Below, one piece after another: positions 1-64,000 of a stretch of 64,000 bases of DNA. Each line of letters starts with the position of its first letter. Position 1 is the first letter of the stretch. Source of the stretch: Sphagnum compactum. Its lineage: Eukaryota. The notes under the pieces were generated by a model that was not told the origin of the DNA, made no database searches, and worked only from the letters and a program-made list of their open reading frames with translations. The stretch covers positions 11,460,213-11,524,212 of the forward strand of contig OZ234493.1 in assembly GCA_965153455.1 (NCBI GenBank), read 5' to 3'. The translations under genes were made by a program, and so were the position numbers.

Positions 1-665
1 AGCTTGCACCTTCTGTGGTTGTTCATGCGTGGTGCTTCCTTGCCTTCCCAGCCACAATGAACCAACACCCACCAGTGCACCGTGAAGGATGAATGATAAG
101 TTGTCCGGATACAATTTTTTGTTAGGTTTCAGTTCCCTTGCTAACCACGGTGGTTACCTAAATTGTTTTTTTTTTGGTACCTACCTACTAACAACCCCCA
201 AGTAGGTTGTTAATAGGTAGGTAGTAAAAACAACCTTTACATATGTATAAATAAACCATTTACTTAATAGTTATTATTTTCCTACCTACCTACCTATGCA
301 TGAAACCTATTTCCTATCACAAAAGTTGGAATTTCTTGGCATTTATATATTTGATGGGGAGTTTGTCACCCTCTTGCATACACATTCCTAAGGAATTTAC
401 CACCCTCTTTCCATACCCTAGTGGTTTTGTAAGACTTGACATTTACATTTACATCAAGTACCTCGAAAAAACCTATAATGCATTTGGAAGGCACCTTATA
501 TCCCATCAATTTCCCTCCTTGAAAATGGGAGGGATACTATGCGTACTATTCAAAAGTGGGAAGGTTCTTACACCTAAAAGTAGGCATAATATCCCTCTCA
601 CTCCTACGCCTCATGATCTATATAAATTCAGTTCATGATAAATTTTTCTTCATGTTTTATGGTAG

Positions 666-770
666 GTAAAGCCCATGGGTGGGGGACATTCCCAAAATGG
701 GGGGCTAGACTTGGCGATTGTCTCATCCTAGACCCCTTATTTTGAGAATGTCCTTATCCTAGGGCTTTAC
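666..770. repeat. Imperfect ~105-bp palindrome (foldback/MITE-like hairpin)
   Basis: GTAAAGCCC..GGACATTC.CAAAAT.GGGG.CTAG pairs with CTAG.CCCC.ATTTTG.GAATGTCC..GGGCTTTAC. Confidence 0.7.
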
Positions 771-2279
771 TTTACACACAAAACTTGGAATGGGGAAATT
801 CTGAAAAGAACAAATTAAATCTAAAACTATATCCAAACTCATCACTTTAAGAATTTTTCAAATTCTAAGAACTTTACAAAAGTGGAAAGTCCCATTTTTA
901 ATCAAATTGGGATCTACCCCAAATGGAAGGTGTTACCCAAATTTAAAGACATGTGACCTAATAGGTTGAAAATGTAAGCAAATTGTTAAACTTAACTTAT
1001 TATTTAACCTAACCATATTTCTCTGTGTGTTATGAGTGTACTAAATTTCACTATAATGGCAATTTTGGTACAAAATAAAGTACGAGTGGACTAAATTCAC
1101 AATTGAACAAAGTGATGTTGTGATGATTTTTCTTACTATCTTCAAATGTGGTAGTTGATAATCTCTTGAGATAGTAAGGTTGGGTGGAAAATATCCTCCC
1201 ATTGTTGTGCAAGAATCTTTTGCAATATTTTTGTACCTTGAGTGTTTGACAACTACTTCGTCGTTCATTTAGCCCTAACATGCAAAGAGAAGAAAATCAT
1301 TTGGCTTAGTGGCCTAATTATGAGCTTGAAAAATTAATTATGAAAGAAATCCTGTATCTCTTATTTGATTGAACCCAAAAGAAGCAAAGGGACGCCCCTA
1401 AATTTTACTTACTAACAACATTAAAAAAATGGGTAATTGGTTTTACACAAAATTTTAAGTAAAACCCAAATGAATTTTCTAGTGAGCAATTTTGGACAAG
1501 ATTGCAACTTTTGCAAGGTAGGTCAAAACTCACAAACCACACGAAAATTTAAAGAAGTGAATTCACCCACCCAAAAGAATCTTGATTCTTGCCTTCTTTC
1601 TCTAAAGGAGATAGAACAAAACAAAGGCTCAAATTCTAGCTCAAGAACTGCACGTCAAGAAAAGAATGATAGAAACAAAAATGAAAAAAAATCATGAATT
1701 CACCTTGACACCCAATTACATCAATTGGTGAATCAATCTCACTTGCTTGATGCTGGTGATGATGACGACGACGAGGTATCAAGGATAACATTCATATATA
1801 TAGATAGACAAATACCCAAAATCAATGAATACATGGAAAAAGGAATTCATGAATGTTGAAACATATTCAAATTTCAAGATAAGGACAATTGGGTGCAAGT
1901 CTAGCGGATTGTAGCACAATGATGGGCACACCTGCATTCAGATCATGTAGAGTTCAAGGTCTTGAATATTTTCCTTACTAGTACGTTCCCTGCAATTAGT
2001 GCCAAAATCTCATTAAGGTGGTTGATCCCCCATAGCTTCCAAAAATGTAATAAGAGACAAAAAGGCCCAGGTGTCTTGGGTGGATGCAAGCTGTTTCAAA
2101 GCTCTCCACGTCTACCATATCCAAGTCCCTCTTTTTCCGTCTTTTTTGGGGCTAAATTTAGCCAAATTTATTTTCAAAATGGTTAAAAATATGTGTTTTG
2201 TAATTTCCTTTTTAGTAGAAATTTTTTGACAATTTTTTGGAAAAATCTCCAAATTTCTCTATTGGGTTTCTGGCATGTA

Positions 2280-2395
2280 GCCAAAAATGTAAAAGAGTCT
2301 TGAAATTTCTTTTACTTTTATACATAATCTATATTGAAATTTGGCTAAATCTTCTTGTGGATGATTGTCATTTTGGCTACATCATAAAATTGGGA
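2280..2395 (+). repeat. Short dispersed repeat, related copy in opposite orientation at ~15600-15720
   Basis: TTGGCTAAATCTTCTTGTGGATGATTGTCATTTTGGCTACATCATAAAATTG resembles the reverse complement of CAGTTTTGAGATATAGCCCAAGTGGCTATCATCGGTAGGAAGATTTAGTCAG. Confidence 0.5.
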
Positions 2396-3894
2396 AAAAC
2401 AAAAACCCTATTTGATGTTCCAACTAATTCATTTGGTTTCACATTTTGAGGGATGTTGTTCACCCCATGTTGTCAGCTCCACCCCTACTACCCCCTATTT
2501 GAGTTTGGATCAGTGTACACTTATTATCACATTCAACATGATGCACACTTATGTCATGTTAGTGTGATCTCCTTGCTCCATTCTCATTCAAGAGTGTGTG
2601 TATGTTAATAGTGCGATTTATATTAATTAGTTCATGGGTGCCCTGACATTTTAAAAAAAAAAATTCTTTTGGGGAAAGAATCATGATGATTAAATCAACA
2701 TCGATTTTTTGGGAACATTGGGTACTCCCCAATATAAGCACTTCTTTTGACCCCATATTGTAAAATACAAAAAAACATGTTTGCTTATTACCCACCTTTT
2801 CAGTTTATATACATGGGAGTTGAACTTTCAGCAAAACATATGGGATAAAATTGAGGTTCTATATGAAACATCTTGGGAGAACAACCTGGGAACTTAGGGA
2901 ATATTTTAGGAACGTGATGGGAACACATTGAGAACAAGGAAAAAAACAAAAAATCCCCTCCCAAGATCAACATCTTGTTGCACCTATGTTCTCATTACAT
3001 CACCTTTTTCTTGCAACTTTTTATTTAGTGCAAAATTTTAAAATTTTAACCTAGCACTATCAGCTACATTACATCTTTTGTGCTTTAGATCTGAAAATTG
3101 GAAATGTGAGCTATCTTTGGATATCTAGTTTTCAAAACCTTTCCAAATAGTGCATAATTCAAGGATAACTTTTGATCCTTCAAACCTTGTTTCAAATATT
3201 CAAAACACCATGGGATTTCAATTTTAAAATGGGAGTGTTAGGATGAATTCATTCTTGCACATGTGAATGTGTCTAAATCTTAGAATATTCTTTCAACCCG
3301 ATTCCCTTCTCATACTTTAACCTTAATGATGAACCCAAGGCTAGGGTCACAACACAATGCATGCATGTGAGTTGGGACATAAAATGAAACTAGCCTTTTA
3401 CCTATACCTACTTAGTAAGGACATGAAGTCAATTTCATACCATGGTTATATCAATCTCAATATTAAAAATATACCTATCTCGTTTTAACCAAAAATTAAT
3501 TTCAAACCTTAATACCACAAGGAAGTTCGTATGAAAGTTTTTCAAAAATCCAATACGAATATCAAGTTTGTATGGAAGTTTTTTGAAAGATCTAATACCA
3601 ATATGAAGTGTTTCAACTTGAATGAAAATCCTAAAAAGTTGGAACTTTACATCCAATTTTTCAACTCAAAATTTACCACCCCACCCACCTAGACAATTCC
3701 ACATTATAACAAGCAGGTTCACTTTGTAATTGTTTTGCCCTTGCAAGTTCAAACTTCCAACAATTAAAATAGGAAATGTTCCACGAAATCCCCCAATGAA
3801 GATGAAGGTGGGTTGTGACTAGGTGTGGTTACGTGTAGTTTCTCTTAGGGGCGTCAAATAATAAACCCCCATTCAAAGGGTTATGCGAGAGCAG

Positions 3895-4536
3895 CTAAGC
3901 ACTTTGTGAAAGAATGATTGTTTTTGTGATCAAATTACAAAATAAATATACAAACTCTATAGAATCATCATTTACTGGAATAGGATAAGTTATTTATTTT
4001 TGTATTCTGTTTGAAGTATTATAATCCACCAAAGATACAATAGGTCTTTGTAATCGATCAGCTTCAAGAATAGCCATGGAATTTTAATTTGCATTTTATT
4101 ACTAAACAATCTGGAATATCGTGTGTCACAATTCCTTCAAAAAAATATTGCATCTTTCTAAAACGTGGAAAAGAATTGAAAGGCGAAGATGTGGAAATGT
4201 CCTTTAAACTGGAATGCGTGGAGAAATCCTGAAAGTGTTTTTGTACATTTTTCATATGTTTCCAATTAGTTAAAAAACCCCCAATCCATTTATGATGATA
4301 TAGCTTTGATTGGTTTTTTTTGCCATTTGTTGAATTATTTTATTATATTCTAGATTAGTATTTACCAATAAGAAATGGCCTTTTGCACGAATAAGAAATT
4401 CAATCAAATTTACAAGCCTTTCGTAAACAAATAAATGTTTTTGCTAAATTAATAATAGCCATTTCATTTCTGAATCCGTATAAATATCCTTGAAAATTAG
4501 AAGTAGGTATTCGATGGCCCAGATATGCATTTGTGC
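3895..4536 (-). pseudogene. rps2: Mitochondrial ribosomal protein S2 pseudocopy (NUMT), 5'-truncated, frameshifted, with internal stop
   Basis: Minus strand reads TNAYLGHRIPTSNFQGYLYGFRNEMAIINL...KHFQDFS...FEGIVTHDIPDCLVI / SMAILEADRLQRPIVSLVD...ITYPIPVNDDSIEFVYLFCNLITKTIILSQ, matching bryophyte mitochondrial Rps2. Confidence 0.9.
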
Positions 4537-4642
4537 CTCGTATCGTCCTTGCCATATAAGAGTGAAGCAATATTGAATGGCTAAGGAATGATCATGTGCT
4601 TGACTTGAAATTGAGTTGGCTTTCCAAAAAGAGACTCTTATT

Positions 4643-4928
4643 ATGGATTTAGTAAAATATTTAACATTTTCTATGATTCGTTTTCTTTTAGGTATTTGCG
4701 AAATTTTTTTGAATAGAAAAAATATTTTTATTATGTTAATGTTGATTGAATTATTGTTACTTGCAATCAATTTGAACTTTTTGGGTATTTTATGTTTATT
4801 TGGATGATATGATGGGTCAATTATTTGCTTTATTTGTTTTAACGGTAGCAGCTGCAGAATCTACTATTGGGCTGGCCCTTTCGGTTATAACTTTTCGAAT
4901 TCGCGAGACTATTGTAATGGAATTATAA
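4643..4928 (+). pseudogene. nad4L: Mitochondrial NADH dehydrogenase subunit 4L pseudocopy (NUMT), frameshift near 4780
   Basis: [47 protein letters not shown], then shifted frame [36 protein letters not shown]. Confidence 0.93.
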
Positions 4929-5154
4929 AAACTGCAAAGCACACCATAACCTACAAGGCCTTTGGCCCAAATATGGTGTAACGTTGATTATAGTTTGATA
5001 AGAGGGCCAAAGGCCCATATGATTGTAATTATAGATTGGCTTGGTAATACAAAGGCTATTGACTTATCATCATCGTTTGAAATAGTATTTAGGCCATGAA
5101 GGTCTGATAACCAAAAAATAAAAAAAAGATTTTCACAGATTAAACCAAGTTTTG

Positions 5155-5238
5155 GCAGATACGATGGAATTGGTAGACATGCAAAGTTTAGGTCTGACGA
5201 CCATAATGTTCGTGGGGGTTCGAGTCCCTCCATCTATA
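5155..5238 (+). tRNA. trnL: Degenerate mitochondrial tRNA-Leu(UAG) copy (NUMT pseudo-tRNA)
   Basis: GATGGAATTGGTAGACA D-arm, TTTAGGT anticodon loop, long variable arm, GGGGGTTCGAGTCCCTC T-arm; anticodon and acceptor stems mismatched. Confidence 0.8.
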
Positions 5239-6504
5239 CAAATTGGAACTTGAAGTTATGTAATCATTAGACCTCGAAGATCTGCGGCCTTTCCTTTATT
5301 TGACCTCTCTTTGTTCGATAACCTTTATTTGACCCATTGTGCCTTTAGGGGAATGAGTTAGTTGGTACTTGTTGTATCCATAATCTGTTTTACTAATGGT
5401 ATATCGTACCATGATGCTACCATGTATGTTATGAAGAACTTGAATCATGTGTAGACAATTGGAGAATTGGTTCAAATCACAAAAATCTACACAAAAAGAT
5501 AGGAGCATCATAAACCCTTGAAACCTAAGACAAGGTCTGGCTTCCCATGCACTTATTTTTCCTTGAAAAACAAGTTGTTTCAAAATTCAATCCAAGTTCA
5601 ATCTCATTTTTTGAATTAACTAATTAATTAATTATGAAGTTTCAAAACATTGTGACAGGGTAGTTCAAAGTCGTCATTAGGTGACTCCAGGAAACATGAC
5701 TTCAGAACCTCAAATCCTCATAATGAGTACCCAATATGGCCAAACAAAGATATTTGGAACCCACACTTCTTAACCCCTGCTTTCTACGAAATGCACACAT
5801 ACTTCAATTTGAGAGTAGGCATCAACTGCTGCACTGATGCCTCGATATGCGACAAGGAACCCTAAACCATAAATCCTAAATGCTGTATACTGGACTCTAA
5901 TGGGTTACAATAGCCTTGAATAGAAAGAATGTAAAGGTTTGGTTGGCAATTGGCCTCCTTGACTATTAAATCCTCTAGCTTTGGCAGAGTTGACAAAATC
6001 TGTATGATGGTCCATTTCTTACAATACAGAAACCCTAAACCCTAAACTCGTCCATGGAAAATCTGACAGAAGAACTTGCCATCTACATCAGAACCTCAAA
6101 ATTGTGTGGTGTTGGTGCCTGACGAGCAGCCTCTTGGACATACGCTTGGGGCCATACTGCCTCCATTTCAAAAATGGGTTGTGTCTTTGCAGGGCTGCTA
6201 TCTTGGGAGGTCTCTGATCCCAAAACTAGTCTCAGCCTAGGATGTTTAGCTTCAGAGTTCATCGCAAATGTGTGTCTCCACCCTACTAGCTAGTCCACAA
6301 CCACTGGCACCTCATTTCATTTCTGCGACATCTTCAATGTCAATGAAGAGGGCTGTCAGGCAATTTAGATTCCAGGAAATCTCAAAATGGAACAATAGTT
6401 AAGAATATTGTTCTTTGCAAAGCTCTCTCCAAGACGAAAGGGTTTCAATTGATATCTGAGGAGGAATCACCCAATGAAGCCAAAAGTGAACACTTTCGGA
6501 CACT

Positions 6505-8670
6505 TCAGTTTTCATGAGCTGCCACTGATATTGGGCAGATTGGAGATGTTTGGATGAGAGAAAAAACAATCAATGCTGGAACAGTCCATGTGAAGATGGG
6601 TGTCATCACAAGTACTGTTGACCCATAAGCTCTCGTAAGACTTGATAATAGCTGTGCCCCCACACATTTCCCCCAGGGAAAATTAGAACCAATACCAAAA
6701 ACACTAGACAATCGGGACTGCAATCACCATCCTTGAAGAGAATAAGTTTATTAAAGGGAGTTGACGGAAACCTTACCCGCCAGTGAAGAAATGTAATGGC
6801 CAAGCACCCAACAAACAGCCCTTTCCGAATGAGCCGGTTACAAAGGCTGCAATATTCATTCTGGTGTTCCAGTTTCCTATTGAGAAGTAAAGTCTCAAGT
6901 TCCCCCTCTGGCTGCGGTTCACACCTCTCCTTCAAAACAACCCCCGACTTTGATGCTGGAACTGACCTCATCTCCTTCAATGATGATCGCACACTTGCAT
7001 CCCTCTGGATGCTTCACTGGTAGGAAATACCAGGAGCCATTCGGACAATTTCGATCCACTCTGTCGGTGGCATTTTCTACATGCAGCTCTCTCAGCTGAA
7101 AGAGCAGAGACCATCAAGATCAAAGGGAAAAGCACAGTGTACATGTGAGGAAGAACTATTCCCATGATGTCTGGCACTCCTAATCCTGAAACTTGATTTA
7201 CAGAAGTTACATTTGAAGGCTTCACCGACCAACCCCAAACAGACATGTGACCAATAGGAAAATCATCCGCAAGCACCCGACCAGAAAACCATGGCAGAAA
7301 TGTCAAAGACATCACATATGCTAATGAACATGCCCAAATACAAGTGTTGCGGGCATTCTCAAAAACCACCCAAAATGGAACTTTGATCAATTTGAATATC
7401 ATTGTTCTGAAATCAGATGCTGGCCTTAAAACTGTCATAACCCACTCCTCACATAAACCAGCCTTTTCTAACTGAAAATTGAACACCTTTGGTACAATCA
7501 ACATTGAGAAGACAAATGCAACCATTCCCCACAGTAAGAACGGATAGAGTTTCTCTCACCGGAAGCCCATGCCAAGGTACCCTAGCCATGTGAGTCTAAA
7601 ATTTCCCAGGTGTCCATTTACAGAAAATGGACGTGGCTCACTGACTGTAATGCCCTTGTCCTTCTCTTCCAAAATGATCTCCAACCAATACCGAGTGGGA
7701 GAATCATCAGCATAGTCTGCACTGTTCCAAACAGCATCATAGTAATAAGGCCCACTCTCACGGCTAATGCCAGAGCTGTAATCGACGAGCCTCATTGAAA
7801 TCTCCTCAACTACAGTTGAGGCAAGAGATTTAGCATCAATAATTCTTGCCTTCATCCAGATGGGAGGTGTGTTCGAGAATATGAGCACCCGTATGCGGTC
7901 CAAGGGCACAAGATTTTGACGGAACCTTGAAGCATGGTTAACGAATTGAGTGGGAAAGTTGGAAGTATAATAGTTGGCATCACGAACTCCTGGTCTGACT
8001 TTTCTTTGGGTGGTATCAATTCCACATCCACAAATGAGGTGTGACCGTTATCTGTGGCCATTATACGCATCATTCAGCTCACCCGCCAATCCCCCATTTC
8101 CCACTCCCAGAATTCACCCACTTGCTTATATTCTGGAAACACGAGCCTGCCAAAATGACGACAATTCATTGGTACAAATCTCTGCATACTTTTCTTGACT
8201 GAAGAACATTCCTCGCGACTAAATTGTCAGCACTTAGAAGTGGATGAATAATTCCTTGATCTTGACACTGAAATCTTAGGATGGAAAGTTCCAAGTTAAT
8301 GTAATCAATTAAGCAAAAGAGCTCTGAAGAAAAGACTGTGTATATAACAAGGTGCAGTACCTGTGATGCTTATAAAGGTGCTTCCCAAATTTTGTGTGCA
8401 AGTGGCCACAGACGTATGCCGAAATGTTGTGCTTTGCAAAAATTCCTTCTGGGTGTTTCGCTGTCTCTGTTGAGGTTGTGAATGACATAGGAAAATGGCC
8501 AAACACAATTTTTGTGACGGGGGCAGAATTATCAGGGTCCCATTGGCTGAGTTGTTGGTCAATGTCCTCAAGGCTCTGGTCAGTGCCCGAAAACATTTGA
8601 TGGGGCCCACAGCCCAATCTGCATGGCATCATCAATGCCCACAAAGAGGTGCTTTCGCCCATCCACTCCC
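6505..8670 (-). pseudogene. TMEM62/At3g03305-type membrane metallophosphoesterase pseudogene, 3' part only (exons ~8670-8361, 8146-6777, 6651-6505)
   Basis: Motifs RKHLFVGIDD..IGL..PSNVFGH, FGHFPMSF, AYVCGHLH, EFWEWEMGDWR, LPTFPL, LPWFSG. Lesions: frameshifts ~8585, ~7915, ~7000; stops at 8074-8076 and 7556-7558. GT-AG introns retained. Confidence 0.85.
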
Positions 8671-9839
8671 TTCCAAGACACCCCAACAAATGAGATGGTC
8701 ATGTTCCCAAATTACCAGCATTTTTGTTACAACTGAGGTAGGTCAATCCACATCAAACTTTGAACTTTGCACATTCTGCAAAGTTCTACACAATTCCCTC
8801 CAAAATCCATCCAAAACTGTAGTACGCTAAACTTAAAATAGGACACCACACAACACTGCAAATGGCAGCCAAGATCATCATCATCTAGCACAGTAAAACA
8901 ATTTGCTACATTCAGGAACAAACATGTGAAAGAAGTTTCTGATCTACCGTGCTTAGTTCCCAACAGATTGATTCCTCAACATAATTTTGCAACACTTCAA
9001 TATCAAGGTCTCAATGTGCTTTTGACTGGAATACATACCATGGGAGCATCCATCCACTGTAGAAAACTTGATGATACCTCTAAATTCTTGGAAGCTTTGT
9101 TTTTGTTTTGGTGCTTCGGTTTACGTCAAATATTTAAGGGTTCAAACCAGTCTTGTGAGGGTGCCCGGTTTGTAGTGTTAGATTCTGGGGTTTAGGTTCT
9201 TGTGCCTTGGACTGGAGCTGGCACCCTTTTGTTGGAACTGGCACAAGAATGGGACCAAGGAACTAGCCTTCTTACAAGATCTGGAACTGAAAACGAAACC
9301 ACTGTTGAATACGTGTTCAGCTTGTTTAGGTGGGCAAGTTGATTCTTTTCTGAAAAAGTTGGCAAGTAGGCCGAACTTTATAATGAACTATTAATTGTGA
9401 TGTAGTTGTTGAACTCTGTACCTCTACAGACTCCTGTTTTAGTTTGTTGTAAAACTTATAAAATCTGGCATTCAGGAGTGTGTAGTATGTGCATGGAACC
9501 AGGCCTCGAGGTTCTTGAATTTGTAAAAAACTGTGCCAGAACCAGGACCATGGCCTTTAGAAATTGAAAGAACTAGATTCAAACCCACACCCAGAGAAAC
9601 CCCGACCAGAGGTTCTCTTTAAAAGGAAGAACCCTACAATGCTGGTTCATACCTGTTCCTGGATTGATTTTGCTTGCTAGCTGAAATTTGTACTTCAAAG
9701 AACGGGAAAGATAATTTCCACACCTTTCACACAGAATCATGATCCATTTCAGTCCTGTTGTCATATCATTGTTGTTCTTTCAGCTCCTTGTAGATCTCTA
9801 TTTTTATGCATGAATATTGCACCCACTGTGAGTCCGCAG

Positions 9840-11956
9840 TGTCGCTATGGATGCTTATCAGCCTGTATGGATCTCAAGTCTTGGAGATGGGATTATTTTA
9901 TTGGCGGGTCCTGAAGGCTAGTCCTTTGTTGGTGAAGGAGATCAAGGTTGGTGAGCATTTGCTAATTGCTTATGAATCCAATGCACATGTGCCATGTTTG
10001 CGTCTGTTTTGTGCTCAGAGTTGTGGTTTGGAAATGGTTCAATCGCCAGGGGTTCATAATGTTGGACCATCGTGCTGAGTATCATCATGCGTATGGTGCT
10101 TTTTTGTGTGTGAGGGTTCAGGTTCAGAATCTTGGAAAGCCTGGTCCAGTTGTGACTTCATTTGCAAAGCATCCAGGTTATGGTCATCCATTCATTTCAG
10201 ATGAAAAATTTAATGTGACAGTCAATCCACAGTTCCACCAGGCATGTATCTCTCTGCCATAGTTTCTGTTTGGATTTTCTGTTGGACTCTCCTGCTTTTC
10301 TATACGATGGTGAGGAATTGAAATCACTTTGCATCCATCTGATTTTAAGCAGAATCTGATGTGGTAGTTCTTTCAAATTATCTGCAGTGATATGGATTCT
10401 GGCTGAACAAAGGCTCATCTTTTACTCTCATATACAATGTGAAAGACTCTCAGGAAGATAGCCTGGTGCTGGCAATTGTCAGAGATGAAAAGGCTCTTAT
10501 CTTCTTTCAGTTTGTTTGAAGGCAGAGCATTCAGTCATGGTACCCATGCACAGTGCTGGTTGATAGTCAAATTGTAGATGCAGCTGCGGAGAACTCCAAT
10601 GACAAGGTATATCTCCTGTGAAAAATTGATGTCATCTATTATTGACAAATGAATGCCATTTGGTTTACTGTTGCAGGTGAAGATAGCTATCAGGAATGGA
10701 CAAAGTATCCAAGTAATGCTCAATTAGTATCAGCATGGAAACGCTTTTATGGCAAGACATTCATTCAGGAAGTCTCCCAGAGCACACGGGATGAAGTTGT
10801 ATATGTTTGTTCAGCTAATTGCCAATCTTTGTATGACCGATTGGAGCTCCGGTTTGGTGGGTTGGGAGTCTTTCATCAAACTTCTGTGCTTACATGCCTA
10901 TTCTCTCTATGCAACATGCAGGAAGAGGTTCATTAAATTTTACAGTGACAGAATTTGATGACTACTATGTTGCTTTTGGGAACTTGAATGCTCATAAAAT
11001 GAAGGTGGGTTGTTCAACTGCCTAGTCATTTCATATACCAGTTTACATGAGTGTGAACAAGTCTACATGAGAGTTAACTCATGTGATCTGCTTTGCAACG
11101 TTGCATACAAGTCTCGATTGAGATGCCGGTTGACAGAGGAGAGGCATACCTGCTGGCTGAGGTATTTTTCAGAACAAGAGAAACCCAGATCTGTACTACT
11201 CAGTTTTGCACTACTCAGTTTTTGTTGATTCAAGTTCTATGATATTTTGATGACAATCCTGAAATTTCCCCATTGGAGACGTTTGAAGCCAGTAATTTGA
11301 TTTCAACAGGGTTGAGGTTGCAGGTGTAACAGGCTTGGACTATTAGGTATGGAGCTATGGAAACAAGGCAGGCAAGTTTCCACAAGTCAACAAGAGGTGG
11401 TTCCTCTCACCTCTGGAGAAGGAAATGAAAGCCTTGAAAATTTGGCAAGAGAGAGCCAGTGTGCTGACTTTTCACCAGCTTTAGGATCTGAAAACTTCCA
11501 ACGCGGGACATGGAGAGCAATCTTTGGAGCAGCTGTGCACTGTGTGCTTGGATGCACCCAAGGACAGTTTCTTTGATCCTTGTGGCCATGGCTGCACATG
11601 TTACTCCTGTGGCATGAGGTACCTACCCATCATCCAATGGCAACAAATGATTCCTTTTGCAGATGGTCTAGTTGTTTGCTGGTGGGGTTGTTTAAGCAGG
11701 TAGGACATGGGTAGTTGTCCAGCTGCAATTGCCCATGGCTCAGCAGTGCATGTTGTGTACTGTGATCAGAAATAATCTGGACCACTGCTGTAGCACAAGG
11801 ACAGTTTTTGTTTCTCTATAAGTTTTCTGTTTGGAGCTTGTGGGCTGACCATGAAAGCATAATCCCTTGAATTGCAGGATACAAAATGGAGACATTGCAA
11901 GATGTCCCATTTGCCAGGAAAATGTGCTTGCTGTCCGTAAGATTTATGACTCATAA
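9840..11956 (+). pseudogene. APD1-4-type membrane RING-HC E3 ubiquitin ligase pseudogene (exons ~9840-9946, 10122-10241, 10388-10484, 10677-10751, 10922-11004, ~11324-11618, 11878-11956)
   Basis: LYGSQVLEMG..LKASPLLVKEIKV, YGFWLNKGS, DYYVAFGNLN, C-terminal RING CTVCLDAPKDSFFDPCGHGCTCYSCGMR|I..CPICQENVLAVRKIYDS*. TGA at 10388, donor reads AT at 10485, frame break before the RING. Confidence 0.8.
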
Positions 11957-12749
11957 ACCCTTAGAAGCAACAATCTGGCTCTGCAGCAATCTTCCTTGAA
12001 AATTGCTTAAGTTTTGTGACTGTAAAGCATCTGAACGAGAAAATTGCTGAGTTGGTCACTAAGGCATGCTTTTTTTCTGTTCTGTGAGTGACGATAAGCA
12101 AACCATGGTCATCTTCTGAACTGGACAATGAAAAGGTGTGTCATTGCAGTGTAGATATTTATCAATTTCTCCTAGCTCATCTAATTATCCTGAAGCATTT
12201 TGCCGTGAATGCTATGATGAAAAACAATCTTACACACTAGTAACTGCAACTATGTCTAAGATTGTTGCAAGAACTTCTAAATCTGTACAACTTCAGGTTT
12301 TGGCACCCTAGATAGACACACTGTTTGTGTAGTCTGTGTCCTATTGTGAATCTGAACTTGTGTACTTGGGATTCACCATTTGTGACTTGTGATCCGCAAT
12401 TTTTATGATTGAGGTTTAGAGTTCCAAGGGGCATCAAGAGGAGATATCACCTCTGTGCGGAAATTGAAACATGTTAGAACATGTGGACTAGTGTATCTGG
12501 AGGACACATTGTCTAGCAGAATTTCTCATTGGTGAGTGGGCATTTCAATTTTTTTCCCCTTCATACCTGGTGGGTATCCTGCCATATGTGCTGAGTATCA
12601 TAGGAAAAGAAATGAAAATTAAATTTCTGCCAGTGCTGTACACCAGAACGCCCTCAGAGCAAGGTCTTACCCCAAAGAGCACACACTGGCCAAAGCCAGG
12701 GCAGGCCTATTTCAGGGAGAATGCCTCACTTGGATGGCATTACCCGACT

Positions 12750-12827
12750 CTTAACTTGTGATATTAAAGTTATTCGTAAAGTCAGGAACTTAACTTGTGA
12801 TATTAAAGTTATTCGTAAAGTCAGGAA
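12750..12827. repeat. Perfect 39-bp tandem duplication
   Basis: CTTAACTTGTGATATTAAAGTTATTCGTAAAGTCAGGAA x2. Confidence 0.9.
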
Positions 12828-13017
12828 AAGACGGTACTGTAACACCCCCTGTTTCACTATTCACAGGGCACACCCTCCCATGCTGTGGCCACTCCTCGCA
12901 AGGCCATGGGACCAAGCATAGTATATCTGTATGTGGTATATTTATGCCTTGGACAAACCAGCATCTATATTGGTACGAAGTTACAGAAACACTTTGTGTT
13001 TGTTTTTAATTATTAAG

Positions 13018-13160
13018 AAATGTGGGTGCAGTTCATTACTCTCCATTCATTAGACCAATGAATTCATTATTTTTCAACTAGTCTCAATTGACTTAAACTA
13101 ATGAATTCATTCGAAATCTAATGAAATCACTTGACAGTGTCAAAGACACTTTTGTTGTAG
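13018..13160 (+). mobile_element. Degenerate copy of the mini-CACTA element at 31477-31630
   Basis: Shares AAATGTGGGTGCA.TTCA.TA..TAGACCAATGAATT..AAATCTA.TGAAATCACTTG..GACAC.TTT.GTTGTAG; termini eroded. Confidence 0.75.
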
Positions 13161-13679
13161 CTAAAATCCTTTTTTAAGCAGCTCCACAAGTGCTCTGAGT
13201 AGATGGCAATGGAACACAATATTTCCCAAAACCAAGATTAGTTTCTTTTTTTTTTTTTCCTCAACCCCAGAATAAAACTGACACTGCAAATGATCGGTAA
13301 CCAATAATAGATACTAGCAACCCACTTGGACCAACCACCTGACTAAGAGTCTATCCAACAATCAACAGCAGGTATTGTCCTTTGCTGAGCCTTTTGCCTG
13401 CCTTGGTATTAATCTCAGGGAAACTGTCCAGGCCAAAGCCATTGTGGTGAGCCAAAATGTACTGTCCAGGGCCATATATATACCCAGCACCTGTGGAGCT
13501 GCTCTTCGGACCACTTTACAGTAGGAGTCGAGGCTGATGTTCAACTCAAATCATGCATTCCTATTGTGCAAAAGTTGAAATCAGCCCCAAGGGCTAATGA
13601 CACTGGGAGTGACGGGCTGAAATAGAAAAATTCTTTTCAATCTGCCCCAAGTTACTAATAAATGCTGAACTTTATGGTA

Positions 13680-14095
13680 CTAGTGATACCCGTGACCTTC
13701 GAACACCCAACCGACGTTGTGCGGGTATCAGAACCAGCCGTGTGTACCCTCAGGTTATCAGTCCGGGTATTTATTCCCTTACCCGACGGGGGTGAGAAAA
13801 TTCAAAACCCCGGTTCTGACATTTTGAACCTTGGTTCCCGAAAGTTTTGGAAATTTTCGAAAACACGTTCCTCTATATAACCACCAGTTCTTTCGGTAGT
13901 GGGGGGGGAGGGGAAGGTTTTTATATCCGCCTCTGGTGCAGTGGGAGAGGGATGCGATCCGACCGTCATTCCTTCTCTTCAGACAGTTGCAATGCTTTGT
14001 GGAGGTCAGGTCCTGGTTTGTACACCTGGCCGGTGCGAAAACCGTGGTGGTCGCCCGCTGCTTCACCGGCCTCTCCCTCCCCCACCCCCCAAAAC
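13680..14095 (-). mobile_element. Helitron-like 3' terminus fragment flanked by a 43-bp direct duplication
   Basis: Minus strand ends GATACCCG...CACGGGTATCACTAG|T (hairpin plus CTAG); flanking repeats 13637-13679 and 14096-14138 differ by 1 base. Confidence 0.55.
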
Positions 14096-15133
14096 TCAAT
14101 CTGCCCCAAGTTACTAATCAATGCTGAACTTTATGGTATTGGCCCCAAGGTTGAAGAAAAGGATACCATCAAAATTGGATGCCAATTTGCAACCCTTGTG
14201 GCCAATGTTGTAGCATTCATGAGTAACTTGGGGTCAGACAAAAAGCCAAAAATGCTCAAACTTCGCCCCTAGTTTTTTCGACCCTGACTCCTAGTGTGAG
14301 GCGGGCCTTAGACTAAATGAGGGTCTCTGAGTTCAATTTTAACATTTCTTTGATGCGTCTTGGGGTTATTACCGGGGAAAGGGCTCATTCAAAAAGGTGA
14401 ATGTTTTAATGTCGGTGCAGGTTCAGCCTCGCCATTAATTACAGGTTTCCCCAATTCCTTCACAAACAACAGACTGGGTTGTGGGCACCATAACACATGT
14501 CAAGTCAGAAAACAAAAATGAGCAAAAAGTTACTGGCTTTCACTAGGCTAATGCCTCAGATTTTTGAATTTTTGAGCAATAATCAAAACCAAAAATGAGC
14601 AATAAGCCAAAAATTCAAAAATTTGCCACTTTTGGTCTTGGACGCTCATCTAAAGGCCTTGGGACCAATTTAAAGCTTTCCACCAATAAGATTGCTTGAA
14701 TTCATTGATCCCTGGACCTTGGACCCTCGTCTAATGTCACTGTTAGTTTCACAACATGTTTTTCCATCATTTATTTAGAGTGCACACATACATACCTCTG
14801 TACCAGTGTTTTCTTTTTCTTTTTTTCTCAATTTTGCAGTTTGTAAACATTGTCCATATTTTCCATTTCTTGAGCATTTTTCTCTCGAACTCAGACTATT
14901 AAAATGAATTTTCCCAATTTCTTCAAAAACAATTTGTAGCCACAGTGCGAAAATTCACCAAGAAAAATCACTGCTCTGTAGAGAATTTCTTTTGTTTTTC
15001 CACTCCGGATTTATTTGCTATGACCATCCATGTAAATTTTTCATTTTCCTCCCAGCCTCCTCCAATCATAGCCACTGGCCAGGGCGAACCAGCACCTACA
15101 CTGGTACACTCACCTTCCTGAGTGAGGCCTCTT

Positions 15134-15166
15134 GGGTTTAGGGTTTAGGTGTAGGGTTTCGGGTTG
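15134..15166 (+). repeat. Interstitial telomere-like (TTTAGGG) tract
   Basis: GGGTTTAGGGTTTAGGTGTAGGGTTTCGGGTT; related AAACCCTAAACCCTAAAC at ~6030. Confidence 0.6.
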
Positions 15167-15266
15167 TAGATTCAGAGACCCTGATTTTGTCTAAGGACAC
15201 TACATGTATCTATAATGTATTGAAGCTGCCCCCAAAAACTTTGGGATTTTCACCATGGTTCTACTA

Positions 15267-15500
15267 TAGGCCGGGTTCACCTGACCAAGGCAAATTGACC
15301 CCCCAAAGCCCATTTAAATTGCTCATAAATATTCTAAGTATTTATAAATATCATTTCCCTAGCCTAAATCGGGGTCCCAAAGTCCAAATCTATGATTTTT
15401 GGGGCCTAATATGGCCATTTGAATGGATTTTGGGGGTTTTTTTTACACTGATCCCAATGTGGGGGTCAATTCACCCTGGCGGGTTCACCCAAGGCCCCAT
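15267..15500. mobile_element. MITE-like element with imperfect ~36-bp inverted ends
   Basis: GGCCGGGTTCACCTGACCAAGGCAAATTGACCCCC versus GGGGGTCAATTCACCCTGGCGGGTTCACCCAAGGCC. Confidence 0.5.
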
Positions 15501-17558
15501 TAATCATGCATTGCCTGCAACATGAGCTCTGGCATAACACTTCAATAATGCACTGGGTGAAATCAGCAAACAGCAGGAAATGTGTGGATCAATATTTTTT
15601 GGGTCAGTTTTGAGATATAGCCCAAGTGGCTATCATCGGTAGGAAGATTTAGTCAGATTTGGCTATGATCTAGATGTGGCATTAGAAAACATCTTTCTCT
15701 TATTTTTGGCTACCTACTTGAAAACCATGTATGGAAATCAGAAGTTTTTACTTTGAATTTGGTTGAATTTTGCCTCTTGACGATCTCAAAAAGCATTTGA
15801 TTTTAGCACTTTTTAATTTATGGCTTAGTTTTTTTTTGGCTATAGTTTTCTGGTAAAAGAGAGGTTGGTGTGTGGATGTGAACAAAAGTCATGATGATAA
15901 GAATGGAGGAGGCCAGAGGGAAAAAGTAAAGCGTGTTTGACAAGTCTCAAGGTGACATTGCATATTCCATCCTCAATTATGAGTAGAAAATAGAGATACG
16001 TGTTCCAGAAAAGAAAGTAAGGAATTGTTCAGTGGCCTAGAAATCGGTAAAGCGCGTAGGCTACGGGCTGAAGAGTCACGGCAAACCCCTTCTAGAAGTT
16101 TCTGGGGGAGGAGAAAATGAAGAAGAAGAAACATCTGTGAGAAAAGTCGAAAAAGGAGTAAGAGAAGAGAGTGGGAATTCCAGGGATATTGTGAAGAGGA
16201 AAGGGGTTGATTTTTTTGGGGAGATCTAGTGGAAAGATCAGCTTAGCTTGCGGGAACCTGTGATGTGAGGGACACCCATCATACCCTGTGTATGCTTTTG
16301 AGATGGCAAAGGATTTGTAGCAGGTTTTATGAGACCAAAAGGTTAAGAGAAAAATATTTATGAGAGCAGTGAGCAAAAGGAATTTCAGTGGTGCGAAATA
16401 TGGCAAATTCATATGGCCTCAAGGGAAAAGGAGTTGATCTTTCACAAGGGCCACCAAAAAGAAAGGGAGATGCTGTGCAGATCCCTGATGTGATTGAGAC
16501 ACCTTTGGTCCCCGCTGAAAATGCTCCTTCAAGCTCCAGATGGCACAGCAATGTGGTGCTTCTTCTTGATCTTCTCATGAGCTTTTCTTTGCACAGTTTT
16601 GTCTTGGGTTTTCCCAAGTTCCATGTTGAAGTTTGATTTTTCTTTGCTTTTTTTAATTTTGTTTGGGTGTTGACAATTTTCCTTGACCCTTACAACCATG
16701 ATAGCTTATTGTCCTCACCAAGCATCAGGAGAAGGAGGTCTAGTTCAGATTTGAACTCCCAACCAGCGGCTTCGCAACCATACCCTTTAGGCACTAGGGT
16801 ACCTGAATGTCGTCGATCATTTACAAGCTTCCTTGTCATACATTTTCAGTTTGCCTACTTTCCAGTTTGTTTGTTTAGATAAAAAACAACAGGAAATGGA
16901 GTCATCATTATAGCTCTTACATTAGGCTGGCGACTCAGTTGCTATATAACAAGTAGAATTGGTGAACGGGAAATTCGTCAATTGGCATTGACTAAGAATA
17001 TATTGAAATTGTAAGGTTTGGAACTTTCATTACAGATTATGAGTTAAGTTCAATGTGTAGTCTTGATCCAACAACCTAAGGCAAATTATTAAAATGCTCT
17101 TGGACATTCTTATTGGGTTTGTGTCCCAATTCCTTAGGAGTTCCAGGCCTTAGTGGCCCAAATGTTGGGGAAAATGTCATGAAATGCAAATGAACCAAAC
17201 TAGATGGTTGAGTTAATCAACCCAAACTTGAAAGAATCCCATTCTTCGCATTAACCTTTATGATTGGCATACGTTCCACTTGCTATGTAACAATATTTAT
17301 TTAGTGAACTATGTTTTGAAACTTTGAGGTCTATGACACATGTGAATGATCTTCATTTGTTAGTCATGCAAGAGAGATTTCGTATTATCCCATTCATCTA
17401 TTATTGTCTTCTTGTTAGACTTAATCTTTTCAATTACTTATTGCTTTTATCTAACTACTATAATTTGTATATTGCATTTCTCTAATTTAATATATAGTCA
17501 TATAATTTTCAAGAGATGTTTGAAGAATAGTGTTGACTTTTTTTCATTTTCTTTGTAG

Positions 17559-20500
17559 AAATATCTAGTGCATGATTTAAATCCCGCTTGCAATTCCAAT
17601 AATCCAAACTTGACCATCGTTTTTTTCCATGGGATTGCTTTTGGCACAAATGATGAATGGAAAGAAACATGGACAACGTGGCCCACCAACAATAGAGAGG
17701 AGTGCATATGTTGGCCACAAAAGTGGCTACCCCGAGACTTGAACAACAATGTTCGAATTTTATCATTGTCCTATGATTCTAACATTGTGGCAAGTGTTCA
17801 CAATGATGTGATTGAAATTGGCAAAAACCTCGTTCAAAGTTTGATTACAAATTCAAGGTGTGACAATCTCCTCTATTTATGCACACATTAATTACTTCTC
17901 CTTGTGTACATTAAAGATAATTGTTTACATCTTTAGAATTTTTTAAATGGTTTGCACAAGTTAATTATTCATGTGTGCTAATATTGTGATACACACCAAC
18001 AAGTTTCCATTTATTTGAATTCTTAGATTCATGTAGAAGAACATAAAATGGGGCTTAAATGCAAATGTTTTTGTTGAGGATAATAGCAAAATCTATTTTC
18101 ATATTATAAGTCCAGGGTACAACTAGTTTGGTTTTGATGCCAATTTTTAATTCGCCCTTTTTGAAGTTTTATCTTTGGTAATGCAATTAATTGAATTAAA
18201 TTATATTAATACGTGTAGAAAATTTGCATCCATTTCATTGCAAAAAGATTATTTAAAAAAAGGGCATATCTTTTTTTATTTAAAAAAAAAATTTGAACGA
18301 TATTTCCAAGGTAACACATAGAAGATGAGTTGTACATTAACAAAAGAATGTAAACACCTACATACTTGTACATAATAATTGTTTTACAAAACATGGTTGT
18401 CACATTTTTTAATTAGATTGATGGAGTCACTAAATAATAAATGATAAGTGACAAGCAAATCAATTATGAACTTCTGGTTTAGGTCATGTGTGAATTGAAA
18501 AATTGCCCCAAGTATAATGAAATAAATTTGTACATGCTAATACAATGTTGATAATGGAATTTTGGTGCATTGTTGAATATTTTGTAGTTATCAATCCCTT
18601 TGGGATGGACCGGTGGCATTAATTGCTTATAGTTTTGGAGGTATTGTACTCAAAAGCTTGGTGGTTGAAGCTCGCAAACATGTAAATCAAAGCCCAAGAA
18701 ATGATTTCGATGATGAAGTACACAAATGTTGTGAGACATTTTTAAACAATGTTAAAGGTGTAGTATTTTATGGTGTACCACATGCTGGCGGTACCCAATA
18801 TTTATCACATTATTTCATTTGGCAACATCAACAAATCAACACATTGAGCAAGTCTACAACCCAATCTGGTTTTTTAAAAGATTTAGAATCTTTCAACCCA
18901 CAAATGGAGCACCTTTCAACGGATTTTAAAAATGCCGTTCATGAAGACCTCAACATCTATGCATTTGGGGAAGGATTACCACTCGATGAACATTGGGTAA
19001 AATTTTCATTTCACCATATTAAAAGTTATCCAACTAGGTTCATTAGTTGAACGTTTTTTGTATTGTCAAAACTTGTGTGGGATCATGTACTCAATATTTT
19101 TAAATATATTAATGTGGAGAAGGACTCATGTGTTTTATGAACTTTGTTTCATGAATTACTATTGATGGAAAGGAAATTTGATTCATTTCAAACAGCAAAA
19201 AATAGGATTAAAATTTTCCCTTCATGAAATCAATTCTATATAAATATTTGTGAGGAAAATCATAACATCATTGAAACATGTAGGATTAATGAGATTCAAA
19301 ACCAATAACTTTGTGATGTATTTATATAATTTGCTTACCAAAGGGTTGAAGGAAATTACTTTTACACAAAATATTTCATTTTTATTCAAACATCAATCAT
19401 TATTAAGCTATAGTTTCCACCACCATTTGAAATTACTATGTTACTTATAAGTTAAAGCATAAGTGAATAAACAAATCAATGAGTTTCATTAACTTAATCT
19501 TTTGCACATGCAGGGAATTTTAGTGCCATTTGCCTCAGCTATCCAGTTGTCAAACAATAACCATTACAAAATTGAGGATGTTAATCACTTGACAATTTGC
19601 AAGCCACCGAACAAAGATCATCCAAGCTATTTTTTATTGTTAAAATGTTTGAAAATATGTATGGAGGTAAAAACATCAAATCTAAGTCTTTTGATTTCAT
19701 ATATGTTCATGTAATTTGATACACATTAGGTTGTAACACACTTGAGGTGTATCGCATATGCAATGTCATATATATTAGTTATAAAATAACATATAAATGA
19801 CCTATATTTTGTGAATTTTGACAGAAAAATATATTGCTTCCACCTTTGCCATGTCATGAGGTGGCATTGATTGACAAAGCAAAAGACATAAACATCTTAT
19901 TACAAAAGGAATCTATCGTTGGTTTGGTTGGAATGGGTGGGATTGGGAAGACCACTTTGTGCAAAAAATTCTATCATTTGTTTCACAACCAATATGACAA
20001 ATCTAGCTTTTTGGAGGATGTGAAATCAAAGGACAATATCAACGATGTCATAAAACAACTCCTACATGATTTGTGTGGCAAAAGGCTATGCAAGGATGAA
20101 AATGTGAATCAAAAAGACCTTGACCAAATTAGGCAATGTATGAAATCAGAGAAAGTGTTAGTGGTGGTGGATGATGTTGATAAGGCGGAGAACCTCACAT
20201 CCTTGCAACTTATCATTGATAAGAGTGCCAAGAATGCAACTTCTAAAAGCAAAGTACTTGTGAATTGTCGAAATTGGCAAAATTTGAAACCTCATGTAAG
20301 TGAGGATGGAAAAGTGATCATGAAATCTTTGGAGAAAGAGCAAGCAAGGGAACTCTTTATGTTCCATGCATTTGGTAATGCAAATCATGTTCCAACAAAA
20401 GATTTCAAAGATATATGTATGAAGATTATAAAAGCTTGTGGGGGGCTCCCTTTAAGTCTTGAAGTATTGGGTTCTTTTTTGTGCAATACCAAAGAATTGG

Positions 20501-22213
20501 AAATCTGGAAAGGTGCATTGAGCAAATTGAAAAGCGGGCAAAGTTTCACCGGGGGAAATGATAATGAAGAGCTTTGGAGTAAACTGAAAATTTCTTATGA
20601 CTACTTGGATAAGCAACATCAAAACATGTTTTTAGATATTGCTTGTTTTTTGGGTGGTTTGAAAATAAGTACAATTTGTCGAGCATGGAGTGGAGATTAT
20701 TTACACCCAAAATTTGGATTACAAAATTTACAACATAGATCTTTAATCCAATGGGGAGAAAGTCGAATCTTGTACAGACATGAACAATTACGAGACATGG
20801 GTCAAAATATTGCAATGGAACTTCCAATTATGAATCGATTTATATGGAAATCAAATAAGCCAAATTCCTTTTTACAAAAAGATGAGGTTGACACCATACT
20901 ATTTCAATCCTATAATTTTATTTTGATTTTCTATGATTTTTTTTTTGTCCCAAATCAAATGTTTTACCTTTCAATCTTGATTTTATAAATACATGTTTTT
21001 TTAAAAAATATGGGCATTATGATGAAATGTTGTTTTATATTGATAATTCTTTTGTTTTCATTTCATGTGATAGGTGGGGGAAAATTTAGAAGGCATTTCA
21101 TTGAAAAAATGTTTCAATTTGCTTGCATTGGCCCAAATTGGATCAAAGGGATTTCACAACCTTAGGTTGGTTGACCTAACAGAAGCCTCACCAACTATTG
21201 TGAAAATGTGCATGCAAAGGTGAAATTTGAATAATGTGAAGTGGTTGTGCTTCAAAAAATGCATGATTCGAAAGTTGCCAAGTAATTTGTTTTATTGTTC
21301 ACAATTAAAAGTACTTGATTTGACAGAATGCCTAAGTTTGGAAAACATACCTTCATGTATTGGCCAATTGAATGCACTCCAAGAGTTAAATTTGAATGGG
21401 TGTTCCAACTTAAAAGAACTTCCTTCATCTATTGGCCGATTGAATGCACTCCAAGAGCTTGATTTGAGTAGGTGTTCCAAGTTGAAAAAATTACCTTCAT
21501 CTATTGGCCAATTGAATGCACTCCAAAAACTTTATTTGTGGGAGTGTTCCAACTTGAAAGAACTACCTTCATCTATTGGCCAATTGAATGCACTCCAAAA
21601 ACTTTATTTGTGGGAGTGTTCCAACTTGAAAGAACTACCTTCATCTATTGGCGAATTGAATGCACTCCAACATTTTTTTTTGTCGGAGTGTTTCAACTTG
21701 AAAGAATTACCTTCATCTATTGGCCAATTGAATGCACTCCAACAGCTTTTTTTGTGGGAGTGTTCCAACTTGAAAGAACTACCCTCATCTATTGGCCAAT
21801 TGAATGCACTCCAAGAGCTTTCTTTGTGGAAGTGTTCTAACTTGAAAGAACTACCTTCATCTATTGGCCAATTGAATGCACTCTAAGAACTTGATTTGAT
21901 GGGGTGTTCCAACTTGAAAGAATTACCTTCATCTATTGGCCAATTGAATGCACTCCAAAGGCTTATTTTGTCGGAGTGTTTCAACTTGAAAGAACTACCT
22001 TCATCTATTGGCCGATTGAATGCACTCCAAGAGCTTTCTTTGTCGGAGTGTTCCAACTTGAAAGAACTACCTTCATCTATTGGCGAATTGAATGCACTCC
22101 AAAAGCTTTTTTAAAATGAGTGTTCCAACCTGAAAGAACTACCTTCATCTCCTGGTCAATTGAATGCACTCCAAAAGCTTAGTTTGAATGGAAAGTTGAA
22201 AGGCAAAAAATGA
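17559..22213 (+). pseudogene. Alpha/beta-hydrolase-NB-ARC-LRR (HNL-type NLR); exons 17559-17857, 18588-18996, 19514-19666, 19825-20886, 21074-22213; start exon not identified; 3 stops in the LRR exon
   Basis: Hydrolase motifs IVFFHG, WPQKWLP, RILSLSYD, AYSFGG, GVVFYGVPHAG, NHLTICKP. NB-ARC motifs GMGGIGKTT, VLVVVDDV, CGGLPL, MFLDIACF, RHEQLRDMG. Splice phases are mutually consistent. Stops at 21221, 21884, 22112. Confidence 0.92.
21340..22190 (+). repeat. Array of 12 near-identical 72-bp LRR-coding units
   Basis: TGAATGCACTC recurs every 72 bp from 21369 to 22161; unit LKELPSSIGQLNALQxLxLxxCSN. Confidence 0.95.
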
Positions 22214-24863
22214 ATGTTGGGCACTTTTACATACCATGTCAACACCTCAATTGCAAGTGCTACTTAGTAAACATGGCAACAACCATTGTGCCATGTTCTA
22301 CAAACATTGGTATGCATGGTTTTAATAAACAAATATTTCTTGAAGTTGCGAAAGCCAACAAAACCACAATGATGACAATATGTTTGTTATCTTATAAAGA
22401 CCCCAACAAGTAGATTTTGAAAACTATCAAATTAATTGATGATTTCTCATAAACATTCAAATCCTAGGTTCCATGATAGATGGTGGGCAAAAATGACTCA
22501 ACTTCCAAGGAAACATTATTCACATTAGGATGTGACCTTTCACCTAGATCCCTATTAAAAGAAATTTGGCATTGAAAAAATAATAATAAAACTAGTTTTT
22601 TCTATACTTCAATGCATAAAAATATATATATGGACAAGGATAGCTTGATGCCCAAAAAAAGAAAGGACTTTTTTGTCAATAGATGCATTGTCACTATTAG
22701 AAAACGGCTAAAACACTCATTTGGTTTGCCACCCACCTATGGTGCAATTGATGTTGGATAAACAACCTCTTCAAGTTGAAAATTTGTTGAACACCCATTT
22801 CACTAACTTGTGGTAGTTTCAATACTCTTGTTGCTAGTGGCTTGTCATGGATGGTTGCCTGATTGGTAAATTGTTCCATCAAGTTGTTCGCTATCATCAA
22901 TTGCAAATCCTCTTGTATGAATGGATAGGTTCGTAAGAGATGTCCTTGTTTATATAAGGTACATTTTTTTGATTATGTGTTCTAATTAATTTTGAAATAA
23001 ACTTGGTTGGAACCTTTTTGGAAATGTGGTTGTAGACATTGCTAATGTAAAAGTCCAAGATCGTTGAAACCACCATGAAAAATAATTGGCACTCTTGCCA
23101 CTAGACAAGTTCTTCCCCCGCTTGTCCCATTTTCACCATATTGTTTTTTGCCCTTACAAGAACATTTTGTGAGTAGTGTTGTAGTGGTCTACCGCCCATT
23201 GATTGTCTCATGTTACTAATCACTCGTTAAAAAAGATCTTTGATATGTGATAGGTCTTATTTCAAATCTTGGTACAACAAGTATATTTCAATGGATGCTT
23301 ATATGAACTTGCACACAACACCCCTAAATCTTGACAAAAAAAAAAAGATTACAAAATTTCCTCCAAATCCAACTCCTAAGGATGGTCACCAAACAATAAA
23401 TATTAATTTAATTCTATGAAATTTATATCAAAACAGGTTTTAAAATGATGTTTTAACTACATGTTTTAAAATCTACTAACAATTTTATTATTAACAGTCT
23501 TGATAGGTTCTTTACTTGCACATATTAACAAGTGTTTGTTATTAAAATCCTTAGCTGATGTTAGTTTTTTTAAAACATAACCTCTACTTGTTTTGCCACA
23601 CAATATCAATGTTATTGAAGCACACAATTTTGTAAAGAAAAAGTGATACACCACAAAAAATTAGGGAGAAAAGGAAACGGTGTTCCATTTCCCTCCAAAT
23701 CCTCCTTTGAAAAAAATGAAAAAAATAAAAAAATTCTGCATCATGTCCAAATCTAAACTAGTTTTGAAATTGTTTACCTATCCAAGCTTACTTTGTCTAC
23801 CTATGCCCTAACACCTAGTTTTTCATGGTTGCAACTATGGTTCAACCTATTGTTTCATACCTAAGTTGTCTCCCTTGTGGTTGTAATAGAATTTGTTTTG
23901 TTTGTGACAATTTTTAGCACATTAAGAAAAAAAATTTGGGCAAAAATTTGAACTTGAACCCTAAACACAATTTTGATCTTTCCATTATTATTATTGAGCC
24001 TCATGCAGATTGTAGGATGTAATATTCTTTCATTGTCCATCCTCAATCTTCTATTTCCCCTTTTGTGAACTATTCTCCACCATTGCCAATTCCCATGTTG
24101 TCCCATCTCATCTTAAAACCCACTTTAGTTTTCACCCAAAAAACTTTCATACAAATTTTCACTTCTAAAAAAGCCTTGTTTGTTGATATTCCTGCTGTTT
24201 AGATTAGTTACAATTGCTCCCACACTTCTTCTCATAGTTGTGACAAACAAGAGTTTTCCCACTTTATGACCTCTAGCTATTCACCAAACACAACCTATTT
24301 GAAAGACATGGTGTGTTGCAAACCTTGGAGTTGCAATATTGGACGTTAGCAATGCACATAGTTACTATTATTCAAGGAGGGACAAATTGAGTAGGTTATC
24401 GTCTCCAAGTAAGCAATGCATGCTATCACTTAAAGTACTTTCAACTTTCATGTCTCATATGCCTTCAACTCTTAGTATTAGCCAAATTGTCACAATTACT
24501 AGTATTGTTAATTCAATGGCATATTCTGTGTTGTGTATGCAATCTATTCATATTGGAAGTTCGGTTCACCGTACACAGGAAAATGGAGAATGATCCTTTT
24601 TGAATTGCATCTTAGGTCCCCTCAAAATTTTGAACAATCAAACCACTTGAACATCTTTGTGCGCATTTTGTCTTTCTACAAAACTTGTACAATGTCAAAT
24701 CTCCATCAGATAGCTGACTTGATTGTCAATGACAGTCTCATGAGGCAAACATGAGAGTCTTGATATTCATTTCCAGTTCAGCCAGTAATTCAGTGAAAAT
24801 GGAGCTACTGTTGTGACTATATAGGTGTAGTGACTTACTCCAAAGCCAATTCAGCTTTTAGTA

Positions 24864-27496
24864 TCAATTGCTGCCAAGAAGAGAGGCCAAACCAAGGCCA
24901 ATGGATTCCTTGCCATGTTTGTCAAATGGATCATCACCAATGTAGAGGTCAAACAGTGACCGACACAACAATGCACTTTGCAAATTACCAACCTCCTTTC
25001 CATCAACTGCAGAACCAGATCAACAGAAACAAACCCCATCAGAAATTTGAGCACATCTCACATCAGAGACAAGGTTCACATTTCAAACTGCTCTTTCCTG
25101 GCATTGCATATGCCAAATGGGTATAGCCATTACTTTTGGTCTGAAGAACATAGCCAGGGAGCCGAGTGAGGTCAATGGAAGTCCCTCGGGGAAGCTTTAT
25201 GTCATCCTTAAATGCACTGGTGAACCTGTGAAAACAACCCATGTCAAAACCTTTTCTGCCACACTTAGCACTGGAAATAATTACTCCATCAGTGAGAGGC
25301 TCACTAAGTGAAACCTTCCTGAAAACATTCAAAATAAAAATGATTTGTCAATGTTGTACTAAATGTCCACTATGAAACCCTCTAAATGAGCCCAATAAAC
25401 TGCTGTTCATGCTCTACCAAAGGTCACAGACCCAAGGCATGGATGTAAGGTTGAGACCAAAAGGCTTACAAGCAAAAATAGGAAAATGAAGACAGCAGAT
25501 CAGGCAGGCACACAGGGAGCTAGCTACCTTGAAAGCAGATCGCCATCTTCCCCATTGCTGAACTTTTTGATTCGACCACCTACTGACTCTTCAAAGGCAC
25601 TACGCATGCTGCCTATTTTAAGGTTCCCATACACAATGACCAAGCGGACTGTTAGTCCCACATCCTTTTCTATAACATCTTTATAGAAACCTGGATTCTT
25701 TTTCAGTTCATCAGAGGTCATGCTGCCATACTGGACACTCAGCTTGCCTCTCAAACTTTCAGGATCGGCATAAACTCCTGTCAGTCATCACAGTGCAAAC
25801 CATTGATGAGTACCAATCATCACTTGATTCCTGATGATAAATACAAAACTCAGGAGGCCATAATAGGTATTGGCAAAGGAGAAGAACACTTGCTCTGGCT
25901 ATCATAATCTTCCATTGATGGATGGATGTCCAAACTAGATCTATTCTTAAGAATTCTTGAGGACTTCTGTTTGAAAGCACCTTTCCATAATCACTGGGGT
26001 GTGACATTTGACCCTTTGCACAAGAATCCAACCCTAAAAAATAATATGAAAACAGTGGAGCAAATAAACAGGACAGAGCAAGATGTGCATATCAGCTGTG
26101 AAAGACATAAGAGGTAGAAAATTACCGAATGTGTAGACGGTAATTTTCTTCAATCCCAATATGCTCTTTGTTCGCAAACCTGTACCAGTAAGCAGCTGGC
26201 ATTTGTTCAAGACGCCTGGGAATGTCATCCCTGTCTTTGGCTCCACTACCTGACCACACCAAGCATTCTGTCTTTCAACAAACTTTGAATAAAAATAAAA
26301 CTCATGCCATAATCCACTTCTACCATGACCAGAATGCTTCTTAAGACAGCACCTCTCCATCAATCCTTACACAATAAATTCATCACTGCCCCCCTTGAAT
26401 GTGGAACTACTGAGAGAACGTGCTATCACTTCTCAACCCTGGAGCAAAAACAGAGATGCACAGAAATATTGAATACGATGCTACTTCCATGATCAAGCAG
26501 GAAAAGATGTGGCATTGCTGAGAGATTGTGACACTGCTCATGCCTGGAGCAAAAGTATGAGATGAAAAGAATGCACACAACATGATGATTACCATGCCAC
26601 TTCCGTGATCAAGCAGCAAGAAATGTGGCATTGCTGAGAGAATGCAACACTGCTCAATCCTAGAGCAAAAATAGGAGATGAAAAGAATGCACACAACATG
26701 ATGATTACCATGCCACTTCCATGATGAAACAAGAGATGTGGTATTGCTGAGAGAATGTGAGAGATTGTATGAGAATGCGACACTGCTCAATCCCAGAGCG
26801 AAACTATGAGATGAAAAGAATGCACACAACATGATAATTATCATGCCACTTCCATGATGAAGCAAGAGATGTGGCATTGCTGAGAGAATGAGACACTGCT
26901 CAATCCTGGAGCAAAACTATGAGATGAAAAGAGTGCACACAATATGATGATGATCATGTGCTGCTTCCATGATCAAGCAAGAGATTGACATTGCTGAGGA
27001 TATGAAACATTGCTCAATCCTGGAGCAAAACTATGAGATGGAAAGAATGCACACAATATGATAATGATCACCATGCCGCTTCCATGATCAAGAAAGAGAT
27101 GTGCAATTGCTGAGAGAATGTGACAGTGCTCAAACCCTGAAGCCAAACTGGGTGATGAGATTCCAGAGCCTGAGAGAATCAAAGACCCACCTCCTCCTCG
27201 ACCTGGCCGAGTCCAGCATTCAGCGAGAGCGCTGCAAAAGAAGAAGAAGAAGACGAATTCTTCAACCAGGAAAAAGCCAACTCGCTTCCACCCATCAGTG
27301 TTTGCGAGATGGTCTGCTCCAATGCTGCCCTCTGCGCGGCGAGATGCGGAGTGCACAGAGTTAGACCTGCTACCGTAGCAGCAGCAGTCCCCACACCCAC
27401 AATCGCTTTCCATCGCTGGCTTACGCGAGTCCAGTTGCTCCCGGCGGGAAATTGCCCCCATCCAGACAACCCTGACGGCGTCGGAACCCCAGACAT
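24864..27496 (-). CDS. FAP1: Chalcone-isomerase-fold fatty-acid-binding protein FAP1-like, 5 exons (27496-27191, 26249-26126, 25777-25528, 25225-25134, 25006-24864)
   Basis: VVEPKTGMTFP..GLRTKSILGLKKITVYTFGVYAD..VRLVIVYGNL..AFEESVG.RIKKF..FTSAFKDDIKLPRGTSIDLT..SALLCRSLFDLYIGDDPFDK; GT-AG sites with matching phases; N-terminal Ser/Ala-rich extension. Confidence 0.9.
26420..27142. repeat. Intronic minisatellite, ~6 copies of a ~115-120-bp unit in FAP1 intron 1
   Basis: Recurrent CTCAATCCTGGAGCAAAACTATGAGATGAAAAGAATGCACACAACATGATGATTACCATGCCACTTCCATGATCAAGCAAGAGATGTGGCATTGCTGAGAGAATG. Confidence 0.9.
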
Positions 27497-29228
27497 GGCT
27501 CTCGAAAATTTGTATTCTCCCGTTTGTCTGTGACTAAAAGTCTGACTGTCTCTCTGTGTCTACAACTTTGCTAAGAACTCTGGTCTCATCTCCCGTCTCT
27601 CATCTCTCTTGTGTGTGTGTCTCTCTCTCCGTATCTCTCTTTGTCTTTCTTGTGTGTCTGCAACTCTTGTCGTGTACTGACACATGGTACACTTCGGACA
27701 CAAGTATCATCGAGAGCGTGCATGCATTAGGTGGTTCCTAACGCGTCTGATCGACATCGAAAGTTCCCTGCTCTCGATTCCGACTGTCGTCCTTGAATTC
27801 AAACACCTTCGCATGAAGCGCAGCGGATTTCCAGAGATGTCCGATGGATGATGTTAGCCGGGGAATTTTAGGTTTAAACGGAACAAGGTGCCTTGGAGCA
27901 TCTCCACCGCACGCCTGCAAACACCCCTTTCCATTAAATCTTGCAGCAGGATAGCCTGTATTGATGGCGATTTTGCAGTGGTCATTTTAAGCCCATCAAA
28001 ATCCTTTTTTCTAGTACGGATTTGGACAGTGACTATTACTCGTCCAGATGTAAAGACATAAATGGTCTTTGAGTGTTTAAAGGGACTTTTATTATGACAT
28101 TTGTAGGTGGGGACAGTGATCATTAAACACTATTCTATTTTAACATGAAGGAGTTGTTTACAATTGTTTCGCTGTGGAGATGCTCTTAGAGAATCCCTAG
28201 CAGTGCTCACTATGTTGTTGCCCTGCAAAAATAATTTCACATCCAAGTTCCAGTGACAATGATTCGTCCAAGCTGGTTTAGGTATTTGTTGGCCTTGCCT
28301 ACTACCAAGGCAAGGATATTGTGGTTAGATTCATTATAGAGTATGGTAGCTTAAGGGATTTTTATAGGCCCCTAGGTAATAATAATAATAGGTCTATTTT
28401 TTATAGGAGGATTTTTGAAAGATGATATATATTTTGGCTTGTCTTGAAACTTGAGATTATTAGTTATAGAGTTATAATATCGTGAAGGATTTGGGTTTCT
28501 TTTAGAGGATTTTTGGAAGATTATATTTTTGCATGGTGAAATATATTTGAGTTTCCATAATTCTTCTTCTTTTGCCTTAAGATACTTTTTAATGTAAATG
28601 GCAAGGCTACAGTGTGACACACCCCTTGTTGAAGTTGGTTTAAGTATGACAACTTTAGGTCCACAAGAAGGCTTTGTTGTTGTCATAGGTTGCACAATTC
28701 CAAATTGGAATTTGTTTAGTCCATTCCAAAGTAAAAAGACATGAAAAAGACAGTTTTTAGATTTTTGTGTTTGTTTTAAAGTTTTTGTTTTCAACACTAT
28801 ATTCACAAGAAGATTTTGAATATTTTTTCCATCCATTTGCATTTTATTTATTTAAAATTAAATTTGGATTCAATTCAATTAAATCTTAATCCAACTGTTA
28901 ATTTCAATTAAGTTGAATTGGAAAATTTTAATTTCATTCAATATATTTGAATTCTACTCAATTCAAGTTGCATTGTAATGTTGTTCACGTCTCAATTTCA
29001 TGTGAATTAATGTTTCTCATTTTAAGAACATTCAAAGAAAAACTCTTCACGAAGATATTTGTCCTTTCCTTATTTTTTCAATATTTTTAATCTTGGTGCA
29101 AATAAGGAAGATTTATTGCATGTTTCACATTGTATCATATCATCATTACCTTTTAGTTGAAATTCATTCATGTAAAAGTTATTCAGCATGTCATGTCATT
29201 AACATATGAACATGTGTTGTTTGATTAG

Positions 29229-29540
29229 GCTTCATATGAATATGTTGACATTGTTCAAGAGATTGTCAACAAAGGAATAAACGTCAATGCAAAAGGTGAG
29301 AATGGAAATATGTTTTTGACATATAGCATGTGGAAACAACCATGATGGAATCATTTCGATAAATTTGGTACTCAATCTCCTCTTTACTTTTTAAAATAAA
29401 ATAAAATATAAATTGAATACATTTATGTGATTTCTTACAATTATGTAAATATTATGTGAGAATTATATTCACAAAGGGCAAGAGGGAGCAAATGTCAAAG
29501 CACATTATGAGTGTGATAATGATCCAATGAAAATGTGTTT
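29229..29540 (+). pseudogene. Ankyrin-repeat gene remnant
   Basis: YVDIVQEIVNKGINVNAKGENGNMFL/(shift)IACGNNHDGII between AG and GT, then QEGANVKAH; fits the ankyrin consensus IVxxLxxxGADVNAKxxxGxTPLH. Confidence 0.5.
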
Positions 29541-30423
29541 CAAACACAAAACAAAAATGAAGGTTGACAATAGAATTAAAAATATTAAAAATGTGTCAAA
29601 TTATGTATTTATCACATAGAGTGTGATTTTTTATGAAACATTTATAGTCAAGAGTTTTTTATGTTTGAGTATGCACATTTTTTTTTTCCTTTCATTGTGA
29701 TTTGCACTGATATAAATGTGTTACACAACAAATGATGTTCATTATGTGTGCATTATGTGAAAAGAAATGATTGAAAGAATTAGTGGACCAAAAAATGAAA
29801 GATGTATTACCCTCCTTAATGTTTTTCTTACATATTTTCTTTTTTGGCTAACAACTTATTTTGATAAGTGTTTTGATAATTTGATTAAGTTTTATACATC
29901 ATATCGTTATTTTCTAACACAAGCCATATGGTATACATCTTTCAAGAATGAGGAAAAAAATTGAAAGATTTAAAACTTACATATTTGTCAAATTACTTAA
30001 CAAAGATAAAACAAATTCAAGATGTAGTAATACAAAAAAAATTGTTCAAATAATGGTTAAAGAGGCATATTTGTGAATAATGTTAGTATTGAAATCCACA
30101 TTTGACATTTTGTTGACTTGTAAAATCAATATTTAGCAAAATTGAACAAGGATGTATGGGTGTTTCCAAAACATTAAACATGCAAAATGTCATTTGATCA
30201 TTGTTACAAAATGATGTACATAATATGAATAAATGAATAAATGAATAAATGTAATTTTGTGCATGTCTTGTGACAAAAATAATGTGTTATTAACAATCTA
30301 TTGGGATAATGACATGTTTGACAATCAAAATTTTCCTATCACAAATATATAATAAAACCTTTGCATGAGTATTCTATTGAATAAAAGTGATTTTTTAATG
30401 TATTCATGATTGATTAAGTTTGT

Positions 30424-31335
30424 TGTTGCAACCCTAACATTGGGTTCACGATTAAGAGTGAAGTCCAAGGGCCCATGAGGGTGAGAATGTGTTTTAGGTG
30501 TGAAACACACTTTCACAAATAAGGGAGAGTGCAAGGGATGAAGCTCAATGACTCTCAAATGCAACTCCTACTTTGGGGGTTGCATTCGTGTGGGAGTTGT
30601 GAATGTTTAGAGCCTTGATTGGAAGGGCAAGCAAGCACCAAATTGGGCCCCTAGGACACATTAGAAAGGTCTTGAAGCGTAGATGCTTCAAATGCCCTTG
30701 CATTGTTCATTTAAACTTGATTTGCATGAGTTATGATCAAAAGAAGAGGTGAGAATCAAATTGGGAATTTGACTCCCGACCACAAATCCTTTGAAAGCAA
30801 GGGTCAAATGAGGTCCAATTGGAGCGTGCTATACATCATTAGAAAGATATTTTCAAGGGTTATAAAATATTGTGTTCGAGCTATCGAAAAAAAACTTGAT
30901 TTTAGAAAGATATTAGATTCAAAGTTTTGGGACAACAAAAGTCTTAGTTTTGGGACTCCCACTTGGGAGTCCCGGGAAAAAGTGACATTTGGATGTAGTC
31001 TCGCGGAAAGGCACAAATTACATTATAGGGAAGGGAGTGGTGCCTCCTCCCAAAGGTTGTGAGCTGTGTGAAGCTTGTGCTTGAGGTTGTCCCTACTAAG
31101 TTCGTCGCATCACTTCCATTTGACTTGCACTAATTGCCTTTTTTTCTTAGTTGTGCAAGTTGATATAATTTTCATTTCTTGCTTATGAATTCGTCCTAGT
31201 CCCATTTCAGAGTTCCAGCACGCCCTCCTACCCCCGAAGTGCCGAGTTAAGGAACGTGCCCTAGCTCTATTCTTCTTTCACTGTTTCGTTCTAGGACCCA
31301 CCTTTGGGTCCCTTGAAGAGTTTGGGGGGGCTTCA
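30424..31335 (+). mobile_element. Solo-LTR-like repeat (~910 bp)
   Basis: Begins TGTTGCAACCC and ends GGGGCTTCA (TG...CA); more GC-rich than its flanks; a related start sequence lies inverted at ~3320-3353; TSD not exact. Confidence 0.55.
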
Positions 31336-31476
31336 TTTTGTGATATTTTCATTAGTTTTTAAAACATCATTAATTATATGGATAAATGACCAACATTGTC
31401 CTTATTACAAATGTTATTGTTTGATGATAAATCCTAATAAATTCATAATATAAAAATTATTGATTTTTTATAATAT

Positions 31477-31630
31477 CACTACTACAAAATGTGGGTGCAA
31501 TTCACTAGTCCCCGTTCACTAGACCAATGAATTGACTGCTTCTTCACTGGTCCCCATTCACTATAACCAGTGAATTCACTCAAAATCTAGTGAAATCACT
31601 TGGCATACAGGGACACCTTTTGTTGTAGTG
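31477..31630. mobile_element. 154-bp miniature CACTA element
   Basis: CACTACTACAAAA...TTTTGTTGTAGTG TIRs, TAT target-site duplication, internal TTCACTAG/CTAGTGAA motifs. Confidence 0.9.
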
Positions 31631-34600
31631 TATGAATTTAAAATATCCTTGTAACTTATGAAAATCTTTAAAAATATTGTGTGTTTTATATTGCATGAAT
31701 ATATCGGGGTTATAATTTTCTTTCAATGTGTGTCATTAATTGAATTAAATGCATGGGAAAATCAATGACTTGTTAACAGAGAAGTTTTACAAAAAGGAAA
31801 AAAAAATGATTAAGTTTACTCACAAATTGGGTGCAAAATGAAACAGGCAACACTTTAAAAACCATGATATTAAACTCTAGTTTATATTGAAAATAAAATT
31901 ATAAATAAACCAATATGAGAGTTCCATTATAATTATAATTAAGAAATAAAGTATAATTCATAAATGATTTCTTGCGTCAACTTTGGTTAATTTTAATATT
32001 AGTGAAAACTTGACCCATTTATCCCAAAAAATTTGAACTTTTAAATCATTATGATTGTTGTTAGGCCAAGGTTTTGAAAGGACATCCCAAAATAAGATGT
32101 TGATTTAACAACATTTCCAAATCAAACCATCCCTATTTAAAATTCAAATTGGTGTGATGTTTTAGTTCAAGAATGACCTAAGTTTTTTCAACAACAAAAA
32201 GACACCCAAAGAACACCAAAGATGACCAAAAAGGGGAACAACAAAAAGATGGGAATGTTGACAAAGAATGATAAAATAACAACAAACAATGACATGGTGT
32301 TGGAAAGGCACATTGAAACATTAGGGGCACTAGGTTCCATACATGATTTTTTTCCTTTTTAGGCAATAAGGGGCACCAAGATGTTAAGGGTTGAGGGCAT
32401 TGGATACAATGTTGGAGGGCACCAAAAATACGTAGAAAATGTTGTGGGCATTAGGGACAAATATATTATATATGTTATACATATATATTTCAAACCAAGG
32501 GTCATTGGGAAACATGGTAGGAAGGGCATTGAGGCATGTTGGAAAGGCCCAAAAAAATATATTTTGAAACAATGAGGGTGCCAAAAAGGACATCATGGAT
32601 GTTAGAATATTAATGTTTTTGTGAGTGAAAATTGTATATCATATTCTAGAATTAATGGAAATGAAAATGATTCCATGGACAATTTATATGATCATGATTA
32701 CCAATCTTTAGTAACCAATTATTTTAAAATAAAATATAAATATATTAATATTTGGGTGCAATCACAATCCAATGAACCAGAATGGGTGTTAGACCACAAA
32801 GAAAAATAGTCAGAATAGGATAAATATTTATGTTTTGCCATTTAAAGCCATGGCAATCATGACAAGTTATTGTTTTTTCATTCATACGAATGTCAAGGAC
32901 TTCAAACCAAAAATCCATTTGATGAAATTTTAGGTTTAAGTTTTAATTTAGGACCTTTGAAAATGAACAGCAATGTGTTGGATAGTAGTCAATTTTGCAA
33001 AGGACTATAAAAAAGACTCATATAATAAAACACATTTGATGGGGAAAAAAAAAAAGGATAAATACCTATTAACCACATTAAAAAAACATTCATACCATAA
33101 GATATGTGGAATTGTAGAAGTTTAAAAATTCAAAGAACTTTCCAAAATTGATCCACAATTTTAAAACTTCAAAAGTTTTTTACCACACATAATGTACATG
33201 ATGTGTTTAAAAAAGTTGTAGTTTACTATACAAGAAAACATATAAATGTAGAAAAATAAAAATTGGTTATGATTTGAAATTATTATCATTTTTAAAAACG
33301 AAACACTAAATTTACAAGGAATTAGGACACTTTTAAAAATTCATATTTATTCAAAAATGATGAAGAAAAAACGTGTCATGTACTTGGACAACTATAAGTA
33401 TTTATTATAACAAGTTGCAAAAAAATTATTCTAAAATACATTCATATGAAAAAGTTTTTTTTGGGAAAAAAGGACATATGCAATCCTTTTTAATAGTAAT
33501 CCTATTGGCTCATTGTATCCTGTTTGCACCCATTTGACCTTATGTTATTTGTCAGCACTTGTAATGTGAAGTAGTGCAAAGCCCAAGTTTAGTTATTTAC
33601 TTTAAGGTAACCCCAACAACAAAATTGAAACTAGGATTGCAAATGAGTGAAAGACTATTAATAACAAACCACTTGGACCAATTATTACCAATTAGAAATA
33701 GGGAGCAATAGTTAGATAACATTAGTTACATTCTTTTTTGATAGATACATGCACAATTTTGTTGCACCTTTTGCCAAATTTAACAAATTGTGTAAAAATG
33801 TAGGAATAAAACCATTTTCCTGAGCTGATTTGACATTGGCATATTCCAATTTTTCTTCATCTAATTTCATTATTCATGGTCACATATTGAACACTATTGG
33901 GGATGTTCTTAATCACAAATATATTTTGTGTTTAATGTTGTTATATTGTTTGGTTTGTTGTGCAACTAAATTTGATGTGACACATTTTTGTCTCTTTGAT
34001 TTTGTGGCATGTAAGGCTTCAAGGAATGGGCATTCTTAAAATAAGGGCTTGTTGCCTGAAGTGAAAGCTTGCCTTCATATGTTTTGGGCCATTAGGAATG
34101 ATTCATAAATGCCTTATGGGGTGTAAAGCCTGACATGGTGGAATGGGCCTTATTTGCATATGGAAATTACGTTTGAAGGAGGGAAATTACAATAGGTAAT
34201 TTATTTATGTGCGTGCATAAGAACCCACCATGCAAGGGTTTACACATTACAACATGTATGCACATAGAGATACCTTGTGTGATTTAAGGTAGTTGTCATT
34301 GACACTGGCAAATTTCTAGGAGGATTTTGTCTTTTTCAATTTTTTATCCATGAGAGGTGAAAGAGTTTGGATCATCATTTGCCAATTGTTTATGTAAGGT
34401 AATGGTTGGTATTCCCCACCCTAGGTGGAACCTTTCACTACAAGAAATCATGGTTTTTTGACTGGGAATTTTGGTTAAAAAAATCCCCCATATGATTTTT
34501 TTGCCTTCATGTCCAATTTGACAAAAATGCCAATTTAGACAAGTCGATTTGGACCTGAGCATTTTGACTAAATCTCACTACTACCAAAGTGAGGTGTAAT

Positions 34601-35319
34601 TTACTAGCTTAAATCACCATAGGACCTTAAAAGTGAAATAACTTCATTGCATTTTACTGATTTCACCTAGTGAAAGTTATTTCATTATAATATCACTATG
34701 TAGACATCATGTTTCATTTCTAGTTAACATAATTCACTATTACAATTTAATATAGCAAATAGGTTTATTTCTATATTTTTTAAAATATTCTATCTATGTT
34801 ACTTTATGATATATCCTATATTATTTGAAGCTACTTTAGTTATTCTAACTTATATTTTATGTTATTATAGGCTATTATAAATTATTGTACCCTAAATTAT
34901 TATATGTTATTTTACCTTAAAGTATTTTAACTAGTTTATTATAAGCTTTTAAATTATTAAAATTAAATTATTCAACTAATTTTAGGCGATACCTTAGGTT
35001 ATTTTATTTAAAATTAATATATGTTATTTCATGTTATACTTTAAATTATTCAAGGTCATTCTACTTAATGTTATTATAAATTATTTTATCTTAAGCATAA
35101 TAACTTTAAAATAATAACAAAATATAATGACCTAAAGGAAAAATAACTTAGAATATAAAATAATAACCTACGAAAAATAATTTTAAATACCTTACAATGT
35201 AATAACTACCAATAGCCTATGATATTATAACATAAAATATCAAACAATAATTTATAATACAATAATCACCAATGGTTGTAATATAAGATATAATAACCAA
35301 CAGTAACTTATAATACAAT

Positions 35320-35975
35320 AACCATTAATAACCATTAATAAAATAACCATCAATAACCACCAATAAAATAACCACCAATGGCTTACAACAAAATAGGCAC
35401 CAATAGCCATTAATAGAATAACCACCAATAGCCATTAATAGAATAACCACCAATAGCCATTAATAAAATAACCACCAATAGCCATTAATAGATTAATCAC
35501 GAATATCCATTAATAGATTAATCACAAATAGCCATTAATAGAATAACCACTAATAGCCATTAATACATTAATCACGAATATCCATTAATAGATTAATCAC
35601 GAATAACCATTAATAGATTAATCACGAATATCCATTAATAGAATAACCACAATAGCCATTAATACATTAATCACGAATAACCATTAATATAATAACCACT
35701 AATAGCCATTAATAAAATAGCCACCAGTAGCCATTAATAAAATAGCCACCAGTAGCCATTAATAAAATAGCCACCAGTAACCATTCATATAATAGCCACC
35801 AATAGAATAACCACGAATAGCCCCCAATAGAATAACTACTAATGGCCATTAATAGAATAACCACCAATAACTATTAATAGAATAACCACTAAAAAACATT
35901 AACAACCACAAATAGAGTAGGTACCAATAACCATTAATAACCACCAATAGCACTAATAAAAGAACAACCAATAGC
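35320..35975. repeat. ~25-bp minisatellite inside the nested CACTA
   Basis: AATAACCACCAATAGCCATTAATAG and variants, more than 20 units. Confidence 0.9.
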
Positions 35976-35999
35976 CATATATTATAATTGCTTAGGATT

Positions 36000-36470
36000 G
36001 CCAAAAATAATCTAAGGTGAAATAATTTATAATAAACGAAAATAGCTTAAGGTGAAATAATTTTCAATAGCCAAAAGTAACTTATAATAGCTACAAGTAG
36101 TCTAAATTGAAATAATTTACAATAGCCAAAAATAACATAAAATAGACAAAAAAACTTACAATAACTGAAAATAGCATAAGGTGAAATAAATTAAAATAAC
36201 CAAAAATAATTTATAATAACTGCAAGTAGTCTAAATTGAAATAATCTACAATAGCAAAAAATAACATAAAATAGACAAAAAAAACTTACAATAGCTGAAA
36301 ATAGCCTAAGGTGAAATAAGTTAAAATAACTAAAAATAATTTAAAATAACCAAAAGTAGCCTAGGGTGAAATAGTCAAAAATAACCAAAAGTAATTTAAA
36401 ATAGCCATAAATAGCCGTAAATAATGTAGGGTGAAATAATTTAAATTAATGAAAAATAGTCATATAATAA
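36000..36470. repeat. A-rich compound repeat with a ~129-bp higher-order duplication
   Basis: AAGGTGAAATAA units; AAGTAGTCTAAATTGAAATAAT...AAAATAGACAAAAAAACTTACAATA at ~36095 and ~36224. Confidence 0.75.
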
Positions 36471-36785
36471 TTAAAAGTAGTTTAACATAGGTAGTATTAT
36501 TATATTAACAAAAAGAAATCCATTTACTAAAAAGAAAAATTTCAAAAGAATGGTCATTGAAATGTTATGGAATAATGATATTCAACTTTTTTTTTGTTCA
36601 AATGATTTTAAACTTTCAAAAGGAATAAATTTAATTATGTACATTATTGAATATTTAAAAAAGTAAACTTGAATCATTTCATTTGAACAAAATCTCAATA
36701 AGATATGAATTTTCAAAGTTTATGTATTTGTAATGTTTAAAATGAAGTATTTGATAAATAGAATGTAATGTAACATATTATCATA

Positions 36786-36858
36786 GCAAGTGGGATGGTT
36801 TGATGGTAAAGGTGTTTGTCCCCATTCCAAAGGTCAAGGGATCAAACCTCATGGGTGG
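36786..36858 (+). ncRNA. tRNA-derived (Pol III A/B box-like) module
   Basis: TGGTTTGATGGTAAAG (A-box-like) and GGGATCAAACC (B-box-like) at tRNA spacing; no intact cloverleaf. Confidence 0.4.
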
Positions 36859-37699
36859 TGTTGTGTGTGGTCAAAAATGGTATGTTGACCGAATATTCTC
36901 CTATCGAATTCTTAGATTAAATGCCTAGGTTGATTACGTGGCCTACCTACCTAGGCTAGGTTTTTAACCTAGCGTAGGTAATGACACGTGTCAATAAATA
37001 ATAGGCTTTAAAAATCATGAAATTATCAATAGTATTATATATTAAATAATTAAAATTTAATTAATTTCCATACTGGCTAGTTAATTAACTAGGAAGTGAA
37101 TGGTTTGGTAAATTTGTATTTGAAAATAACCTTGTTTCATTAGGTACTAGTGAAACAAGTCATTGTCCGTAGCAACTGGTCCCCGTTCACTATGGGGTCA
37201 AACAATTTCACTAGGTGAAATTGTCCAAATTCACCCAAAAATCTAGTGAAACCCAGAGTGAACTAGGACGCATTTCCTAGTAGTGTCTATTGGGTTGGTT
37301 TTTTTGACCAAGTTTTTTTGATTGAACCATTGCAATAATAGTATAATTTGGGCAATGACCTAAAAACTATATTATTTAAATAATTTAATCTAAAATTAAT
37401 ATGAAAATATTAATTACTTAATTACCCTACCTACCTTACTTAGCTACTTAATTAATAAATTATTAATTAATGCCAAAAATTAATTAATTAATTAAGTTAT
37501 CAACCTTATGTCCTAGGCTTAGGTTTAGGCCACCTAGCTTAACCACCCAGGCTAGACCAAGCTACTTAGGCTACGCCAAGCCCCCTAGGTTAGGCACCTA
37601 AGTTAAACCAAGTAGCCTAAGCTAGGTGGTCTAGTAGCTTTTGCAACCTAGGTTACCTAATTAGGTCACCTAAGTAGCCAAGGTAGCCTAAGTCAGAAA

Positions 37700-37768
37700 T
37701 GTGGGGATTTGAACTCCTCACTTCCACATTGAGGAGTTAAGTCCTTAGCCATTGCACCACCACCCCAT
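37700..37768 (-). ncRNA. tRNA-derived (Pol III A/B box-like) module
   Basis: Minus strand GGGGTGGTGGTGCAATGGCTAAGG...GAGGAGTTCAAATCCCCAC. Confidence 0.45.
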
Positions 37769-40700
37769 AAGGTGAATTTCTTGGATTACATATTTGTAAA
37801 TGAACATGATTTTGGATCAACATATTGTAATAAACTTCCATGAATTTTTTTTCAACATGCATATTGTTTTAAATGAACTTGAATTTTTATACACTATTTA
37901 CATAAATAGGTCGGTTATAGGTAGGGTAGCCTAAGTAGGTAGGAGGCACCTATTCATAAATGCATGTACCTAAGTAACATGTAGGTTATAGTCTACTAGC
38001 TTTTATAGGTACTTACTAAGTCTATGTTTATACCTACTTAGTAAGCTATCTATGCCTATGCCATTTAGTAGGCTATGTAAATACCTATTAACCTATTAAT
38101 AGACTTAACATAGGCATACTAGGTAAGTAGCCTAGCCTATTAGGTAGGTCTAGGTTTAGGCCACCTACCTAATAAGCTTAAGTGGCATAGCCTAGGTTAG
38201 CTACATACTTAATAGGCCTAGGTAGTTTAAGTTAAGCAATGTACCTACTTAGTAAGCCTAGGTGGCGTAACCTAGGTTAACTACATACCTAGTAGGCCTA
38301 GGTAGCCTATGTTAAGTTACATACCTACCTTGTAGGCTTAGGTGGTCTAGGTTAGGCTACCTGCCTTATAGGCTTATGTGGTTTAAGCTAATAACCTAGT
38401 TAATAGGATAGGCTACCTATAGGTAATTAATAAAAATAATTAAAAATGATTGATGAATTACTATAAATTATAAATAAATTTTAATTAATAATTATTCAAT
38501 GTAAACGGCTGACTATTGAATATTTCCTTTGAAATTTTAAATATTAAACATTAAATAATAATAATTTACTACTGATTACTTATTTTTAATTTTTAAATTA
38601 TTGGTTATTGATTATGTAGTATGAATTAATAATTATAAATTAATATATGACAAATTATTATTAACTTAAAAATTAGTTTAAAATAATCACTTATCAATAA
38701 TTATTTACAATTATATATTGACTACTATTAATTATTATGTTTACTATCAAATATTAGCCAAAAAAAGATATAATTGATAATTCAATAATAATAATTAATC
38801 AATTAACAAGTTGATGGATAAACTAATTATTGGCTATTAATTGAAATTTATTTGGTGATTAATTAATGAAATAAAATATTAATCATAAATTATTGAGTGT
38901 TAACTATCAATTATTAAATATTAACTAATTAATGTACTGAATTTAAATACTTACATGTGCCTAAAGGTAGCATGTTAATAGCCTATTAAACTTTATAAAT
39001 AGCTACTAGGTGTAATATGCCTAACTTAAGGCATACTAGCTATGAATTTAGGTTTGGTATGTACCCTATGCAAAATAAACTTGTAGGTTAAATAACCAAA
39101 TTAGTATGGTTGATTTGATTAATTGTAAATCACAATGACCATTAAGTATGGTCAATTTGACTAAGCCTTGGTCATCTTGATGGACCTCTGACCTTTTTGA
39201 CCAAATGTTTGGTTTGCCACACAGTCAAAAAGGTCACTTTAGTCAAATGTCTTAGTCAAAATAATTTGCATCTTTCATGGCCTAGGCCTTTAATCAAAAC
39301 AACCATCCCCCTTGGTCAATGTGAACATTTTAGTCAAGTTGGACCTTTTAAAAAGTCACATTTTTCTTGTAGTGTTTATTTTGGAACTATACCTTCATTC
39401 AAGGGTGTTACCTTGCATAAAGATTGAAGGACATGCAAATGGAACCCTTAGTTGAGGATTGCTTAATTTAAAGGGCTTATTTTGCATAAAGATTGAAGTA
39501 TGTTTCAATATATTTTATATTTTATTTTTTATTTTTTTGTCACTCATTATTAATGAATGGATAAAGGCATGGGAAACTGGTGGCAAAGAAGTTGGCATGG
39601 AATTTTATGTTGGTGGCAAACAATCACATTAATAGTGTTTGGTAAATGTAGGAATTGTGATTAATTTAGTTAGGGGTTTATGGAAAATAAACAAGGCAAT
39701 TGAAAGGAAAATGAGTTTTGTGTTTTGGTCCCCAAAAAAAAACCGATCAACATTGTAAGTGTGGAGGTAGCTTGTCTTGGCAAGCAAAAATGTTGGTTGC
39801 ACAACCAACCACATCACTTGTTAATTGAAATCTTGAATGACATGTTGAAATGAGGTGTTAAATTAATTCTTGGGGGAGAATGGGGGGGGGATTATCCTTG
39901 CTTGACCACAAAATTTGCATGTATGTTTGCTAAAGAAAAAAGAAGCATGTATGCTTGCTCAAGAAATAACAAAGAAAATTCGTAATTTCAATTGTGCCTA
40001 GTTTCATGAAACAAAGTCAAATGGTTGGTTGGAATGGTAGAGGTACAAAACTAGAAGTTTTGATTCATCAAGAGTTTGCTTGATTGTTCCAAAAGTCCAA
40101 CACAATGTGGGATGAGGGTTTACAGTTAAACAACAAGATGCTCATTTCTCAGAATTTTCATTTATGTTGCTTGAAAACCTTTGCATTACTGGTTGTGCTT
40201 GGTTTTGTTGTGTTGTGATGTGTTGTGTTTTGTGATTATTGTTCATAAGATTTTGCAAGAATGTTAGGGTAAATTTGATTGCTGTTTTGCAGAGTTTGTT
40301 GAAAACATATTAATGTTAGTATTAATGGTAGAATCTTTGTTGAAGCACTAAAAGAGTGGTTGTGTTGTGGTCTCAAAGTTGGTTGTTGTGTAAGGAGATG
40401 TAAAAACAATTTGGCGCGGTGTTTTTTTTTTTTGGAACTGTTTTTCCAACGTAATTTGTATACTTGCTTCATTGTAATGATAAATTAAAAAACTAAAGAC
40501 AAATTCTGAATAACAGTGTTATGAATGTATGGCTATGTACTTGAGTCAAATATAGAAAATTGGTGATTTTTATTTTTTTTCATTGTAATTTGGTGATTAA
40601 AAACTCCAAAACTCAATTTTCAGTATCTAGTTTTGTGCTTGTCCACAACTTTGGTATGCAATTATTTGTCTTATTTTCACATCAATTCTACCATTATCAC

Positions 40701-43062
40701 TTTTATTGTGCAACATGCCAAACAACACTATGGACATTTCATGATTTATGTATGTTGGAAAGTTTTTAATTCAAGTCTTGGTTTTGTAACAAGCTTTCAA
40801 GAGGTGAAACCCATGTTCTTTCATTTATCAATTCTTGATATGTTGATTTTAAAACTATGTTCAATTTCCTTCCACATGAATTTAGTCTACAATCACATCT
40901 ACTTTGTAAGATAACCAAACCATTAAGCTTAGTGTGTGAAACGACATTTTTCTAAAAGACTCATTGCATACATTAGGAATAGTGAAATGGTCAAAACCAA
41001 CGTTGTGTGGTTATGTAAACTTTTAAAGAAACACTAGTTTGGTGAAAAAATATTCATTGTAGATCAGTACTTGACTTTGGTGTTGTCAACAACAAACTAA
41101 GTATTTATCATGGTTGTTCGATTTTGGTTTCACAACTGGTTCCAATTTTGATCCTTACAATCCAAATTGATGTTTTTTGGGAGTTCAAGAACCACATCAA
41201 GAACAAGTCCAAGAGTTCTTGGGGGAGTGAAGAATGATCATAAGAACCGATTCGATGATTCTTATGACCCACTTGGTCTATGCGATTCTTACATGTAGGT
41301 AGTAGGTAGACTATTTTAAAATCTTATGTCATAAGGCTTATGTCTTAGGTCGTAAGAATTCAGATGTTTGGAATACCTACCCATGTTGAGTTTTTATGTT
41401 TCTTCTTCTTTTCCCACTCTTGGTTGCAATCTATTTTTCTTCTAAGTGTCATGGGTTCATAAAAAAAAACAAAAGTATGGCACAAAAAGGAGGAGGAACA
41501 ATAAGAAATTTTTTTCTCAATATGCAACTGCTACCATTGCTTTGGTTGTCATGCAATAAGCTAGTTAGAGATGGTTTTGCAAATCTAATATTATATTTGT
41601 TTGGAATAGTTGTTGTGCTTAGGGGAAAGAAAAAAAAATGTTGTCGTAGGATTTTTTTTTTCTTTTTTTTTGCAAAGGGGCTAATTCTTGTAGCTATTGT
41701 CATCATTGTAGTTTTTTTCCTTTTTTTTTCCCCTTACAAAAGGATTGGTTCTTATAATTGTTGTTGTCATAGTTTTTTCTATTTTTTTTCTTTTTGTTTA
41801 TATTTTTCTTGCAAATGGGTTAGCTCTTGTAAATGTTGTCATTGTTGTTGAATTTTTTTCATTTAGTTTTTTTTCCTACAAAGGGAGTTAGCTTTTGTAG
41901 CTGTTAACATCATCTCATTTTTTTTGTTTTTTTCTTACAAAGGGGTTAACTCTTGTACTTGTTGTTGTCATAATTGTTATAGTTTTTGGCAAAAGAAAAG
42001 CAATCACTTTGTTGATTATGAATTAAAGAATGTTGTAGGAACATGAATGTTTAATGTGAGGTTTTGAAGCAATGGTGGTTTTAATCTTCTTATTTTATTG
42101 GTTGTTGCTCTAGTTGGATTCATCAAGGCATTGGCAACATTAATGTAGTTCTTTGTGATCCATCATGCACATCTTTTAGCAACATATAAACAAATCAATT
42201 GCGGCATATGTTATAATTTTAACACAATTGTGTACCTTCAACATATTCTTATGCATTTTCACTACAACAAAAGAGGGGCATATTGCGATCCAAATATCAT
42301 CGCAAACAACAAAGAAAACAGTTTCCGAAAACCCGCAGTTCCGAACAACAATTCCTCGCAAACTCTTAAGCCTTTGCGAAACCCTCACCTTCGCACCCGT
42401 ACAATCGCAAGCTCTTCGCAACTCCCGAAACTGAAACAATCACAAAACATTTCCGATTATAATGTCTTCTATACATGATTTGTGATTCACAATACATCGA
42501 AAATTATTTGCAACAAACCCAACATCGCAACGACTTAGCGAATAGACGCAAAAATCTATCGGTTTTCGATATAACGTCTAACGCAAACGTTTTGTGATGT
42601 TTACGATGCCGCTACGAATTTGCGATAAAACAAACATCGGAAACGTTTTGAAACAAACTCATCAACGCTACAACTTAGCGAATCGACTCAAAACTCTATC
42701 GGTTTCCGATATAATATCTAACGCAAAGAGTTTGCGATTTGCAAAATGTCGCTAAACGTTTGCGAAATGTAGGATTTCGCAAACCTGTTCTGGAATGATT
42801 TTAACCGTCAGAGTTTAGCGATGTTTGTGAGATGGTATATTTGGTCTTTTGGCTTTTGTAGTGTTGCGAAGAAATATGACTCGCAAATAGTTTTGAGATT
42901 GACTGTGTATCGCAAGAGCATGGCACTGTATTCTTATTTTGTACACAGGGTTTATATTCATTTGGAGTCACTTTGGGCCGGAAAAAAAAAATCTATATCA
43001 AAATTTCAAAAGTTACAATGTAAAAGGGTTTGCAAGTCTCAGGTATCTAACACACTAGTTGT

Positions 43063-44854
43063 CTATCTAGACCTCCTTCCCCTCTTGGATTTCTTCCTTG
43101 AATCTTTCTTCTTAGTGTTCTCTGGTGGAGGGGGAGGCTGCTCATCCTCCTCCCTCTCTTCATCGTCCCCCTGCCCCTCCTCCTCGTCCTCATCCTCCTC
43201 CCTACCCACGCCCCCTGCAGAACCTGCATTTTGACTAGCAAATGAATTGGGTCCACTGCTAGTGGTAGCTACACTGGGGGGAGCAGTGCTAGCGCCTCTC
43301 TCCTCCTCATCACTGCTGCCCTGAGAGCTCTCGCTCTCACCCTCAGATGCCTGCATTTCAACATGCAAAGCTTAGTTAATAATGAAAATCTTGATTCAAA
43401 TGAAAACAATCTCAACACAAACAGAAATTCAATCCCAACCAATACCCACTCACCAATAGTGCATCAACATGTTCAAAAAGATGCTCCTTGCCATGCTCCT
43501 GGCCCATTGTCATTTCTGCAGCTGTGATCTTCCTATTGTACCTCTTGTACTGTCCCCATAAAACAACAGGTCAAAAAAAACGCATATTTGCGAAGCGTAG
43601 AACTTCGCATATTTTAACTTGCGAAGCAGTTTGCGATTTGTTCAAGTCTACGAACTCTTTTGCGAAGCGCAGACTTTCACATACTGTATCTTGCGAAGCA
43701 GTTTGCGAAACAAATAGCATCGTAACTTTGCGAACTAAACGCCATTTGACACATCTTTGCGATGCAATTCGCATCGCAAAAGGTATCCCAAACAGTCCTA
43801 TGTGACTCGATAGAAACGAATCTTTGCAACAAAAAAAATGGAGGGTAGGGAGTGTACTTACAAATGCTGCTTTGAGGCCGGGAATGCCACCTTGCCCTAG
43901 CCTGTGGGTGGTGGGTGGAACCAGTTTCACTCGCTCTGCTACCTTGAGGAACTTCAATGGTGGATCACCGACCTCGTCCACCACTGATTGGCATTCAGCA
44001 AGCTTCAGCTCCAGTGCCTTCAGGTCACGGTCCGACCTCCCAGACTCTCGTGCCTTCTTGGCCTTGGCTAGCTGCTCTGTGATCTCCTTCAGCTGCCTTG
44101 CTGCTTTCAGCTGCACCTCAGACTGGTAGAAGGCATTCCAGATGTCTTCTGAGAAATGAAGCGGCCTCTCCAAGTTCCTGTACACATTCAGGTCTCTCAG
44201 GTGAGCACGAATCTTCATCCTGTCATGGTATCTTGCTTGAGACATTGAATTGGAGATCTTGTCTGCAATCCACTGTGAATCAAGCTCTCCTCCATTTCGA
44301 AATGCTCCCTTGACCTGATTTATCACTCTCCTCTACTCTGCCTTTGAGAGAGTGCCCCACTCAACTCCTCGTGCAAAGTTGGTGGAGACAATGTGCCTAA
44401 TGGTGCTCTTGGCCCCAGTGTATGCCAGCTCGGTTGGAATTCCCTCCTCTGCCAATGTTATCAGAGGGAGCTTCTTCCTCTCCTCCTCCTTTTTCTTCAG
44501 ATCGAGCTTCTCCTTTCTGATGGCATCCCTCTCATCCTTCCTCCTTTTCTTCTCGAGCGTTCTAGGTGAGAGAGCTCCTATTGTTGCTCTCTCATCTCTC
44601 TTTCTCTTCTTCTCTGCTGCCTTGGCTTCTGCAGCCTTCCTTGCCTCCTCCTCTTTTTGTGCTTCCCCAGCAGTCAGCCCTGCTTGCAATGCTTGACCTA
44701 AGATGGCTGTCAAGGATGGCAGCCCTTCAGGTGTCCTAGTATCGATTGCAAACAGCTCTGAAGCTCTCAAGTGATCAGCAACCATCTTCCTCAACCTTTC
44801 CTCATTGTTGTCACCTCCTCTAGACCCAAAACCCCCTCCACCAGTCCCAGCCAT
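43063..44854 (-). pseudogene. CACTA second ORF (TnpA-like/unknown), spliced, one internal TAG at 44333-44335
   Basis: ORFs 44333-44932 and 43571-44326 are in one frame across a single TAG; donor GTAAGT at 43861, small exon ~43550-43453, acidic/basic tail exon 43351-43063; lies inside the CACTA termini. Confidence 0.65.
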
Positions 44855-45234
44855 TGCAATCCGCCCCCTCCTGTCTGCCCAAGCTTTCCTTCTACAATTC
44901 TCGAGCAATGCCGAGAATGAGTTCAAATTCACTCGCCGTGGTACTCTAGTCTAGACCCCCAGAAAGCTTGGGCAGACACCTCATTCCGTTCCAGCTTAAG
45001 GACTTTCGGAAATTCAGGGCTTGCGATGTAACCCGCATCGCAACCTGCGATACGGTATTGCTCGCAACGGCCGTGCAATGCTGTTCGTATCGCAACGGAT
45101 GAAGGTTGCGAAGTCGGGGGCTTCGCTAACGTAGGAGGAAGTTAAAGGTTTTAGGGCTTTGGTTTAAGTAACGTATGTAGATGCGAAAAGGGATGCGATG
45201 GTAGGGGGTTTGCAAGGGGCTCGCAAAGTTTTAG

Positions 45235-48154
45235 TACATGTGAAGAGGCTCGATATGATCCTCAGATGCTTACAGAGAAGGTGCCCAGGAAATCAGTAAG
45301 GTGGTTTCCCATTATTCCTCGCTTGCTGCACATGTATCGATGTATAGACTTGGCCGAGTTAATGGTTTGGCATAAGGAACATCGATCAGAGCCTGGTGTT
45401 ATGAGGTTACCGGTTGACTCTCCTGCTCACAAGCATGTGGAGTCAACATGGCCAGAGTTTGAGCGTGACCCTAGGCATGTGAGGTTGGGGTTAACATCAG
45501 ATGGTGTTAGTCCACATTCACTTGGAGGAAAGGGACGACCTACCTCTGTTTGGCCAGTTGTTGTCATGAATTACAACCTTCCTCCGTGGTTGTCTATGAA
45601 AAAAGGATTTTTGCTGCTTTCTCTTATTATCCCAGGGCCAAGTAAGGTGAAAAACCTAGACACCTACTTAGCACTAGTGGTCGATGAGCTCAAAACATTG
45701 TGGGATGGAGTATGGGCATATGATGGGAGGAAGACCACTGGAGGAATACCACATGTATTCAAGTTGAGGGCAATCTGCATGTGGACAATGCATGATTATC
45801 CTGGTAAGAAATCATGCACATGCCTCTATATATTTCTTTATTATTCTGTTTTGTGATTATTTGTTGTTCTAATATTCCGTTCTTCTACAATCAGGGTTTG
45901 GTTTTGTAAGTGGGCTGCAAACTCAAGGCTACAAGGCCTGCTCTACATGTGGCCCAAGTTTCGAGGACATGGCTAAATACTCAAGCCATCTTCGCGAAAT
46001 TGTTTACCTTGGCCATACAAAGTTTCTTCCACTGGGACATGATATGAGATCAGACCCACTTTTATTTTCATCTTTTGACATGCTTTATGGTGATGAGCGT
46101 GATATTCCAGAAGCTACCACTTTTGCATATTGGAGGGATGTGACCAATAGAGTTATTGACCTAAATGATTCTATGGTGTTTGAGGGTAGTGGATTGACAA
46201 GGTGGGGTATACTCAACAGCTTGCCTTACTGGGGTGAGCTGAAAATACGTCATCTCTTGGACCCCATGCACATTGAGGGAAATGTGGGAAAGGCTATCAT
46301 AAAACAGCTCTATGGAAAGAAGGACAATAACTTTAGGGAGGCCTGTGAGGATTTTGAGAGGCATCCCGATGTGTGGATTACTGTTGATCCTAACACAGGT
46401 ATTGAGCAACGACCATCAGCTCCATGGACACTTACTACACAAGAAAGAAGAGACTTTCGAAATCGCATAAGAGAGATGCGATTCCCTACAGGTTTGAACT
46501 TTGATGGCAAGGTTTGAATTTAGAAGTACTCTATTGCTTTTATTTATATTTAAATCTGTATGCCTTATACTGGAAAAAGAGTTTGAAGTATAGAATGTTA
46601 TCTGTTGGATGTCTAGAATACTTTTGTATAATTTTATGGTACCTTGTTGCAGGTTATGGAGCTAATCTTCAAAAAGCTTTTAGTAGGGACGATGACCACA
46701 AGTGGCCAAGGTATCTCAAGACACATGACTATCATCGTTTACTGCAACACATATTGCCTGTGGCAATAATAGGCTTAGCTAGTGCAGAAGTACAAGATGC
46801 TCTTTGGTCGTTGGGATATCTGTTGAGATGGGTATGCTCAAAAGAGTTATTTGTAGAGGAGATTCCAAGAATGAGGGTAATAGCAGCAGAGGTGGTATGC
46901 AAGTTGGAAAAGGCCTTCCCTCCATCATTATTTGATTGTCAAGTGCATTTACTAGTTCACCTTGTGGATGAAATAGCCATTGCTGGTCCTGTGCATTGTC
47001 GGTGGATGTATTGGCTTGAAAGATATATGGCAGTATTAAAAGGTTATGTCCGTAACCATGCACGAGTGGAGGGAAGCATGGCAGCAGGACACTTGGCAGC
47101 AGAGAGCATGTTTTATTGCACCAACATCTTGGCCACTATAGATCCATCATGTCCTCATGTCTGGATGGAGGAAAGAGAAGAGGAGGAAGACCGTTTGACT
47201 GGTGCCATCAAAACATGTATGTTATTACCAACAGAGTTAATTCAGTTGACCACATTCATGTTGAATAATAACAATGTCATGGAAGAGTGGAGGAACTTCT
47301 ATGAGAATGCCAAAAGTATGAATGGGAGATCAAGGATTTTTCCTACGTTTCATAAGTACATGAAAGAGAAGTTGGTTGAAGTGGATCAATTGTTGGCACA
47401 AGGAGAAAGTATAGCATGTTTTCCAGAGATCACAGATGATGTTCGCACCATGGTTCATGGACCACTGAGAGTTGTGACAACACGTTCAGCAATGTGGACA
47501 CAAGGAAGACATTTCAGGTATTCATTTTTTCTATTTCATTAGGCATATTAATTCATCTTCATATTCCAGACAAGTTTTTTAGAATGATCTAGGATGATTT
47601 TTATGGGCATGAAGTTTCTATTATCATATAAGTTTAGGACTCACAATGCCTAACACAATATTAATTTCAGGATTTCCAGTTTGGATGAAAAAAGGGGCTG
47701 CACCTTTGACTGTGGAGTTCAAGGGCAATTCATTCAGGACTCTAGAAGCAGTCGGCATGACAGGAATATTGTTCGAGATATTGTGCCACATTATGGAAAG
47801 CTGGAAGAGATCTTGGTGGTATCTTATGATGCACATTCAAAGTTTGAAGAGTATGTGTTTAAGTGCAAGTGGTTTAAAGTGAACCTTGCTGGTGCAAATT
47901 GCACTGTAGTTCAGGATGAGTGCGGACACACACGGTTAAAGACATCTGCCACCAGTTATCAGCCATTTCATTGGCAAACTTCAGAGCCATTTACTTTTCC
48001 CAGTCATGTAGAACAATGCTTTTATCTTCCTTATCCCCCAAACCCAGAGGAGTGGTCACTTGTTGTCACATATGTGCCACGGTCTCGTTCTATTCTAGGT
48101 GAGAAACCAGAGGTTGTGTTTACAACCTCTGAGGTGGATGATGACCACGTATAA
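45235..48154 (+). CDS. CACTA Tnp2/TnpD transposase, 5'-truncated (exons ~45235-45803, 45895-46491, 46653-47516, 47671-48154)
   Basis: WFPIIPRL, DPRHVRLGLTSDGVSP, SVWPV..YNLPPW, MHDYPG, LDPMHIEGN, LKTHDYH, HLLVHLVDE..GPVHCRWMYWLERYM..LKGYVRN, YGKLEEI, FKCKWF, EPF.FPSHVEQCFY. Confidence 0.92.
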
Positions 48155-50421
48155 TGTACTACTCATTAATTTTATGCAAATTACCATTGAGGCTTGTGAT
48201 TCTATATTACTGCACAATGTTCATTGTGTCATTTTCTGCCTATTCTACTCCATTGTGTAATTTTATTTTCAAGAATAGGAGCACTGCTATGCGTACTTTA
48301 TTGATATTTTCACTCAGTCTACTAAGGCAACATAGATTATAATAATGGTTAAGTGGATTTATAGCTTCCATTTGGTCTAAAAGATTTTTTATTTTTTTAT
48401 GGCGTTTTGAGAATCAAATGACATTGTGAAACCCTTTTGCGAAACTTCCTTCTCCAGTAACCCTTTCACTACTTTGCGAGCTAACTCACATCGCACCTTA
48501 CGATACATCCACCACCGGAAAGTTTTGTAAAAATTTGTGATGAGGTTTGCGATACATATTGAAACGCAAACTGCGAGGCGCCACATACCGCACGTTGCGA
48601 TGTGTTGTGGATCTCAAAGTCTGTAGCGATACTCTGTGTATTGTAAAGGTTGCGATGTTTTGAGTATGATTAAACGTTGCGAAGGGTGGAATTTCGCTAC
48701 GGTGGACAGAGACTGAGCGGATCGCAAAGTTTTGTTTGTTGTGTATCTCGCAAAAGTGCTGCGATGATTAAAGGTTCATTCTAAATTTGCGATGAATGGT
48801 GCGCCACAAGTTGCGATGCGGAACGCATCACAAATTTGGCAAATTTTTTTTCCTTCGCAAACCCTTCAGGTTTTTTGTTTTTCTTTCGCAAAACCTTCAG
48901 ATTTTTTGTTTGGCCCTTCGCAAAAGGGCACAATATGTAGTAGTGTTTGATAACTTTTGAATGCTATATATTGCAATCCCAAATCCATTAGCTTCATTGA
49001 TTGAACTGCTTTTACACCTTAAAAACTGGGAATTGAATTAAAACTTGAACTAATGGGCCTTATCAACATAATAGTTGTTAGAATTGGGAATTAGTGGTAA
49101 AAAAAAATTGACTTGGGCCCATGATCAATCGGTTTTGATTTTTTCAGGAGTTTAAAATAATTGAAACTAACATTTTATGAAATATTTAGGAATTGAAATC
49201 AACCGTTCTTTGAAAAACCTAAAAACTAAGCAACACTTATATTTTCCAACTTAACATTCTATGGATGTAAACAAATTTAGTGATTTACTTGACATTTGTA
49301 ATGTATGAGGAAATGTGAGTTGCAACAAATGTAAGTAAATAAAATGGAGTAGGTGACATAGCCTTGTTCATTGGTGCCTTTTTAGCTAATCCATATTGTG
49401 GAAAATATTGGGCTTCCATTGTCTTCAACTTTGTGTTCATTTATAACTAAATAATAAGTTTTTTCACATCCTCAATCATTTGCACTTTAAATAAGAGAAA
49501 GATTTGTTGAACATTTTCTTGGATTGTATTTCACAACTATTTTTCTTTCTACTATGTTTTATTTGCCTCGCACAAATCCCTTATCATATGTACATACATT
49601 CAAATGGTATTAAATTCATGAAAAAATTATAATTTTGACATACAGATTAATGTATTTGAGTGTTTAAGAGCATAGAGGATCAAGACATGGATTATTGTGT
49701 GGAATTGACCTCATTTTAAAAATAAATTCTTATGCTTTATATTGTCTATGGAACTAATAAGACATGTTCCTTGCTAATGTTGAACTTAAATGCTTGTATG
49801 ACTAGTTTTTTTAGATCATGTATTTTGCATGTGTACACAATATGTCATTCACATTATTTTCATGGATAAACATACTTTCAATTGAAGTCATGCTAAGGTC
49901 ATGTCTACTTAATTGTGTATCTTTTTGAGAATTTGGTATCACCAACTAACTACCATGATCCAAAATATGATCACTATTCTACAAAAATGGGTTACAACAA
50001 TTATTCATTACTAGAATTTGTTGTTTGTTACTCAATTGGACAAGCTCACTTGTTCATTAAAATTTGTAAAACTTCAATGACTTTTGTGTATTGCATTATT
50101 TTTTTCAATGCATGGAGATCAATGTTGTTTCTCATTTTTCATATAGCTCATAACTAGTTTAATATTGAGATGTATTCTAGATGGGCCATATATGATGTCT
50201 ATTTGGAATCCAAGACTAGATTGATTGTACATTTCTTTGTGTAAGGCACCCCCATAAAGACTATATTCAACAAAGATATCCAAAATAAGGACCACATCCT
50301 CCTTTGCCACAAAGTGTATACTCACAACCAAAATTTGGTAATAAAATGTACTTAATAGTTAGAGCTAATGGTGATGAATTTGTGTGTGTTTTTGAAGTGC
50401 AAAATTGTTGCAATGTTTTTA

Positions 50422-50547
50422 CAATTCAAGAAGAGAGAAATTTGTTGCAAATTTGTTGTGTTGTTTTGGAATGTGAATTGTAGCAATTTCTTTTTTCAAT
50501 TCAAGAGAAGAGAAATTTGTTGCAAATTTGTTGTGTTGTTTTGGAGT
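50422..50547. repeat. Short direct duplication (~50 bp)
   Basis: CAATTCAAGA.GAGAAATTTGTTGCAAATTTGTTGTGTTGTTTTGGA twice. Confidence 0.75.
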
Positions 50548-52980
50548 AATAAATTTTTTTAAAAAGGAAAAATAAAGTACTCTACAAATCAAAAATTGTT
50601 GTGCAAGTATTTTTTAAAAAAAAACATGACATGTGGGTGGTTGAATATGAAACTTTGTTGATGTGGAAAATCCTAACATGGTAAGTTTTCACACTCCTCT
50701 ATACAACCCAATTTTTTGTCATATCCCTAATATCTAATTAAAGTATTTCAATCTTTGCAATTCATCTAGTTCTGCATCAATGAAGAATCCAAGCATTTTT
50801 TTGGGAGACATTTTGTAGCTTTGTGAATTCTTTTAATTTGTGGAAAAATGAATATCCAAGGATGATGATTTGAATTAAATTGCAAAATATTACATAAAAT
50901 TATTCAAACATTTGTTATATATGCAATCTCTTTTGTTCTGTGTAGGTTTTTGATAAAAAATTCACAAATTTGTTGTTTTATGTGAAGTAGAAAAATATGC
51001 AAACAAAAACTTGTAGAAGATTTTATTGCATAACCTGTATGTTATGTCTTAAGATTTAGGTCTAATTGCGTTCAGATAATTTTATTTTATTTTTTGTGCA
51101 AGAAAATGCACATAAATAATTTATGTTGCATTACATGTTTGTGTTGTTTCTAAATTATCTTTTATTGTGATTTTTGGTGACCTAGGTTGAATTGAACAAC
51201 ATTTAGAGCAAATGCAAAACATGGCAATGTTTATTAACAACAATATTTTACAACAATATTGTTGTGCAAAACATGGATGTGTGATACTAATGACTTTGAC
51301 ATTTATTACTAATCAAATGGGTTATTTTTTGAAGGGTGAAAACAATGTAGGTTGTAGGCAAGATTATTATCCACTTGTTTTGCCACATCTCATGGTTTGT
51401 GGGATTTCTATGTTATAGTAGTGACCCTAACAAGTAGGCTACCATATAGAAAAGATGCAAAATATGTGTTCGATTTTCATGTACACATTAATTTGCACAT
51501 CCCATGGGATGTTCATGTTTGTGGGAAATCCAAAGTTTTCTAATTCTTAAGGACAATGGCTTAGTTATATGGATTATCTCATTGGTAAATATGAATTGAT
51601 GTGTAAAACAACGTACAATTTACCAATGAGATAATCCATATGGTAAATTGTACATTGTTGATAATAAATAAAATTAACACAATAAAATTATCATGAAATT
51701 TTCCTAGAAGGATCCAAATTTTTGTTCCTTTAAAAAAACCTATAGTTTCCAAATTTTTAGTTCCCAAGTCCTTTTAGTTAACCCAAAGAAACATTGTAAA
51801 GCTTTAATGAGCTATATCATTCATTGAGAAAACCACATTTGAATAGGCATTTGAGAATTATAAATCAATTATATATTGATCTGACTATATACTTATTGCA
51901 AATTAACATGTTTTCTCTTAATAAATTGGCTCATATATTGGTTATATCCAAGGTCTTTCCAAAAAGATTGAGATAGTCTTTGGCATGTTGCATTTGCATA
52001 AAAAGGAAGATAAGGCTCAATTGATTCATTATTATTTGTGATAGAAAATTATGAAAACTTCATTCCCTAAAGAAGGCAATTGTATTGGTGCTAGCTAGGA
52101 GCTACTCCCACCCACTAGTTAAGCCCCCATGGGCTTGAACACTTGTTTCCCTACAATGAGCCAAGTCATGGGAGGATAATTTTGTCTTGTAAGGCCCACC
52201 CCTTTTAGGGTGTAAAAAGGGGGAAATCTTCATGGTGTTAGATTTTGGAGAATTTGGACCTAATGTGCTCTTCTTCTTTCTTTGGAGTTTTGGCATTTAA
52301 AAAATTCATCCATGAATGAAAAAGTTGTGTTAAATAACATTTTTATCGGTTCTGCCCCTTTGGATAGAGCTGTTGTCCTGCACCAAGAAATGACCCAAAG
52401 TTTTGCATCCCTACCTATTCATTCTAGGGTCATGTGGAGTCCACTATAGAAACATTTCTAGCATAATGAGTGGATCCTATTGGGCTTCATCTTGTTGACC
52501 ACAATGTGTTTCAAATTTAGTATATTGAATATTTATCATAGTTATAGATGCAATTTAAAGGGAAAAACCATTATGCAATGAGTTGCTTGTTTTAATCATT
52601 GATCATAAAAATATTAACATGTGGTTAATGATTTAGACTGGGTATGATAAACGTTGGGTTAGGAAATACACTAAAATGAAATAAAATGAAATGTGAACAC
52701 AATATATCTTGTAGATATTCCTATATAACAATAGTTGTTGGGTTCTTGTTGAGGGAGTGAATGTGGTGTGGATTACCAAGTTGTTGAGGATATTGTGACA
52801 ACAAGGATGCCATGTCACATTTTTTGTTAATTAACATTACATGTGTGAATGCAATGTGAATTTGAATTTTGCTAACATTGACTTACCATTGAGATATCAC
52901 TAGGTCCGAATGGACTTTTATACTCAGTACCATTATATTTGCCTGTAGTTGTTGATTCAATAATTGTTGTTTCTTGCTGA

Positions 52981-53147
52981 AATTTTTCTCCCAGTCTGCC
53001 CTTTGCCCCATTTTTTTCTCATCTTGGCATGTTATGAGACCCTTGGTACATGCTATGTGGCATTCGGTACTCGTAACATGGGAGGTTTTGGATGCAAAAG
53101 GTGCCAAGGTGAAAAACAATTGGGCAGAGGGCAGACTGGGGCAAATT
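52981..53147. mobile_element. MITE-like element with ~48-bp imperfect inverted ends
   Basis: CCCAGTCTGCCCTTTGCCCCATTTTTTTCTCATCTTGGCA versus TGCCAAGGTGAAAAACAATTGGGCAGAGGGCAGACTGGG. Confidence 0.65.
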
Positions 53148-53431
53148 GGACAAATATAATGTTAGGATCTTGCACTTGTCTCAAGTAGATTTTACACTTG
53201 TAGACATCTACCTGCCTGATGCCAGTGAAAAATTTCTCTCTTGGACCCAAAACCAAGACCAGTCTGGTATAAAGTTTTAAAGACAACCCAATTCCAGGAC
53301 CAGGCTGGTATGAAAGTTTTACAAAAGTGCCCAATACCAGGAGTAGGTTGGTCTGTTTAAAAAGTTGAAACCAGAGAAACACCATTATGCAAGTGAAGGT
53401 GCAACCTTTGAATGCCAAAAAGAAGAAAGAG

Positions 53432-54118
53432 GAGGAACTGGGTCACAGGAACTAAGGAAAAGATAGCATTTATGTAATTGGATCTGACATGTGAGCAACA
53501 CTTAGAAGATTGTACATTTTGAGTAGACATGGATTCAGTTGAGCTTCACACTCTTTCGAAAAATCAGCTTGATGAGAATACCAAGCCTGAAAAAGATTGT
53601 ACATTTTGAGTAGACATGGATTCAGTTGAGCTTCACACCCTTTCGAAAAATCAGCTTTATGAGAATACCAAGCCTGAAAAAAGCAATGTGTGTGATGCAA
53701 CACCTGAACTGAACTGATGGAGGAACTGGGTCATAAGAACTAAGGAAGATAGCATTTATGTAATTGGATTTGACATGTGTGCAACACTTAGAAGACTGTA
53801 CGTTTTGAGTAGACATGGATTCAGTTGAGATTCACACTCTTTGAAAAATCAGCTTTATGAGAATACCAAGCCTGAAAGAAACAATGTGTGTGATGCAACA
53901 CCTAAGCTGAACCGATGGAGGAACTGGGTCATAAGAACTAAGGAAGATAGCATTTATGTAATTGGATTTGACATGTGTGCAATACTTGGAAGATTGTACG
54001 TTTTGAGTAGACATGGATTCAGTTGAGATTCACACTCTTTGAAAAATCAGTTTGATGAGAATACCAAGCCTGAAAAAAGCAATGTGTGTAGGTAATGCAA
54101 CATCTGAACTCAACTGAC
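53432..54118. repeat. Three tandem copies of a ~198-bp unit, the first with an internal ~89-bp duplication
   Basis: GAGGAACTGGGTCA...AAGATAGCATTTATGTAATTGGAT...GAGTAGACATGGATTCAGTTGAG...GAGAATACCAAGCCTGAAA repeated. Confidence 0.9.
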
Positions 54119-56436
54119 AGGGAATTCTCCCCCTTCAACTTAAAGTTATTCATTACAAATACCACAGGATTGACCTCTATTCGCCTTGTAATCTGCATTT
54201 GTTTAGGCTTAAAGACAATGTTCACCTTGTGGTTTATGATGGTTAAAGCCCACAGACGAGCTAGGGACATTTGTGAACATATGGAGCCAAACACTGGCTG
54301 CCCTCTTATTTCTGGAAAATGTCTCCACCCTGGGGTGCCCTACACATACATACACATTGATGTAGAGATCTAAGGGATGGAGGCCTGATGAGTTAGGGTG
54401 TCAGGATTCTCAAACAAAGTTTTGCACAAATTCAAGACCTGATTGAATGTTCTTTTGAACCGGAATCTTATGTTGAGAACTGATATGTCCATTTCACTAC
54501 TACTTTTGATGTGGGTTTATTGGCTATTTGATTGTGTTGGTTTTCCTATGGCCTTTTTTTCTACCTCTCTTTTTAGTCCTTCTTACAGGGCAAAATGGAG
54601 GGGGTCTTGTATTTTGGGGGCCATGGGGAGGGACGGTGGGATGGGGCTATTTACCCTATCTAACTTGGACAGATGCCAAGACTTATTAGAGTTTTCCTTA
54701 AAAGTCATCCTGTCTTCACCCTGTCTTTGGGCCTCTTTTCACCCCCTATCCCCTCTACAAGACCATTCAGGAAAGTTCACATGACCATTATGCGAATCCA
54801 CATGTAAAAACCATTATGTAATGGAGCATACTCTGCACCGGAGATTGTGCACAAATTTGGGCCAGCCCTCACAAGCACCTCACTGGCCACAACAGATCTT
54901 TCTTTTGTTCGAAGAAACTTTTATTTTGTAATGGCCTGTATGGAGCACTCATCTATCTGACCTAAGTTGGCCAAGTGCCCCCAAAAGTCCGGTGATTGGA
55001 AAAACCTGCCCAAAAGTTAAGTTAGCAGAACATTCCCACTGCAGGACCCCTACATTCTGCCCCATGAAAGCAGAACTTAGCCTGAAGTCTACAACCCTAA
55101 CCCTAAAATCTACAAGACGATTCAGCAAACTCGATATGACGATGACGCAAATAAATCCTCAGGTTGAACAACAGCGCTGATCAGCTTGCTGCTGTTTGTT
55201 CGCATTTGCGCAGTCGAGGATCAGGAGCTGGTCGAGAGTGTCGAGAATTGTCGAACTTGATCCACTCTAGCCTCTTCTAGAGATTTTCTGTAAATGCATG
55301 TATGTTCACTGCAGCTACCAATTGAGATGCATGAGAAGCTGGAATTAGATTCATGAACCTCCAGTAAGTAATTTGAGCTCAGATTTTGCGAAAAAACAGT
55401 TGAATTTGCATTCGGATCATGAGCAGCTTCTTGGACTGCAGGTGCACAAGCACCTAGCTGCTCATGATCGGTAGCTGTGTAGCTGCTGGTCGAACCGCGT
55501 ATGATCTTCGAACCCATGTGTAATTCTGAAGCGAAATTCTGCTACAAATCATGAGTGAAGATCTGCAGGAGCTCATGTATTTATATTTCTGGCAATTAAT
55601 CAGTAGAACAATACGAGCAGCTGATGATCTGCAGCAACTCATGATCGATCGGTTGTTGCAATTATAAGTAGACCATCAATCTATACCATCCACTGCAGCT
55701 GTCATCATGACTCATGAGTTTGAATCTGTAAGCGCTATAGATTTCAATTTCTGGGAATTGTCGATCAGACGTCCATATTATAAGGTGCCGCGACAGCTAC
55801 ATGCGAGCTCTGCAATGATCAGCTAATCCTTGGTCAGCGTCTGTTGCAACTGTTCTGTGCTTATAAATCAACTGCAACATGCAATGAGATCAGCAGGCGG
55901 CTGAGCATGATTACTTGTGTTTGAACGGGGAAATATATACAAGAAGATTAAGCCTCACAATGTGGTGACCAACATCACCAACTTTGAATCAATATCATCT
56001 TGCAGAAATTATATCTAAGGATTCCATATATAAGTGGAGTGACGAGATCATCAAACTTTACGGAAGTGTCGATGTTACAGTATATTGCTGAATTTACAGT
56101 ATGCATTCAATTCTGCTGAATTTTTTTTAAGAAGATCTAAATCCTGATCAACCCTGATCATTCAAGCTTTTCTCCAGGTCCATATAGTGCACAACTTTGC
56201 AATAGTGGCGTTGTTGCGGCGCCCTGATATATTTGGAGCTGCCATACATGCAGCAGCCGATGCTTTAACAGTGGCACACGCTTGATCTCTTCTTTCCAAA
56301 GCTGCAGCCTTGTACACTGGCGGTGATGAACTTGTGGAAGCATGCTAAGCTTGCAACCCAGCTTCGGTGATCAACACGGATATAACTAGAATATAGTGGT
56401 GTCATGTTAGGTACTGATCTTTTGTGTACGCGATGA

Positions 56437-56871
56437 TCAAGCGTCACGCACCTTGAATGCGGATCTTGTTTTCATAACAATATCATACATGTGTGTGCTC
56501 CTCAAATTGCTGAAGTCGAGAGGCAGCGAGATCAGATGAAGCGTGTCAGAGCTCTTGTGATATTGCCTCAACTCATAATGTCGCCGGCTGCTTTGATCAG
56601 CTGCAGGTCCTGTACAACATGATGAGCTTGCGGTAAAACTAGTGTTATAGGGTTGCCATCCGATCTCCAGCAGTTTGGCTTCCAGATCCGCATGTGATGT
56701 AATTGTCTCATTTGTTGCGTTGTAAACCAGCATCTTATTGCGCACACCTACCCCTGGAGCTGAATCTAACCTGCTGCCGGCCGTGCCGACGGGTGCAGCT
56801 GCTTCATCCTCTGCACGTAGATTTGGCACCAATATCGTAACCCCATCTTTGAACATCCATACACCCGACAT
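56437..56871 (-). CDS. FPF1: Flowering-promoting factor 1-like protein, intronless, 144 aa
   Basis: MSGVWMFKDGV...KMLVY..T.E.I.S...LE..L..IGW..Y...QYHK....LISLPLDF....STHMYDIVMK....F.VRD. Confidence 0.88.
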   Translation of the reverse strand: MSGVWMFKDGVTILVPNLRAEDEAAAPVGTAGSRLDSAPGVGVRNKMLVYNATNETITSHADLEAKLLEIGWQPYNTSFTASSSCCTGPAADQSSRRHYELRQYHKSSDTLHLISLPLDFSNLRSTHMYDIVMKTRSAFKVRDA

Positions 56872-58692
56872 GTCGACGCGCAGCACACGACGTTGCTGTT
56901 GCAGCTTTTGAACTCATCTGCTGGAATTCATCGGCTCCTGCAGGTCCCGGCCGCGATGCAGAGATCGAAACGAGGTTTCGTCTTCTCTGTGACTCTGGCT
57001 TGTCTGTCGAATGCCAGTCAAAATCCACGGTTAGGGCTTCAGGTACACGGGCGCGCAGATCCAGCCTCCGCACGAAATTGGGAGTAATTCTAGCAATGGG
57101 GATCAGGATCTAGATATGGCGATGAAAATGAAACAAAACGCGGATCTACAAGAAAATTGCAATTTCGGACACGATACCTCATGACATCTGAAAACCTTCT
57201 GATGCAAGTCCTCAGCACCTATAACCGAAATTATATGAGAAAGCAGCTAGTGATTGCAGAGTCCAGACATGAACCGGCAGCTCTATGTCCGAAGCAGTAC
57301 TGATCATGCCATGCAACTCATGCGTAATGGTTTCGAAACACTTGCTCCTGCAAAACCAGCTAGCTAACCAGTTCAGTATGTACACATTTAGGTCTAAAGA
57401 CTCATCACTACCAGTACTGCGCCAGGGCGCTGCAATTGTTTTCTCGACTTGCATAGAGGTCTAGAATTCGATCGGAAGTTCCACTACCTTAATTCACGTC
57501 TGCAGTACTTGGTATGCAGCGGGCGTGACTCCGCCGCCGTGCACAGTTCGGCAATTTGCGGCCTTCCTGGTACGAGAGCGCGCGCGCCTGTCGAGAACGA
57601 TCCCTGATCCCCAAATTAGACCGCCGGCGGCGCTGGCCAGGGTCTTGCTCGACTTCAAGAGCGACTACTACAATAACAACTGCTCGAGCGTTGTTGATAC
57701 CCCTGCAAGATCGAATTTCTACTCAACGCGATCCCGGAGTCGCATGCTGGCGCGGGAATCAAGCTTCAAATATACTTTTCCTCCCCTGCAGTTAGCTCTA
57801 GCAAGCTATCTAGCTGCTGATCTCTAGTTCCTCGACATATTGATTTCATCTCTGGGCCTCATCTCTGTTTCTCGCAATGCTCCGTCCATTAAACCGGCCG
57901 CGCGTCCGCCACTAGCGCAATATGAGACGACCTCTACTGCAGACAGTCATGTGTGTCGGGAGCAAAAAAAAGGATTCAAATGTAGGGTTCACGAATCAGA
58001 TAATACAGAAAGCCGCAGCCCATGGTAGGTATGATCACTGATCTTATTGTGACCTAATCTAGCTAGCTAGCTCACGGGCCCACCTCCGCCTCATGTAATT
58101 GCTGCAGGATCGAAGCAGTACATCAACGACAAACTGTTCAGTACCACGACTTGTAAGTAAATAAGTATAACAATTCCTATACATGATCAGTTAATTAATT
58201 AGTAATTTCCATCTTCATGCCGCCATGATTCTTCCCGTGATATATATAATTACATACATATAAATTCTCTATCCAAGTTACAGATCGAGTGACTCCGCTG
58301 GGATCAGTTGACTGCGACCCGTTGAAGATCGATGGTCGTGGAATTAAAATTACCAACTTCCCAAGTTCCCAGCTCAATGCCCAACTATGCATGCTAGATC
58401 TTCTGAATCTCTCATCTTGTTGACTGTTTTCGATCTCGGCCAAGGGGCCCATTACATTCCGCGCCCATTTAAAAATTCTGCACCAAATCAGTATCGAAAA
58501 CACAGCTAGCTACATACACGATGGGTATGCTGCTAGCCAGTGCTAGCCAACTGAAGACATAGCTAGCTTGAATCGATCATCTGTTGGAGTGTCTAATGGA
58601 TAGCAGGGTAAGGTCTGAGGTTCAGGGCATAACTCGCCCACCACTAGCTTACCACAGGTCTTACCCATGTAAAGACTAAAGACTAATCTTTG

Positions 58693-58763
58693 CATTTTTC
58701 AGCCAGATCTTCTGTTTGTCAAGTCTTGAGATTGGAAAAACAGAAGATCTGGCTGGAAAAATG
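58693..58763. repeat. Near-perfect 71-nt hairpin
   Basis: CATTTTTCAGCCAGATCTTCTGTTT / AAACAGAAGATCTGGCTGGAAAAATG. Confidence 0.8.
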
Positions 58764-61700
58764 GAGAAATGCCTCCAAAAATGCCCTGAGGTTTCTTAGA
58801 AGTCAAATCTCTGTGTACAACATGCAATCGAAATACACCCAAAAAAAATTTGGGCAGGTCTTTATGTGAAGAATTGTCTCACAGCAAGCCAAAGCTTCAC
58901 ACGCAGATTTTATGATTTTAGTGCTGTTCCAGGTAGAAGCTTGCACCAGATCAAGGCATAAGTGATGAGTACTATCATTAATGACACTAGATCTAGCTAG
59001 CGAGACTTACTGTTCTCCCCATTTGTGGCCTGCTGATCTAGAAAGCTAATATTAACCATGTGTGGTCCGCCTTCTTAGGTGGTTGGTTCCTTTGTCTTCT
59101 TGGATCTGGAGCTTGGTCTGACGGAATATGCTGCCTTGGGGTCTTTCCATTTTGTGCCTTGTATTACCCCTTTTTTGGGCGCTTTGGTTTATTTATGGTT
59201 GGCAGGGTTTCATCATCATAATTATATTAACCCTGGTGGAGTTTTAGTTACATGATGTTCAGAGATGTTGAAATTCTCAAAAGGAAATTCAAAGAACCAA
59301 AGTTTGTGAATGGAAATTTATTGAATAGACTTCAAGAACATTACTATTTGTTGAAATGAAAAATTTCAAAAATAAAAAATTTTATTCCACAGACATCATG
59401 TGTGGAAGTTGCCAAGGTACGACAGTAATTTGTCTAGCATGGTTCAGAATATTCAATCATGCAAGGTTAGATATTCCTGCATCAGTAAGTGGCATTATCA
59501 GGGGCATAGGTGGGCCAGGTGAACCAGCACCCCTACACCGGAACCTTCACCTTCTTGAGTAAACTAAGCAACACCCCCCGGCCCCCCCAAAAAAAAAAGT
59601 TGGAGTTTTTACTGATGTTGGGCGGTTCTTAACTTTTTGTGGAGAACTTCCAGTTATGGTTCTAAGTAATTTTTTTGTATTAGTGTTTAAACTCAAAACT
59701 GAATGATCCTCCTAAGTTATTAATAATTGAGTTGATCCCCTCCTCGATACATAATTAGGTTTTTTTCAATAAGTGGTCAACTGGGGTTTTTTTACCATTG
59801 TACCAGTGTACATGCTGGTTCACCCAAGAGAGCAGCATCCATAGGTGTACCTAGAAATCCGTGCTGACAACCCTCGCTGACTCTGCAAGGAGAGAATTTA
59901 TTTAATCACATTCCACTTTCGTAGCTAAATATTGGCTAGTACAATTTGTACACGACCACAAAAGCTTTGCGAAATCTTTGTAAAGGATTAGTCTTCTTGC
60001 AGCAGCTGGGCTCCACCACCGTATGCAGCAGATGTTCTGCATGCACCAGCTACAGTAGCTTGCCCCGTCGATTCCATTCCAACTGGGCGCGCCCGTCGAT
60101 GTAACATGCAACCATCAAGCCCCTCGAGTTATAATCACTATCACGTCAGAGTCTAGAGCGCCGTGCGCTGGGATCCGACACGAAAACTGTGATCTTGCGA
60201 TCCCGATCGCAGTCCTGGATTCGCGGGGGCCCTTGGGGTTTTGGCTCCCGCATCCGATCCGACGCTCACGCCCAAGGGTGCGGGGTGTCTGAATTCCAAA
60301 CCTACAGGTTCGGACGACCGTTTAGTTGGGACGTTAGGTTACCATTAGACTTGGGTACACCAAGTTTTAATTTAAATAGGTATATTATGCCAGCGTTGGG
60401 CGGGTATCAGAAAAGAGATAGAATCAGCCAGGGTTTCAAGTCGGTTCTCACTTCGAATCTCATTTTGGAAACTCATCTCCTGATTTTCAGTGGGTTGAGA
60501 AATTTTCACTTGAAACCCTTTCTTTAGAAAAATAAATTGATACCCTATTAGGGTATTAAAGAGTACCAAAGTCAAGGTTTTAGTAATTAGTGAGAAATAG
60601 GGTTAGGTTGGTAAGTAGTGTTAGAAGATTTTTTTTTAAAAATTAGACTTATTGGAAGAGGCACCACATAGCTATTGCTTGTGCACTGGCTTCCTTTTCA
60701 CATTTATTTCTTTAATAAAATAAAATAAAAGCTTAGTGTCACCTTCTTGCTATGCATTGCATCCTCATTGTGCATTCTTGGTGTTCTTTGATATCTGTTT
60801 GTAATGCATTCCTAATGTTTGTCTAAACCTCCTTGTTATGTGTTCTTGGTGTTTTTCAAGGTCTCCTTGCTCTATATTTTTAGTGCTCTTTGATGATTCC
60901 TTGCTGTGCATTCTTGGTGTTATTTGATGCCTAGTCCTTATTATGTGTTGCTAATGTTGTTCATTATTTGCTTGCTATGCATTCTTGGTGATTTTCAACG
61001 TTTCCTTGTTGTACGTTCTTAGATTTGTCACCTCCTCGTTGGTTAAGTACATCTTTGATCTCTTGGGGCTTTTCATTTCCTTGTTGTTGATCAAGTAATT
61101 TTCTAACCTTTTGGTCCTCTTTGTGACCTCCTTATTATGTACGCTTTTTGCTCTTTGGTTTGTTTTTAAATTACTCCTCCCCCCACGCCCCCCCATGAAA
61201 AAAATTATTTTCCAATTTTAATTCGACCACTAGTTTCAAGTAATTTTTCAGTTTTTAAAATTTCTTTCTTTCAATCTTTATTTATTTGTTTATTTTCTCA
61301 TTATGTATGTTCTACCATTTTATTTTTTTAGGTGTGGAAAGAAAGGAAACAATTTCTTACTTCCATTTTTTTTTACAACATGGGTTTTCATTTTATTGTC
61401 TTTTTTGTTATATTTTCATTATGAATGTTTTTTTCTTTTATTTTGGAATTTTTTAAAATTATAAATTTACTACCTTATTCAACATTTATGTGTCATGTGC
61501 AGGACCAAAACCCCACTTGCACAAAAATTTATCACACATTGTAACATTCATACATTTTTTTCACCTCTTTTATGTTATAGAGATATGAAGGAAAAAAAGT
61601 TAGTAGTAAATGCCTTGATAGTTTTTATTTAATATTCATAGCATAGATCAAGCAATTAAAATTTAAACCCGCAATTTTGGTAAAATTTACATTTTTTTTG

Positions 61701-61879
61701 TTTTATCGTCCATGTTATGTAATATTTGTAAAACATGGAATCAAGTCAAAATGAAACTATAATGTTAATTAATGATTGAATGAAATTTGCTTCAATGAAT
61801 GTAATATGGAAAACAAAATTTTGAATGAAAGTTTCAAAATATAATTTGAAACGTAGTAGAAGGCACAATAGAAGGAAAT

Positions 61880-63620
61880 GAAAAAATAACAATACAAACA
61901 AACCTTCAAATATTGCATGTTGAGAGGAAAACATGGAAAGGTCATAATTGGAATTCAATTTGTTGGGTTTTTTATAGTGTGAATGATGAAAAATAGGCTA
62001 ATGGGGGCAATTTTCAAATCATGAAATGTTTGCTTTGTTACACCAGTCTAGTTCATGCTTTTAATCTAAGAAATTAGAAAGGTCTTATGGGTGAAAACAT
62101 GAAAAAAAGAGCTAGTCGTGTCAAAGTTAAAGTCCTTTCCAAGGACTACATTTTCCACATCACAGTTTTCTATTAATTTATATTACATTTTTCACACAAT
62201 TTTTTAACTGAATATCAAATTTGAGGCCAAATATGGCATATAACATGATAAAAACTCAATTGTTTTTGCATCAAGCCTTACAATATATCAAATCTATAGC
62301 TTTACTTTGAACCACGATTACAAATTCAAACTATAATAATGTAAAAGGATAATCTAGTATTAAAATTTAAAAAGGTATTTTATTTTATTTTTTGAATGTT
62401 TTGAACACATGGATCCCTTCTCGTGGAATATATTAAAGTTCACCAAAAATTGAAATGATTTGGTGAACATTTGATAAAGGAAAAGACTTTTGATATAAAA
62501 AAACCACCTATCCACTTTTTTTTGGAGTGTTTTAAACATATAAAAGAACTCCTGAAACATGGTGAATTTTCCTAATTTTTTTGTAATTGCAACTTTGAAT
62601 TTAAAGAACTTATTTCAAAAATAAAATAAAATAAAGAACTTTATATATATAATGTTCCCATGGTGATTTTTCAAATTTTCAAAAAATAATTTTTAAAAAC
62701 TATCCACACAATGTTTGGCTCCTTTTTTCTTACTTTTACCTTTATATTAACATATTATAAAACACATGGAATAATATTTCTGGAAAAACATGTGGATTCA
62801 AATCATGTTTAATTGTTAAAAAATTTGAGCAGGAGGTTAACGGTCCAATAAGAAAAACTCTTCAGAGATAACATGCAAAAAAAAGGGCTAATATGTTAAG
62901 TAATTCAATATTTAAGTTTTTTAATGTCAAAGATCCTTTCAAAAAGGATGATGAACAGCAAAAAAATTTTTTGCAAAACCTTCACCATTTAATTGTGAAA
63001 AATCAATTAACATCGCAATTTGTGGAAAGTGTTTTGTTCAATCATCTAGTTTTACATTTATGTCTTCAAGTTGTTATCCCTTCCAAAAAACAATTTTCTC
63101 ATGAAATATTGTCTAACTTGGTGAAAAAGACGAAACAAATATTTGTTTTACCAACATTGGCAACTTGTATATCTATAGCAAATTTTTACTTATGGATGTC
63201 CAAAGGGGCACATGATTTGTTCGTGTCCTTTTGGGATTTGATTTACAACCTAAAGAAATGACTATTGGTCTATTTGAGGCAATAGACATTATTAGTCAAA
63301 CCTTGACCAATAATCTAACATAATTTTTTGATTAATATTGACTGAGAAAAAAAATTATTGCATATGTTAAAGATGAAAGGTGAAATTTGAATGTAATGAC
63401 AACTACTTTGAAATCAATTATGAGATGTGAAGTTATAGGTTTGGATGAAAGTTTTCCATGTACATTTTTTTGGCCATGTATTTGTAAAAGTTTGTTTGTA
63501 TGTTACAATTGATGAAAAGGTTTGAAAAAACCTTAGATTTTTTTCCATCAAGTCTGTTCAATCAAATTTATAGAGATGTATAACTTGGCTTAAATTTTCT
63601 GGGAAAGGTAAACATGATTG
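61880..63620 (+). mobile_element. Degenerate hAT-type transposase remnant
   Basis: BED-finger-like CWVFY..MKCLLC fragment ~61960-62040; KDPFKKDD.QQK.FL..L..LIVK..L..QFVES, LWMSKGAHD, TIGLFEA, AYVKDE; many stops and frameshifts. Confidence 0.65.
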
Positions 63621-64000
63621 GAACCATGAATGTATGAATATAATTACGATGGATATCCTCACTTGAGCAGATCCAATTGGCATATGTTTTAGGCAAGAAA
63701 ATTTACATGCAACCTTCAAAGTTTCATTTAGAAGGCATCCAAAAAAGAAATGCAACTTGTAAAGTTTCATTCATTCAAGTGGTAAGAAACCTAACCAACT
63801 TTATTGAAAAAAATCATCTGCCATACTTTTTAGGGCATGAATGTCAATAGTGTAAATGTTGCATTCCTAATCTTCTTATTTCATGGCTACACACATCAGT
63901 GTTTCATTTTCTACTAACAATTTATAGATGGGGTCATCTCCTTTCATTCGATGATCTATTGGGGTCATTGGGAATTTAATAACTTTAACTAAGTGTGCAT

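Follow-up and report, generated by a model that had tools for sequence, protein, structure and literature searches.

Hydrolase-headed NLRs (Hyd-NLRs), which carry a lipase-like head in place of a TIR or coiled-coil domain, are a known class, already published for Sphagnum. They are described as numerous in Marchantia, Sphagnum and Ceratodon (PMC10952240), have been termed bryophyte-specific (PMC12512272), and were also recorded by Xue 2012 (as cited in PMC4986451) and Andolfo 2019 (PMC7145615); the first-pass annotation of this DNA had correctly stated that hydrolase-NLRs are known from bryophytes (PMC10952240, PMC11218826). Most bryophyte Hyd-NLRs have a TIR-NLR-like NB-ARC, according to Chia et al. 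2024 (PMC11218826), and N. benthamiana responds to two Marchantia hydrolase heads with HR-like death and leakage of ions (PMC11218826). Within the portions of the literature searched, cell-death assays were found for those two Marchantia heads only and for no Sphagnum head, and no report of catalytic activity, substrate or Ser/His dependence was found for any Hyd-NLR. The class is of interest for its output chemistry, a question settled for all but a few plant NLR classes, the Hyd-NLRs among them.

The parallel between the bryophyte NLR hydrolase and sesB/SERAC1 dates to 2014 and the term 'sesB-related' of Dyrka et al. (PMC4986451), a source that also bears out the earlier statement that SesB-like lipases head fungal NLRs; a review has raised EDS1 as a further comparison for the head (PMC10952240). 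With the sesB-like heads found on fungal NACHT/NB-ARC NLRs, and with human SERAC1, the Sphagnum protein has in common a lipase-like alpha/beta-hydrolase N-terminal to a STAND NTPase, a likeness drawn from a language-model ranking of clusters and the statement in PMC4986451. The nearest Atlas clusters are DUF676 clusters from Streptophyta and Ascomycota, including one that combines DUF676 with NACHT_sigma; we note this Ascomycota cluster, at rank 24 (score 0.94) and with NACHT_sigma in 33% of its members, as a language-model lead. Fungal sesB-like proteins, however, join NACHT or NB-ARC to ANK, WD40 or TPR repeats and not to plant-type LRRs, and their architecture appears in none of the 43 wider-family representatives scanned.

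How does the present locus compare? It shares with the bryophyte Hyd-NLRs (HNLs) the order of hydrolase, NB-ARC and LRR, the lineage (Sphagnum) and an NB-ARC and winged helix of the TIR-NLR-like type, but its LRR exon carries three nonsense codons. We consider it probable, taking the account as a whole, that the locus is one copy of a large Sphagnum Hyd-NLR family, built from a leader, a DUF676-type hydrolase with Ser167-Glu280-His313, an NB-ARC whose winged helix is of the Roq1 type, and an LRR array; the family would work by the mechanism tentatively proposed below, and this copy is most likely disabled. As an ordinary, possibly decaying family member, a further Sphagnum paralogue very close to annotated proteins and with a broken LRR, it adds little in itself. 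Useful by-products are a candidate Ser-Glu-His triad named with coordinates, the placing of the A-Y-S-F-G elbow as a Sphagnum-clade trait, and a record of nucleophile variation in the wider family that bears on the need for catalysis.

A six-exon hydrolase-NB-ARC gene and its relatives

Within the window, by which we mean the whole 64-kb stretch of Sphagnum compactum DNA that was analysed, splice context and tblastn against the annotated Sphagnum proteins P0001 and P0002 outline a six-exon gene on the + strand at 16400-22213. The same tblastn searches match this single locus, with no second gene copy in the window. Rfam gives 0 matches over the whole window, and therefore no RNA gene in the introns. 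The first-pass annotation had confined the gene to 17559..20886; the exons within those limits stand, while the first exon with its ATG and the LRR exon at 21074-22213 had been omitted.

Exon 1 (16400..16555, or 16552 if the alternative donor 16552|gt is used in place of 16555|gt) opens with the ATG at 16400 and encodes a basic, low-complexity leader of 51-52 aa (MANSYGLKGKG...WHSN(V)) that is common to P0001-P0003, with 92.9% and 96.7% identity to P0001 and P0002 in tblastn. The next three exons together encode an alpha/beta-hydrolase of ~287 aa in frame with exon 5. Strands beta1-beta4, with the motifs FFHG, CWPxxWLP and SLSYDS, lie in exon 2 (17559..17857); exon 3 (18588..18996) supplies the A-Y-S-F-G-G elbow, FYGVPHAG, a helical cap insertion and beta7 as far as Glu280; and exon 4 (19514..19666) contributes beta8, the hydrolase's last helix and the His loop EDVNHLTICKP, in which Cys317 is invariant in the family. 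Exon 5 (19825..20886) encodes the NB-ARC and the Roq1-type winged helix, matching NB-ARC PF00931 with 108.8 bits (3.5e-31; cut-off 23.5) and WHD_ROQ1 with 41.4 bits (1.6e-10). As in plant NLRs, the above-threshold NB-ARC match comes with a P-loop (GMGGIGKTT from aa 375), a Walker B motif (LVVVDDV from aa 451) and a GLPL motif (GGLPLSL from aa 545); the MHD-like position reads RHE in the window copy, IHE in P0001, P0002 and P0028, and IQE in P0003.

A search with exon 3 returned 111 matches at E<=1e-3, 97 with a Sphagnum source name and 14 with jgi or no name. Closest among them, with 95-96% identity across exon 3, are Sphagnum proteins annotated as hydrolase-NB-ARC-LRR, and in a separate listing of 120 rows the named non-Sphagnum relatives are liverworts (Marchantia paleacea, Riccia), so the locus has the bryophyte origin of the described Hyd-NLRs. 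By hand count, an NB-ARC is present in 88 of the 111 relatives, with LRR families in 41 and without them in 47. Sphagnum annotations also include hydrolase-only models (P0006, P0073 and P0078, for example). Three further models, two of them fusions of the hydrolase to a kinase (P0050, P0053) and the third a shorter one (P0039), lack the His-bearing exon.

The LRR exon and the fate of this copy

Exon 6 (21074..22213) encodes the LRR region (LRR_14, 117 bits, 1e-33), including a 72-bp (24-aa) tandem array of 11.6 near-identical leucine-rich repeats at 21348-22180, and its frame closes at the TGA at 22211-22213. Before that point it is interrupted by three in-frame stops, TGA at 21221-21223, TAA at 21884-21886 and TAA at 22112-22114, and this copy has no C-terminal LRR in the same open frame as its NB-ARC. 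Because P0001 and P0002 both have Arg at the site of the TGA at 21221-21223, we read it as a plain nonsense change. A splice bypass of this TGA was considered and, on reading the sequence, rejected: the sole GT falls within the codon context, and with an in-frame acceptor the intron would be ~20 nt long.

The first stop falls at codon 743, and since the LRR exon carries three such stops, the longest possible product is a 742-aa protein without LRR. That first stop strips away the whole LRR, so the copy could not act as a ligand-gated receptor and, its LRR being broken by three stops, may not be a working receptor. Most likely it is a recently disabled paralogue; otherwise, with a smaller though appreciable chance, it would give rise to a hydrolase-NB-ARC protein of 742 aa without LRR. 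The mRNA may escape nonsense-mediated decay, since its premature stop is in the final exon.

Might such a truncated product be functional in its own right? A leader-hydrolase-NB-ARC-WHD protein of 742 aa could be a constitutively primed executor, or a helper or regulator for full-length paralogues, and several features are in keeping with this. The first 742 codons hold no stop and no frameshift, the splice sites are all canonical, and each of the P-loop, Walker B and GLPL motifs is preserved. Over these codons the copy departs from its relatives at 4 of the 351 columns conserved in >=90% of them, against a median of 2.2% across 61 annotated relatives, and thus keeps conserved residues better than the median relative does; the 47 relatives annotated with an NB-ARC and no LRR family point the same way. 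The LRR-less models, however, stop at differing places, several of them in intron read-through or flagged 'partial', and therefore have the look of a mixed set of truncations or breaks in annotation, not of a conserved class. Nor does the placing of the stops speak for selection confining them to the LRR: with a downstream share of 0.345 of the stop-prone substitution paths, the chance of both further stops falling downstream is not significant (P=0.12). We regard a functional truncated product as rather unlikely.

A broader version of the idea, which we consider improbable, is that LRR-less hydrolase-NB-ARC proteins, this locus included, form a working Sphagnum class and are not debris. The head would then be a shared death or signalling module in which catalysis might be optional, because Cys, Gly or Lys fills the nucleophile position in some relatives, and the hydrolase would serve as a sensor-independent executor or as a helper for full-length Hyd-NLRs. 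This version draws on the same 47 of 111 relatives and on the kinase fusions P0050 and P0053, and if it were true, the open 742-codon frame would be one kept by selection. A recently disabled paralogue is the reading we prefer for this copy.

The hydrolase head and its candidate triad

The head is a DUF676-type alpha/beta-hydrolase with a marginal Pfam match. DUF676 (PF05057), a putative serine esterase family and clan-mate of PGAP1, is its best and almost its sole Pfam match; head and DUF676 have the elbow and a downstream 'PHxG' motif in common, but the scores are marginal and the match spans only profile positions ~33-167 of 217. Against a gathering cut-off of 20.3 bits, exon 3 of the window reaches 13.6 bits on its own, and the closest full-length relatives P0001 and P0002 reach 22.4 and 21.0 bits, while the hydrolase-only protein P0006 stays under the cut-off at 16.8 bits. 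At E<=1 the profile matches 7 of the 8 Sphagnum relatives that consist of the hydrolase only, the best with 9.3e-6; in a scan of 43 representatives of the wider family it matches 16. PGAP1 (PF07819) was tried and rejected as the family of the head: it matches none of the same eight relatives at E<=1, its sole Sphagnum match being P0039 at E=0.1, and in the wider family it is found in 4 of 43 representatives at E<=1e-4, with scores that pass the cut-off in 2. From the HMM search that the first-pass annotation had proposed, the DUF676/PGAP1-like esterase group thus emerges as nearest and PGAP1 itself falls away.

The fold was predicted with AF2 on P0006, which is 83% identical to the window's exon 3 (pLDDT 80.1, pTM 0.80). 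In this model the Ser sits between strand 160-165 and helix 168-184, the Glu closes strand 273-279, the His is part of the loop that follows strand 304-307, and the HG pair stands at the end of strand 69-75; the mean pLDDT is 94-95 for the 10-residue blocks that contain Ser, Glu and His (Ser block 94) and 78 for the block with the HG pair. Ser167, Glu280 and His313 are accordingly modelled at the canonical topological positions of nucleophile, acid and histidine and form a candidate triad. Foldseek finds 385 PDB matches to the model at E<=0.001, the top-listed being mostly lipases, esterases and thioesterases, with the lipase BlEst2 at rank 2 (E=1.2e-6, TM 0.58 by target length). Among PDB sequences, too, BlEst2 comes first (E=0.0011) in the weak lipase matches that the broader family profile A2 gives; the Sphagnum-only profile A1 gave in that search a single match, to an LRR protein at E=0.78, which we judged spurious. 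In this Bacillus licheniformis enzyme (PDB 6wpx/6wpy) the elbow aligns as x-Y-S-x-G-G (S-Y-S-K-G) and TPHHGS aligns to the family's VPHAGS, at ~14% identity, but BlEst2 is a secreted bacterial enzyme without an NTPase partner. The P0006 fold, the PDB fold matches and DUF676 together uphold the original claim of an alpha/beta-hydrolase head on a plant, here bryophyte, NLR.

The four motifs first noticed in the letters are where they had been placed, in one frame per exon. FFHG begins at aa 74, with His76 at 17628-17630 and the His76-Gly77 pair (17628-17633) at the oxyanion-hole position; AYSFGG begins at aa 165, with Ser167 at 18631-18633; FYGVPHAG begins at aa 212; and NHLTICKP begins at aa 312, with His313 at 19586-19588. 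Glu280 (18970-18972), the candidate acid, closes strand beta7. Ser167 and His313 are the putative catalytic residues already reported as retained, and they prove to be conserved across the aligned Sphagnum rows. The sequence around Ser167 does read A-Y-S-F-G and not G-H-S-x-G, as had been remarked with some concern, and has the small-x-Ser-x-Gly form of a nucleophile elbow between beta5 and helix C. The variant is real: the family consensus is G-H-S-x-G-G, A-Y-S-F-G-G is the variant of the Sphagnum clade, a trait and not a defect, and the elbow of a solved lipase, BlEst2 (6wpx), aligns as S-Y-S-K-G.

For the family we propose, on the model of other NLRs and of the cell death caused by the two Marchantia heads, that the LRR would sense a pathogen cue, that the NB-ARC would then oligomerise, and that the clustered hydrolase heads would gain esterase activity, most likely towards a lipid or lipid-like ester, leading to cell death or a signal. 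That the output of the class is catalysis on a lipid ester we put forward tentatively. The head could instead be non-catalytic, a lipase-like scaffold, a small-molecule-binding module or an integrated effector bait in an NLR that signals through partners. Of 112 aligned representative rows of the wider family, 89 have Ser at the nucleophile position, 14 have Cys, and the remaining 9 have a non-nucleophilic residue (Gly, Asp, Asn, Lys or Leu); because the position is not always Ser, catalysis may be dispensable in some wider-family members. The kinase fusions P0050 and P0053 and P0039, without the exon bearing the His, fit such a view, as does the joining of the domain to lectin, caspase, kinase and Arm modules among the 43 representatives. 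The Sphagnum NLR clade, by contrast, keeps the nucleophile Ser in 100/104 aligned rows, the acid-position Glu in 106/106, the triad-position His in 92/92 (71/74 among aligned representatives) and the HG pair almost without exception (H 91/92, G 92/92), a pattern such as would be expected from purifying selection on catalysis. Isolated Marchantia heads, moreover, suffice for cell death (PMC11218826), and an executor therefore fits better than a bait. A non-catalytic head seems to us rather unlikely, and the esterase proposal stays a tentative one.

Joining of the hydrolase and NB-ARC exons

The exon borders are all canonical GT-AG with the frame kept, at 17857|gt...ag|18588 (phase 2) between exons 2 and 3, 18996|gt...ag|19514 between exons 3 and 4, 19666|gt...ag|19825 between exons 4 and 5, and 20886|gt...ag|21074 between exons 5 and 6. 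Exon order and junctions are colinear with P0001 and P0002 in tblastn, and the three hydrolase exons are joined in frame to the NB-ARC, as first proposed. Contiguous ORFs on short contigs cross the junctions from hydrolase to NB-ARC without a gap in P0040 (an ORF of 251 aa within 1170 nt), P0038 (1006 aa within 3802 nt), P0029 and P0058, which, by their short contigs and unbroken ORFs, resemble spliced transcripts of family members. Together with the P0006 fold, the in-frame junctions and these ORFs point to a hydrolase N-terminal to the NB-ARC in one transcript unit, the defining arrangement of a Hyd-NLR. That the fusion is instead a gene-model artefact, in which a hydrolase gene adjoins a separate NB-ARC gene with no mRNA that ever unites them, could appeal to the hydrolase-only models in Sphagnum annotations and is nevertheless most improbable: the junctions are all in frame, the NB-ARC exon opens at an acceptor with no start codon context of its own, unbroken ORFs cross the exon 4/5 junction in the four relatives just named, and 88 of the 111 relatives have both parts in one model.

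Gene model and relatives

A six-exon gene can be read on the plus strand of the window, every border being canonical GT-AG and the frame kept throughout, within plant DNA whose introns are long and AT-rich. Exon 1 (16400-16555, with an alternative donor after 16552) supplies the start codon and a Ser/Pro/Lys-rich leader of 51-52 aa; exons 2 (17559-17857), 3 (18588-18996) and 4 (19514-19666) encode the hydrolase; exon 5 (19825-20886) encodes an NB-ARC (Pfam, 108.8 bits, E=3.5e-31) with a Roq1-type winged helix C-terminal to it (E=1.6e-10); and exon 6 (21074-22213) encodes the LRR (LRR_14, E=1e-33). The first-pass annotation had described a lipase-like head spliced in frame to NB-ARC, and the borders, the kept frame and the NB-ARC score bear this out, as does the presence of its four motifs (FFHG from residue 74, AYSFGG 165, FYGVPHAG 212, NHLTICKP 312). 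Its interval, 17559-20886, rightly covered exons 2-5 but left out the in-frame LRR exon at one end and, some 1 kb before the other, the exon bearing the start codon.

The window leader begins MAN; among 66 Sphagnum leaders, 25 have an MG start, a possible N-myristoylation glycine, and a basic patch resembling PPKRK occurs in 42. The MHD-like motif of the NB-ARC (20776-20784, plus strand) reads R-H-E, where the relatives P0001, P0002 and P0028 have I-H-E and P0003 has I-Q-E.

Exon 3 as sole query matched 111 proteins at E<=1e-3 in the protein collection, with Sphagnum in the source name of 97 and jgi only, or no name, in 14. The top matches are S. compactum P0001 (1350 aa, 96% identity) and P0002 (1049 aa, 95%); tblastn with both recovered the six exons in the same order and no second gene copy in the 64-kb window. 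Identity to P0001 is, exon by exon, 92.9, 94.2, 94.9, 98.0 and 92.2%, falling to 87.9% for the LRR. By a hand count of precomputed Pfam annotations, 88 of the 111 carry NB-ARC (41 with LRR families, 47 without), two a protein kinase instead, two LRR only, and 19 none of these. Unbroken ORFs on short contigs (P0040, 251 aa on 1170 nt; P0038, 1006 aa on 3802 nt; P0029; P0058) span the exon 3/4 and 4/5 junctions gap-free, and that of P0038 also spans 5/6. These appear to be spliced transcripts of family members, indirectly supporting the hydrolase-to-NB-ARC splice in the family; no protein of the window itself is among the exon-3 matches or the 120 listed relatives.

The hydrolase-NLR feature is real and was correctly recognised, and its kind is already described, Sphagnum included. 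Such NLRs are known from bryophytes, where PMC11218826 defines the class (Hyd-NLRs) and places most beside bryophyte TIR-NLRs, with minor Sphagnum subclades within the CC/RPW8 clade; PMC12512272 terms them bryophyte-specific, and PMC7145615 reports them from Marchantia. In 11 of the 120 listed relatives (such as P0282, P0284 and P0102) PF23559 replaces the Roq1-type winged helix PF23282, and their heads are only 40-44% identical. They constitute a second clade of Sphagnum Hyd-NLRs, which may be the minor subclade embedded in CC/RPW8 that PMC11218826 mentions.

The hydrolase head and its catalytic positions

To which family does the head belong? PGAP1, SERAC1 and SesB had been suggested for comparison: the Pfam family DUF676 matches relatives of the window protein, narrowly passing its cut-off of 20.3 bits in P0001 (22.4) and P0002 (21.0) and reaching E<=1 in 7/8 hydrolase-only Sphagnum relatives (best E 9.3e-6), but PGAP1 matched none of those eight in the Pfam scan. 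Exon 3 alone, a single-exon query, scored 13.6 bits with DUF676, below the cut-off. From 1.84 billion proteins, a profile built from the eight (A1) retrieved 1795 representatives at E<=1e-3, of which 475 remained at E<=1e-10. Pfam scanning of 43, chosen by eye from the best 150 of the 1795 for coverage of the greater part of the domain, found NB-ARC in 17, DUF676 in 16, PGAP1 in four, kinase in two, B-lectin in two (P0173, P0229), a caspase domain in one, Arm repeats in one (P0249), and nothing at E<=1e-4 in 10. The caspase-type fusion, Marchantia paleacea P0149 (1113 aa), joins family hydrolase domains to a peptidase C14 domain.

The nearest clusters in the language-model Atlas are DUF676 proteins of Streptophyta and Ascomycota, and one with NACHT_sigma offers a lead toward the fungal sesB-like heads. 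PMC4986451 reports sesB-like lipase heads on roughly one in five annotated fungal NLRs, in keeping with the first-pass annotation; it relates these heads to human SERAC1 and had itself termed the hydrolase of bryophyte NLRs sesB-related.

We modelled P0006, a hydrolase-only Sphagnum protein 83% identical to window exon 3, with AlphaFold2 and a broader 30-row alignment (A2), giving mean pLDDT 80.1 and pTM 0.80, with low confidence in the leader and one loop. Foldseek returned 385 PDB matches at E<=0.001; lipases, esterases, thioesterases and further alpha/beta-hydrolases make up most of those listed at the top, with TM 0.45-0.59 (target length). The head therefore has a generic alpha/beta-hydrolase fold without a close solved relative. 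Bacillus licheniformis lipase BlEst2 is the top PDB sequence match of profile A2 (E=0.0011) and ranks second by fold.

In the P0006 model, whose residue numbers are one lower than those of the window protein, strand 69-75 terminates in the HG pair, Ser166 sits where strand 160-165 gives way to helix 168-184, strand 273-279 terminates in Glu279, and His312 occupies the loop following strand 304-307, the canonical alpha/beta-hydrolase order; mean pLDDT of the 10-residue blocks is 94-95 around Ser, Glu and His and 78 around HG. Across aligned Sphagnum rows Ser is kept in 100/104 (2 Cys, 2 Thr), Glu in 106/106, His in 92/92, and the oxyanion His and Gly in 91/92 and 92/92. Model positions and conservation together point to a candidate triad of Ser167 (18631-18633), Glu280 (18970-18972) and His313 (19586-19588, all plus strand), the Ser and His being those the first-pass annotation had proposed as retained. 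Among aligned A1 representatives of the wider family the counts are Ser 89/112 (Cys 14, other 9), Glu 91/106 and His 71/74; the 23 without Ser have Cys, Gly, Lys, Asp, Asn or Leu. Elbow variants there include GHCLGG, GHGAGG and GHKFGG, and Sphagnum P0095 has G-Y-C-F-G-G.

The odd elbow that had been remarked on is present: the family consensus is G-H-S-x-G-G, and A-Y-S-F-G-G is peculiar to the Sphagnum clade. BlEst2, a lipase of solved structure, has S-Y-S-K-G-G at the aligned position, and Bacillus lipases use A-x-S-x-G. The atypical elbow therefore does not speak against activity.

Proposed output

We tentatively propose, as a possibility somewhat short of probable, that the LRR would sense a ligand, the NB-ARC would oligomerise and bring the heads together, as in other NLRs, and the clustered heads would hydrolyse an ester. 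This would most likely be in a lipid; among solved and named relatives the nearest are lipases and esterases, and the head has a helical cap (residues 221-267 of the P0006 model). The main rival is a non-catalytic head acting as scaffold, ligand binder or bait. It gains from the varying nucleophile of the wider family and from hydrolase-kinase fusions: Sphagnum P0050 and P0053 join the same head and a helical region to a protein kinase (Pkinase 1e-45), and, like the shorter model P0039, diverge exactly at the end of exon 3 and therefore lack the catalytic-His exon. Against it, all catalytic positions are tightly conserved in the Sphagnum NLR clade. Two Marchantia heads caused HR-like death and ion leakage in N. 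benthamiana, according to PMC11218826; a literature search of limited coverage found no paper testing Hyd-NLR catalytic residues or substrate.

State of this copy and neighbouring features

In this copy the LRR has probably been disabled. Exon 6 contains in-frame stops at 21221-21223 (TGA, where P0001 and P0002 carry Arg), 21884-21886 (TAA) and 22112-22114 (TAA); the first removes the whole LRR, leaving a 742-codon frame. Upstream of it there is no look of decay: departures occur at 4/351 columns held by at least 90% of relatives (I171, D250, V311, M740), the median of the same measure in 61 annotated relatives being 2.2%. That both later stops fall downstream of the first is not significant (P=0.12). 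These data therefore fit either a young pseudogene or an LRR-less protein that has been maintained; we lean toward the pseudogene. The LRR consists of a 72-bp (24-aa) unit repeated in tandem 11.6 times with 88% identity (21348-22180, plus strand) and is much shorter than that of P0001, which has about twice as many repeats; the near-identity of the repeats suggests unequal crossing-over or conversion.

Elsewhere in the window, tandem repeats with a period of ~114-133 bp occupy 26456-27149 (up to 5.7 copies, 76-92% matches), and the long minus-strand ORFs overlapping them have no Pfam match. Exons of a TMEM62-like gene lie at 6606-8047 on the minus strand (TMEM62_C 9.1e-47, Ig_TMM62 6.1e-22). 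Plant transposase pieces in several frames occur at 45155-48154 on the plus strand (Transposase_21 3.2e-40, DUF4218 1.3e-31, DUF4216 3.8e-7), families that we take to be of CACTA/En-Spm type, and the element looks degraded.

Follow-up and report, generated by a model that had tools for sequence, protein, structure and literature searches.

Near-identical 72-bp leucine-rich repeat units at the end of a predicted hydrolase–NB-ARC gene in Sphagnum compactum

The leucine-rich repeats (LRRs) of plant NLRs are usually regarded as ancient and degenerate, with point mutation as their source of change. In the window, a stretch of 64,000 nucleotides of Sphagnum compactum DNA, an LRR exon was predicted from the sequence alone to consist of 12 near-identical 72-bp units that vary mainly on the ligand-facing strand. 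This locus raises the question of how such a regular array arises in a plant receptor gene, and whether it represents a modular, recombination-driven system of receptor diversification in a bryophyte, as was proposed in the original prediction.

Tandem Repeats Finder detected one array, at 21348-22180, with a period of 72, 11.6 copies, 88% matches and 0% indels. Read in register, it comprises 12 units of 24 codons with the scaffold consensus LKELPSSIGxLNALQ-L-L--CSN. The identity at a lag of 72 was 0.871; 1000 shuffles gave 0.264 on average and 0.309 at most. Pairwise nucleotide identity averaged 84.6% (range 72-97%) among all 12 units and 88.2% (range 78-97%) among units 1-10, the odd units being the first and the last. 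These results confirm the predicted number and near-identity of the units, and the twelve xLxLxx strings were found as they had been listed. The predicted location of the variation was also upheld: codons 16, 18, 20 and 21 of units 1-10 comprise 12 nucleotide columns, 10 of which were variable, compared with 14 of the 60 columns elsewhere (Fisher p=1.5e-4), and a predicted beta-strand carries these codons. On the other hand, some variants had been said to recur in non-adjacent units, but the sole exact repeat, KLYLWE, is found in the adjacent units 2 and 3, and only the partial motifs ELDL and ELSL recur at a distance. The scaffold had been described as almost invariant even at synonymous sites; its dS in units 1-10 was indeed low (0.09), but third positions vary at 6 of 20 sites in units 1-10 and at 10 of 20 in all 12 units. 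The dN at codons 16, 18, 20 and 21 of units 1-10 was 0.65. Synonymous divergence inside these four codons was also high (0.39-0.55), and the Nei-Gojobori ratio within them alone was only 1.3-1.7, with few sites behind it. All 23 blastn matches of the array fell inside the array, showing no second copy within the 64-kb window, and one NB-ARC was counted there.

The array forms the final part of the last exon in a gene of predicted alpha/beta-hydrolase–NB-ARC–LRR structure (Hyd-NLR), located at 16400-22210 on the + strand (Table 1). All six exons aligned to the proteins P0002 and P0003 in tblastn, with 81-98% identity. In the window exons, Pfam recognized NB-ARC (PF00931, E=4e-31, 108.6 bits; cut-off 23.5) and WHD_ROQ1 (E=1.7e-10), and the window LRRs matched LRR_14 (1e-33) and the RPS4B-like LRR_13 (1.4e-25). 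The fifth exon consists of 1062 bases, or 354 codons, in frame. The single hydrolase-like exons of the window gave no Pfam match at E<=0.01. They are 94-98% identical to the corresponding exons of P0002, of which residues 113-246 match DUF676 (PF05057, putative serine esterase; E=1e-4) with 22.4 bits, just above the cut-off of 20.3. A protein labelled Sphagnum compactum shares 98% identity with the NB-ARC, in agreement with the original prediction of a bryophyte NLR, and 66 of the first 67 matches listed were labelled Sphagnum, with eight named Sphagnum species, the remaining one being unnamed. Stranded polyA RNA covers the exons and the 3' end of the gene. In the RNA run X24, 172 reads join exons 4 and 5 across the intron at 19667-19824 (with loose ends at 19823), and the depth was 157-281 across the exon 5 bins from 19794 to 20827. 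In the DNA runs X1, X2 and X8, the summed depth was very high in the array bins (up to about 211,000, compared with about 1,350-5,700 in most NB-ARC bins in X1), a measure of unit abundance and not of copy number.

Table 1. Features of the array-bearing gene, in positions of the window
Feature	Positions	Strand	Basis
Exon 1, ATG start	16400..16567	+	tblastn of P0002/P0003, 93-97% identity; aligned stretch without a stop
Exon 2, beginning of the N-terminal alpha/beta-hydrolase-like (DUF676-like) domain	17559..17870	+	Open; 94% to P0002 residues 53-156
Exon 3, hydrolase-like domain with YSFGG (GxSxG-like) motif	18586..18996	+	Open; 95% to P0002 residues 152-288
Exon 4, end of the N-terminal domain, GT at 19667	19514..19666	+	98% to P0002 residues 289-339
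Exon 5, NB-ARC and winged-helix domain, P-loop GMGGIGKTT	19825..20886	+	Pfam, RNA depth
Intron 5, GT..AG, phase 0, between NB-ARC and LRR	20887..21073	+	94 spliced X24 reads; internal depth down to 13.5
Start of the last exon, irregular first LRRs	21074..21337	+	88% to P0002 from residue 693
Premature TGA, Arg in P0002, polymorphic, 38 codons before the array	21221..21223	+	P0002 alignment, reads
Array of 12 units, 72 bp (24 codons) each	21338..22201	+	In-register reading, LKELPSSIG..
Premature TAA in unit 7, replacing Gln at scaffold codon 15 (ALQ to AL*)	21884..21886	+	Sequence
TAA in unit 10, codon 19	22112..22114	+	Window ALQKLF* against the P0002 end ...LNALQKFF, equivalent unit place
Degenerate unit 11 and transcribed 3' untranslated region	22115..22500	+	Unit 11 identity 72-76%; RNA depth 90-113 from 22144 to 22500

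A single stop had been noted in the array, within the string KLF*NE. This TAA is present and, judging from the end of P0002, is probably the ordinary stop of the gene; however, two more stops were found, the TAA in unit 7 and the TGA before the array, which would reduce the product to the hydrolase–NB-ARC part plus about two LRRs. At site 21221, C was found in 49 of 101 reads of X24, the rest having T as in the window, and C also predominates in the DNA contigs from X1, X2 and X8. The window copy is a truncated allele that is still transcribed and spliced. Since this copy is broken, no result here bears on a working receptor at the window locus.

The design of the array is that of a family. 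Related loci were taken from the best 80 of 289 stretches, in contigs of metagenome assemblies, some of which are possibly one sample assembled twice; 67 of these 80 carry arrays of 1 to at least 77 units, and both the unit counts and the unit gaps in such contigs could include assembly errors. In 45 related proteins, 477 units were found (3-23 per protein), and of 432 pairs of successive units, 420 were spaced by exactly 24 residues. Their entropy was 2.5-3.1 bits at unit positions 16, 18, 20 and 21 and below 0.6 at most scaffold positions, although the apparent amino-acid variation of the scaffold is lowered because the selection of units required that at least 12 or 13 of 19 scaffold residues match. 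At the DNA level, one codon was used in 85-99% of cases at most scaffold positions among 1724 units. Repeat self-identity was 0.71-0.92 in nearly all array-bearing Sphagnum family members and 0.14-0.29 in the angiosperm TNL matches, which bears out the expectation that angiosperm LRRs are more degenerate. AlphaFold2 predicted an LRR solenoid (pLDDT 88.7) in which unit positions 16-20 form strands and positions 6-10 a helix, and the predicted fold matches the LRRs of XopL, SHOC2 and RPP1.

In all 33 complete non-redundant arrays, the reading frame ends inside the array, with a median of 14 in-frame units of 27; the 14 long proteins likewise all end inside a unit. At least five units lie beyond the first stop or frameshift in 25 of the 33 arrays, and a stop lies close upstream of the array in six, like that of the window copy. 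Open arrays of 34 to 48 units were also found (L011, L070, L001 and L047). The ratio of positions 1+2 to position 3 was 1.00, the neutral value, in the tail units, compared with 0.73 in the in-frame units (p=3e-12). Near-identical loci contained 13 and 24, 17 and 1, and 15 and 2 in-frame units.

The piN of the family units, relative to the pooled scaffold piS, was 1.81, 1.64, 3.23 and 2.60 at codons 16, 18, 20 and 21, respectively, 1.60 and 1.83 at codons 23 and 24, and 0.07-0.89 at the remaining 18 codons. The divergence per site was 0.30 at the variable codons compared with 0.087 for neutral sites. This excess over the neutral level suggests that diversifying selection acted on the exposed codons in the history of the family. 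Recent changes were defined as the 172 differences between matched units of seven near-identical locus pairs, 94 of them from the pair L001/L004. The in-frame point changes hit the variable codons about as often as expected (18 of 101, 17.8%; expected, 16.7%), and 18 of 71 changes in tail units fell there (25%, p=0.04). Neither present-day selection nor a hot spot at the variable codons shows up in these recent allelic differences. The original prediction is in keeping with the long-term excess at codons 16, 18, 20 and 21 but not with the spread of the recent changes.

Differences in unit copy number, which had been put forward as a check, were observed as whole-unit differences among near-identical loci in metagenome contigs: 23 and 27 units in L006 and L007, 33 and 34 in L019 and L023, 24 and 21 in L057 and L062, and four unit gaps between L001 and L004. 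Whole-unit gaps occurred in six of the eight compared pairs with an NB-ARC dS <0.06, the contigs being allelic by inference. This count excludes the paralog pair L005/L079 as well as L055/L079, where the end of a contig accounts for the position of the gaps, and some or all of the unit gaps of L042/L046 and L001/L002 lie at a contig end. The window array has 12 units compared with 23 in P0002, at an NB-ARC identity of 98%. Duplicated blocks of at least two units were found in 26 of 53 arrays, and the two copies of a 13-unit block in L039 have 2 differences. Unit pairs with at most one difference made up 1.76% of adjacent pairs, 0.32% of pairs at a lag >5 and about 0.003% of pairs between non-allelic loci. 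The scaffold states are specific to subfamilies, being LQELPTSIG.. at an NB-ARC identity of 61-66% and LKELPTSIGQLTTLQ at an NB-ARC identity near 50%; the DNA-level scaffold comparison covers the best 80 of 289 stretches and leaves these more distant subfamilies (NB-ARC 50-66%) outside. The median scaffold dS was 0.195 within arrays, 0.214 between arrays of different loci and 0.21 in the NB-ARC exons, and the mean unit distance was 11.3-12.4 within arrays and 13.4 between them. The scaffold dS was not correlated with the NB-ARC dS (rho=-0.04), a comparison that is uninformative. Because the scaffold dS within arrays is close to the NB-ARC dS of paralogs, the units look young, and continuing homogenisation seems weak or absent. 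The subfamily-specific scaffolds and the local near-identical units would argue for turnover, and the equal scaffold dS would argue against strong homogenisation. Of the modular, recombination-driven diversification originally proposed, the differences in unit number, the block duplications and the exposed-codon excess are therefore retained, whereas continuing homogenisation seems weak or absent and unit exchange between loci would be no more than a possibility.

It remains to weigh other explanations of these arrays. Frequent recombination or gene conversion within and between loci could keep the arrays homogeneous at present, with specificities arising by the shuffling of units between paralogs as in HNWD/het-e. 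Every unit of a subfamily carries the scaffold states of that subfamily, and 611 of 1470 units have their nearest neighbour within their own array compared with 2.4% expected by share, as such homogenisation would predict; however, the small differences in scaffold dS and unit distance between the within-array and between-array comparisons indicate that it is slight. With regard to exchange, 28 pairs of non-allelic loci have a unit in common, allowing one difference at most, and aligned units of L001 and L004 with 13 and 8 differences, amid units with 0-4, could reflect conversion, but near-identical pairs at the frequency observed between loci could also occur by chance in a million comparisons of young units. 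We consider this account rather doubtful. It is more improbable still that neutral minisatellite expansion in dying genes produced the arrays and that their variable codons reflect relaxed constraint and no receptor diversification. The two premature stops of the window copy, the stops and frameshifts within or close upstream of the family arrays, the neutral tail units and the even spread of recent allelic changes are in keeping with decay. Nevertheless, relaxed constraint cannot exceed the neutral level, and the piN and divergence at the exposed codons therefore count against it, as do the conservation of codons 17, 19 and 22, which are interleaved with or adjoin the variable ones, the constraint on in-frame units, the long open arrays, and the transcription and splicing of the window gene.

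A local mutational hot spot at codons 16-21, acting in place of selection, would fit the high synonymous divergence inside the variable codons and the slight excess of recent changes in tail units. However, the Leu codons 17 and 19 between the variable codons are conserved, and the share of in-frame recent changes equals the neutral share where a 3.4-fold hot spot would give about 40%, making this explanation very improbable. There is even less reason to regard the regular array as an assembly artefact of the window. The best-matching DNA data sets share only 0.43-0.53 of the sampled words, and no DNA piece among those listed spans the array; the pieces of X1, X2 and X8 are 74-115 bases each and thus neither support nor refute the unit order. 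In contrast, 151-base RNA reads with at least 95% identity cover the whole array at a depth of 60-127, the only joint besides the intron among those listed has 4 reads, and the same design was found in 67 other loci and in about 45 annotated proteins of eight named Sphagnum species. Somatic rearrangement of units, which would generate cell-to-cell receptor diversity like that of the lamprey VLR cassettes, is extremely improbable: four RNA reads contain a back-joint from 22177 to 21544, but paralogous transcripts explain them equally well, no donor-acceptor layout or recombination signals were seen, and the same arrays are found unchanged in separate contigs (L006 and L012, L018 and L020).

The explanation that we consider probable is that the LRR domain of a Sphagnum Hyd-NLR is encoded by a 72-bp tandem array, that is, a coding minisatellite of young units formed by turnover and past diversifying selection, of which the window holds a truncated allele. 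Each unit would form a single turn of the LRR solenoid, with its fold built by the scaffold residues, and codons 16, 18, 20 and 21 and, more weakly, 23 and 24 would line the predicted beta-strand face for putative ligand contact. The arrays would lengthen and shorten as single units and multi-unit blocks are duplicated in tandem or deleted, presumably via unequal recombination or replication slippage. Amino-acid changes at the exposed codons appear to have outpaced neutral changes in the history of the family, which points to diversifying selection. The units would be young, with a synonymous divergence of about 0.1-0.2 that matches paralogs, and the scaffold would be near-invariant at the DNA level because of this youth. 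The frame would usually stop inside the array, by a stop or a frameshift, and the units beyond would drift neutrally. We put forward only tentatively, as an unlikely addition, that these downstream untranslated units form a standing store of LRR cassettes, which unit gain and loss, block duplication, and changes of stops and frameshifts move into and out of frame.

The closest known kind of gene is the NLR whose repeats are highly internally conserved (HIC), a kind known from fungi and, according to the available parts of Ament-Velasquez and Saupe 2026 (PMC13449251), also reported in plants. As far as the accessible portions of PMC4986451 and PMC13449251 describe the fungal genes (the WD40 repeats of HNWD/het-e/het-d of Podospora and their ANK and TPR equivalents), the Sphagnum arrays share with them the NLR architecture, near-identical tandem repeats except at about four hypervariable binding-face positions, repeat-number polymorphism and a nonsynonymous excess at the hypervariable positions. 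Against the HIC threshold of a Psim of at least 0.7 given by Ament-Velasquez and Saupe 2026 (PMC13449251), the window array reached 0.83 (12 units) and 0.86 (units 1-10) at the amino-acid level, calculated with our own consensus-distance formula and not T-REKS. Dyrka et al. 2014 (PMC4986451) used >85% identity over at least 100 residues; by a measure that differs from theirs, the mean pairwise amino-acid identity of window units 1-10 was 0.80, and the lag-24 identity over the best 120 residues was 0.85-0.92 in 17 of the 67 family proteins examined. On the other hand, the repeats of the Sphagnum arrays are LRRs, none of which were found in fungal NLRs according to the available text of Dyrka et al. 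2014 (PMC4986451), and their mean pairwise amino-acid identity is 0.75-0.80, compared with 80-100% in the Podospora HNWD WD40 repeats (PMC13449251, in part). Unlike the fungal HIC NLRs, the Sphagnum family has a predicted alpha/beta-hydrolase as its N-terminal domain, and the frame ends inside the array in all complete loci. The ongoing concerted evolution and gene-to-gene exchange of fungal HIC NLRs are undemonstrated for the Sphagnum arrays, and their repeat-induced point mutation has no counterpart there.

The predicted order of alpha/beta-hydrolase, NB-ARC and LRR is shared with the bryophyte Hyd-NLR (HNL) of Xue et al. 2012 (PMC3352924), and Chia et al. 2024 (PMC11218826) named hydrolase-NLRs of Sphagnum; the available sections of these two papers contain no description of regular 72-bp LRR arrays. 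The general idea of HIC-repeat NLRs outside fungi, plants included, is already in print (PMC13449251, in the accessible sections, where Noel et al. 1999 on RPP5 is cited for repeat shuffling), and moss examples may be contained in Fig. 8c and S14-15 of that paper or in the data sets of PMC11218826. No paper describing the Sphagnum arrays was found in a literature search that had most subscription journals and supplements outside its range.

The gain and loss of LRR units between alleles and the variable solvent-exposed xxLxLxx residues are shared with Cf-2/Cf-5 of tomato and RPP5 of Arabidopsis, and a study of Cf-5 reportedly concerned leucine-rich repeat copy number. Cf proteins are cell-surface receptors without an NB-ARC, and only part of the LRR domain of Cf and RPP5 is repetitive, whereas that of the Sphagnum family, in a moss, is almost wholly one array of up to at least 77 units. 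TAL effectors offer an analogy, because their tandem units are also near-identical and owe their specificity to a few residues in each, but their repeats have an unrelated fold, bind DNA and are bacterial.

As a practical warning, gene models in array families end at the first in-array stop, and short-read assemblies may miscount units. Chromosome-scale Sphagnum genomes would allow the rate of array turnover, unit order as a specificity code and the role of truncated hydrolase–NB-ARC forms to be tested. If the proposed cassette store is real, a haploid, largely clonal plant would gain an allelic series of receptors differing in length and surface, and a plant immune receptor would thus draw on cassettes stored in the germline, a system going further than those described for fungal HIC NLRs. 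The Sphagnum arrays would represent a clear plant LRR counterpart of the fungal HIC NLR repeats, with a whole family in an early-diverging land plant encoding its sensor domain as a young, regular array.

Tandem Repeats Finder detected a single array at 21348-22180 in the last exon of the Hyd-NLR gene, a predicted alpha/beta-hydrolase–NB-ARC–LRR immune-receptor gene, with a period of 72 bp, 11.6 copies, 88% matches and 0 indels. The lag-72 identity of the array was 0.871, compared with at most 0.309 across 1000 shuffles. Twelve in-register units of near-identical 72-bp sequence, as proposed in the original prediction, were thus borne out, and its twelve xLxLxx strings were all correct. Units 1-10 had a mean nucleotide identity of 88.2% (78-97%), and units 0 and 11 were more divergent (72-83%). 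Variable bases in units 1-10 accounted for 10 of the 12 bases in codons 16, 18, 20, and 21 versus 14 of the 60 elsewhere (Fisher p=1.5e-4). By the Nei-Gojobori method, the scaffold dS and the dN of these four variable codons were 0.09 and 0.65 in units 1-10, and 0.12 and 0.73 in all 12 units; variation was therefore concentrated at these codons. The scaffold, which had been taken as near-invariant at synonymous sites, indeed had a low dS but was not fully invariant. Exact recurrence of variants in non-adjacent units was not found, since the sole exactly repeated hexamer, KLYLWE, belongs to neighbouring units.

Features of the window, with the evidence for each
Feature	Position	Strand	Evidence or remark
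Hyd-NLR exon 1	16400-16567	+	alignment to P0002/P0003
Hyd-NLR exon 2	17559-17870	+	alignment to P0002/P0003
Hyd-NLR exon 3	18586-18996	+	alignment to P0002/P0003
Hyd-NLR exon 4	19514-19666	+	alignment to P0002/P0003
Hyd-NLR exon 5, NB-ARC and Roq1-like winged helix	19825-20886	+	E=4e-31 and 1.7e-10
Hyd-NLR exon 6 (last), LRR	from 21074	+	matches NLR-type LRR families
Array, register LKELPSSIG..	21338-22201	+	12 units
TGA	21221	+	P0002 has arginine there; 38 codons upstream of array
TAA, premature	21884	+	in unit 7 scaffold
TAA	22112	+	matches P0002 end (..ALQKFF)
TMEM62-like gene exons	6606-8047	-	TMEM62_C E=9e-47, Ig_TMM62 E=6e-22
CACTA-type transposon coding region	45155-48154	+	Transposase_21 (tnp2) E=3e-40, DUF4218, DUF4216

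The six exons showed 81-98% identity to two proteins, P0002 and P0003 (labelled Sphagnum compactum), and no stop was present in the stretches of exons 1-5 aligned to them. The N-terminal exons searched singly gave no Pfam match; P0002 matched DUF676 (putative serine esterase), barely over the threshold. From its sequence, the gene is predicted to be a member of the hydrolase-NLR class, which, according to the text of Xue et al. 2012 (PMC3352924), was first described from Marchantia and, in the text of Chia et al. 2024 (PMC11218826), is noted in Sphagnum. Sixty-six of the first 67 NB-ARC matches listed were labelled Sphagnum. The 64-kb window contained no second gene of this Hyd-NLR type. Elsewhere in the window, the CACTA-type coding region was spread across several frames, and further tandem repeats were located at 26456-27149, 35288-36416, and 53506-54089; their periods were 114-133 bp (3-6 copies), 25, 50, and 75 bp (A+T-rich, up to 21 copies), and 198 bp (2.5 copies, 94% matches).

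The one stop given in the original prediction (in KLF*NE, at 22112) was correct, but those at 21884 and 21221 had been overlooked. The TAA at 22112 is probably the ordinary stop of the gene, because P0002 ends at the corresponding place. In X24, a stranded polyA RNA run, the depth was 157-281 in the NB-ARC exon, 60-127 in the LRR exon, and approximately 90-113 across the 3' end to 22500. Splicing of intron 5 was supported by 94 reads and the joint of exon 4 to exon 5 by 172 reads, and no abundant alternative joint was detected within the array. At position 21221, C was observed in 49 of 101 RNA reads, the rest having T as in the window, and in most DNA contigs of three runs (X1, X2, and X8); with the 95% threshold, some of the reads may come from close paralogs. 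The TGA is therefore a real, expressed state that is polymorphic or paralog-specific. The window copy is a truncated, transcribed allele, which is predicted to encode a hydrolase–NB-ARC protein carrying roughly two LRRs. At 21498-21601, 16-53 X24 reads matched units 2 and 3 over only approximately 32 bases and then diverged on both sides, where the flanking sequence read as an LRR unit with other synonymous codons; these reads probably derive from transcripts of a less closely related NLR subfamily. The A-run just past the array (22204) was one A longer in 24 of 109 RNA reads.

Self-identity of the repeats (lag 24, best 120 residues) was 0.71-0.92 in 43 of the 45 array-bearing Sphagnum family proteins and 0.57-0.58 in the exceptions, P0035 and P0066. 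The corresponding values were 0.19-0.34 in the listed Sphagnum NLRs of other classes that have LRR families (P0062, P0080, P0087, P0093, and P0115), 0.31-0.55 in Ceratodon NLRs, and 0.14-0.29 in angiosperm TIR-NLRs. The 45 proteins contained 477 units (3-23 per protein), and 420 of the 432 pairs of successive units had a spacing of exactly 24 residues. Positions 16, 18, 20, and 21 had an entropy of 2.5-3.1 bits, and most scaffold positions remained under 0.6, a value that is biased low because units were selected through scaffold matches. In standard LRR geometry, positions 16, 18, and 20 lie on the concave face, directed away from the core. An AlphaFold2 model of the open 220-residue stretch (pLDDT 88.7, pTM 0.86) contained, in each unit, a short helix at positions 6-10 and one strand at 16-18 or 16-20, and superposed on the LRR structures of XopL (TM 0.88), SHOC2 (TM 0.84), and RPP1 (35-42% identity). 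Many annotated family proteins, of about 690-750 aa (P0007, P0012, P0016, P0020, P0032, and others), are of the hydrolase–NB-ARC type and lack LRRs; some stop within the first irregular LRRs, and in some the model runs on into the intron that follows the NB-ARC exon. Either these genes are truncated, as in the window, or the gene models are artefacts. Regular 24-residue arrays of as many as 29 units were also seen in NLRs of Ceratodon purpureus (P0105, P0111, P0109, and P0097), where the scaffold is a different one (LTCLPESIGKL..) and per-position conservation is strong. Such regular arrays of LRRs may therefore occur widely in moss NLRs.

A single scan of metagenome contigs, with the NB-ARC exon as query, yielded 354 matching stretches, 289 of them encoding relatives; among the best 80 of these 289, 67 loci had arrays of 1 to 77 units, and no units were detected by the script in 13. 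In 1724 units, a single codon was used in 85-99% of the consensus-residue units at most scaffold positions (e.g., CCT 97%, TCA 98%, and GCA 99%). The median scaffold dS was 0.195 within one array and 0.214 between arrays, close to that of the NB-ARC exons between loci (0.218; 5-95%, 0.15-0.29; dN 0.094), and the codon uniformity therefore reflects young units, not special constraint. Scaffold dS and NB-ARC dS were not correlated (rho=-0.04). The ratio of nonsynonymous diversity to pooled scaffold synonymous diversity (0.187) was 1.81, 1.64, 3.23, and 2.60 at codons 16, 18, 20, and 21, respectively, and 1.60 and 1.83 at codons 23 and 24. Ratios were 0.07-0.89 at the other 18 codons, among them those of leucines 17 and 19 and of cysteine 22, which lie between or next to the variable codons. 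These results indicate that the exposed codons were historically diversified at the family level. Variants of the variable codons were mostly one step off a consensus codon (e.g., GAT, TAT, CAT, and AAT at codon 18), which fits diversification from one young ancestral unit.

In all 33 complete non-redundant arrays, units went on beyond the first in-frame stop or frameshift (median, 14 in-frame of 27 total units), with at least 5 units past the frame end in 25; a stop shortly upstream of the array, as in the window, was found in 6. All 14 long annotated proteins terminated within a unit, at differing points. Scaffold divergence of in-frame units was 0.065 per site at positions 1 and 2 versus 0.089 at position 3 (ratio 0.73), indicating constraint, whereas tail units had 0.087 at both (ratio 1.00; difference, p=3e-12). 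In-frame unit counts differed between near-identical loci (17 vs 1, 13 vs 24, and 15 vs 2). The long arrays of related loci usually had a unit tail with stops and frameshifts past the open frame; the largest, such as those of L047 (7505-13052) and L039 (7521-11813), comprised from 59 to 77 or more units and spanned 4-5.5 kb.

Unit-number polymorphism was evident at the family level. Near-identical loci (NB-ARC dS up to 0.055) differed by whole units, matched units being 0.1-2.2 bases of 72 apart: L006/L007 had 23/27 units (two 2-unit gaps), L019/L023 33/34 (a 1-unit difference), L057/L062 24/21 (one 3-unit gap), and L001/L004 57/57 (four unit gaps), while number and order were the same in L006/L012 and L018/L020. 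As these loci are metagenome contigs, array mis-assembly is possible, and some may be re-assemblies of one sample. P0002 has 23 units against 12 in the window despite 98% NB-ARC identity. A 13-unit block was tandemly duplicated in L039 with 2 differences between copies, and duplicated blocks of at least 2 units were present in 26 of 53 arrays. Pairs of units that differed at no more than one base became rarer with distance, from 1.76% of adjacent pairs to 0.74% at lag 2-5, 0.32% at lag >5, and about 0.003% between non-allelic loci. Scaffold states were subfamily-specific and common to all units of each subfamily; therefore, over longer times, arrays were renewed out of few units. Terminal units were alike in several arrays (..FFIYKT/IFIYKT, MFHLSR, and KLHLSR), which suggests conserved edges and an interior that turns over.

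The stronger reading was not upheld. Scaffold dS, nearly equal within and between arrays, argues against strong ongoing homogenisation. Unit exchange between loci was not shown. Recent changes were represented by 172 point differences, counted between the matched units of seven pairs of near-identical loci, one of which contributed 94. A 3.4-fold higher rate at the variable codons would predict about 40% of recent changes there; the observed share was 18 of 101 (17.8%; expected, 16.7%) for in-frame units, and in the tail it was 18 of 71 (p=0.04). Therefore, neither a mutational hot spot nor present-day selection at these codons was visible in the recent changes.

Of the known systems, NLRs with highly internally conserved repeats come nearest; in the texts of Dyrka et al. 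2014 (PMC4986451) and of PMC13449251, their WD40, ANK, or TPR units are described as almost identical to one another, with four hypervariable positions and a polymorphic number of repeats. The text of Ament-Velasquez and Saupe 2026 (PMC13449251) also surveys LRRs and reports such NLRs in plants, animals, and bacteria. The Psim of the window array, by our own consensus-distance formula and not T-REKS, was 0.83, over their threshold of 0.7. Unusual traits of the Sphagnum family are the array length, which reaches at least 77 units, the frame that always ends within the array (33/33 complete arrays), and the putative hydrolase N-terminus. Sphagnum arrays of this kind were not found described in the main texts covered by a literature search. 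The observation in the original prediction is confirmed and its interpretation, modular and recombination-driven receptor diversification, is partly supported: at the family level, the data support the gain and loss of units as modules and a historic diversification of the exposed codons, but they do not support continuing homogenisation, shuffling between loci, or somatic change.
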